Position numbers and translations under genes: made by a program
Shown: positions 1 to 64,000 of the stretch, piece by piece
How the letters are laid out: each line of letters begins with the position of its first letter
Position numbering within the stretch: position 1 is the stretch's first letter
Notes under the pieces: model-generated
What the model saw: the letters and a program-made list of their open reading frames with translations, nothing else
What the model was told of the DNA's origin: nothing
The model's database searches: none
NCBI RefSeq assembly: GCF_048593235.1
Contig: NC_133618.1
Span: 513,565,675-513,629,674 of the forward strand
Reading direction: 5' to 3'
Length of the DNA stretch: 64,000 bases
DNA from: Sminthopsis crassicaudata
Lineage: Eukaryota

Positions 1-104
1 ATGGAGTGTGACAAAGAGGCGATTCCATGGGTCACTCTCAGGGACAACATGGGCCACAGAGAAAGGCGGCACCCCCTGGCCACGGGACTCCTCCTGCCCC
101 ACCT

Positions 105-166
105 GACGCGTCCAGTCTCAGCGCTCTCACCCAGCTCTGGCTACAATCCAGCTTTTCAGTAGCGTC
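105..166. promoter_or_regulatory. PSMB11 proximal promoter with FOXN1-type GACGC motifs (palindrome GACGCGTC 105-112; GCGTC 162-166)
   Basis: Motifs read directly, about 118 and 60 nt upstream of the ATG at 223. FOXN1 binding GACGC and driving Psmb11 is established in mouse. Confidence 0.55.
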
Positions 167-222
167 CCGTGTTCCCCATATAACCCTGCCCAGTTCCATC
201 TAGTCCTCACTTGCTGCCTGAG

Positions 223-1008
223 ATGGCTCTGGAGAATGTGTGCAGCTGGCAGGCGCCCAAAGCCCTGTGGCCTCGCCTGCCTGGGGCCGGGGACTGGGCT
301 CTCCCTAGGGGCTGTGAGCCTCATGTTTTTCTGCAGACACAGGGCCCAGAACTGGCCCACGGCACCACCACCCTAGCCTTCCGATTCCGCCATGGGGTCA
401 TTGCTGCAGCAGATACCCGCTCTTCCTGCGGTTCCTATGTGGCCTGCCCTGCTTCCCAGAAAGTCATCCCTGTGCACCAGCACCTTGTGGGTACCACCTC
501 GGGCACCTCCGCTGACTGTGCCACCTGGTACCGAATACTACAGCGGGAACTGCGCCTTCGGGCTCTGAGGGAGGGCCGGCTGCCCTCTGTGGCAGGGGCT
601 GCCAAGCTGCTCTCCAGCATGCTCTTCCGTTACCGGGGCCTGGGGCTGTGTGTGGCCACAGCTCTGTGTGGCTGGGACCAGGCCGGCCCTGCCCTCTTTT
701 ATGTCTACAGTGATGGGACCCTCCTGGCTGGTGATGTCTTCTCCGTGGGATCTGGCTCGCCCTATGCCTACGGGGTGATGGACCGGGGCTACCGCTATGA
801 CATGAGCATCCAAGAGGCCTATTCTCTGGCTCGCCGAGCCGTGGCCCATGCCACCCGCAGGGACGCCTACTCTGGGGGCTCTGTGGACCTGTACCACGTG
901 AAGGAGAGTGGCTGGGAGCGAGTGTCCCGAGAGGACGCCTGCGTGCTGTATGCGAGCCTGCAGGAGACCGGGGACTCGGGAGAAGAGACCGCCCCTCCGT
1001 CCCCCTGA
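223..1008 (+). CDS. PSMB11: Thymoproteasome subunit beta-5t, intronless, 261 aa as assembled (first ATG 223; the ORF track starts at TTG 211)
   Basis: [10 protein letters not shown]...LAHG|[21 protein letters not shown]: propeptide, catalytic Thr1 (codon 364-366), Asp17, Lys33. Hydrophilic beta5t pocket residues S20, S31, T45, T48. SGSPYAYG and RDAYSGG motifs. No introns. Confidence 0.96.
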
Positions 1009-1300
1009 GCCTTCTCCTCTGTCCCCCACTTGTACTTGGCGCTCACTGAACCAACCGGCCAAAGGGCGCAGCACGAGGCTCCAGGAGAAGGGGCTCCTGG
1101 AGGCAAAGAAGACTGAGAAATGCTGGGAGGAGCCAGCAATACATGGCAAGCATGCTGACAAGGGGGCCAAGTGAATGAAGACCATCATGTGATTCTATCC
1201 TCTCCAGATCTCCCTCCATCCAGACTGGAAGCTGCCTTCCCGACTAAATGACTTCTGTCCTCGTCCTCCCATCCCTCCCATAGATCCTTCAAGCCTTCCC

Positions 1301-2883
1301 CCTGCTCTGACTCCCCCCCTAAGAATGTAACCTGGGCTCCCTAGATTCATTTTCCTCTCACCCATGTCTCCTTCTGTGCTCTCTCACACGTGTGAGAGCC
1401 TTTCTACCTTTTTGTTTTCTTCATTGAGACTTCGGTTCCTTCCTGCTTTTAGCTGTTTCTCTCTTCTGCTTTCCCCCTTTCTTTGTTTTCCTCTAATTCT
1501 GAAGGTAGGACTACTTTTGGCACCCTCCCGTTGTTCCCTCCATCTCATCCAACACTGCCCTCCGCTCTGCCCAGCCTGATTCTTACACTAGGACACTGGG
1601 GATGCTGGAGTCTGACCTCCGTGCAGGGGTTAATTAATTTCTGAGACTCAAGGCTTCCAGCTCCACAGTTCTATAGTTCCATGTGGCCCTGCTCTGTCAG
1701 AGACTAGGGATTCTCTTTGGGGGGAGGAAGGGGGAACAAATCCTGGGGCTGGGCTGCCTGACATTTTCCTGTAAGGGCTGAGATCTCCAAATCATTAAAA
1801 TTAAATTCAACCAGTATTTATTATGCACCCAACTATGTGTCGCAGTGTCTGGGGTAGGAAAGGGATGTGAAGATGAACTTTTAGTTCAAAGTCGCCTTTG
1901 TTCTCAAGAAGCTTACAATCTACCAATGTGAATCGTCCTTGCCTCTACCTAAGGCTCATTTCTGCCCCCCATCCTTCCCTTCCTGTAGTTAGCCTTGACT
2001 GCAAAGTCTCTGGAAAGGTGGCAATTTGATTAGCGTAATTTTGTCAGAGCCTATACTCCCCTTTTTCTGTCTCCAGGGCAGGGAATAGCACTGTTTGCTA
2101 CTAGAAAGGCTCCAGAGACGTCAGCCCCTTCTACCACTTTCCCCTTGAGAAGAGGTTTTAATTCTGGTTCACTGAGGAGGGGATAGAAAAGAGGGAAGAG
2201 GATGTGGTACCCAACTAAACCGTGCTCTTGGGGGCCTCTGAACCTGGAGCAGCCCTGCCTCAGTCTGAATGAGCTTTCTCTGAATCTCATAGACAGATAT
2301 TTTAGAGGTTTCAGGTTTGGGGGGGTAGCCCAGGTTCTTTCCCTACACATTTCTTTCTCAACTGGGAGGTACACAAATACTATAGTATTTCTGATCATGC
2401 AGATTAACTGTCCCCATGTCCTTGGCTTCCTAAGGAGAGATGAAAGGAGGTCTGCAGAAAGGGCAGTCACAAGAGCCTCTTCCTCCTCCCCAAAGCCACT
2501 ATCTCAGTTCTTCAGGAATTCAAAAGACCATGACAAGAAGGATTTCATGAATTGCGTCCTATTTAGAGAACAGTTTCATTCTGTTCTCTAAAATGAAATA
2601 ATACTTTAAATAATAAATAAACAAATAGCAATTTAAAAAATAATAAATAAAATAAAGTAGACCAACCACCTTGTTCTACAAAATATAGACAAATGGGGGG
2701 GGGGGGAGAAACATTTGTATATAAACTCAGATTGAGAGGAACAAGATAGAGGGGAGAGGTTGAGGTACATTAATAAATATGTGTCTTCATCTCTCCTTGT
2801 CCTCTGATCACTCCTTCTCTCCTGCTCTGAATTCCCCTCCCCCCAAGAATGTAAACTGGACTCCCTAGATTCATTTTCCTCTC
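1301..2883 (+). repeat. Dispersed direct repeat of about 60 bp (copies 1301-1359 and 2821-2883)
   Basis: cctgctctga..ccccc.aagaatgtaa.ctgg.ctccctagattcattttcctctc occurs at both sites. Confidence 0.75.
1806..1922 (+). mobile_element. L2-like LINE 3' relic
   Basis: attcaaccagtatttattatgcacc..ctatgtg ... gttctcaagaagcttacaatcta resembles the L2 3' terminus. Confidence 0.5.
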
Positions 2884-5559
2884 CTTTATTTCTCCTTTAT
2901 TCTCCTTTGGGGCTGTGAGACCATCAAACTCAGCTTCATGGGAGTGGCTGAATAACCTAGCTCGGGAGATATTTTATTGAGGGTAGATCCTGGTTCTTGT
3001 TATTTCTCTCCTTTCCACTTATCTTCCTCAGTTACCATTAAGCAAATGACTGAAAGAGAAACAGACCCAGACAGACAGACAGACAGAGACAAACAGAAAC
3101 AGGGACAGAGAAAGAGCATTTTCAGAAGGAACTAGGTAACATGAGAGAGTCAGAAGGGCCAGGAGGGTCCAGAATGATGTGGCAGAGAAGTAGACATGAT
3201 GACTGTGTGGACGGAGGGAGGAGGGCTTCCAAAATCAGGCACTAGAGCTGGAGAATACAAGGAAAAGACAGGGAAGAGAAACGTTTTTGTGTGTGAAAAT
3301 TGGGCTAAAAAGGGCGTATTGATAGGGTGATGTGTCCCATCCCATTTACCTTCCCTGGAGTTGTCCCCCATCTTATCCCTTGAGGAAGTTCAGCCAGTTC
3401 ACATTCGCTGTCAGGTGGCTCTTGTGGCATCTTCCAGAGAGGTCAAAGTCAGTGCCTTCATCCTCCATCCTAGCTCTTGGATTCCTGAAACTACTCCCCA
3501 AAACTCTCTCTCTTTTTCTTTTCCTTTCTCTCTTCAATTCCTTTTCCCTAGTTTGTTCTTGGGAGTAGGATGAGAAAACAGGTGGCATAGCAACAGAAAA
3601 AATTAGGTTTATGGCAAAAGGAATGGTCTCATTGGCATGTTACTGTCTATCCCAGCAAGTTGACAATTTTGACAACTCTGATTATGACTTGGCAACAGAT
3701 TGTGGCTGAAAAAAGGATGTTAAATCCTGCAGAGGGGTTCAAAAAATCAGTTGTACAAGTTCAAGTTCAAGAGGGAAGAAGTTATGGCTAAACCAATAAT
3801 TCCGATTAACAAAATTTGGGGGTCAGGGACAGAAAGCTGAGAATCTGATTCTAGGACCTTGTTCTGGCTAAGTTATAACCAGCTTCCCATCAAGTCTTCT
3901 TTCTGGGACTTTACTTCCCTTCCCCTCCCCCAATTCTTCAAGTCTTCCCCTTCCTTTCCTTGGAACATCTAATTCCCATGCTGGCCCGCTTCTTCTATGG
4001 ATGTTTCTTATGGGGCCTTCATTTGGGACAGGGGCCCAGGTCAATCCTTGCTTCATTGTGCTTCCCCCTTTCTGAAAACACTAAATCTCAAAGTTGAGTA
4101 CTTCTGCTCCTAATTTGTGTATTGTTTTCCACTACTAGAATGTAAGGGTGTTATAAATGCTTTTTTACCTAGGTACATTTCCTCCCCTCAATTGCCTCCC
4201 TGAAGAACTACTACCTCCTTTGGGAATCCTCTCAGGCCTGTCTGAGAGTCTAGAGGATTTTAATAGTCCTTTGTTACCAGAACCAGAGCTTTCCAATATA
4301 CTTCCAGTTCATGGCAGGTGTCATAGGAATGTTGAAGGAAATTATGGGGAAACCGGGAGAAGAAGGACAGAAGAACATGGGAAGCAAAGCGAAAGGGGAA
4401 ATGACAGAGGAGGTTGGTGGATGATTAGAAACCTTCAGAGTGAGAAAGCAGTCTGGGCTGTGGACTGGAAGTCGAGTGGCAAGCTGGAGAAGAAAATGGG
4501 TGGCCAGTTAAATTCAAACCTTCCTTTTGATAAAATTCCATTCTCCCATAGCACCCTTGCACCTCTCAGGGCATGCTTTGAGAACTGTAAAGAAAGGACT
4601 GATTTCAGGGGGAGAGGAGTGTCAGGTGAACTTCCCAGCTTCTAATGTTCAAATTATGTGTGTGTATGGAAGGGAGATGATATCTATAATCAGTGATTGA
4701 TATACAGTAAAAACAGATCAACAATTAGGGCTGGATTCCCCTGGGCAGAATCCAGAATCCCCTTGAGAGAATCCAAAAAGGACCTGGTTCTAGGTTTTAA
4801 ATGTTTAATTATAGTCCAAGTGTAATGGGTCTGTACCTATATTCACACATTTGTGGGAGTCTGTTTGCAAACTAATAATAGCTCACATTCGTGTAGCTCT
4901 TTAAGCTTTACAAAGGTTTACATGGGAAGAAGGTGATCGTCACCAGCATTGGCTTATGTACATATAAAAATTTAAACACAAAAATGGCAACACAGATGGA
5001 GAGACACATGACACACACATAGCCCCCGCAGTCAGAGCCATGAAAATTGTCTCTAGATTTTCCATGTTCTTTCTCTTGCTCTAGAAAAGGGAAGTGAGGT
5101 CAGTTAAAGGTCCCCTTCTTTCTCATTTCTTGACTCCTCAGTTCTGTCCTGGAGAATTGGAGTACAGAAAAAGGACAGGGAAGAAGGAGGCTGTTTTTTA
5201 GGGAATTCCATGGAGTTAGTAGCCAGGAGGTCTCTCAGCTGGTAGGGGCCAGTGTCTCAGACTGATCCTCTGCAGATCTGGGTGGGGGGAGAGGGCGGAT
5301 GGGATGGAAGAGACAAAGACAGAGACAGAGACAGAGAGAATGCAATCTTTCGGCGTCCATGGGGAGGGTCATTTTGGTCCTCTTTGAGCACAAAGGACAA
5401 ACAATGGGATAAGACTAGGTGACCACTAAAGTCCATTTCACAACTAAGATTCTATGAGCAGACTCAGATTGAGCGGGAGAGGGTATGGGTATGGACCCTT
5501 TCTTTCCTTTAATTTCTGTTCTCACCTTTCTTCTTAGGACTATGGATTTAGGACATGTA

Positions 5560-5670
5560 GTCTATCTCTCATTTTGAAGAGGAGGAAACTGAAATTCAAA
5601 GGGGTTTAAATGTCTTGCCCAAAGGTCACAGAGGTAACAAGAAGCAGATTGAGAATTTGGACCTAGGTCC
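5560..5670 (-). mobile_element. MIR/CORE-SINE relic
   Basis: cattttgaagaggaggaaactgaaattcaaaggggtttaaatgtcttgcccaaaggtcacag is a MIR core. Confidence 0.6.
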
Positions 5671-6966
5671 TCTGTATTTAGAGCCAGTTTTTGCTGCTGT
5701 GCACTGTTGCCTCTCCTCCTCCTCTATTTTCTCCTTCTTCCCTTATGCTTTTCTCCTACTCTGTCTTTCTTCCTCTTCTCAGCCCTCCCTTAGCTCTTTC
5801 TTTTTTCTCCCACTCTCCAGTCCTTCAGATTGGTAAGTTATTTATGAATCCAATGACAGTTCTCAGGGTGGTGAGGCTCTCGTCCACATATCCTTCCCGA
5901 GTCCTTCCTGACCTTATTGTTAGTAAAGCAGATGATTATGGGGGCGTTGGGGAGGAGAGAGTCCTAAAAGGGGATGAGTATAGGGTTGGAGAAAGGCAGG
6001 AAGGGCAGGCATCTGTGTCGCAGTTCCCATTCTCCCTGCCCTGGGTCTATAGCCATTCCGATGACTAGGAAGGTATCAAGGACTATCTCTTGGATCAGGG
6101 TAGAGAAGCTGACTCTCCTGACCCCATCTCAACACATGCTCTTCGCTGGGAAAAAAGAGCAAGGTCCATGGGGAGTGTAAGGGATCCCCAGATGTTGTAT
6201 TTCTCATCCGTATTATCCTTGATGACCTTTCTCTTAATTGAAAAAGGACTAGTGATCATCTTTTCCAATCCCTTTCTTTTGCCAGACCAGGAATATACAC
6301 GATTGGATATTTTGTATTGTATATTGTACCTTTTCTTATTTCCAATTTCATTTACTTATCTTATTTAATCTCTTTGAACTCAGTTTTATAATCTGTAAAA
6401 TAGAGATAATACTTCTACTATCTAAATTGTTATGTTATGTTAAATATGTTATGAGGAGAGTTATATAAACCTGAAAGTTAAGTGAGTTATTTTTTATTCT
6501 GCCAGCGGTCCATCCCTGAATTTTTCCCATCTTCTTCCTAATGGTTTCTCTTTTAGCTTCCCCTCATTCCACTTCAGTCCTGCAGTGACTGCTCTCCATT
6601 GCCTCTTTCGGTGACTCTTCTTCCAAATCTGAGTCTTGCCAGATGCAAATGGAGACTGATGGAATAGAACATCTGATTGATTGCTAGACTCAGTTCCCCC
6701 TTTTCCCGATACAGAATGAGCCCCTGGTCAGCCACCCCCTTTGGTGATGAACCCAGAAGGGAGGGGAGGAAAGGAAAGGCCAGGGACAAGAGCAGAGAGG
6801 GAGGAGAGGATAGAGAGCTAAGCTACATCTCATATCAGAAGAAATGGGCAGTGTGGGGACAGGGCTAAGGCCTTCACACTTGGCTTCTTTGTGCCATGAA
6901 ATCCTATAATGAAACCTTGGTTTAAAAGCACAGCCACCACTAAGACCTTACAAAATAAAGTGTTTG

Positions 6967-6972
6967 TTTATT
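6967..6972 (-). terminator. CDH24: Candidate CDH24 polyadenylation signal AATAAA
   Basis: tttatt on +, about 1.1 kb past the stop codon at 8051. Confidence 0.45.
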
Positions 6973-8050
6973 ATGAAATTAGAGATGAAGGCCCCTCCCT
7001 CCCTCCCACTTTCTCTCTTCCCAGCTTCTCCCCCCACCCCCTATCCCCCACATTCCCTTCCCCTTGGGACATGGAAGCACACGATGTGAAATGCCCAGAG
7101 TAGGCCAATAGCCAGACCACCCCCAGGGCCATAGCTCCCCAGAGATGTGGCCTGGGGGGCAGACTCAGGATTTTGGCCCCTTGGGCAAGGGCCTAGCTCC
7201 CTCTCCCCGCTGGAGGTCAGTTGGGCCAGGGTGAGGCCATGAGTGATGGATGGAAACCATGCGGGCAGGATCTGTAGGAAAATGAAAGGAGAGGTAAAGG
7301 TCTACATTCTCCCCTATCTCATTCCCAGTGTGAAATGTTCCCTCTCACTTAGCTCTGCCCCCAAGGAAGTAAGAGATCTCTGGAGGCCCACCCCTGTCCC
7401 TCTGCCCAGCTTCACTGATGAAGGGGCAGTGTCCGCTCCCCAGCACCAAGCTCTGGGTCAAGCACTGACCTGGGGTGAAGTATTCCCCATAGGCGGGTGG
7501 CATCAGTGGCTGGAAGTTTTCTTTTCTTGAGATGGGTGACGGAAAAATCAAAAAGCTGTTAAAACTTGGTCACAGAGACCCAGAGAAAACCACGGGGGTG
7601 TGGGCAGGAGAAACAGAGATGGATAGACATAGGCTGTGCAAGAGAGACAGGCAGGGAGAGCTTCAGGGGGAGGGACGGACGGACACGCTAAGTCTGACAA
7701 AAAGACACAGAGAGAAAGGCGGAGGCACACTTGGGAGAGCCAGAGAGAGAGGAAGAGCACACAAAGAAATGTAGAGTGAGAGGAAGAGAGGGAAGCTTAT
7801 TCAGACAAAGATGTAGGCAGTCAGAGAAGGAGACACACACAAAGAGACAGACAGGGACCCACGGAGTAAGAATTAGAGAAAAGAGACGGCAATAGGAAAA
7901 GGATCAGAGACTTGAGAGTGGAAGGACCAGTGGACCAGGGGCTGGTGGCTGCTGCCCACTGGACCCCGTGGAGCTCCCTCTGAGAGGGCATGTAAGTGGG
8001 CACAGCTTGGACAGGGGCTCCACAGAAACAGGCAGGATTAGGACTAGTCC

Positions 8051-11000
8051 TCAAGGGGCAGGGGGCTCCTTTGCCCCATACAGCTCAGCCAAGGTACGAA
8101 AAAGTGGCCCCCAGTCATCCAGGGGTTCAGCGGGCCCTGAGGGGCCACCTGCCTCACTGCCTGAGCCCAGAGAACTGAGGGAGCCACAGGAGGAGCCTCG
8201 GCCTTCATAGCCATACACCTGCACGGAGTCATAGGGTGGGACACCGGGGTCTTCGTCAGCTTCGCGAAGCCTCAGGGCCAGCAGCTGCACCACATCTGCA
8301 GTACCGGGGGGCCGTGGCTGCCGAGGAGGCTGGGCCCTGGGCAGCACGTCTCGGCGTGCCGGAGGAGCGGAGGCAGGAGGGGCCGCCCCGTCGGGGTTCT
8401 GAAGGGCCGTGATGTCGAAGGCCTCTGTGTCCTCCTCACCACCGCCCTCATCATCATAGGTGATGATGTTCTCTCGAACGTCCTCCTCCTCCAGCACCAT
8501 CAGTGCCTCTTGCTTCTGTCGCCGGAGGGCCACGAACAGTACAACCAGGGCTGCGAGGAGGGAGAAGTCAGCTCTCCCGCACCAGAGGCCCCCACTTCTC
8601 TGGGACAAGATCCCAGGCCCCACTCAGGGCGTCCCCTTTCTTAGTGTGTCTGTGCCAAGGCTACCCCAGGGATGTCCCGCTCCTGCCTGGCTCCCCCTAA
8701 TGTCCCACCGTGACCCGCGGGGCCTTTTACCTAGCAGAGTGCCCACACAGGCAAGAATAGCAAGCAGAGCCCCGGTGCTGAGCCCTGCCGGGGAGAGCTG
8801 AGCCTCGGGCCGGCACGAGGTCACCGAGCCATCGGGCTTACAGCGGCATATGCTGATCGTCACCGTGGCCGTGCTGCTCAGGGCCGGCTGGCCCCAGTCT
8901 CGCAGCTCGATGGGCACCAGGTAGGGCTCCCGGCGGGGCGACACCAGGCGGGGGGGCAGCAACACACTGGCAGATCCATCTACAGAGAGAAAGACAAAAT
9001 CAGAGATAGAGAGGGAGACAGAGAGAGAGGAGAGACACGGAGAGTGAGCAAGAGGGGGTGGCAAGAGGCAGAGGGACCAGGGCTGAAGGCAAGAGCAGGG
9101 TGGCTAGAACCAAGCCCAGAGGCGTTTTAGGCCATGCCAATCCATCTTGGTGCAGTGGAAGTCATGAGCTTCAAGGTCGGGGCAAGACTTAGGAAGGGGA
9201 GATGTACACATTTATTAAAAAAAGAGAGAGAAAAGCAGTCAGCAAAACAAAGCACAGGCCCATCCCCATCTGTTATTTTTGGTTGGTGGCAGCACCCTTG
9301 CTGGGGGAGGAGGGAAAACAGACAAGGTTAAATTGGGGGTAGGGGGTAATAGAGGTGAACTTGGGTGAGAATCACGGTACGAGGGGCAGTACGTTGGGAG
9401 AAGCTGTGCGAGTTACAGAGGGCACATCATTTGCAGTTGCAGAACGGTATGGAGTCATCCTACTTGCAATGAGCTTGCCAGCCCCCTGGCCCAGCCCTTC
9501 CTGTGTTCCTGACCCTGGAGGATAGGGCTCTGGAGGAAGGGGGGAGAGGAGGGGTCCTGGAGGGACATACTGATGCACACTAAGGGAAAACTTAAGGCAG
9601 AGAGATGGGATATTTGAAGGTATGTGGGGGGGGAGTCACCTACCTCGATTGTCTCGGACAGTGAAGTTGGCATCGGGGCCCAGGGGGCTACTCAGGGAGA
9701 CATAGCTACTGTTGCCAACTTCATCCCGGTCCAGAGCCCGGACAACCTGAATTAGCTGTGAAGGAGAGGAGGGCTCAGAGCTCTCAGAGCGCCTGGGGAC
9801 CCTGCCCCACCTCTGGCACGGAAACAAACTGTACTCACCTGGCCAGGGGCAGCCGTGTCACACACAAAGGTGTCGTAGGGCTCGGCCAGCTGCGGGGCAT
9901 TGTCATTCTCATCAAGCGTCTGGATGGCGACCTGTGCCCGGGAGGCCTGTGCAGAGCTGTCTGAAGTCAGAACACACATGCACATCCCTACACACGGGCC
10001 CAGGGGCTCATCTACACACGCACGGAGCCCATAGAGGCCGGCAGCACGGGCTGTGTGCCGGGGCCCACCGAGGGTGGGCCCACCTCACTAGAAACGTGTG
10101 CAGGGACTACATTCAGCAGGGTGCACACACATGCAATGTCTGCCTCCACCGTCCTGGAAGCTCATGCACTCCCAGGAATCCAAGCTGCAGCTGTGAGCTG
10201 AACTTCCCCTAGGGGCTCAGAATGTATGGGCAAGGGGGGGCCAAAGTCAGAGCGGCCTTTCCACCTTCCTGTTGGTCCTGGCCCTCCCTCCAACACTCAG
10301 CCCTCCCTCCTCTGCTTAACTCATGCCCACCCAAACAGCTGGCCAGATGCCCTCAAGAGTCAGCCTGCAAGATCATCAGCTGTCCTCCTGTCACCTGGAT
10401 CCTACCGCCTCCCCCAGGCTGAGTCACCCTACTTCCATACACTCGCCACCCAGCCCTGCGGCTCTCGCCCAGCCTTCCCTGTATCCCTAATGCTGGGAAC
10501 CCCAGGGGGGCTCTGGAGAACATGCTGCAGTGAGACTCCAAGACATAGAAGGGAGCATGGGAAGAGACCCTGTCCCCAGCTTTGGGCCCATTAGACCCAC
10601 GAGAAGGAGACGTAACCTAACGAAAGCCAAGCATTGCAGACAAAATCCCTGGATAGAAGTCTGAGGAGGTTCCCCCCCACCCCCGCCCCAACTCGGGGGC
10701 CTACGTTTGATTGCTTCTGCAGTGAGCTCTGACAGGGTGGATGAGAGGGTCTGAGTGTGGCAAGAACAGGGAGAAGAAACATCCCAGACACAGGAAGGGG
10801 ACAGCCTGTTTGATCCAATGTTTACATTTAACAATTTAAGTAACAAAGTGTTAGTGGGTTTGATGAGGGGAAGGTAGGAACCCTGAGGACAAGAGTGCAC
10901 ATTATAGACTTGCACATGAACACAAATACATTCGTCCGTTCATGTACGATGCACAAAACCGCACCGGCATAGCAGAGCATACACACATATCCATGCACAC

Positions 11001-14000
11001 CCATAGACATACACATCCACAGAGAGCAGGGAATACACAAGGCATAACCTCCCTCCCCCCCCCATCCCTTGGGGATAGATGGTCAGCGTTGGGTCCTAGG
11101 AAGCAGGGGGGAAGCAGAGCAGTTATGTAACAGGGAGTGGGGAGGGCAGGGGGAAGGGAGAAGGCAACACTGAGGCTGCCTTGGCCGAACAGAGGTGGGA
11201 ATACAGCTCTCGGGGGGCCCTGGGCAGAAGCAGTGAAATGCCCAGACTGAGACAGATGGGAGAAGGGCCAGAAATATCATGGCCTGCCCCCTTCCATGCT
11301 CTTCTCCCCCCCCCCAACCCCTGCAGATTTGTAGCCCCACCTCTTCCCCTCCTATCTGCCTCTTCTTGGATCACTCTCATTATCTTCAGTCAAATTTGCA
11401 AACTTCCTAAAGCTAAATAAATGTCAATGGTTATTACTCTGACTAGTACAGCCTAATGGTTACAGTGCTCAATTCAGAGTTGGGAAGAGTGAATTCAAAT
11501 CCGGTCTCTTACTAGCTGGATGGGCAAGTCACTTAACATTTCAGCCTCAGCCTTCCCACTTATTTGGGACCTAATTTTTTGATGTTTGCAAACCAATAAA
11601 TTGCTATAGGGATGTCTTTTTTCTTTTTCTTCCCTGAAGCAGTAATTAGAGAAGGAGTGGGCTATGTCCTGGTTGGGAGTCTCTGGGGATGGACGACATA
11701 GTATGGATGGGAGTACAGTAGGGGGTGGTATCCGGGGTGTCAGGGCTGGAATCAGAGTTGGAGAAGGCATATCAGGGTGCAGCATTTGTGGGAGATGGAA
11801 TAAGAACTCAGAGTAAGAATCAGAAGATTTGAGCCATGCTTCTGGTGGTGAAACAAAGGCTAGACACAGCAGCCTCTGTTGGGCAGCTGCACCACCACTT
11901 CTGCTACCATTAGGGTTTCGCCAGCAATCTTCAGATCCTCCAGAAGCAGGAATCGGTTCTCTTTTTGACTCTTCCCTCAACACCCATCTCACTTCCACCA
12001 GCCACCGAGGGACCCTTGCTCTCCCTTACCAAGTTCAGTGGCCAGCACAGTGAGATTGTGCCAGGCTCGAGCTTCACGATCCAGAGGCACAGACGTCCGG
12101 ATGGTGCCGTCCTCAGGCTCAATGGAGAAGCAGCGCTCGGGGTCTGAGTGGGGGAGGATGGAGTATCTGGAGAGAAGGGTGTCGGAATTAGTAGCTGGGG
12201 ATGGAGCAGGAACTACCTGGAGGGAGGCTCAAGAGCTCATCTAATAACTGACCTCCACTGGGCTTTGTGCTTTTGTCCTTTCTTTACAGCAACTCTGAGT
12301 TGCCAGGCTAAGTATTAGGATCAAAGACTTAGAGCCAGAAGGAAATTTAGAAAGCAGAACTTCTGTATTTTACAGATGAGGAAACTGAGGCCCAAAGAGA
12401 TTAAACTGACTTGTTCAATATCATATTGGTAGTTAAATGAGATAGTTAGGATTTGACCTCAATCCCCCAATTCCAAATAGCCTTGTTTCTCCCATGCTAG
12501 ATGAAGCCATTCTATGAAGGGGAAATTGGAATACAGAGAACTTAAGTAATTGCCCCTGGTGCCCAAGGAATGAAGAAGGAAGCAGTGATGTTTCCCCAAC
12601 ACCATGGATACTAGGGTTTGGAATATCTCGATGCCAATCTCCTAGGTTAATTCTCATAGCTGCACTTGGCAAAAAAATTGAGCTCTTTGGAATCAGGGCC
12701 AGATTCACTAGTAGAATCCACCTGGCATAATTTCTGGAGCCCCAGGAGGGTCCCTTTGCTTTAAATTATCTCCTCACTGGAGGATTACTTTGACTGAAAT
12801 CAGTCCTCTTTGGGTAAGCCACCTAGCCAGATACATCTCTGGGAGGGAGAACAGAATAAATTGTGAGCAGTCATTAACACCTTAGGAGGAATCACTTAAT
12901 CAGATCCTTAGAATATGAATAAATAAGTTTACCAGATTTTAAGACTTCAGTATCTATGGGAAATGGTAGAAATGGAGGTATAGAGGGTGAGCTTTACCTG
13001 GAAAGACAGGACTGAGTAGGGTGTTATGGTGTGGATTGGGAGGAAAAGGAACAAGGGATGGAGGAGAGAAACAAACTTTCCTGTCTACAGTTTTGCTGAA
13101 GGTGGAGGGAAAAGTCCTGCTCCTGGAGTCAGAGGGTATCTCTGTCCAGAAAAGAGATCCAGAGGGACAGGGCAGCCTATCTACAGACTCCCCCAAATCT
13201 GGGTTGCCCTTGTGCTCATACAGTCTGTAGTACTTAGGACTGGGGGAGTAGGTCCTGAGGAAGTTCAACCATTGGTTTCTCCTGTCTTAATAGCATTGGG
13301 GAAAATGGATGCTTGTGGGGAAAGGGTTGAAAGGAAACCGAAGGAGATGAAAGTCTGGGAAGCTACTGGAGAGGGATAGGTCAGGAATTGAGAAGTTAAA
13401 GAAGGCCACAGACTAAAGAGGATACAAGGAGAAGCAGGGGCTAGGGGGGCATGGGGTGGGAAGAGCAGGAAGAGCACTAGAAAGTCTTTAAATTTTGATA
13501 TTAAATGACTCTGAGAAGCAAATGAGAGTGGGTTTTGAGCTATCATTCGCTATTGAATAGGATAGGGCTGTGGTCCCCTGAGACTCACCTGATGGGGCTG
13601 GCAGGTGAATCGAGGTCTGTAGCAGAGACACGGCCCACCAGGGTGCCAGGGGCACTGTTCTCAGGCACAGCCAAATGGTAGGTGGAGTGGGTAAAAACGG
13701 GTGGTTCTGGAGCATCCTGGACTGCCACACGGACAGAGGCCACATCCTTGAAGGGCCCACGACGCAGGTAGGCTGGATCTATGAGTGTATTTGTGGCCTC
13801 TACTCGGAAGGCATAGGATCTACGGCTCTCAAAATCCAAGGGCTAGGAGTGGGAGAAATCAGGTTGGTAGAGGCCGAGGTGGCACCCTGGAGCCCATTGT
13901 GTCCCTCCTAAACTGGATAGACTGCTCTGTCCTGGGCCTGGGACGCTGTCTGACCCCAGAATAAAGCCAAGGGTCTGGGACCAGACATGGTCTGGTGATA

Positions 14001-16315
14001 CAGTTCCCTTTCCTGGAAAGAATGGGAAGCCCTAAGATCTGGGAAGCCTCTGGGGATCCATTAAAGCAGGAGGAAGAATGATTCAATTAGAAGCATATAG
14101 ATGCTTACAAGCAGGGATGCTGGGTGGCCTGCCACCCCCTTCTCCCCCGCCAAGGTAATTAAATAGATAGGTGTGCATCTGGGGCAACGTCTCAGAAAGT
14201 GGAGCACAGAAGGTGGGAATTGGCTTGAAGTGGAGGGAGAGTGTGTCAGGTGGGGCACACCTTGCGAATGGTGAGGAGCCCATCTTGGCCTTGGGCATCA
14301 GTGCTGATACTGAAAGTCTCAGCTCCCTCCCCATCCAGGATGCTGTACGCCATGAGGGCATTGTCTCCCAGATCAGGGTCCTGGGCTCGAAGCCTGCCCA
14401 CTAGGGCCCCTGGTCCTGCAGTCTCCACCACTGAGAACTGGTATAGGCCTTTGAAGAGAAGGAGGAACAGACTCAGAACAGCCCCTTCTCCTTTCCCAGA
14501 TATTCCCATTTCCTAGAAAAAGTGGAAAGGAGGACCCTGGGAGAATTCCTCATTCCTTTTGCTTCCATTTCTCTAGAAAGCTCCCTTGAGTGTCTCCCTT
14601 CACCCTGGTTTGTAGGGAATCATAGAGATGAGCAGAAGGCTTCCCCAGGGCTACCTTCCCCCCTCTCAAGAGAAGTGGCCTGAGGGGAATGATTCAGAGT
14701 ATGAGGGAAATATAGATAGAGGGGCTAAGAAATAGAAGTCCAGGCCTAGTCAGATAATAGACTCCAAGAGCTAGCAGACTCAGGCAGCCCAGAGAAGAGG
14801 ACAAAGAGGGATTGGAGTTGGTGGCCTTACTTTGAGGGAATTTGGGGGGGGTTGTCATTGACGTCGCTGAGAGTGACAGTGACCGTGGTGCTGCCCGACA
14901 GCCCCCCCATGTGGCCACCCATATCCTTGGCCTGAATCACCACCAGGAACACTTCCTGAGTTTCCCGGTCCATGTTGGGGATTGCGGTCCGGACCACTCC
15001 TGAAAGGAGAGGGATATGATGCTAAGTTAAAGACAGAGAGGGGAGTTTTTCTGATCCCCATTCTCACCCTTCATCAGGCATCCTTTAGAGCCTTTCCCTC
15101 TGCTGCTTCCAAACCTCACCAGTCTGGGGATCCACAGAGAAGAAAGGCAGCCCATCCAGCACCGTGTACACCAGCTTGGCGCTATTCCCATAGCTAGGAT
15201 CATCGGCGTCTTGAGCTGTCACCTGAATCACTGATGTCCCTGCCAGGGAGTCTCCTGTCACCCCCAGCTCATAAGGGAGGGAAGGAGGGGGTCAGGAGAG
15301 AGGGGTGCGAAGATGGTTTGGGCAAGTGGCCATGGAGCATGTGTGGACTGATGGCCTGGGAGAGGAGGAAGGGAGGCAGTGCCCTGAAGAGAGGAAAGAG
15401 CCCTGAGCCATGGAGTGTGCAAGGGAGTATCCTAGAAGAGGGGAGGACATATTTTAGAAAGGTCTGGAGGAATGGGATGAACCTAGTCTGGAGAACATAT
15501 AAGTTGGGAGTGTATAGCTTGCTACGGGAGAGGCTTAAGGGGGAGAGAAGTCTGGCTTATGCCATAGGAAAAGTGGGGTGGGTGAAAAAAAGGCTTCCTC
15601 ACCAACATTGGACATCTCTGGCACAGTGGCATGGTAGGGCCCGAGGGGGAAGACTGGTGGGTTGTCATTGATGTCTTGCACTTTAATGATGAACTCAGAC
15701 GGTGGCTCTAAGGGCCGGTTGGAGGCTCTGTCCACAGCCTGGGCCAGGAGCACATACTGGGCCTTTTCCTCCCTGTCCAGGCTCTTGGTGACGTGGATGT
15801 TGCCAGTAGCCTCATCAATCACAAACACGGTACCTGCTCCCTCTCCTGTCAACAGGTATTTGGTTCGACCCTCACCACGATCCACGTCCGAGTGAAGCTG
15901 TAGAGGACACGGAGTTAGGGGTCAGATATGAGGGAAACACGGCGAGGAGAGAGAGCACAGCGAGGGGGATGGACACAGGGGATCAGAAGGCCCATGCTTG
16001 GCGACAAAGGTCTTGACCAAGGTGAGGGAAGGAAATGACGTGGGTCAAGCTAGGAGGAAGGGTCAAATGGTTGGGAAATTTGAGAATGTTTTGAGGGGTG
16101 GGATTAGTTCTTACTCTGCCAATGAGGACGGGTTCAGGGCCAGCATACTCCTCGATGACGAAGAACTGGTTCCAGACCCAGCTCCTTCTTGCCCGAAGCA
16201 GTGTGGGCCCCTGGCCCTCCCTGATCCCAGCCCATGCTTGGGCCGGGGCCACCAGCCTCCCTGCACAACCCCAGCTCCCCAGCCAGGCCAGCATCAGCCG
16301 CACAAAGACCCACAT
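8051..16315 (-). CDS. CDH24: Cadherin-24 (type II classical cadherin), 11 coding exons; 781 aa if the extra G at 14844-14851 is removed
   Basis: Coding exons, all GT-AG: 16315-16115, 15897-15603, 15239-15120, 14999-14831, 14448-14261, 13842-13589, 12166-12030, 9960-9839, 9755-9644, 8979-8731, 8550-8051. Motifs: signal peptide [13 protein letters not shown], furin site RARR|[25 protein letters not shown] calcium motifs, TM segment, p120 site [10 protein letters not shown], catenin site [13 protein letters not shown]. Sum is 2347 nt, one more than an in-frame 2346. Confidence 0.95.
11450..11590 (+). mobile_element. MIR relic in a CDH24 intron
   Basis: gtgaattcaaatccggtctcttactagctggatgggcaagtcacttaacatttcagcctcag is a MIR core. 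Confidence 0.6.
12355..12460 (-). mobile_element. MIR relic in a CDH24 intron
   Basis: tattttacagatgaggaaactgaggcccaaagagattaaactgacttg is a MIR core. Confidence 0.65.
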
Positions 16316-17039
16316 GCTTTGAACCCGGTTCTGGTGTTGGCTCAGCACAAGCTCTACTCACTGACCCACCAGCCCTCTCCCCACGGTGATGCTGTCCATG
16401 TGGTGGGTGGGGCCAGCAGGGCAGGCGTGTGGGGGCTACCCCATCAGTCCAAACCTGCAGAAAAGGGATTGGTTAGCAAGGGGGAAGGGCAAGATGCCCT
16501 CAACCCCCCCTCCCCCCGCTGGGCACAGGGTGACCACTCCCCAGCACCCTTACTGTTAGTGGGCTCAGTACTAAGAAAAGGAATTAAGGGTTTGGGGAAA
16601 AGAGAACAGATAGGACCAGAGAGGCTCGAATTGGAAGGGAGGCAGGGAAAGAGACAAGAGTCCCCACACCTGCGTGATCTATTCCCAGTCCCAGCCGGCC
16701 CCATCCCTCCCCCTGCACCATCCCTATGCTCACCTCTGGCCCTCCAAGTTGCCAAATTTCTGGTCAGTCACAGTGCAGCCGGAGAGCTGGGGAGAAAGGA
16801 GAAAGATGGGGAGAGGGTCAGTCCGAGGGGAGGGCCCGAGTGCTCTTCCTCTAGCCCAGCTGCCCCTCCAGCACAGGGTGACCCGGGCGCGGTGACTAGG
16901 ATCTCTGCCCAGGGAGCCGAGGAGGAGGGACTGGGGAAAAGGGCTGGGGCAAACTGGCCGGGCTCAGAGGGGCTTGTTCCGGGGGGTGTGGCCTAGGATA
17001 TTGGGGGGGGGGGGTTGAGAGGCCAAGTGGAGGGAAGGG

Positions 17040-18500
17040 AAGCAAAATGGGGGGGGGGGAGATAAGGCCTAAAGCAAGAGGCGACCCCTGCGCCCGGCTC
17101 CTGCGCCCAGCGCCTGCCCCGTTCCCAGCACTGGGGGGCTCAGTCCGCAGCGCGCGGACACCCCTTGGCGCTCCGGCGGGGACTAGCGCGGCCCGGGCTG
17201 GGGGGGGGGGGGGCGAGGAACCGCCGAGAGGCGAGAAGAGGAGCGAGGGAGGACCGGGCGAAGGCAGAGGATGGTGGTGGTGGCGAGAGCGCCGGGGGAC
17301 GCACAGACCGGAGCCGGAGCCGATGCGCAGCTCGTGGTGACGGGATCCCGAGGGCCGGGGTCGGGTCGGGACAAGAGGGAACTTCAGAGCCCGAGAAGCG
17401 GGGGCTGCGCGGGGAAGGTACGGAGGAAGGGAGCCCGTCCCGTCCTCCTCCGCCCGCCCCTCTTCTCCCGAGACCCTCACCTGACAGCCGCGCGCCCGCT
17501 GGGAAGCGGCACCGGGAGGAACCGGGGCGGGGGACAAGAGGGCGGTTAGGGCAGAGGGGCAGAAAAGGGCGCGCCGCGATGCCCGGGAGAGGGGAGGGAT
17601 GGGAGCGGGACTGGAGAGAGGGAGAGCGGAGACGGGGAGAGACCGGAGAGGGCGGGAGAGCCGGGGCTGTCCGCCGGGCGCTCCGGTGTCGTCCCTCCGC
17701 CGAGACCGCAGAGCCCCCTCCCGGCTCGCTGACCCCGCCGCTCTGGGGCTGGCGCGAGGTCCGCTTACCTGGGCTGGGCGAGGGTCTCTGCCTCCTCTCC
17801 CGGCAGGAGGCTGGGGCGCCCAGCCCGGCACCTCCCCCCGCCCCTCGGCCACTCGCGACAGAAGCGCAGAGACCCAGACTGAGGCGGCGATCGGGAGGAC
17901 GCGGAGCCCGCTCGGAGGGAGCGGGAGCCACGGCTCTGCTGCAGGTCTGAGCGGCCCCGGCGAGAACAAGAGCTAGACGGAGCGGCGGGCGGAGGGGGGA
18001 GCGAGAGAGGGGGCGGGGAGGAGGAGGCTCCGCCTGCAGAGGGAGGAGGGGGGAGGAGGACGACGGCGGGAGGAGGGGGAAGACAAACGGGAGAGAGGGA
18101 GGGAAAAGAGAAGAAAAAGAGAAGGAAAAAAAGAAGGGGGCGCAGAGGAGGGGGAGCCGGCTGCTCTTTTCCTTCCCAGTAGACCCCCCCAGCCATCACG
18201 GCCGCGTTGCCTCCTCTCCCCCCTCAGGGTCACTTTAGGCGGAGGGTGACCCTCAGCCATACTTAGGGCATCACTTTGGGGAGCGCAGACTCCGGGGTGT
18301 CCGGATGGGGGCGGCCTGGGAGGGGGACAGCAGTCTTTAGGGACTGTATCCGAGAGGGGCCAAGGGGTCGGAACGGACCCGGGAAGGACGTGATTTCCTG
18401 GGGCGGCCATCAGGAGAAAAGGAGCCTGCGCTTCGGGACAGTCAGCCTCGGTATTCAGCACGTGGGGCGACTGCCCCCTGGTGGCAGACGCGGGGAAGTT
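17040..18500 (-). promoter_or_regulatory. CDH24: CDH24 CpG-island promoter and non-coding 5' exons (donors after 17769 and 17481; acceptor before 16454)
   Basis: Very GC- and CpG-rich with GC boxes. AG|gtaagc at 17769, CAG|gtgagg at 17481, ctgcag| acceptor into the first coding exon. Confidence 0.75.
18471..18487 (-). promoter_or_regulatory. Near-consensus CTCF motif between the ACIN1 3' end and the CDH24 promoter
   Basis: Minus strand reads CTGCCACCAGGGGGCAG. Confidence 0.65.
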
Positions 18501-18871
18501 ACCAACTCAGAGCGGGATGGTGCAGACAGTGCCATGGCTGAACTTGTTACGGGGTGAAGGGGGTGTTCTCTCCTCCACACTTCCCTCTCTTTCAGCTGAG
18601 GTCATCACGTCTCCCTCCCATTTCCCAAAGACCTTTCACTGGCCCTCTCCAGGTGGAAAGAAATAAGACAATTTTCTAGACTGGTGCAAATTCCGTGCCA
18701 AATGCAAGCGTGGAGGGGCTAAGAGCAGCCTGTACAACTCCTGACTTCCGGTAGTGACCTCAACAGTGGTGCTTTGGGACCACCCGCCTAGCCCTCTTGT
18801 ACCTCTTCTCCTCTCAAGCCACTAGCTCCCAAGGACACCCAACAGCACAATAGGTAAAACTAAGTCAGATT

Positions 18872-18877
18872 TTTATT
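18872..18877 (-). terminator. ACIN1: ACIN1 polyadenylation signal AATAAA
   Basis: tttatt on +, about 600 nt after the stop codon and preceded by U-rich tracts on the sense strand. Confidence 0.65.
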
Positions 18878-19484
18878 TTTTTTCCATAGACCACATCATT
18901 TAATAATAAAAAAAATAAAAATAAAAATTGAACAGAAGGAAAAGGTGGATATAAAGTGGAACTTGTGGGCCAGGTGGAGGCTTTAGGGCAAGACTTCAGG
19001 AACTGCAGGAGCCTGGGACTTTGGAGGAGAGATGCTGATTCAGCTCATAGGTGCCCCAGTCCTGACCCCAGCTATTCCTGAGGGGAGCTGAGAGAGGACA
19101 GGGTAAGAGGGATCAAGTTATAAGGAAAATGAAAGACAGGAGATAGAGATGAGGGAGATGTGGAGGATGCTGAGTCCCCTGGCTGCTTCCCATTGTTAAG
19201 ATTAACCTTTACCCCCACCCCCCTCCCCCCAGAATGGGTCTTAGTCCTACACAGATCCAGAAATGGGGTCTGGGGAAAAGGCTGAAGGGCACATGGGGCA
19301 GCACACAGCCACTTCTCCCTCTCTGTTCTGTGAACAAAAAGAGGGACACGCTTCAGCATGGGTAATTCTGTGCAATACCCTCAGGAGTCAAGGTGGTGGC
19401 AGTGTGCCCATCCAGTTGTGGCTCTTACCACCCACCAGCAGGGTGGCTGATGCCTGAGGCTTTCCTTAGGGTAGGGGGTTCCAG

Positions 19485-22400
19485 CTAGCGGCGCCCACCC
19501 CTGTCACGCACTGGGGTGCTGCGGCTGCGGCTTCGACTGTGCCTTTTGGTGTCCCGACGATCCCTCTCACGGCCCCTTTCCCGATCCCGATCCCCCCGGT
19601 CCCTCTCCCGTTCCCGCTCTCTTTCCCTCTCTCGGCTGTGCTCGCGACGTTTCTCCCTCTCTAGCTGCCTGCTCCTCTCTCGCTCAGCCTCCTTCTCCCG
19701 TTCTTTCTGTTCTTCTTCTTCCTGTTCTTTTCGCCGTTTCTCACGCTCTTTGGCCCGCTCAGCCCGTTCGGCCTCCTTCTGAACAATCTGTGGAGCATGC
19801 AGGGGGAGTTAAAGAATGTTTGCTGCCTGTGCTTTTTAGCAGAGTGACCATGCCCATTCCTGTAACCCTGCCCACTCCCTTTTCCAGGGCCCTTGGGCTG
19901 TCTCCAGTTTTTATAAAAGAGAACACTAACCTGGCAGTCAGTCAGAGGAAGCCAGTAGATGCAGGGTGCTGCCTTGGTCTTACGGAACAAGTCATCCAAC
20001 AGCTTGGCAGGTGGCTCCTCCTGGGCTTTTTCTGTACAGACAGCAAATGGTTAGATTCTGGGTGAGCCCAGCCCTGATAAGTGGGCACAACTGCTACGGT
20101 CCAGCAGCTAGGGATGCAATACCTTTCTTTTCGCTCTTCTTCTCTTTGGACTTGGCTCGTTCCTTGCGGCGGCGGTCACGGGAGCGAGATCGGGAACGGG
20201 GCCCTTCACGAACCTTGTCCCGGTCCCACTCCCGTTCTGAGCGAGTACGTTCCCGTCGCTCCATCTCTCGCTCCCGCTCTGCCCACTGCTCCCGCACTGC
20301 CCGCTCCTGCTCCCTCTGCTCTGCCCTTGGATGATGAGGTGGCTGGGCTGGGGGCGGGGGCGGAGGGTGCAGGGGCCGTGGGCCTCCCTGCTCTTCAGTT
20401 TTAGGCTCAGAGGGTCGATCTGGTAAGAGGCCTCGGTGAAAATCCAGCTGTTGATAAAGAAGGGCAAATAGTGGGAGTGAAAACACTCTTAAGTAAATCT
20501 TAGTGGCATCTCTTCAGCAATTGTTATGAGATCAACTACGGGAGAAAGAATCTTTCTCTGTGAAGATCATGACCAAGGTGTCAGGGAAAATCCTCAATGA
20601 AAGGACTCTGGTGCTCTGGGTCCTCAGTTAGAATATGGGAAGATAAGATGCCCACCTTTTTTATCTTTTTCTTTCTAGGTTTCATACCTCATCCTGCTCT
20701 GCATAATCAGCACAGAGGAATTTGGGATTGCTCTGGGGCCATTTGACTCCATGTAGAGCTGTTCGAGTGGCAACAGCTTCCTCTACTGTTGAATACTGAT
20801 AAAAGAGCAGAGAAAACGATCACTTATATAAGCTTTCAGTTCAGTCACCATCCTACATCCAAGACCAGATCCCAAAGGACCCCAATAACTCTCTCCAGAG
20901 AGAAGTTCTTCTTCCTCACCGTGACATAGCAATGAGATTTGATTTTATCTATCCAAAAGGCTTCTTCCACAAGGGTTCCTGTACGACCCAGCAACTCCTT
21001 CAATTGGCCTAATGTAAAAGGACGAACCTGCCAATGAAAATGGGACGTCAAAAGCCACAAAGGAAAAAAGAGCTGAAATGTAGTCATTCTTTGTATTTCT
21101 CCAGACCCTGTAGGAATTCAGGCAGAATGCTTGGGAATGGATAATCTTTAGTGAAGGGTGGGGTTGGAAAAGACTTACCAAATTGGAGATATGGACAATG
21201 TTATTGATCTTGCCCCGAGGTGGTGAGGGCACCTGGGCTGTACGGACAGGATCATCAATTGTGATAGACACACCAGACTTCTGCTGGCTGATTGAACGCC
21301 GGGTCAGTGTGTCTCCCAGGGTCACTGCAAAAACAAAAAGCAGGAATGGTTGTCAGCAATAATCATACACATAACTATTTGATTATTACCTTCTCCACTA
21401 CACCTTCTTAGAAATCACCTTTTTTTACTTCATGCTCCACAGGTGGAGGCAAGGCAACTTCTACAGAAACCTGGGGTGCTTCAGGGGGCTCAACTTCAGG
21501 TTCTTTTTCTTCCTCCTCTTCTTCACGTTGTCCATTTTCCTGGCCCTCTGCTGGCACCACCTATAGAAGGGGAAAGTAAGAGAGCATCAGGGGCTTGGAG
21601 GCATTTCCTAACAATCATGTCATGTTAATAACCCTGACTTTTTCTGGTGAAGAAGAGAAGTATGGTAGATCTCAGAAGCTGTTTCTAAAATGCTAGGAAT
21701 GATGTTAAACGAGGCTTGTCATCTGTCCCTATTTGTGATAAGAAATACTGAATCAATGGAAAAAGAGACACAGTTCAAATTCTGACTCCTACCTCAACTG
21801 CCACCCTGTTCCCAGCCACTTCCAAATAGGGAGCCTCTCCATAACCTGGCTCCTTAGCACACCAAGCCTTTTTACCTGAGTAACAGTCCGGCATATCTTC
21901 AGCCCCTTGTCGTGGGTTCCATCCTCACCATTACGTTCTGTCTCATCTTCAGAAATCCTTGAGTCATCAGCATGTAGATCCACAATGGCCTCCTGCCCCG
22001 CCAGGGGTTTGATGTCGGGGATAAGGCTCTGGGACACAGATACCCCCCCACCCCGTTACACTGGGCCCATGTCTACTCCCACCTCCCCACATCCCACCCC
22101 TCAGGCTTTTCCCACCTCACCTTGAGAGACTCAGTGGTGATACTGATGGAGGGCTTCTTCTGCGTGGTGGCTGTGCTAGCCCCCCAACGCCGCTTCCGTC
22201 CTGGTTGTCCTCCTTCTGTGTCACTATTTCCAGCTGGTACCCCTTTGGTAGCCGCTATCCCCAAGAAACAAGGCTCAATTATGAGATGGTCAAGAGCTTT
22301 ATATTGGTTCCCTCTGTAACCCCACTGATCCATCTTTAATTTGGGATTTTTAACACAGTTAAACTAAGGCAAACCACCTTAGGGAATTATAGAAAACTTG

Positions 22401-25400
22401 TCTTCAGAGTAAACAAGTAGAACTACCTCCTGATTAAAAGAAACTACCTACCTGTACTTAAAAGCAACAAATCACAATTTGCTTAGTGGGGGTTGTGTGA
22501 AAAGGAAAATCCCTAAGCAGTTTAGCTTTTCAAATGGAGGTAGAAATGACATTTAAAATGCAGGGAAAGAAAAGGGCCAAGAGATATATGGTTCTTTAAA
22601 AAAACAAACAAACAAAAAATACTACAACTGCTATTTATTAAACCCTCTCTAGCAGAATGAAAAACTCCTCTGTGAGATATTCACTATTCTCTGGCTCTAG
22701 GAACTTAAAAGTTTTTGAAGGAATACACCTCTCTCTACACAGAAAAGTACTAAAACTGCAAAGAACAAGAAGGGAGACAGAGTGAATGGACAGTAGGATA
22801 TGAAACATGTCACCGTATATGTCTGTGGGCAAAGAAGTAATAAGTCTTACTATTACTTGGAAACTAGTATAAGTATAAGGAGTTCAATGGGACTAGAGAA
22901 ATAGCAAAAACCCATACTCTTGGAGGACAAAGATGCAAAGCAATAGAGAAGTATTATCTGCTCCAACACAAAGTCTGGTTGCTACGGAATCCCTAAACAT
23001 CAGTGATTTAAGTCTGGACTTACAGACAACGGAGATCTTCCTCTTGAAGGATTTGGGCATCGAGCTCTGTATAGAGAAGAGAAGGGGAAAAAAAAGAGAA
23101 AGAGACACACCCCACAGAGAGGGGGGGAAGAGGTTAGATGAGGGTAGTTTCAGCACAGGCTCCAGAGACACAGAGTAAGAGAGACAGAGACAGACAGAGA
23201 GACCAAAACAGAAGCGGCAAACGGCAAAAACGGAAGCGGAACCGATGCAAGTTAGAGAAAAAAACAAAACCAAACGTCACATCGGGGAAAGGTCCGTCCA
23301 GTCCACACCATGCCTGCATATTAGCTTTACCAGAAATAAGTTGAAAAGAAGACTTTAGGGTGTAGTAGCTTCCCCCGCTCTTCAAAGATGTTGCCATGCC
23401 CCCTTCATAGTCCTGGGTTGAGACATACTTGCCCAGATTCTGAAGCCACTGCCTCAATTGCCCAGAGTTGGCTAATGCAGTCCTCCTTGCCCCCTATTAA
23501 CTCAGGTTAAAAATGAAGGAACAAAGAAAGCCAACTTTGGGATAGGAAAGGCCTTAAGGATCTTCATTTTCCTCCCTTTAATGACCATCCAGTCTACCAA
23601 TGAAAAAGACTTTAATCCCTCATGTATAAACTATTTTGCTTGTATCCTATTTGCAAAATGCTTTTGTACTATAGAAGGTTGGATTCCAAAGATTTGTTAC
23701 CTATAATCCTGATATCTTTTAGAGGAAGGCAGCCCGAGACCAACTTGACTGGAGGTGAGTGAAGTAACAATTGTAGAAAGGTCTTGAAAAGGACAGCCTT
23801 TTATCACCTGGAACCTCCCTCAGCAACTTACTTGGGCCCATGAGGGACTTACCGTTCCTTCTCCAACCAGGACTCATGCCTTATGGGCTTTAACTGAGGA
23901 CTAGAAGGTGGCTTTGAGACAACTCCCTTCCTCTTCCCAAAGGAAAGGGACTACGAGCAGAGCAGAAGGGAAAGGCTAAGAATGGGGGACAGAGTCGAGA
24001 ACCTTTATATTTGCATGCTTATTTCTGGAAAAACTAAGGCCACCCTTCTAAAGGGTAGAGCAGGACTCTTGACAAAATCTCTTCTTTCCACCTCCCTCCC
24101 CAACCCTGCTTCTGTCATCTAACCAAGTCTCCTTGGTCTCCGTTAAGGGCCAGCCTGACCCCAGCCGGGCCGCTCTCGACGGGAAAGTTAGTGAGAAAAA
24201 AAAAAAAGTCTTAATTAAAACAGGAAAAACATGAACCAAATAAATAAAATCAATAAAGAAATCAGAAAATTAAAGAAAAAAGGGGAAAAATAAAATNNNN
24301 NNNNNNNNNNNNNNNNNNNNNNNNNNNNNNNNNNNNNNNNNNNNNNNNNNNNNNNNNNNNNNNNNNNNNNNNNNNNNNNNNNNNNNNNNNNNNNNNNNNN
24401 NNNNNNNNNNNNNNNNNNNNNNNNNNNNNNNNNNNNNNNNNNNNNNNNNNNNNNNNNNNNNNNNNNNNNNNNNNNNNNNNNNNNNNNNNNNNNNNNNNNN
24501 NNNNNNNNNNNNNNNNNNNNNNNNNNNNNNTGGTCGGCGGCAGAGCCACAGTCCTCCCGGGGGGCGAAGGGGGGGGCAAGGGGAAAAATTGGGGGGGGCA
24601 GTGCCCAGTCTCCAAGATGTCAGACAGTTCAGTGGTGGTGCCCGGGCTCAGCGAGGGGCAGAGGGGGAAAATGAGGGGACAGCAGTCCCAGCCCTGTATG
24701 GGCACCATCTTGTAGTCCCTGATGAGGAGGTGGCCACTGAATGGCAGGAGTGGCTCATGCCCTGGATTACGAGAGGCAGGCATGGCCCCCAGGTCCACCA
24801 GTGACAAACTGCAGCAATAACAACTCAAAGATTTGCAATCCAGGTGATAGATGACTCCAGGGTCTTTTTTTCCTCTGCCTGCAACTAGGTGGGGAGGCTT
24901 TTGATCAGATGTGGCCATGGCGCCTCAGATGAAGGTGCCCCTGGAATTGGGTAGACAGACATTCCAGGTGAAGAATGACAACTGTAAGGCCAGGCTGCTT
25001 TTCTTCTCAAGAGGGTGTGGCTTCGCCTCAGAGAGCTCCAGCTGGGACAGTGGCTCCAGTCAGGTGGATGGATGGGTCCAGGCCCCTGCCTCCAAGGATG
25101 GAGAAGTGGTAAGAGCTGCCAGCATACTACCCTCCACCATGTGTAGCCAGGGACCAGAGGAAAGTCCATCTGATGAGTGAGCAGTGATGTAGTAGACTGG
25201 GATGTCACCAGCATTAAGTCCCTGGGGCTTAGACCTTTGACCTTCTGCAGGATCCTCAGTTGTTGAAGCTTATTCTGAGGGCCCCACTTTGGTATCTTAA
25301 AGCCTGCTGCCATGTCCACACATGGCTCTTTAGGGAGGTTTTGTTGCCCTAGAAAGGGAATCCAACAGTCTGTAGAGAACAAGGAAGCCCCCAGCAGAGG

Positions 25401-28400
25401 CATATGGATAGGGGCCCCAGCACTGATAAAAGTTCTTCTTGAGGCATCCCAAGTAGGGAAATGGCACAAGTCCGCCCCTTTCCAGATGTACTTTGCTTTC
25501 TGAATACAAGTCTCTCCTGAACAGTACTCTTCTGGCCCCCTGCTGTAGGCAGGGCAGGGAGGCAGGTGTGGGGAGCCCCCCCCAGGAGCCCACATACAAC
25601 AACCCCCCTTCTGGCCGAGGCACCAGGATAGCAGACTCGGCTCTTACTGGGCAGCTCAGTAGCAGCGGGTGGGTCCAGAGGAGGAGNNNNNNNNNNNNNN
25701 NNNNNNNNNNNNNNNNNNNNNNNNNNNNNNNNNNNNNNNNNNNNNNNNNNNNNNNNNNNNNNNNNNNNNNNNNNNNNNNNNNNNNNNNNNNNNNNNNNNN
25801 NNNNNNNNNNNNNNNNNNNNNNNNNNNNNNNNNNNNNNNNNNNNNNNNNNNNNNNNNNTACACACACAACAATCCCACCCACCCTGTGCCCCCAGCTCCC
25901 AAACCCAACTAAGACTTTCTCTATTACTACAACAGCCAAGGAGATTTTGCTGGCTCGGATTGGGGCAGTCCTTGAATTGGATGCATGGCATGAATGAATT
26001 AAAGAAAAACAGAAAGGATCACCATGGATAAAAACAGAGAAAGGAATTCTCCATGAAGTACACTTATATACATCTCAGCAAAGGGACCACTGGGGGGCAG
26101 ATAGAGAACTCGAATTTCCTCAGCATGGTTAGTCTATGGTGAAAAATCCCATAAGCCCACTAGGGGGCAATGCTTTCTAACAGGATAAAAAGGAGGGAAA
26201 GCAAGGTGACTATCCCCAAGAGACTGAAGATGATAGTAACAAAAACTGAGCTCTGAGTTTGAAAAAATAATTTAAGGAAGGAGGAAAATCCTAACAAGAA
26301 CTAGTGCCCCTAGTGTCAGCCTACCAGGATATAACTAAGCAGCCCGAAGTAAAAAGAACAGCTGAGATTTAGAGCTAATGTCCTAGAAATCTGTAAAGGA
26401 GAAAGGAAAAAGAAAAGCAGAATAGTGTCCCCCTTAATTCAATCTCCAATTGATCAATAGAAGAGAAGAATCCCAGGAGCAAAGCTTTTTTTTTTTTTTT
26501 TTTTTTTTTAAACAAGAAAGAAATATTAAGCCTCATTCCCAATACAAGGGGCATCCCTTGCTAAACCAGCAAATTCTCCCTTTTGGCCCTACACTGATTA
26601 ATGTCCTGTCTGCCGCTGGGACCTACAGGTCCCAGATCTCTACTGAGCAAAGATCTGCCTTGTCCCTTCATTCTGAACTCATCCCACTGTTCAAAGGGGG
26701 TCACCAGAGTGGCCTACCCTTTTTCCCCAAGGGTTGTCCCCCACCCTCACCAACAGGAGGCTTTGAAATTTACCTCTTTCTTCTCCTCATCCTCTGCATT
26801 GCCCTCAGGGCGCTCTTCATTGCTTGCAGCATCAGCAATGGGCATGGGGGGCTCAGGCACCTCATTCTCAGGCCTGTTTTCAGCTGTCTCCATGGTCACT
26901 TCCTCCTTCTCCTCGCTGACAATATGGGGGGAGGAGGGGGGAGGGTAGGAAAGGAAGGGCAGGAAAAGAACCAAGGGGAACAGAGAGCAAGATGTTAGCT
27001 CGTGAGTCAGGAAACCCCCATGCTTTGTCACTGGGGATGGGGGTGGGGTGGGGATGGGTTTGGGATACTTTCCCTATCATATAAGTATTTAGCACCTACT
27101 GACTGCCTCAGTTCTTTGGGCTTGAGGCCTAACTCAAGTCCAGAGGAAGAGGTAAGATCTTCTTTTACCCTAAGAAAGAAGGGCAATTAGCACTAATCAC
27201 AAGAACCATATCCTTCCCAGCCAGGCTGTGATGGGTCTGGGGTATTGAAGCTTTAGTGTCTCTGGCACAGTCCAATATCACTAATCAAGGTTCAGTACAG
27301 GTTTTTATTCCTATCTTCAATGATCCCTCACGTGATTCTATCAAAACTGTCAGTTAATAAACACTTATTAAGCATCTATGTGCAAGACACTTTTGGGGGT
27401 CTTTTTCTCAAAAAGATGATAATGTCTGGTCATGGCTATTGTCACTGATCTTAGGTGAAAGCCTATCCAAAAGCTTAAGTAGCTTTTAAATAGTCCATTC
27501 ACTCATCTGACCTGGAGATACCAGGAATGAAGGAAAAAAACAGAGGGTTACCTCACCAAAAAAAGGTTTTAAGCCCCCACCCTTTCACCTCCCCTCCATC
27601 CTGACCAGCTTAAGGTAGAACTTAAGGTAGAATCGTATACCTTTTACCAAGAAGGTGCAGAGGCCACTCTGATATTCAGCTGACCCAGCTTTTCCCAGTA
27701 TCCCACTCTTACTTTTAAAGAATTAAAGAGCTAACCACTCTTAAGTCGGAACACACCTATCATTTCCCCAAATACCCTCAATGCTTTGAATAACCCTCCC
27801 CTTATAGCAAAAGCACAGAATCCTTGATCCCATTCTAGAATACACAAACTGCCCCCCCCCATTCCCACGAAAGTAATTCCAGAGATCCATCTTTGAATAA
27901 ACTGCCTCTCAATCTTTAGTCCCCACCCCTAACTTCACTCTCCCTCCCCCACATGCTTTAAAAAAACAAAAAAAAAAAAAAAAAATCAAATCAAGATGAC
28001 CAGGGGCCTAATTCTCTGGAGGAGAAACCAAGCCTCCTGGCGTGATAATAACCACCAGGAAATCCAGCAGGCTGATAGCCTGACATACAGAGGTCAGAGA
28101 GTCTCCAGAGAACAGACTGAAGAAGGCTGTTGGGGGGGGAGGGGAAAATTTATACAGTGCCCCAAGCTAGCAGGCCCCGACAGAAACACTCAAGGATTTA
28201 ACAGTCTAAATTTAAAGCACAGGCTAGCCTGAAAAATGCCTATTCCCCACATAGAAAGGGCCTGATTGATATTAGGCTAGAAAGACAAAGAAGAGTAAAG
28301 CAGGATGTCTAAAAACAATTAAAAAAACAAAAGGAGAAATGAAGGCCACAGGGGACAAGAGAAAAAAAACGAGGAGAGGAGGGACAGATGGGAAAGGGAG

Positions 28401-31400
28401 GAGAGACATGGAANNNNNNNNNNNNNNNNNNNNNNNNNNNNNNNNNNNNNNNNNNNNNNNNNNNNNNNNNNNNNNNNNNNNNNNNNNNNNNNNNNNNNNN
28501 NNNNNNNNNNNNNNNNNNNNNNNNNNNNNNNNNNNNNNNNNNNNNNNNNNNNNNNNNNNNNNNNNNNNNNNNNNNNNNNNNNNNNNNNNACCTTCCTTGT
28601 CCCCAGCTCCCACCACCTCCTCCCGGCCCCAGATCCAGAGAGAGAAAATCAAGAGATGCAGCAACTGGGGATCCAAAAAAAAAAAAAAAAAAAAAAAACA
28701 AAAAAAGGTAAATGGAAGGGGAGGTGGTGGTGGTGAGGGGAGATTGAAATAATATATCTGGCGTTTAAGAGATAAGCGTTAAGTCCTCACGGCAAACCCC
28801 GGGTTGGCTGGGCCAGTCTCTCTGGAGAAGGAGGAGGAGGAGGAGGAGGACGGCCAGGTTGCTAGTAGTGGCTGGCTCTATTGTATTGGAGGAGCGGCAG
28901 CGATCAGCCGGAGACATGCAGGGGAGCCATCTTGCCACTTACCCAGCAGTCTGTGTGCAGAGAGGGGAGGGCCCTGCTGCAGCAGGGGAGGGGAAAGCTG
29001 AGGAAGGGAGGGAGGGAGGGGGCGGGCAGGCGAGCGAGTGAGCGATCGAGGCTCTTCTCCTTAGGCAAAGCAGGCCACGGGGAACTCGCTCGGGGTTGGC
29101 TGAAGAGGCCTGGCCTTTCCCCCTTCGGTACTCACTCGAGTTACAATGGCTACCAGGGGCTGACCCCAGGGGGAGGCCTACTCTCTCCTAGTCCTCAGGA
29201 GAAGGGCCGAAGGCGGGGAAAACATCGAAAGTTAATGCTGCTTACTTTACTTGGAAGCTTCCAGAGGACGAGGAAGAGAAAGAATTGGATAAAAGAGATG
29301 GGTGAAGAACAAGGCAACAAAGCCAGGGATGAAGCAGATATGGATAGATAGGATATAAGCAGGAGTCTCACTGTCTTCCCCCTCCCACCACACACCCATA
29401 GCTCCCCTCCCCCACACTCCCAGGGTGGAACCTGAAACCAGATCAGCCAGTCGGAATCCTAGGGGTTGGGGGGGGGAGGTGTTAATTAACTGTACTACTG
29501 AGTCACCATGGGAACAGGTCAGCTTTGCAGCTGTAAGGCCCATGTGTTACTCCCCACCACCCCTTTTCTCAAGGACAGCTGGTTACTGGAAAGTGAGAAG
29601 GGAAGAGAAAAAAGATAGGGTCTCTAAAGAGATGACAAAACTTTGTTTGGTAGTGCTTTAATAATGCCATCTTTGCCTCACGGTAGAAACACAAGCAAAG
29701 AAAAAGACTGAGGCAGCCTTTAAGTGACTTGAGTGTGAGAGATATTCGGCCCCAGGCTGCTTGTTCCTCTCAATTTGAGGGGAGAGCAATGTGACTGGGA
29801 GGGGGGGGGGTCAGATGCTCTAGCTTCTAGTCCCAGTTCTACAACTCCTTTTGCAGTCCTTAAATCAATTCCTTTACTCATCTGGGTCGTTTTCTTCATT
29901 TGCAAAATGAGGGCATCAGGATAGATCATTTGAAAGGTCTCATCCAGCTCTAATGATTTATGATAACTAAGAGGGGACCAGGAATGAAGTGAAGTTAAAA
30001 GGATGAGGCAGAAGAAAAGCCTATGCTATACAGGAAGGAGCAGCCTGAAGTCCAGAAGACAAAGTCAAGCAGAATCATTACCACCATAACAATGGTTTAG
30101 TGTGGAAGTTATTTTTGACAAAATGAAGCATGGGTAGGCATTCAATAAATATGCGTTGCCTTAAGATCTGCTTCTAAGAGTAACCCCAAGTCCAGCATCT
30201 CTCTTGCAAACACCAAACTTTTAATCTCAGAAATGAGGCTTCCTCCATACCCAGCGAAGGATACTCTAGGCTATAACCTGGAAAGCTAGTAAAGGCCTCA
30301 CTTCCTTTCTCTCTGCTTCTCAATGACCAATCTAACCAATCTGTCACTTTTACTTGGCTGGAAGACTTCCTAAATCAGGTTTTTAAAGGCCTTAGCCAAC
30401 ATTAATTCATATGTGAATATTTAATATAGATCTTATTTGAAATGATTCAGGTAATTTTTGGGATACTCTAAAAGTTGGATAGTTCTCTGACATTATGATG
30501 ATGAAGTGATTGATGGTTTCAAAGACGTCAATCTAGATATGAAGTAGATGCTAAATAAATGCTTGTTGAATATATATACAAGGGATTTCCCTAAAAATAT
30601 TTTATACAGAATATCCATATAAATCATTACCTTCCAACACCTTCCATTTTGAGCTGGGCTGAGATTACCACCTACTGTCCTGAGGTACTTTCCAACTGGT
30701 AATATCCTTCCCCAGAAAAAGCTTCCTTTAAGGAAGAATTCTGTATTAAAAGTGTGAGGTTATCGTGCTGTCCTTCCTCCCTTGTCCTCAAAACTGTAGG
30801 AATTCTTACCATCCCTCCATCCTTCTCAAGACACAGCAGGTTTGTGCTTTTCATATGCCCAGATTATCCTATTAGAATAAATTCTGTGAATGTGTTAAGA
30901 GATCAAAAACCTCATGAGAAGAAAACAAAACATAACCTGAAAAGTGAGGTGGTAGACTAATCTCTCATAACCTTAGCTCTAAGATTGTTTTAGTGAGCTT
31001 TTGCTGTACCACTCATATCTTAGGGGAAAAAAAGACATGTTTTATCCTTTGCATTCATTTACAAATATCCCTAATAAACTTAAAAGTGTGAAAACTCCCT
31101 TTTATGTATTTCCACCCATTATTAGTGGTACAGTATAGTAAGATGAAGCCCAGACGAAAAGTACAGTGTAACCTGGAGGTAGGAAATTCATGTTAAGAGT
31201 TCAAACTGAAATGAAAAAAAAAATGTAAATAGGAGTTCAAATAAATAGTTTGGACTAGTTAATGGAAAAACAAAATAACACACTACATACACATGGTGGA
31301 ACTCAAGCCCCAAAGTTATTCCAAACGATTCAAGGGAACTGAAAAAAATTGCTATGGAAAGACCCTAGGGTTTGGTAATAAGGATTCCAGATTAATAATT

Positions 31401-34400
31401 AAACTTTTAAACTCTAAAATTAATATTCCAAAATCAAATTAAGAGTAACAATAAATGATTCAATTCTATCTCTTGACAAAATGTGGTAATAGGGGACCCA
31501 AATACCTTAGGGAGGTTAGATTAATCTGTGAGGTTTTCTCATACACGTGAAGAGAAAATGTGGATCTACACGATGCCAGGCAGCTACACTAATACTGCCA
31601 CTGAGTTGTAGATAAATAAAAATTATACTTTAAAATGTTCAGAGATAAATCAACTGATAAATTATGAAGATAAGAAATAACTATGCACTCAAGATTTGAG
31701 ACTGAAATGACTTGAAACTTTTTTTTTCTTCTTTTTAACTTATAGGCAGAAAGACTGGATTTTGGAAAAAGATCTCAGCTGGATTGGGATCTGAGACTCC
31801 TGCTCGCTCCTGCTTGATCAATGAGAATCTCCACTCCCAATCAAAGGTCCATCCTACTTGAATAAAATGTAGCCAAAAGTCAAAATAGCAGCCATAGAGG
31901 AAGCCAGCCCCTTTCAAGGAAGTAAGGGGATTTTGCAAGACAACTGGTTTTTCTAATGTTTTAAAGAAGCAGCACAGCTTCCATTTCTGAAATTCCTTAA
32001 CTTGCTTAAATGAATCATGAAAGAATAAAGTTTTCATTTAGTATTGCTGATCCCTCCTATGAAACTGGTTATGGTTCCAGAAGACTATTGAAAGAATGAA
32101 AGGCCCAGGAATACCCAGAAAGTATTGTACTGCTTTAAAATAGTTCCTCCATAGATGTAGGTAAAAACCTGAAATATTAGTTTACCAAATCTAATGCCAA
32201 CATAATGTAGTTTAGGCTTTTAGTTTAAGTCTTTTTGTTAAGAGTGATGAATGGACCACCTGGTGAGCACAAGTTAGGAAGTAGATGTTTGGTGTGCTTT
32301 CCTCACTCCTGTCCCCTCCTCAAGCCTATATTGAATCTGTGCTCCAAACACCACAGCATTAAAGCTTACCTAGATAACAATGGACAAGAACATCTTTGCC
32401 CCAAGTGGTACCCTTTATCCTCCTCCATCAACCCATCAAATTCAAACTGATTTGAAGATTTCATGTTTAGAATAAAAAGTCAAAATCACTTTTACTTGGG
32501 GGGAGAGGGGGAATCCAGAATTGACTCATAGCTCTGCTTAAGGCTTCCTATTGTAAAAGAAAAAACAAAAACAAAAACAAAGTGATAAATTGCCTGCCTC
32601 ATCTTTCTGTAGAGTACCCTTCCAGGACAAGATCTGGGATTCTAAAAATCACTTGATCTTCAACAAATACAGGAAACAGTTTTCTGGGCCCACTATCACC
32701 AGGCTTATAAATACCTACTTCAAAGTTGCAATTATACAAATAAAAAGCTGTACCCCTTTATGGGGTACGCCAGACTGATAGGGCACAGGGAACCCCATAT
32801 CCTGACTGGAGATGTAAGCTGGGGCCAGCAATCCTTAACACCTTCCAGGATCCGATGGGTTGTCACTTTATGTTCCTAGAAGAAAAAAACTCTTTTCCAG
32901 AGAATAATGCACCCATTTAAAGAAGGAAAAACAAACATCTTTCAAAGGAAGTGGTGCCAATCCTGTTTTAAAAATAAAATCTAATGGCCACATGATGGCA
33001 GTAGATGCAACTTAATAGCATGATAGCAGTGATGACATTAACATAGGGTCTTATCCAAAAGCAAGAACTACATGGAACATAAAGCCATTAAAATCATTCA
33101 TCTGTCCCCAATCAAAGGCAAAAAAAAATTATTTTAGAGTCTTCAAAAACAAATTATTTGACTATTACAGACCTAGGAAGAAATGACATCATGTTAATTT
33201 AAGGAAATAGGTTTGAAAAAATTTTGGTTGAAGTATTACATTGAAAAGTTATTCATACACTGCAGTCTTCATAATGAGTAACTTATTCCCTTGATGTTTC
33301 ACTTTCACTTAGACTTTAAGTGAGGCAAAAATCCATCAAAATGGCTGCTACATCTATAACAGTAATCAGTAATACTGAGTTTCTTCCATATGTCAACTAT
33401 TTTAATGAGACTAATGAGACCTAGAAATGCAGATAAGTCAAAACAAGTAGCTTTAAAGTCACTAAATCTCAGGTTCAAAATATATTGGCAGCTAGTTGGT
33501 CTAACCTATAATAGTCATCTATACTATGCCTGAAAATCTCCAATGAGAATGAATCCACTACCTCCCTCAAAAGACTATTGCAACTCTTGTTAGAAATTTT
33601 TTCTTCATATCAAGTCTGAATCTGCTTCTCTGAAATTTCTGCTCACTGTTCCTGATTCTGACCTCTGGATCTCAGCAGAACAAACCTAATTCTCCTTTCT
33701 ATGAAAACTCCTTATAATATCTGAAGAACTGATTTTGTCTCTTCTCTAACGCCCCAATCTTTCCTCCCTTTGGGCTATTTATCCCCACTTCTTTCATCTT
33801 ATCCTATTCTGAACATGCTTCATTTTGTCAATGTCTTTCCTAAAATGCAACACCCTATACTATAGCTGTTATTTGACAAGGAAATATTATAGCAAAAATG
33901 AATAAATCCCTCTTCTAATACTGAAATTCCCTTAAGTTTTCTACAACCTCAGAATCAGATAGTTCTATCAATGGAACATTAGAACTCTGGTGCTTATTAA
34001 AATTAAAATATTAACTATGGTTCCTAAAAGCTAGTGTTTGGCATCACACTTGCTAGTTAACAACTATCAAATCTAGAGGTTTTTGAACAATCCCCAAAAG
34101 TAATAGATACTTAAATTCTCAGAAATAAAATTCTGGCTTCATATAAACATTGCTATTTCTTTATACTTTATTTCATAATCTTAATAAGACTGATTAGGTC
34201 TTGAATTTAGAAGCACAACTCTCTGGTGCCTGACTCTTAACAAAAATGGCTGGTTGTGATATCCACCCCCACTTTCAGTTGTCCTGTTTTCAGTACCACT
34301 TCCCACAGTTCTTTGTGGAATTCTGGTAGTAGCTACTAGCACAGTAAAACCAACCTAGACCATGTCCAGATAAAATTTTGCTTCCACAGATGACGCAGTT

Positions 34401-48900: not shown

Positions 48901-51900
48901 GGAGTACCCTACCACTCACTACCAAATATGTATGTATTTCATTATTTGGCTCTCTTCACGATTCCTGGCTATCCTTTAAAAAAAAAAAAAAATTAAGATT
49001 ATACATGTATATATATATTTTACGTATATCCATACGAATCATGTTGGGAGAGGAAAATCAGAACAAAGGGGAAAACAAAAAAACAAAAATAAAAAAAAAA
49101 AAAAAACGAAGGAAAAAAAGATGAAACCAGTATGCTTCAATACATACTCAGTCTCCATAGTTCCCTCTCTGGATGTGGATAGCATTTTCCATTCAAAGTT
49201 TACTGGAATTGCTTTGCATCACCAAATTGTTGAGAAAAGCTAAGTCTATCACACTTGATCACCACACAATCTTGCTGTTACTGTATACAATATTTTCTGG
49301 TTCTGCTACATCACTCAGCATAAGTTTATTAAGTCTTTCCAGGCTTTTCTGAAATCTGGCTATATATTTTTTTCTCCACTAGTGATGATGACAAGTATAG
49401 CCTAGCAGTGAACTCTTACCATTAGACACTGCTAAAACCCTGATCTCTAAATCTTTTCTTGCTATTTTGTTCATTTTTATTATCATCATTATTTACTTAG
49501 TATTTTATTTTTCCTGGTTAGATGTAAACCATTTTTAATATTTGTTTTTAAAACTCCTGAATTCCAGATTTCTCCCCTTCCTCCCTTCCCATCCCCCTCC
49601 CCCACTGAGAGGGCACATGATGTTATGCAAAACATTTCTATAATGTATTCCTTTTTATTCCATTCTATTTATGCCTTTAATCTTTCACTTTCACCTCAAA
49701 AGCATAGTTGATAGTATTCCAATGTGCTCACACCATTCATATACTCAAAAATCTTTGACTCTCCAATATTCAAGAATAATTCTCTAGAGCTAGTAGTAAA
49801 GTATAGATTTTATAGTTTAGCATTAAAAATTTCAAATACTTCCAACTTTATCTCTTACTGCTCCCCAAAATGAACCCTTTACTCCAAACAAATTAGTTTC
49901 ATTTCTTGAAAATGCCATGTACATTTCTACTTTCAACCTTTATATCATGACATTTTTCCTGGTTCTAACAATGCCCTCTAGACACTGATGCATTGTTGGT
50001 GGAGTTGTGAAAGAATCCAACCATTCTGGAGAGCAATCTGGAATTATGCCCAAAAAGTTATCAAACTGTGCATACCCTTTGACCCAGCAGTGCTACTACT
50101 GGGCTTACATCCCAAGGAAATACTGAAGAAGAGAAAGGGACCTGTATGCGCCAAAATGTTCATGGCAGCTCTTTTTGTAGTGGATAGAAACTGGAAAATG
50201 AATGGATGCCCACCAATTGGAGAATGCTTGGGTAAATTATGGTATATGAATGTTATAGGATATTGTTCTGTAAGAAATGACCAGCAGGATGAATACAAGG
50301 AGGCTTGGAGAGACTTACATGAACTGATACTGAGTGAAATGAGCAGAACCAGGAGATCATTATGTACTTCAACAACAATATTGTATGAGACTGTATTCTG
50401 ATGGAAGTGGATGTCTTCAACATAGACAAGATCCAACTCACTTCCAGTTGATCAATGATGGACAGAATCAGCTACACCCAGAGAAGGAACACTGGAAAAT
50501 GAGTGTAAACTGTTTGCATTTTATGTTTTTCTTCCCAGATTATTTTTACCTTCCGAATCCAATTCTTCCTTTGCAACAATAACAACAACAAAAATTGGTT
50601 CTGCACAAATATATATTGTATCTAGGATATACTATAACATATTTAATATGTATGGGAATGCCTGCCATCTAGGGGAGGGGGTGGAGGGAAGGAGGGGAAA
50701 ATTCGGAACAGAAGGGAGTACAAGGGATAATGCTGTAAAAAAAATTACCTTATGCATGCATATGTACTGTCAAAAAAAGTTATAATTATAAAATTAATAA
50801 GAAAAAAAAGAAGGAAAAAAAAAACTGGCATGAAAAAATTCTCCAAATCATTAATACTTAGAGAAATGCAAATTAAAATAACTCTTAAGATTCTACTTCA
50901 TACTTATAAGATTGGCAAAGATGTTCCAAAAAAAAAAAAAAAAGGAGGGAAAACAACTGCTAGAATAGTTGTGAAAAGATGGGCAAACTGATATATTACT
51001 GATTGAGTTATGAAATGGTCCAGCAATTCTAGAAAGCAATTTGGAACTTTCTGTATATACACTGTGCATACATATTCTTTGACATAGTGATACCATTAGT
51101 AAGTCTACGTCCCAGAGAGATTAGAAAAGAACTCTCATGGGCTATAAAAATACTCATAGCAGCTCTTGTTGCAGCAAAGAACTGGATCCTAAGAAAATGG
51201 CTATCAAGTGAGGAAAGGTTGAACAAATTAAAAATTTCTAAGAAATAAAAAAGGAGATAGTTTCAGAGAAATACAGGAAAATATATATGAACTTATGCAA
51301 AGTCAAGTAAACAGTAACAGGAGGATAATTTTATACAGTTAACAACAACACTGTAAAGAAAAACAACTCTGAAAGATTTGAGAATTTGTCAAAGTGCTCA
51401 CTGATCACTCATGATTCCAGAGGAACCAAATTTGAAACATGGTACCTACCAATAAAAATAACTGCTGACTCAAGGTGCAGAATAAGACATTTTTTGGACA
51501 AGGAAAATGTGAATTAGTTGTCTGAATATGCTTTTTTGTAACAGCAGTTGTGTTTTTCTTTTTTTTTTTTTTTTAATAAGAGGAGGGGAGGTTGAGAGGA
51601 AAAGGTTGCTAGCAATAATGTTGCCAAAAAAAAAGAAAAAAAAGAAAAGAGGGTCATTGAAACATTTCAAAAAATGCAGAGAACAAAGAAGTTCAGAAGG
51701 AAGCACAGACAAGGATGACAGTTATAAAAGTAACATGCTTAATTTATTATATACCTTTTAAAAAAAACAAGTTGCACGTATTAAACACTTGCAGTTCCAT
51801 ATATAATCCTTTTCTGTTTTGCTTTCTTCATGAAAATATTGTTTTTCATGTTTAAGTTCAGAATTAAAAAAAAAATTTTAAAGGAGCAAAAGAGACTCAA

Positions 51901-54900
51901 TAAAACATTTAAAAAGAAAAAAAAATTCTATGTATGATTTAGTAGACGGTTACTTCCACTTGAAAGACTTCAGTTAAAAGTACAGTATGATCAAGGATAA
52001 AATTTGCCAAATAATGAGAAGAGCCTAGGATTTTAAAAGAACCTATTAAGTTGTCAAAAAGAACTGCTTTCCAATTGAGCTAAATTGTGGGATATGAGCT
52101 GAACTGAACTCTTAAGTTGGCTTTAAAATTTAGCTAAACATGTGTCATTTTAATTACCAATAAGAAACAATTGTTGTTGCTGGCTTAGAGGCTCTTTTAA
52201 TAATCTACTTCTGTATCAGATCCTTCTTCAAAACAGTGTTTTATCTTTGCAATGTCCTTCCCTTCTTCTAGTCTACCAAACATTCTCATAGTTAAAAAAT
52301 TCCTAAAATCTTACTTCTATGAAACCTTCTTAGACCAGAAGACTATTTCCCATCACTTTATCTAATCTAAAACCAATAAACTTTTATTTAGCATTTTGAG
52401 GTTTGAAAAAACATTTTGTTCATTACAAATCTGTGAGGCATTTCACAGATGAGAAAGGTAAGAAAAGTTAAATGATTTTCTCTTAATCACATAGTTGATT
52501 AAATATCTCCAGAAAAATTCTAATTCAAATCTTTTAAGCTAACTTTCAAGTTGAGGGTTTTATCCACTATACCAATGCATAGGTAGGGAGTTCCCTTATC
52601 ATTATGTCTTTGGCTTCTGTTCATTGTTATTCAGTTGTGTTTTCATGAATGCATTTGGGATTCTCCAGATTTGTCCTTTCTTTCTCCAGCTCACTTTACA
52701 GATGAGGAACTAAGGCAAACAGGATTAAGTGATTTGCCCAGGTCACACAGCTGTGTCTTGATAAAATGTCACATTTCAACTCAGGCAGATGAGTCTTCCT
52801 GATTCCAAGCCCAATGCTCCATCCATTGTCCACAACCTATCCTTAGACACACTTAATCAAAGTTTATATAAAATGATAATATTTTACTATTCACATATTA
52901 GTTTTTTATCTTATTATCTATATATATACTTTATACTAACCCGAGTTATCATGAAAGCATTTGTCTTTAACTGCCAACATACATAGCTGGAAATGACCAG
53001 GCTTAAATAACTTTCATTGATAGCATCTTATTAGGTACAAGACACACAATGAATTCTGATGACATTAATTAATGATGGTGAAAACTCAGAAAACTACTGT
53101 AAGATACTTATTGGGAAGGAAAGCTGGATGTGAGGTGACAGGTGTGAGTTCTAATAGTATTGCTATGATTACTAACTAAATTCAGGATAGAGGTGGCTAA
53201 GATGATTTATTTTAAAAAATACATACACCCCAAACTTTAAAAAAAGTAAAACAGAAATAAAATGAAAGCAGAATCAAAGGGACACGAATTCTATAAGATA
53301 AGGTAGTTAGAATTTCCCTGCAATTGTCATGCAGCCTTATTTAAAAAAAAAAAAAAAAAAAGGGCGGGATAATAACTTCAGCCCCATCAGCTTTGCAGTG
53401 CAGAGGGGAAAGATGCATACTAGCTGAGTATCTACTGACCTCTAGGTGTGGTGTCTCCAAGCTGCCCTGAAACACAGGAGGCAGCAAGGAAACCACTCCC
53501 TCAGGATGGATCATCTTGTTCTCTGACTAGGCTGAGACTTCTACAAAGCACAGAAGGGGGGGGGGGGGGGAAAGGAAGGGAGGGAAACAGCTCAACATGT
53601 GGAAATGAAGTGAAGGACAAAAAGCTATGAACACAATCTCTGTCTCTCACACACACACATACCCTCTCAATCTATCTAGCAGACATCTTTTATTCCAGAT
53701 CTATCTGCTGGATGGAATGGTTCCAATGAAAATAAGTCAACTCAAACTTCTTTCTCTGACAAAAAGTAAGTGGTTAGTCTCATGGGTCAGAGACAAAAAG
53801 TAGAAATTCCAACCTGTAATACTTATTAGTGAAACAGTATTGTCAGAAAAACCTATCGATATGAAAAACTCATTTTCTTTTATCTCCTAGAAAAGAAAGA
53901 GGCTGACAATCTAAGGTTACCTTCAAGTTCTGCAGCTTCTCGAGCTTCTCGTTCCAGTCGCTGCCTGAGAAGTTCCTGCTGCTTTTCCAGATATTGCTTT
54001 ATAAAGCTATTCTGGCTCATTTCCTCACCAATCTGTAAAAAACAACAGAAAGAATAAGAATCTCAGAGTACAACACAAAAGAATAAAACAGGAAGAAAGC
54101 ACAATGGAAGAAACATCTAAAAAAATATGATGGGCTGTGTGTCTCACAAAGTAGCAATAGAAGGAATTAGGTGCAATCTTAATTCTAACCATCCAGTTCA
54201 AACTGATACAATCCAACTTGATGTTTTATCTTACATAAATGTTAGCAAGAATTATAGTTTAAAAGATTGTACATGGTTATTAATCTTTATCAGAATGTTT
54301 GTGAGTAATGTTCTCTCTAAAATGTAATGTTGTCTGTTGAGGTTTTCTTGGGGTCTCTAAGAGCAGCCTTCCTTGCAGTTCAGGGGTTAAAGTCCAAATC
54401 CTTTATTGTCTCTTTCAAAGTCTTATCTCCTTCACTTGGGACTCGGCTAGTTGTCTGGAGGCCTTCTGGAGTCTTGGTTTCAGTGGAGAAGCAAAGGAGA
54501 AGAGCCTGCCACTAAGGCAGTGTGAGATGGGATGAATCTGTCTGAGTCTAAGGGTTTGTGCTCCAGCCTTCAGCCCGCTTGTCTCTGAATCTCTGACTCT
54601 CCCTGGCTGAGGTTTCTACCTTATATGCTACACACTGAGTATACACCAATCATTATATCACTAGGAAATCATTATTTGTTGCAGGGATAAATCAATGCTA
54701 AACTAGATTTAGCCATTGTCTCCTCAATTCCACTTAATAGCTTGTTTCAAGTTCTGGCCCATAACATCTTGTAGGATTATATCAATCATTCTGAACCATG
54801 CTAAATTAGATAACTATTGTCTTTATCAATTCCACTGATTTAGTCCCTTGTAAGAATCCTTTGTTTCATGTTCAGAGTTCTGGTCCATAATACTTGTGGT

Positions 54901-57900
54901 CATGGTAAGGGAGGAAGGGAAAGAAATTTGGAATACAAAATCTTACAAAAATGAAATGCTGAAAACTATCTTAATGTGTATTTGGAAAAATAAAATACTA
55001 GTGAGAAAAAACATTTATAGCTACAATGTATGCGGATTTCATAAGCCTTTTTACAATTTAGAATAATTTAAATTATTTGTGTCAACTAAAGAGATAGGCA
55101 ACTGAAGAGACAAAATTTTCACCATTCTCTATCAACACACAGAAAAGCCTAATAGTCTCCATAATTTAGATTGAGTAGTTAAAAACCTGTCCATCTATAT
55201 GCTAAGTAAATTTATAATTCAGCTTTTTTGGAGTTGTGGCAAAATTACTGAAAACTAACAATTTAAGGCTCTTTAAGACTCTAAGAACCATTTTTTTAAA
55301 AAAGAAAAGACTTCAATAAAGAAATAAAACTTTTAAAATATTTAATATTTCACAAGGCCTGGATCTTAGGTAGAGATCAGAAGATTTATAAACAATTTAA
55401 GCCCATGTTTGTAAGAACAGAGCTGCTAGGTTGGAAACACTACAACATAGAGCACGGCTTAGCCTGGGCCAGTTTATTAGGTTGTTAAAGTACCTGAACT
55501 AGAGCTTTGTAAACTGGCAGGATTAAGGAAGTGTCTGGCTTAATGAGGAGATAACAAGGGAAAGGTGGGGCCTCAGTGGAGTTTGTTTTTCCCTAGTATC
55601 CTGGGACTTAATCTAACAGTGAAACTGTAAATGTTCAAAATAAGAGAGGCTTGTGTTTGTCCTTTAATGTTCTGCTATAGAACCAGACTATCAAAATTGA
55701 AAGGAACTTTTACAGATTTAAATACAACTCTTCTCATTTTAGAGATTAAAAAAATGGAGACCCAGATAGCTTTGATGACTTCTCCAAAATCACATAACCA
55801 ATCAAACAATAGCAAGCTCCTACTATGTGCCAAGCACTATGATAAGAGCTAGGGATATAAAGAGGCAAAAGACAGTATCTGCCAAAGCAAACTACATATA
55901 GGATAAACAGGAGATATTAAAAGAAAAAAGACAATGGAATTAAGAGGGATTGGGGAAAGCTTCTTTTAGGTGAGATTTTAGTTGGGACTTAAAGGAAGCT
56001 ACAGAGGTCAACAGTGTTTCAGACATGGGTGACAGCCAGAAAGAATGAATGCCTGGAGCGAGGAGATGGAGTGTCTCATTTGTGGAACAGCCAGAAGGCC
56101 ACTATCACAGCTAATTATATCCAGAAGGAAAAGGATTAAAACTTATTTTTTCAAAATTAAATGATCTACAAGACTCTTATTAAATGGGAGAAATTAGTGG
56201 GTAACCTAGTTCTGGCTACCATTTATAATTCTATGTCAAAATAAGCTCGTTTGTCCAAACTCTTCTAACAAAATGTCAATTTCAAATTTATATCCAGTAT
56301 CATCATGATAATTTTTTTTTTCTCTTAAGTGGAAAATAGATGCTCTGACATTCTGAACCCACTCTAGGTTATTCCTCTTAACAATTCTATTAAACCCATA
56401 TGTGAATGTCAGAAAGTAACATGACAGCTCTTTTCCTTAGGATCTTGTAAATGACTGAAATGAACTAAAGAATTCAATAGCTTTAGGAGAGAATTATGTG
56501 AACTGGGAAGGATTTCAGTAATAAAAATTTCAGGCACTGGTATGTCCATATTTACATCAGCAGCCCACTATTATTAAATGAAACCTTTCTCTTACCTGGG
56601 AATTTGGCTGGAATGCAGTGTGAGGTGTTGAATGTTTCTGTAAATTCTCCAGCATTAGAGCCTGGGATAAAGACAGAAGAAACTCAGAAACCCAAAAAAG
56701 TCAAACCCTCTTCCTCCACCCCCTTTTCCAAATGAAAAACTAACCATATACACTCTAATTAAGCTTATTTTCCAAGGACTTCAAAGTCCTTTATTAATAT
56801 TGCTTTCATTCAGTTTCAGAAGAACCATAAGGGCAGCCATGCCAATTGTCCTCAACGTACAGATGCAAAAACTCAGAAATACATAAATTAAAGCCAGTTA
56901 TATACTCCTGTCCAAAAAACCCAAAAAACCCAAACCAAACCAAAACAACAACAACAACAAAAAACCAAGCCAATGACAGATTAGGATTCTCAGTTATTCT
57001 ACCTTTAGCTCTCAAACCTGGCCTTGCCTGGCCATCACATTCAATTCAAAGATTAAAACTTCCCTTAGAGTTCCAAATTAATGCTTAATTGCTGTTCTTA
57101 TTTTGACAGAGAGCTGATAAATTAATAGAGCACAAGCTCTTTGAAATGGGCTTGTACAGCAGCGAATTCAAGAGTAAGTGCTTTATAATTCTTTCCAAGA
57201 GGTGTACATGCCCAAATAGCTAATCAAAAATTAAATAAATAAATAATAAACTTAAGCCACTTTGGTTTATCACAACTGCAAGTTGGTTTGACTAAACATG
57301 AAAGAGAACAATCATTATTAATCCTAGATCCAACAACCCAATCCCCAAAACTATTTGTTCCCCAGACAACACAACCTCAAGGCCAAGGCCAAACACTGTC
57401 AACTCAAGCCCATTACTCCCTGTAAAATGTTAACCCTACCCTAATTCAAACACTGACATTATCTCCTAATTCAACTACTCCAAATCTATATTTTTATCAA
57501 TTAAACTACCTAATGGCAAACCCTCACTGATTACCAATTTTCAATATTATCTACTCAAATCAATCATATCCAAGGTCTTCGAAACCACACTAACCGGTCT
57601 TGTTTCCTCCAGTGAAGACAACTCTACCTCAATTGGGACCCCCATAAACAAATAGCCCACAACCAGCCAAGCCCCTTTTCCAGTTTTTTCCTTCACTTCA
57701 TTCTCCAATATAATTAACCCCTTCAGTGCCAACCTAAACAAGCCCCAGTTCCTATCTACCTTCTTAGTCAGACCCGGTCTTCCCGATAACAACCCCAACC
57801 GCCACTTTGCCCAACTATCCCTCTAACTCTGAGTCCTCCTCCCCCCCAACCCCCCCCCCCCGTCGCCAACCCCCGCCTTCCCACGGGTCAATAACACTAG

Positions 57901-58372
57901 TGGTGGTGGTGGGATTTAACTCCTGCCGCGCATGCGCCGAAACCACAGACACAAACAAGGAGGGGGTGGGGGAGGAGGAAGCGCAAGACACTCTAGGGAA
58001 AGCAGCGCGCACCCTCCCGTTTCGAGCTCGCGTAGCTGCCGTTAAAGGCGGGAACCGGCACGGGCTCCCTTCCAGCACGAGCCCCACCAACCACCGCGCG
58101 CGCGGATCCAAAGGCTCGCGCTGGCGGCCTGAGCGAGCTCGCGCCGAGCCCGGATACTGCGCCTGCGCCGCCGCCGCGGCTCGTCTCTACCGGGTCCGCT
58201 CCCCTCCGACGCCCCTGCGACGCAGTCTCCTTACCCCTTTGAGCCGCTTGACCAGAGCACTCTTCTGTCCACTCTTGGCCAGGCCTCGCTGTTCTAGTGC
58301 GGCCTTCAGGTCGGTCACCCGCAGCGCCTGAAGCGGCTTCCCGTCCAGAGTCACCTCCTCCAGCTCCGCCAT
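19485..58372 (-). CDS. ACIN1: Apoptotic chromatin condensation inducer 1 (Acinus-L); 1245 aa without exon 4
   Basis: Exons, all GT-AG with consistent phases: 58372-58235, 56661-56596, 54032-53921, [53540-53421 exon 4 with stop], 44230-44142, 38231-36948, 36397-36170, 34766-34651, 26915-26774, 23066-23024, 22254-22121, 22028-21876, 21560-21419, 21324-21179, 21027-20920, 20795-20688, 20447-20123, 20031-19931, 19787-19485. Sum without exon 4 is 3738 nt. Domains: SAP ([28 protein letters not shown]), acidic and RS tracts, RRM ([19 protein letters not shown]), caspase-3 site DELD across the 20688/20447 junction, RSB motif [13 protein letters not shown]-terminal RDRGGRR*. Confidence 0.96.
24297..24530. 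other. Assembly gap (234 N)
   Basis: N run. Confidence 1.
25687..25858. other. Assembly gap (172 N)
   Basis: N run. Confidence 1.
28414..28589. other. Assembly gap (176 N)
   Basis: N run. Confidence 1.
28791..28917 (-). CDS. ACIN1: Alternative first coding exon of the short isoform Acinus-S' (internal promoter about 28900-29150); 1 nt short of frame as assembled
   Basis: ATG at 28917 reads [34 protein letters not shown]..., matching the recalled human Acinus-S' N-terminus [30 protein letters not shown]. Donor |gtgagg at 28790. Confidence 0.8.
29720..29960. mobile_element. MIR-type SINE relics
   Basis: ttaagtgacttg.. and tttcttcatttgcaaaatgagg..gaaaggtctcatccagctct MIR cores. Confidence 0.5.
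35698..35925 (+). mobile_element. 5'-truncated marsupial L1 3' end
   Basis: ttcttcccagattatttttacctt...ggagagggggtggag...aaaaattacccatgcatat..aataaaaa; similar to the L1 tail at about 50520-50800. Confidence 0.75.
38468..38680 (+). mobile_element. MIR/MAR1-like CORE-SINE
   Basis: gtatggcatagtggata..gagtcaggaag..tgaccctgagcaagtcatttaac. Confidence 0.65.
39040..39850 (+). mobile_element. Old degenerate L1 (ORF2 3' part and 3' UTR)
   Basis: aaaagctttttgcacaaataaaaccaatgcag..ggtcaaaggatatgaacaggcagttttcag..gaagacttatgagctgatgcagagtgaaatgaacagaac. Confidence 0.75.
39714..40071 (+). repeat. Tandem duplication, period about 187 bp, with a (TA)n expansion in copy 2
   Basis: tattttcttccagtggaaat at 39714 and 39901; both copies end aataaaattttacaaagatagagaaaa. 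Confidence 0.85.
40476..42929 (-). mobile_element. Composite of three head-to-tail L1 3' fragments (40476-41391, 41392-42037, 42038-42929) flanked by a 17-bp TSD
   Basis: Each fragment has its own A-rich tail and ORF2-end peptides ([31 protein letters not shown]). TSD tctatgccttaaatctt 40459-40475 and tctatgtcttaaatctt 42930-42946. Confidence 0.85.
43440..43590. mobile_element. L2-like relic
   Basis: gttccttgagggagggactg..gtattcccaggtcttagcacagtg..tttaatatttactgact. Confidence 0.5.
44515..44660 (+). mobile_element. MIR-like CORE-SINE
   Basis: cagtggatagaattctggacttggattcaggaaaacttgag..gtgtgatccaggccaagtcact..ataaaatg. Confidence 0.6.
45672..45809 (-). mobile_element. Young marsupial tRNA-derived SINE (WSINE1/SINE1-like)
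   Basis: ggggttaagtgacttgcccagagtcacacagctag..gatttgaactcaggtcctcctgact..ctctaaccactgcaccacctagctgcccc; A and B boxes on the minus strand. Confidence 0.8.
46385..46590 (+). mobile_element. MIR3-like relic
   Basis: ggtacagtg..cccagagtcagaaagaccagag..agtttcctcttctgtaaaatagggataatagcacc. Confidence 0.55.
47300..47390 (+). mobile_element. Partial marsupial tRNA-derived SINE
   Basis: ggaggatccaagttcaaatctg..cagctgtgtgaccctgggcaagtcacttaacccc. Confidence 0.7.
48990..49355 (-). mobile_element. Older L1 3' fragment
   Basis: catagttccctctctggatgtggatagcattttcc..catcactcagcataag..tctttccaggcttttctgaaatc. Confidence 0.7.
49981..50823 (+). mobile_element. 5'-truncated marsupial L1 with poly(A) tail
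   Basis: ORF2 C-terminus ([22 protein letters not shown]...[11 protein letters not shown]), G-rich 3' UTR, A-rich tail about 50795-50823. Confidence 0.9.
50825..51900 (+). mobile_element. Old degenerate L1 ORF2/3' UTR fragment
   Basis: [18 protein letters not shown] peptide, then atactcatagcagctcttgttgcagcaaagaactgg. Confidence 0.7.
52690..52840 (-). mobile_element. MIR/CORE-SINE
   Basis: ttacagatgaggaactaaggcaaacaggattaagtgatttgcccaggtcacacagc..caactcaggcagatgagtcttcctgattccaagccc. Confidence 0.7.
53421..53540 (-). pseudogene. ACIN1: ACIN1 exon 4 homologue (120 nt, phase 1-1) with an in-frame TAG at 53529-53527; poison exon or decaying cassette exon
   Basis: tttgtag|AA GTC TCA GCC TAG TCA GAG AAC AAG ATG ATC CAT CCT GAG GGA GTG ... 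TCA GCT A|gtatgc = [39 protein letters not shown]. Recalled human: [40 protein letters not shown]. Confidence 0.85.
54323..54902 (-). mobile_element. Possible solo LTR with a duplicated U3-like segment
   Basis: TG...CA-like ends; on the minus strand ATATAA (54626-54621) precedes AATAAA (54407-54402); internal repeat of about 124 bp (54652-54775, 54776-54897). No TSD found. Confidence 0.4.
55820..56100 (+). mobile_element. L2-like relic
   Basis: ctactatgtgccaagcactatgataagagctagggatataaagaggcaaaagacag..ggatttggggaaagcttc-like purine-rich L2 3' region. Confidence 0.55.
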
Positions 58373-58920
58373 CTTGTGTGAGGTACTCGGCTCCCGTCTC
58401 GACGGCTTCGGGCATCTTCGGTAATTTCCGCCAACGCCCTTCGAACGTGCCGATCCGACCCCGCCCACTGCCACGGCCAACCCTTTTCCCCTCCCTGTAA
58501 GATCCGAACGTTCAGCCTTTTCGAGAGCATTCGGGTATTTCCGTCCCTATTTTAGCACCAATCACCGGCTTCCATTCTTTCCATAGGCTCCGCCCCTCGC
58601 GACTCCTCTCAGATCTCGGACAAATCCGCCCTACCGAGTTTAGGACTAGTTTTCATTTGTAAACAGTGGCAGCGCAGGATTCGGAGACCCTCGGCTTTCT
58701 TCGGCTCCTCTGCTCCGGAGATACTGTCCGACTTCCTGGTGCCGAGGCCCTCGGGGAGTGGAAGGGGGTTCGGTCCTTGTTTGAGGTCCGGAAGTGCGTG
58801 GGTTGCCCAGTGGGGTTTGCTGGGAACTTGGCGATAGCTGAGGTAGCCGGAGCTCACGGACTCCTATGACTTCCTTCTGAGGTCCCCCGGGGTGAGAATC
58901 GAGAGGTAAGCTAGGAGGCC
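57850..58920. promoter_or_regulatory. Bidirectional CpG-island promoter ACIN1 / C14orf119
   Basis: CpG-rich. YY1 motif CCGCCATCTT 58366-58375 over the ACIN1 ATG; CCAAT 58558-58562; GC box about 58589; ETS ACTTCCTG 58731 and CCGGAAGT 58788-58795; C14orf119 non-coding exon donor GAG|gtaagc at 58905/58906. Confidence 0.8.
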
Positions 58921-60534
58921 AAGTCTCCTTGGGACCAGCTCACCTTTTATCTGGGCTCTGGGGTCTGTGCTCCACCCCACTCCGGAGCGGCCAACCTCGC
59001 CCCCTGGCTCTTGGTCTGGCGAGGAGCCTCCTGGGGAATGGCTGGGGGGCAGTGTTGGAACTTATATCCCGGATACCCAAACTTGAGCCAGACTTCAGGG
59101 AGCCCAAGTTTCTCGCTTTCCCCTCACCCCCATGAGCTCAACATCTAGTCTAAGGGGAAGATTGACTTCAATATTTAGCGCCCACAGATTACAGTATCAT
59201 TACTTGCATGCTAAAATGAGGTGGGACACAGAGCCCCCGACTTGTGTCCTATGCATTGAAACTCGTATTTGGAACTACTCGAATCCAGACGAGAGAGTTT
59301 TAATTCCCCGGGTAGCTGTCCTACATTTCGGTGCCTACCTTAGCGAGACACCTGTGGCAACATTGTAGCGCATAATTCCTTTCTTCTGAGAGCTAAATTT
59401 GCATTCCGCCCTGCTCCTCGGTTCCTAGGTATTCCGGCTATTTGGGCCCATGAAGGAAGGACTAGCAGCTCCTTGGGCAGAGAAGTGAGATCTCAGCTGT
59501 GGCTGATAATTTAGTCAGGGCTTGCCTTCATTCGGTGACCACGGTTGCTGCGTATTTTTCACTTTTGTCAGAAGTGCCTAGTAGTCACTCCGTAATTGTT
59601 GAATTGCGTAGAAAAAACTTTATCTTACCTGACAGCATTTGTAGGCTAGCAGTTTCATATTTTGATTTTTAAGGGATTTAAAATAACTTAGTTGAAATAG
59701 GACATAACTTCAGAAGACCCAAAAAAAATCAACTCAAGTATTTGTCAGTATATGTTAGTAAATGAGATGGAAATTCTATACAGTGAGTAAAAATATAAAC
59801 ATCTATTCCATCCCTTCAAATGCTTGACTTACCAAACAAACCATACTGTTTCTCCAGAGCTTTTGGCAAAGAACACAAGATTTATATTTCTTACTAGTCT
59901 CTTGCATGACTTTGGATGAGTCCCTTATGTTTGTAAATTTTTTTCAGTTGCAAAATGAAACAATTGCTTTACAGTGAATTAAACAGATAATCCTGCATGA
60001 AGCTCAAAGCCATCCAATGGCTGTTTACAATTCAAAGACGACTCTTCATCTGGAAACTTAGTGATGACTTTCAACATTATTTATTCTATTCAGTGACAAA
60101 ACATTCAAAGTCTTGTGTAGCTATATTCTATAAAAACCTGCTGTTAGATGTTTATTTATTTTAGAGGAAATAAGTTAGATCAAGAAGCTTCTGGCTTTTG
60201 CCCTTTTTGGGGGTAGGGGGTTTAGGTAGGAAGGGGTAGAATGAGAGATGTTGGTTGTTATATTCCAAAGGGAAGCTCTGAGTTTGAAGAAGTGGGGAGT
60301 AACGTTGGCCGATTTGGCGCAAAATCATTTTAAACCGACCTTTTTTTCAATGTACTGTTATTTGGGGAAAACTAAGCAGAAAGAAATGCTATTTATTTTC
60401 CCAAATATTTAAATATGGGGGGGGAGTACATTTATTTATGTATTTGAAGAGCTAAGTTTTGTGCCAAGAGCCTTCATGAGCCTTAGAATTTAGAGGTATT
60501 TTTATTTTATTCGTCTTTTTGTTTTACTCTCAGG

Positions 60535-60954
60535 ATGTCACTGAAATCACCTGCTGCTTGGATATCACCATCCTCCTCCTCAACTTTAGCCACTACTCCA
60601 GACAATTATTCCTTCCTCTCCATGTCTTACTTCACTTCACAGGAGATGAAGTGTGTTCTACATTGGTTTGCCAACTGGTCAGATCCCCAGCGTGAGCGTT
60701 TCCTGCAGGACTTGGTAACTAAGGCAGTGCCAGGCAAATTACAGCCCCTCTTAGAAGGATTGGAACAGCTTAGTGTGTCTGGAGCAGATCGACCACCACA
60801 CATTTTTGATTGCCAGCTTCGACTCTGGGATCAGTGGTTCCGAAGTTGGGCTGAAGAAGAGCGCAATGAGTTTGTCAGACAACTGGAGGCCAGTGAGCCA
60901 GACTTTGTAGCAAAGTTCTATCAAGCAGTGGCTGCTACAGCTGGTAAGGACTAA
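60535..60954 (+). CDS. C14orf119: C14orf119 homologue, 139 aa, single coding exon (acceptor cag| at 60533, 1 nt before the ATG)
   Basis: MSYFTSQEMKCVLHWFANWSDPQRERFLQDLV...FVAKFYQAVAATAGKD matches the recalled human protein; head-to-head with ACIN1 as in human. Confidence 0.93.
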   Translation: MSLKSPAAWISPSSSSTLATTPDNYSFLSMSYFTSQEMKCVLHWFANWSDPQRERFLQDLVTKAVPGKLQPLLEGLEQLSVSGADRPPHIFDCQLRLWDQWFRSWAEEERNEFVRQLEASEPDFVAKFYQAVAATAGKD

Positions 60955-62134
60955 TAGAAGTCAGTATTATAAAAAACAGCATATGGCTCTTAAGGAGTTG
61001 AGTTGAGAGCTTTTGATGTGGGAATGCCTAGATGTAAGGAAATGTCTGGGATGACATCCACGTCTGTTTTCAGAGTTATTGTTATTGGACTCCTAACCTG
61101 TGGATCACAATAGGTTTTAAAAACTAAGCCAAACCTCATTATTAGCTATTCTGTTTCCTTCACCTTGTCCTAAAATTCTTAACTCTGTCATCCTGATTTC
61201 CTTTGAAAGCTTTGAAAAGAAGCCTGATATCCTGACATCAGGAAAAGGTCTCCCTAGAATTGGTCCACTGGAGGGGGTAAAGGATGGAGGAGTAAATGGA
61301 ACTCCTGAGAAGGGAGCAAGCAATGGACAATAAGTTACCAGGTGGGCTTCAAAAAGCTTAGATAAATCTAGACCAATGATTTACTACTGTACCTTGTCTG
61401 GTTTGGTTTGTAAGCTAAATGTTTGGTTATCAATGGGTCAATCAAATGGAGGGATAGAACAGTGATTACATGCCAAGCTTAAGGAGCTTTGGTTCTTATC
61501 CAATGTTTACAATATTTTTGGAGTCAGTAACAAAAGTTCTTATCTCAAAACTTTGCTCTATGAAGATTATGAAAACAAATGTCAAGTCCTATGGGATGGA
61601 AGGTTTATTTTTATAATTCAAGAAATATGAGGTTCTGGGAATACAAAAACCAAAAATGGCCTTTGCCCATAATGAGCATACAGATACTTGTACAAGAATA
61701 AAAGAATGATCTTGTTTAGTCTAAATGACTTCTTTTTTTCCTTCTAGGACTGCCTTGGGCAAGTAGAAATTTGGGATTACAAATATAATCCATCTTCATC
61801 TTCTTAGTAGTTCCTCCTAGTTTTATAAAATCTTCATTCCTGATTTAGGGTTTTACCCATTTTTCCCTTCTATATGAATGAAAATATGAATTGTCATCCA
61901 TTGTTAATTTTTTTTCCTCCCTACCCGTCTGTGGCTGAGGAAAGGCATTCTTGTTGCTCTAGGTTGATCCAGAACCCTGAAAGAATGCTCAAAGATAAGT
62001 TCAAACCCACATATGGAAAGATATTAAGTGCCTATTGTGTTTCAGGAATGCTTCTGAGCATTTGGGAATGTAAAAATTATAAGTCCAAAAGTCCAAGCCC
62101 TTGAGAAACTTAGATGATTCTCTACCCCTCCCCC

Positions 62135-62265
62135 CCAGGCTGGGGTTAAGTGACTTGCCCAGGGTCACACAGCTAGGAAGTATTAAGTGTCTGAGATCAG
62201 ATTTGAACTCGAGTCCTCCTGAATTCAGGGCTAGTGCTCTATCCACTGCGCTACTTAGCTACCCC
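62135..62265 (-). mobile_element. Young marsupial tRNA-derived SINE (WSINE1/SINE1-like)
   Basis: ggggttaagtgacttgcccagggtcacacagctaggaagtattaagtgtctgagatcagatttgaactc..ctctatccactgcgctacttagctacccc; same family as 45672-45809. Confidence 0.8.
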
Positions 62266-62450
62266 GGAGAAACTTAGATTCTTTGGGAGTGGGAAGGATA
62301 TAACATACAGTCAGTAGGCATAGATAACAACTTGTGAAAAAAAATATAGAAATACAGGGTACATCACACGGGTCTGAAAAAGTGAGATTAGAGACAAATT
62401 GTAAATGTTAAGAGGGACATACGCTGTTCTAGATCCAAGGTAATGTCACA

Positions 62451-64000
62451 TTATGCTTCTCCCATTCCTTCAGAGAGGCTTCTTATTGATCCTGGGAGTT
62501 CTGATGAAGGATTAGAAGCTGATGGTACGACTCGAAGGGAAGCTTGGTATTTCCTGTAGGCCATAGTTCCCCCTGTACCCACCAGAATAAGTAGCATGAG
62601 ACTGAGGCCTATGGGCAGAATTATACCTGGATTTGGGGAAATGAGACCTGATGAGGTCAGCCACCTAGATATAAAAAAGGAATACTTAATGATTAGTTTT
62701 TTGTTTTTTTAATTTTTTAAAGGAATTTTCATTGTATCTCCTGAAATTCTAGGGATATCTCTTTACCACCAACCTAAGTTGTCATCTTCACATAGCAGAG
62801 TTTCTAAAGTAAGGGAAGAGAAAACTAGATTATAGAAGACCTTAAGTGTCCTTTCCAAGTCTTATGTAGCAGCAACTAAATTCATATCATTTCAGGAAAC
62901 TTCAGTATCAGGAAAGAGGTCTACCCTAACCTATGTTGGTGGATTTTGAGGTGAGTCAGGACTACTGATCCCAAAAGCAGGATTTAATAGAAAAGGATCC
63001 TGGATGATAACCTTGGAAAAAGTGGGACTTTGATTCCTTCGGCTTGGAAATGGAGAAGTTCTGTAATTTCACCTGATTAGCAAAAGGTAATCACTGTTAA
63101 TCAGGGGCCATGTCTTTGGATAAGATTTTATATTTTTATAACATAGGGCTGTGTAGGTGTTAAATGCTACTCCTGTCTTTTGGGCTTAAAAGTGCCAAAG
63201 AGTATATGTTGGAATGGCTCCTTACCTATTGTAGTCTGTGGTAAAGGTGGCTTCGCCATATTCCACATTTAATGGTGTATCATTGAGGGATTGACTCAGA
63301 GCTTTATATAGGATCTCAATTGGGGGACCTTGGCATCCAGGAAACTCCCACATGTGCACAGTAAACACCAGGTTAGAGTTTACTGAGGGACTGTGGAAAT
63401 GGCACCTGAATTGACATTACAAAAAGGATAGAGTAGATGAAAGAGTTTCATTTTTTCCTCATATTTAAAAATGTAAATCTCTTGAAGAATAAATTTTAGA
63501 TTTAGGCATTTAGAAAACTGGGTGTCGAAAAACAAATATAGCTTCTTTGGAGAAGGGATATAGAAGTTAGAACCTGGGACCCTTTCAATCCTGACTTAGA
63601 TGTAATATGAGTTAAATATTTACATGTGGGTGTCTGCTCTGATCACCAGGGCCCGCAGTATAGCTTGGCTCAGTTCCTGATACTGCATCTTACTCAGGTA
63701 ATAGCTTGTGGGCCCAGTAAGTCCTAGGGGCAACCGGATCAGCAATCCCAGGGAAAAAGGCCTTGTAGTTGAGAGACGAAGAGACATGCGGTCCTTATTT
63801 GCCTGGCAGAACCGGACCCAGGGACAGAAGAGGAGGCCATGATACCCAGGGACCTGGAAGGAGAAATAAACATATAGCTAGAGGCTTCAACTACATGTTT
63901 CTCATATTCTCAACTATTCCAGATGGGGGGTCTAATTTAGAAGAGAACCATTTTTGTGATCTCTTTATAAATAAGAGATTACTCCCAATTCTTACCTTAA
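62451..64000 (-). CDS. CIROP: CIROP (LMLN2), leishmanolysin-like left-right organizer metallopeptidase; 3' part only, runs off the window end
   Basis: Exons 64000-63996 (tail, |gtaaga), 63853-63624 (VPGYHGLLFCPWVRFCQANK...LSQAILRALVIRADTH), 63405-63226 (CHFHSPSVNSNLVFTVHMWEFPGCQGPPIEILYKAL...FTTDYN), 62664-62451 (WLTSS...IGLSLMLLILVGTGGTMAYRK...GMGEA*). GT-AG sites; phases 0/2/2 close with no stops; C-terminal TM helix; syntenic position next to C14orf119. Confidence 0.88.

What the first reader, a model, noticed from the sequence alone, without database searches (positions are those of the whole stretch)
53421..53540. ACIN1 exon 4 carries an in-frame stop: a coding cassette exon that may have become a poison exon
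Seen: a 120-nt exon with intact AG/GT and symmetric phase 1-1. Codon 5 is TAG (53529-53527) where the recalled human codon encodes Glu. About a third of its residues differ from recalled human, while exons 2 and 3 are nearly identical. Skipping is in frame (GAA G|GA AAA). This is a substitution outside a homopolymer, so it is less likely a long-read error. Known: Acinus is an EJC-associated ASAP-complex splicing factor; many splicing factors autoregulate through NMD poison exons; I recall a human isoform lacking this 40-aa exon. Inference: in this lineage inclusion triggers NMD or yields a roughly 109-aa SAP-domain-only product, selectively tuning Acinus-L and not the internally promoted S isoforms. 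Alternatively the exon is decaying.
Basis: partly seen in the sequence, partly recalled or inferred. Interest (0 to 1): 0.75.

Follow-up and report, generated by a model that had tools for sequence, protein, structure and literature searches.

The report
Ancient stop codon in ACIN1 exon
The stop codon in this small, skippable exon of the dunnart's ACIN1 gene is real and is shared by eight of the nine marsupials I could compare, so it is an old loss of coding use rather than a sequencing error; whether the exon now works as an off-switch is untested.

Summary
Observation confirmed. On the minus strand, 53540-53421 is a 120-nt, phase 1-1 exon of ACIN1 with AG/GT, and its codon 5 is TAG (53529-53527). 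Skipping it joins exon 3 to exon 5 in frame.

The stop is not special to this animal and is not an assembly error. Orthologous loci were fetched through the neighbouring gene C14orf119. They show the same TAG in Sarcophilus, Antechinus, Dromiciops, Trichosurus, Vombatus, Notamacropus and Gracilinanus. Petaurus has TGG, and the eutherian Echinops has GAG. A tortoise has no such exon, and there exon 3 is followed directly by exon 5.

Exon 4 is therefore a mammal-specific optional cassette that lost its reading frame at or before the marsupial crown. Further damage has accumulated:
- Trichosurus has lost both splice sites.
- Vombatus has lost the donor.
- Notamacropus and Gracilinanus carry frameshifting indels.

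Yet the 5' half of the exon changes about three times more slowly than most surrounding intron, with no codon-position signature.

Most likely it is a non-coding relic cassette whose inclusion would be unproductive. A selected poison-exon role is possible but unsupported.

The parts
53421..53540 (-). ACIN1 exon 4 ortholog, 120 nt, phase 1-1, non-coding in the exon-1 frame because of the stop
   Evidence: orthologous to the open 120-nt exon of Echinops
53527..53529 (-). In-frame TAG, codon 5 of exon 4
   Evidence: same TAG in 7 other marsupials, TGG in Petaurus, GAG in Echinops
53541..53585 (-). 3' splice site AG (53542-53541) with a long pyrimidine tract that includes a C15 run
   Evidence: AG kept in 8 of 9 marsupials, AA in Trichosurus
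53415..53423 (-). Weak 5' splice site CTA|GTATGC
53481..53540 (-). Slow-evolving 5' half of exon 4 (purine-rich core ...TCAGAGAACAAGATGATCCATCCTGAGGGAGTGG...)
   Evidence: 0.23 Fitch steps/site against 0.38-0.91 in introns and 0.12 in coding exons 1-3; relative rate 0.34
53512..53514 (-). ATG at codon 10, four codons after the stop (possible reinitiation site; speculative)
   Evidence: kept in 7 of 9 marsupials, lost in Vombatus and Notamacropus
53523..53524 (-). AG of a possible in-frame alternative acceptor (tcAG|AGAAC), 18 nt into the exon, that would bypass the TAG (speculative)
   Evidence: Read from the sequence; not tested
53921..54032 (-). ACIN1 exon 3 (112 nt, ends in phase 1).
44142..44230 (-). 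ACIN1 exon 5 (89 nt), in-frame partner of exon 3 when exon 4 is skipped
   Evidence: the tortoise has exon 3 followed directly by exon 5
56596..56661 (-). ACIN1 exon 2 (66 nt)
58235..58372 (-). Coding part of ACIN1 exon 1 (MAELEEV...RLKG), SAP domain
   Evidence: Pfam SAP, E=6.3e-10
36948..38231 (-). ACIN1 exon 6 (1284 nt, 428 codons)
19925..20050 (-). Exon encoding the RSB motif (Acinus hallmark)
   Evidence: Pfam RSB_motif, E=2.5e-19; PDB 4a8x chain B, E=1.9e-12

Best explanation
Exon 4 of ACIN1 is a mammal-specific (at least therian), optional 40-codon cassette. It is absent from a tortoise, where exon 3 is followed directly by exon 5. In the marsupial stem lineage its fifth codon changed from GAG to TAG. 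The skipped mRNA is the ancestral, fully functional form, so the loss was tolerated, and marsupial Acinus-L is made from the exon-4-skipped mRNA. The exon has since persisted as a non-coding relic. It has been further broken in several lineages. In the dunnart and other dasyurids it keeps AG/GT, a strong pyrimidine tract and a weak donor. Any inclusion there would place a stop 106 nt before the exon 4-5 junction, which by the 50-55-nt rule predicts NMD or a 109-aa SAP-only fragment. The slow evolution of the exon's 5' half is best read as a leftover or still-active RNA-level element (for example a splicing enhancer cluster), not as protein coding. Shown here: the exon anatomy, the shared stop, the lineage-specific lesions and the rate differences. 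Inferred: the direction of the change, skipping in vivo, and the NMD fate.
For: Anatomy. Shared TAG in Sminthopsis, Sarcophilus, Antechinus, Dromiciops, Trichosurus, Vombatus, Notamacropus and Gracilinanus; TGG in Petaurus; GAG in Echinops. Tortoise: exon 3 and exon 5 are 1.1 kb apart, and the best local match to exon 4 in that intron scores no better than shuffled queries. Extra lesions: Trichosurus acceptor AA and donor GA; Vombatus donor CT and a 3-nt deletion; Notamacropus a 16-nt deletion and ATG to GTG; Gracilinanus a 5-nt insertion carrying another TAG and an 8-nt deletion. The four splice-site bases of exon 4 took 3 changes, as expected for intron sequence (P=0.38) and not for coding-like constraint (P=0.013). 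Every aligned splice dinucleotide checked for exons 1-3 is intact; one (the exon 2 acceptor in Petaurus) was unaligned. No coding signature: 21/10/13 steps at codon positions 1/2/3. The annotated ACIN1 products of Antechinus and Trichosurus carry both SAP (exon 1) and RSB_motif (3' end), so they cannot read through the exon-4 TAG. Marsupial products are 1233-1261 aa against 1290 aa in Echinops. Human exon 4 is a validated skipped exon.
Against: Exon 4 is not evolving neutrally. It shows 0.38 steps/site overall and 0.23 in the 5' half, against 0.8-0.9 in the flanks and 0.54-0.60 in introns 2 and 4. Proportional rates are 0.34 and 0.78 for its two halves, against 0.71-1.51 for introns. For the 5' half, P=1.6e-4 against 0.55/site, but only 0.03 against the slow intron 1. 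Six of nine species keep both splice sites, the stop and an indel-free exon. That pattern is also what a maintained NMD cassette would show. No RNA data were seen, so skipping in the dunnart is inferred and not observed. Without a monotreme the direction GAG to TAG is not proven.
Confidence: 0.6

Rival explanations
1. Selected poison exon. Since the marsupial stem, exon 4 has been kept as an AS-NMD cassette that tunes Acinus-L output, possibly through feedback from Acinus and the EJC.
For: The cassette has intact AG/GT, a strong pyrimidine tract and a PTC 106 nt before the next junction. TAG is retained in 8 of 9 species. The exon, above all its 5' half, evolves 2-4 times more slowly than most intron, and the trough in substitutions coincides with the exon borders. 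Indels after codon 5 would not harm a poison function. Poison cassettes are common in splicing regulators (reviews PMC10321290 and PMC12179342, listed; not read here).
Against: Splice-site dinucleotides change at about the intron rate; both are lost in Trichosurus and the donor in Vombatus. The stop is lost in Petaurus. So three of four diprotodontians cannot use it as a poison exon. The immediate intron flanks are the fastest-evolving stretches nearby (1.0-1.3 steps/site), unlike the highly conserved flanks I recall for classical poison exons (from memory, not checked here). The conserved 5' half stays conserved even in Trichosurus, where the exon can no longer be spliced in. No inclusion data exist.
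Confidence: 0.22
2. The exon is still used for protein. The TAG is bypassed by the in-frame acceptor 18 nt downstream (giving a 102-nt exon starting G|AG AAC AAG ATG), by reinitiation at the ATG of codon 10, or by readthrough.
For: tcAG|AG at 53524-53523 keeps phase 1-1. The ATG at 53514-53512 has A at -3. 35 codons after the stop are open and indel-free in six species. Petaurus has a fully open exon.
Against: There is no third-position excess (21/10/13). The ATG is lost in Vombatus and Notamacropus, and the frame is broken in Notamacropus and Gracilinanus. The canonical AG lies directly after the pyrimidine tract and would normally be chosen (general knowledge). Reinitiation after a 109-codon ORF is inefficient (general knowledge).
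Confidence: 0.06
3. Reversed polarity. The newborn therian exon carried TAG from the start as a non-coding exon, and eutherians later turned it into a coding cassette by T to G.
For: The exon is absent in a tortoise, and no monotreme sequence was reachable, so parsimony cannot polarise the change. New exons usually begin as rarely included ones (general knowledge).
Against: A symmetric 120-nt exon with 35 further open codons in both lineages is unlikely by chance: about 0.19 for the open frame times 1/3 for the length (my estimate). The 65% amino-acid identity between the dunnart and Echinops exons (26 of 40 residues) fits an ancestral coding exon.
Confidence: 0.1
4. Assembly or base-calling error in this genome.
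Against: The same TAG sits in the same conserved context in seven other species' assemblies. It is not in a homopolymer.
Confidence: 0.01

Closest known systems
Eutherian ACIN1 exon 4 (coding alternative cassette; skipping validated in human cells, PMC8070448 and PMC9825188)
   Same: Orthologous 120-nt, phase 1-1 exon between the same neighbours. It is 81% identical in DNA to Echinops over 124 nt, has a weak donor, and is optional.
   Different: Codon 5 is GAG and the exon is open in Echinops. Marsupials carry TAG, so inclusion cannot yield full-length Acinus-L. That the papers' 'exon 4' is this same exon rests on numbering only; I did not compare human sequence.
AS-NMD poison cassette exons of splicing regulators (e.g. 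SRSF3 exon 4, review PMC10321290)
   Same: A cassette exon with an in-frame stop in a gene for a splicing and EJC-associated factor; the skipped form is the productive mRNA.
   Different: This one derives from a formerly coding exon. The flanking introns are not conserved. The splice sites and even the stop are lost in some lineages. Neither inclusion, NMD sensitivity nor feedback has been shown.
Lineage-specific exon death (pseudo-exon left in an intron after loss of an optional exon)
   Same: A nonsense change is followed by splice-site losses and frameshifting indels in several descendant lineages. Gene models appear to skip it (inferred from product domains and lengths; the models themselves were not seen).
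   Different: The 5' half remains about three times more conserved than typical intron after an estimated 70-90 million years (date from general knowledge), which plain decay does not predict.

Membership tests
ACIN1 (Acinus) ortholog | N-terminal SAP domain | tested here: met
   Pfam PF02037, E=6.3e-10, on window:58235-58372:-
ACIN1 (Acinus) ortholog | C-terminal RNPS1-SAP18 binding (RSB) motif | tested here: met
   Pfam PF16294, E=2.5e-19; PDB 4a8x chain B, E=1.9e-12
ACIN1 (Acinus) ortholog | Conserved neighbourhood, head to head with C14orf119 | tested here: met
   C14orf119 lies at 60535-60954 (+). In 8 marsupials, Echinops, platypus and a tortoise, a 1231-1290-aa gene on the opposite strand sits next to it, with SAP and RSB hits recorded where looked up
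AS-NMD poison cassette exon | Cassette exon with usable splice sites, and a productive skipped form | tested here: met
   AG/GT and pyrimidine tract present in the dunnart; the skip is in frame. By sequence only
AS-NMD poison cassette exon | In-frame stop more than 50-55 nt upstream of a downstream exon junction | tested here: met
   The TAG ends at exon position 14, 106 nt before the exon 4-5 junction, and many exons follow
AS-NMD poison cassette exon | Inclusion seen in RNA and stabilised when NMD is blocked | not testable with these tools
Protein-database searches returned no marsupial transcript fragments
AS-NMD poison cassette exon | Purifying selection on the exon, stop, splice sites and flanking intron | tested here: inconclusive
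   The 5' half of the exon is slow (0.23 steps/site against 0.38-0.9). But the splice sites change at the intron rate, the stop is lost in Petaurus, and the flanks are fast
AS-NMD poison cassette exon | Feedback by the gene's own product | not tested
   Needs experiments
Decayed (dead) exon | Evolves at the neutral rate after the disabling change | tested here: not met
   The whole exon has 46 steps against about 66 expected (P=0.006). The 5' half has 14 against 33 (P=1.6e-4). The 3' half is neutral-like, 32 against 33
Decayed (dead) exon | Secondary disabling lesions accumulate in descendant lineages | tested here: met
   Splice-site losses in Trichosurus and Vombatus; indels in Vombatus, Notamacropus and Gracilinanus

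The most novel reading that the evidence does not exclude
The exon is a marsupial-wide unproductive-splicing switch, roughly 80 million years old by my estimate. It would have been made by a single nonsense change in a formerly coding cassette of an EJC/NMD-linked splicing factor. In this reading it is still maintained in dasyurids, Dromiciops and others through its conserved 60-nt enhancer-like core, and it sets the level of the SAP-containing Acinus-L isoform independently of the shorter isoforms.
Probability: 0.2. Interest if true: 0.6.

Novelty: new member of a known kind. Interest (0 to 1): 0.35.

Why it matters
The result dates the event: one base change, at or before the common ancestor of living marsupials, removed 40 residues from the coding repertoire of Acinus-L in the whole clade. 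The exon concerned is a mammalian novelty that eutherians still use as a regulated cassette. That makes a natural experiment on what the exon-4 segment of Acinus-L does, since marsupials live without it. It is also a clean case for asking how long an optional exon survives after a nonsense hit, and why part of it stays conserved. If the exon proved to be a regulated NMD cassette, it would show how a poison exon can arise from a coding exon by one substitution. As it stands, it is a modest comparative-genomics observation, and marsupial gene models seem to handle it correctly by skipping the exon.

Tried and rejected
There is therefore no read-level check of the base and no junction counts.

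2. Fetching marsupial ACIN1 proteins or transcript ORFs. Word searches with exon 6, whole and with region 61-375, returned only eutherian exon-6 fragments. The exhaustive representative search returned three fragments. Full-length models lie outside the length range of a single-exon query.

3. Outgroups. The platypus locus reaches only exons 1-2. The sloth C14orf119 locus has no ACIN1 beside it.

4. L002 (GCA_048593225.1) is N over 1-8633, exactly where ACIN1 would lie. I left it alone.

5. Conserved RNA structure. RNAalifold gave 32 pairs, none with a compensatory change. Rejected.

6. Known RNA family. Only a chance-level bacterial sRNA match, E=0.62. Rejected.

7. Recursive-splice exon. The exon starts AAGT, not GTRAGT (read). 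Rejected.

8. The internal donor GAG|GTCAGT would give a 101-nt, out-of-frame exon. Rejected as a rescue.

9. My suspicion of a frameshift in the 5' extension of exon 1 was wrong. The out-of-frame upstream ATG is conserved in all mammals checked.

Full report
**What is there.** The window carries ACIN1 on the minus strand. Exon 1 encodes a SAP domain and a 3' exon encodes the RSB motif. C14orf119 lies head to head with it at 60535-60954, as in other amniotes. The 87-97% DNA identity to Sarcophilus and Antechinus fits a dasyurid.

I mapped the 5' exons one by one:
- exon 1 coding part: 58372-58235
- exon 2: 56661-56596
- exon 3: 54032-53921, ending in phase 1
- exon 4: 53540-53421
- exon 5: 44230-44142
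- exon 6: 38231-36948

Exon 4 is 120 nt and phase 1-1. It is preceded by a long pyrimidine tract and AG, and followed by GTATGC. It reads G|AA GTC TCA GCC TAG, so TAG at 53529-53527 is codon 5. Skipping gives GAA G|GA AAA in frame.

I used the single-exon neighbour C14orf119 as a handle instead. Its marsupial orthologs led to genomic loci with 10 kb of flank that include ACIN1 exons 1-4 in eight other marsupials. The exon-4 region aligns without ambiguity. Codon 5 reads as follows:

| Species | Codon 5 |
|---|---|
| Sminthopsis, Sarcophilus, Antechinus, Dromiciops, Trichosurus, Vombatus, Notamacropus, Gracilinanus | TAG |
| Petaurus | TGG |
| Echinops (eutherian) | GAG, in an open 120-nt exon |

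The stop is therefore real. It predates the split of American and Australasian marsupials, roughly 70-90 million years ago by general knowledge.

**Origin of the exon.** In a tortoise, exon 3 (...AAELE|G) and exon 5 (KSYPIS...) are 1.1 kb apart. The intron between them holds nothing resembling exon 4: the best local alignment scored no better than shuffled queries. The skipped junction is therefore the ancestral amniote form, and exon 4 is a mammalian, at least therian, addition. The platypus locus was too short to show it. In human cells, ACIN1 exon 4 is a validated alternatively skipped exon (PMC8070448; PMC9825188). That it is this same exon rests on numbering; I compared no human sequence.

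**What has happened since the stop.** Several lineages carry further lesions:
- Trichosurus has lost both the acceptor (AA) and the donor (GA).
- Vombatus has lost the donor (CT) and three bases.
- Notamacropus has a 16-nt deletion and ATG changed to GTG.
- Gracilinanus has a 5-nt insertion carrying another TAG and an 8-nt deletion.

Every aligned splice dinucleotide checked for exons 1-3 is intact; one, the exon 2 acceptor in Petaurus, was unaligned. The four splice-site bases of exon 4 took three changes. That fits intron-like evolution (P=0.38) and does not fit coding-like constraint (P=0.013). Substitutions fall 21/10/13 on codon positions 1/2/3, so there is no protein-coding signature.

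The annotated ACIN1 products of Antechinus and Trichosurus contain both SAP and the RSB motif, so they must bypass the TAG. Marsupial products are 1233-1261 aa against 1290 aa in Echinops.

**The exon is nevertheless not neutral.** I used a dunnart-anchored alignment of nine marsupials. It left out 53915-53957.

| Region | Fitch steps per site | Proportional rate, IQ-TREE |
|---|---|---|
| Exon 4, whole | 0.38 | n/a |
| Exon 4, 5' half | 0.23 | 0.34 |
| Exon 4, 3' half | 0.53 | 0.78 |
| Flanking intron | 0.81-0.91 | 1.35-1.51 |
| Intron 2 and distal intron 4 | 0.54-0.60 | 0.98-1.11 |
| Intron 1 (CpG-rich) | 0.38 | 0.71 |
| Coding exons 1-3 | 0.12 | 0.18 |

Tree lengths from separate fits were 0.44 for exon 4 against 1.02-1.16 for the flanks. 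The trough in substitutions coincides with the exon borders. The 5' half has 14 steps against about 33 expected (P=1.6e-4), but only P=0.03 against the slow intron 1. It stays unchanged even in Trichosurus, where the exon can no longer be spliced. The core ATGATCCATCCTGAGGGAGTG is identical in Echinops. No conserved RNA structure and no known RNA family explains this.

**Reading.** The best-supported account is an optional, mammal-specific cassette that lost its reading frame in the marsupial stem. The loss was tolerated because the skipped mRNA is the ancestral functional form. The exon now persists as a non-coding relic.

In the dunnart it still looks spliceable. It has a strong pyrimidine tract but the weakest donor of the six ACIN1 donors scored. 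Any inclusion would put a stop 106 nt before the next junction, which predicts NMD or a 109-aa SAP-only fragment. This step is inferred.

The poison-exon idea remains possible, at about one in five. The slow core and the retained TAG speak for it. The loss of splice sites or of the stop in three of four diprotodontians, and the unconserved flanks, speak against a function conserved across the clade.

Minor alternatives are:
- bypass of the TAG through an in-frame acceptor 18 nt downstream (53524-53523), or reinitiation at the ATG of codon 10;
- reversed polarity, with TAG ancestral and the eutherian GAG derived.

An assembly error is excluded.

**Known or new.** It is a new instance of a familiar process, lineage-wide loss of an optional exon, with one unexplained feature: the conserved 5' core.

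**Decisive test.** Junction counts in the existing dunnart RNA-seq and Iso-Seq (PMC11091235), with and without NMD inhibition, would settle it. I could not run this.

Noticed in passing
L009:3007-3126 (Petaurus breviceps), orthologous to window 53421-53540: Petaurus alone has TGG instead of TAG at codon 5, and its 120-nt exon is fully open with AG/GT intact. This could be a reversion to a coding cassette, or a base error in that assembly.
   Followed up: partly
L008:4141-4174 (Gracilinanus agilis, intron 2 of ACIN1): A second 34-nt copy (30/34 identical) of the conserved 5' core of exon 4 lies about 900 nt upstream of the exon. It carries the Gracilinanus-specific TCAAAG variant, so it is a recent local duplication.
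   Followed up: partly
window 58413-58415 (minus strand), 43 nt upstream of the MAELEEV start at 58372: An upstream ATG ([17 protein letters not shown]...), out of frame and overlapping the main start, is conserved at the same distance in all eight other marsupials, platypus and Echinops. It is absent in the tortoise. It looks like a conserved overlapping uORF.
   Followed up: partly
   Followed up: no
window 24297-24530, 25687-25858, 28414-28589: Three N runs lie inside the ACIN1 gene body, so the full coding length could not be summed from the window. I did not fill them.
   Followed up: no
window 211-1008 (+), 8051-8623 (-), 60535-60954 (+): Neighbouring genes are a proteasome beta-subunit-like ORF (PSMB11-like by eye), a cadherin cytoplasmic-tail ORF (CDH24-like by eye) and C14orf119 (DUF4508, 98% identical to Sarcophilus).
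   Followed up: partly
window 40500-42800 and 49970-50450 (ACIN1 intron 4): Several LINE-1 ORF2-like fragments (e.g. ...LLGLYPKEI...) fill the 9.2-kb intron between exon 4 and exon 5.
   Followed up: no
window 53556-53570 and 53343-53362: A C15 run lies just upstream of exon 4 and a T20 run about 60 nt downstream. Other dasyurids have these tracts shorter or interrupted, and such tracts are error-prone in long-read assemblies. They do not touch the stop.
   Followed up: no

Follow-up and report, generated by a model that had tools for sequence, protein, structure and literature searches.

An intact CIROP gene in the fat-tailed dunnart whose membrane anchor is omitted from public gene models

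Leishmanolysin GP63 is a GPI-anchored protein. CIROP (LMLN2), the ciliated left-right organizer metallopeptidase, has the catalytic fold and the zinc-site motifs in common with it (PDB 1LML, PF01457), and the Dromiciops (monito del monte) orthologue matches 1LML both as a full-length model (E 1.6e-12) and by sequence (E 4.6e-10). In Xenopus, Cirop is found on the cilia of organizer sensor cells and works downstream of both flow and MMP21 but upstream of the repression of dand5 (bioRxiv 10.1101/2024.10.13.618030). Other publications, among them PMC9808554, report that CIROP, MMP21, PKD1L1, DAND5 and C1orf127 are missing in reptiles, birds and even-toed ungulates, groups whose organizers have no motile cilia. 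The CIROP of the fat-tailed dunnart (Sminthopsis crassicaudata) agrees with that of human, mouse, Xenopus and other marsupials in sequence, exon structure, C14orf119/ACIN1 synteny and domain order, and is as long as the Monodelphis protein (738 aa). It differs from these in lacking 12 codons in a loop of exon 11, in its somewhat faster branch and in public models that omit exons 13 and 14. The last of these is the only new point at this locus: the public dunnart models stop two exons early and lose the membrane anchor.

The window, which is the whole stretch of 64,000 nt that was analyzed, carries on its minus strand at 62451–63853 what we identify with high confidence as exons 12, 13 and 14 of a 14-exon CIROP gene. 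Exon 12 (63853–63624, 230 nt) lies between the acceptor ctccttccag/GTCCCT and the donor CCACAT/gtaaat and is separated by intron 12 (63406–63623, 218 nt) from exon 13 (63405–63226, 180 nt; acceptor tcaattcag/GTGCCA, donor CAATAG/gtaagg). Intron 13 (62665–63225, 561 nt) has GT...AG ends and leads to the coding part of exon 14 (62664–62451, 214 nt), which follows the acceptor tatatctag/GTGGCT and consists of 211 nt plus the terminal TAA at 62453–62451 (GCA TAA). Read on the minus strand across 62301–64000, polypyrimidine tracts and canonical AG/GT signals flank these segments. A sequence-only reading of this DNA had proposed three minus-strand exons of 230, 180 and 214 nt, and the analysis bears out each of them to the base in position, length and splice sites. 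They also join, as proposed, into one open frame: the spliced 624 nt contain 207 codons ending at the TAA, while the other two frames are riddled with stops. The residues at the two junctions (ADTH-M-CHFH and DYN-R-WLTS) are the same in other marsupial CIROPs.

None of these exons had been seen in the open-reading-frame track. This holds for open frames of at least 60 aa but not at a cut-off of 30 aa, where partial frames of 55, 48 and 48 aa fall inside the three exons; the exons were missing because these partial frames lie below the default 60-aa cut-off. The apparent stop after ADTHM had been interpreted as a splice donor (AT/gtaaat), and rightly so: the ATG borrows the first g of intron 12, and the TAA at 63622–63620 is a product of reading through the donor. 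In contrast, the supposed tail of a fourth exon at the window edge has to be withdrawn. Exon mapping places 64000–63996 (TTAAG/GTAAG) within intron 11 as a chance look-alike of a donor. The true end of exon 11 is at position 13886 of a longer locus sequence (L001), on which window position 64000 corresponds to 13915. Exon 11 thus ends 29 nt past the window edge, at the equivalent of 64029, so the edge falls inside intron 11, whose 3′ part occupies 63854–64000 of the minus strand.

The identity of the exons is established by searches with their translations. In a search of 1.84 billion representative proteins, exon 12 gave a single 100% match, to residues 442–517 of XP_074150361.1 (P0001), named ciliated left-right organizer metallopeptidase isoform X2, and it is also 100% identical to the RefSeq dunnart CIROP isoform X1 (P0012). 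Exon 13 is 83% identical to the CIROP of Trichosurus, the brushtail possum (E 2e-35), and 53% identical to that of the cat (E 1e-21); the corresponding values for exon 14 are 81% (E 7e-33) and 52%. The CIROP matches of exons 12–14 are collinear and in the right order. The three segments could in principle be a chance open frame or part of another membrane-protein gene, and searches with isolated exon translations do come back blank: Pfam found no family in any of the three, and a protein-atlas search with exon 12 returned only meaningless matches with scores of at most 0.62. The Pfam result is expected, however, because the Peptidase_M8 profile ends before the region encoded by these exons, and the perfect match of exon 12 to a named CIROP, the strong collinear matches of exons 13 and 14 and the synteny described below leave this explanation a probability close to nil. 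An Rfam scan of the window gave no match.

The relatives of P0001 are equally uniform. Among the 120 matches listed, nearly all are named CIROP, LMLN2 or leishmanolysin-like peptidase, all carry PF01457, and they span marsupials, at least about 80 eutherians, both monotremes, amphibians, lungfish, coelacanth and fishes. The nearest relatives among these matches are CIROP proteins, and neither the paralogue LMLN nor another protein. No sauropsid CIROP occurs among the 120 matches, and the sole cetartiodactyl among them is a model from the humpback whale that carries a LOW QUALITY flag; the two observations agree with the published pattern of CIROP loss. The gene order in the window is PSMB11-CDH24-ACIN1-C14orf119-CIROP. 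C14orf119, a single-exon coding region on the plus strand (60535–60954, 139 aa, DUF4508), is convergent with CIROP, and this DUF4508 neighbor also adjoins CIROP in Trichosurus and Gracilinanus; in a mouse study, Acin1 and Cirop are treated as neighbors. The assignment of the exons to the 3′ end of a marsupial CIROP/LMLN2 gene is therefore upheld by the 100% RefSeq match of exon 12, by best matches that are all CIROP and by conserved synteny.

We then considered the whole gene on L001, a 24.3-kb locus from the same assembly (GCA_048593235.1) that is identical to the window across the 2 kb they share. Mapping with both dunnart RefSeq proteins and the Trichosurus CIROP as queries yields 14 exons, all with GT-AG introns, that together encode 738 aa in 2217 nt with a single terminal stop. 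Comparison with Dromiciops, for which the 746-aa model was placed on the corresponding locus (L002), shows the same exon sizes save for 12 additional nt in exon 1 and 36 fewer in exon 11, both in frame. The exon 11 deletion removes 12 codons, a QVLPFKQVELTG stretch kept by other marsupials, and falls in a loop that differs between species and has low confidence in the model of the Dromiciops orthologue. The dunnart protein model matches PF01457 (Peptidase_M8) with an E-value of 3.5e-25. The catalytic exons lie outside the window, on L001, and keep HELFH, which is the HEXXH motif sought, as well as the third zinc-ligand His in SSHWE and the GSVMTA Met-turn; all three motifs align with those of 32 vertebrate orthologues. 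No stop or frameshift was found across the 11 upstream exons. The dunnart CIROP gene is whole and intact.

The gene also evolves under purifying selection. A single pairwise Nei-Gojobori estimate against Dromiciops, which is not a branch test, gives a dN/dS of 0.316 over all 14 exons (Fisher p 6e-20), a value well away from the neutral expectation near 1. For exons 12–14 taken jointly the ratio is 0.49 (p 0.002), with individual values against Dromiciops of 0.72, 0.20 and 0.58 for exons 12, 13 and 14. These 624 nt contain no indel relative to Dromiciops, whereas introns 11, 12 and 13 contain 40, 335 and 71 gap positions, respectively, and the same introns diverge more than the exons (K 0.41 for intron 12). 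Of 110 columns that are invariant in 32 other vertebrate orthologues, the dunnart protein keeps 109, and the sole change, L169M, is conservative. A unitary pseudogene of the kind that CIROP forms in cetartiodactyls and sauropsids was rejected, with no stops, frameshifts or lost exons and a dN/dS of 0.32.

A subtler version of this explanation is that the gene is intact by chance, constraint having been lost only recently in dasyurids, so that such an early pseudogene would be uninformative about left-right mechanism. In a relative-rate test the dunnart branch is indeed the faster one, with 57 dunnart-unique against 24 Trichosurus-unique changes (p 2e-4), and the 36-nt deletion in exon 11, the high ratio of exon 12 and the lack of a Tasmanian devil or antechinus CIROP model among the matches listed in the protein searches point the same way. 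Small dasyurids are, however, expected to evolve fast in general, and we read the faster branch as that of a fast lineage rather than as a loss of constraint. The deletion is in frame and confined to a species-variable, low-confidence loop, 2217 nt have passed without a stop or frameshift, all catalytic residues are kept, and one conservative substitution is the only change at the pan-vertebrate invariant positions. We consider a recent loss of constraint very improbable.

The dunnart genome encodes a canonical type-I membrane metzincin of 738 aa, with a signal peptide, a Peptidase_M8 ectodomain, a juxtamembrane domain, a transmembrane helix and a cytoplasmic tail. Exon 12 contributes the last Cys-rich piece of the protease ectodomain (VPGYHGLLFCPWVRFCQ), a linker rich in Ser, Thr and Pro, and strand 1 and helix 1 of the juxtamembrane domain. 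Strands 2–5 and helix 2 of this alpha/beta domain come from exon 13 (CHFHSPS...TFTTDYN). Exon 14 supplies a short stalk, the transmembrane helix and a cytoplasmic tail of 39 residues. The core of the transmembrane segment (residues 681–699, encoded at about 62627–62571) is, of all 19-residue segments in the protein, the most hydrophobic (Kyte-Doolittle 2.2); it aligns with the transmembrane segment of other CIROPs and is helical in the full-length Dromiciops model. The frame had been described as ending in a hydrophobic transmembrane segment and TAA; both are present, but the 39-residue tail lies between them. The dunnart C-terminus reads ...GEA, whereas the other therian CIROPs compared end in V (mostly ...EV).

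Structure models were built from the Dromiciops orthologue, which is about 80% identical, and not from the dunnart protein. The AlphaFold model of the full-length orthologue is mediocre overall (pLDDT 59) and has a good block just before the long helix. When this juxtamembrane block is modeled alone (P0131:568-684, with 27 orthologues), confidence rises to a pLDDT of 87.7 and a pTM of 0.81, and the predicted topology is beta-alpha-beta-beta-alpha-beta-beta, a compact, ferredoxin-like arrangement. Among Swiss-Prot models the best match is human CIROP 621–724 (TM-score 0.83), followed by mouse and Xenopus Cirop. In the model, helix 1 of this domain is followed by the boundary between exons 12 and 13. 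GP63 lacks any counterpart of the region that the window encodes, and neither the Pfam profile nor the 1LML match extends as far as the juxtamembrane domain and the transmembrane helix. The same ferredoxin-like topology directly before a single transmembrane helix is seen in other type-I proteins, namely the C-domain of EpCAM and Trop2, SorCS2 and the SEA-type domain of IMPG2. Query-normalized TM-scores are 0.6–0.67 for EpCAM, Trop2 and SorCS2 and weaker, about 0.4, for IMPG2, at sequence identities of 7–11% and E-values of about 0.01. As judged from the predicted structure, this likeness is a resemblance of fold only, and nothing in it points to a shared ancestry or to autoproteolysis of the SEA type.

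CIROP had been called hidden in this genome, which does not hold, as the gene is already named in RefSeq for the dunnart and modeled in other marsupials. The models of Monodelphis (738 aa), Dromiciops (746 aa) and Trichosurus (650 aa) cover the C-terminal exons; the koala model is a 306-aa fragment with a complete C-terminus, the Gracilinanus model lacks the last exon only, and both monotremes have CIROP models. The two dunnart models, XP_074150359.1 and XP_074150361.1, both end in RADTHM, with CACATG/taa closing the last CDS block, and thus stop wrongly at the read-through of the intron 12 donor. Both isoforms are faulty models that retain intron 12, and the retention removes the anchor, splits the juxtamembrane domain after helix 1 and omits exons 13 and 14. 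Isoform X1 also retains intron 5, a stop-free, in-frame stretch of 168 nt that inserts 56 foreign residues just before HELFH, and exons 4 and 5 are missing from isoform X2. Treating the apparent stop after ADTHM as a donor is thus an improvement on both current models.

In several small RNA-like runs that stem from different studies, 95–98% of the sampled words of 62301–64000 are present, introns included, compared with only 5% for a control intron of ACIN1. Unspliced RNA across CIROP exons 12–14 is therefore common; the contigs are strandless. A spliced dunnart fragment was sought among assembled proteins with the Trichosurus C-terminus as query, and only the koala model and a eutherian fragment were returned. 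The unspliced signal may come from unspliced CIROP RNA, or from the plus strand, where transcripts of the broadly expressed, convergent C14orf119 may run past their usual end or carry a long 3′ UTR, and either source could account for the intron-retaining RefSeq models. Pattern scans place candidate AATAAA poly(A) signals on the plus strand at 61697–61702, for C14orf119, and at 63488. On the minus strand, the first candidate past the CIROP stop is an AATAAA at 61604–61609, a match to the consensus only, which would put the length of the 3′ UTR at about 850 nt.

These observations bear on whether the RefSeq 3′ end could be right, in which case dunnart CIROP would be mainly an anchor-less, secreted protein ending in ADTHM through retention of intron 12, with exons 13 and 14 in disuse. 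Both RefSeq isoforms stop at this point, and the abundance of unspliced RNA across 62301–64000 is in line with it. However, exons 13 and 14 jointly have a dN/dS of about 0.35 (p 0.001) and are free of indels beside indel-rich introns, and Dromiciops shows conservation of both their splice sites and their lengths. Truncation at ADTHM would, if the model is right, leave only strand 1 and helix 1 of a domain whose fold is predicted with confidence. The other splicing oddities of the same models, at intron 5 and exons 4–5, are of the kind expected when gene models rest on few, unspliced reads, and the strandless RNA may itself be C14orf119 read-through or a long 3′ UTR from the opposite strand. 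We regard a mainly secreted dunnart CIROP as quite improbable and take the membrane-anchored, 14-exon protein as the probable product of the gene. It is also unlikely, if somewhat less so, that a broadly expressed plus-strand C14orf119 transcript, extended by a long 3′ UTR or read-through, overlaps CIROP exons 12–14 in antisense. If true, such a transcript could help to silence CIROP, or to prevent its splicing, in tissues other than the left-right organizer, and would explain why the annotation pipeline truncated both dunnart models.

By analogy with frog, fish, mouse and human, dunnart CIROP would be located on sensor-cell cilia of the left-right organizer and act downstream of both leftward flow and MMP21 but upstream of the repression of DAND5. 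From the biology of the family we infer that the dunnart protein would be expressed at the organizer, located on cilia and active as a protease. Flow-based symmetry breaking in the dunnart is plausible from the sequence of CIROP, one of the five genes of the module. A search of a limited set of papers found no study of organizer cilia in marsupials; the one paper that touches on both marsupials and the left-right organizer brings up the former solely for their flat embryonic disc and the latter solely in its references. Retention of CIROP is an ancestral state common to monotremes and most eutherians, and is the expected mammalian default rather than a discovery; its retention in marsupials is not new, being evident already from the public models for two monotremes and for five marsupials besides the dunnart. 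The dunnart is an emerging marsupial laboratory species, and the corrected model of 14 exons and 738 aa should be useful for probes, guides and antibodies in studies of its left-right axis, a practical value that is modest. An intact and constrained CIROP in a marsupial is consistent with the published rule that only lineages without motile cilia in the organizer have lost the gene, and it makes flow-based symmetry breaking what one would expect by default in marsupials.

Neither of the two dunnart RefSeq models represents the canonical 738-aa CIROP, and both depart from it in the catalytic exons, which lie outside the window in L001, a 24.3-kb locus of the same assembly in which position 13915 corresponds to window 64000. 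Isoform X1 (XP_074150359.1) retains intron 5 (L001:12240-12407), a 168-nt, in-frame and stop-free segment whose read-through places 56 extra residues immediately ahead of the catalytic HELFH motif. Isoform X2 (XP_074150361.1) skips exons 4 and 5 (L001:11835-12239) and is missing ~90 residues of the catalytic domain.

Further downstream, exon 11 (L001:13650-13886, also outside the window) carries a clean in-frame deletion of 36 nt when compared with Dromiciops, which removes QVLPFKQVELTG. All other marsupials keep this stretch whole or in part, and its final ELTG is kept in eutherians. The deletion site is predicted to fall in a loop modeled with low confidence. A juxtamembrane alpha/beta domain of ~117 residues is present in CIROP of tetrapods, lungfish, coelacanth, reedfish, sturgeon, and rays, whereas the corresponding region spans only 25-51 residues in the three teleost proteins sampled (tarpon P0114, Salminus P0105, and tuna P0106). 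Teleosts seem to have lost this domain or to keep it only in reduced form.

Among the 120 matches listed in the CIROP protein search, none is from birds or reptiles, and the sole humpback whale model (P0097, 51% identity) is flagged "LOW QUALITY PROTEIN"; both fit the published loss of CIROP in cetartiodactyls and sauropsids. A 721-aa spotted-hyena protein (P0056) that contains Peptidase_M8, and whose score places it with the CIROP orthologues, is labeled "ACINU protein, partial". The label looks like a naming error, apparently made because ACIN1 adjoins CIROP. The gene order of the window is that of the chr14q11.2-type block known from mouse, with long ORFs marking single-exon PSMB11 (211-1008, plus strand), the CDH24 exons (8051-16348, minus strand), and a large Ser/Arg/Glu-rich ACIN1 exon (36918-38132, minus strand). 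Several runs of N, either assembly gaps or masked stretches, interrupt the ACIN1 region at ~24300-28600.

Across the CIROP 3′ region (window 62301-64000), introns included, nearly all sampled words are present in small RNA-like public runs, and almost none are found for an ACIN1 intron used as the control (44001-45700). Some broadly expressed unspliced RNA therefore covers the CIROP 3′ exons, possibly plus-strand read-through from the convergent neighbor C14orf119. The first AATAAA downstream of the CIROP stop (61604-61609, minus strand), a candidate poly(A) signal by consensus match only, and the first downstream of the C14orf119 stop (61697-61702, plus strand), likewise a candidate, are oriented toward each other. 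Use of both signals would make the 3′ UTRs of CIROP and C14orf119 overlap tail to tail by ~100-140 nt.
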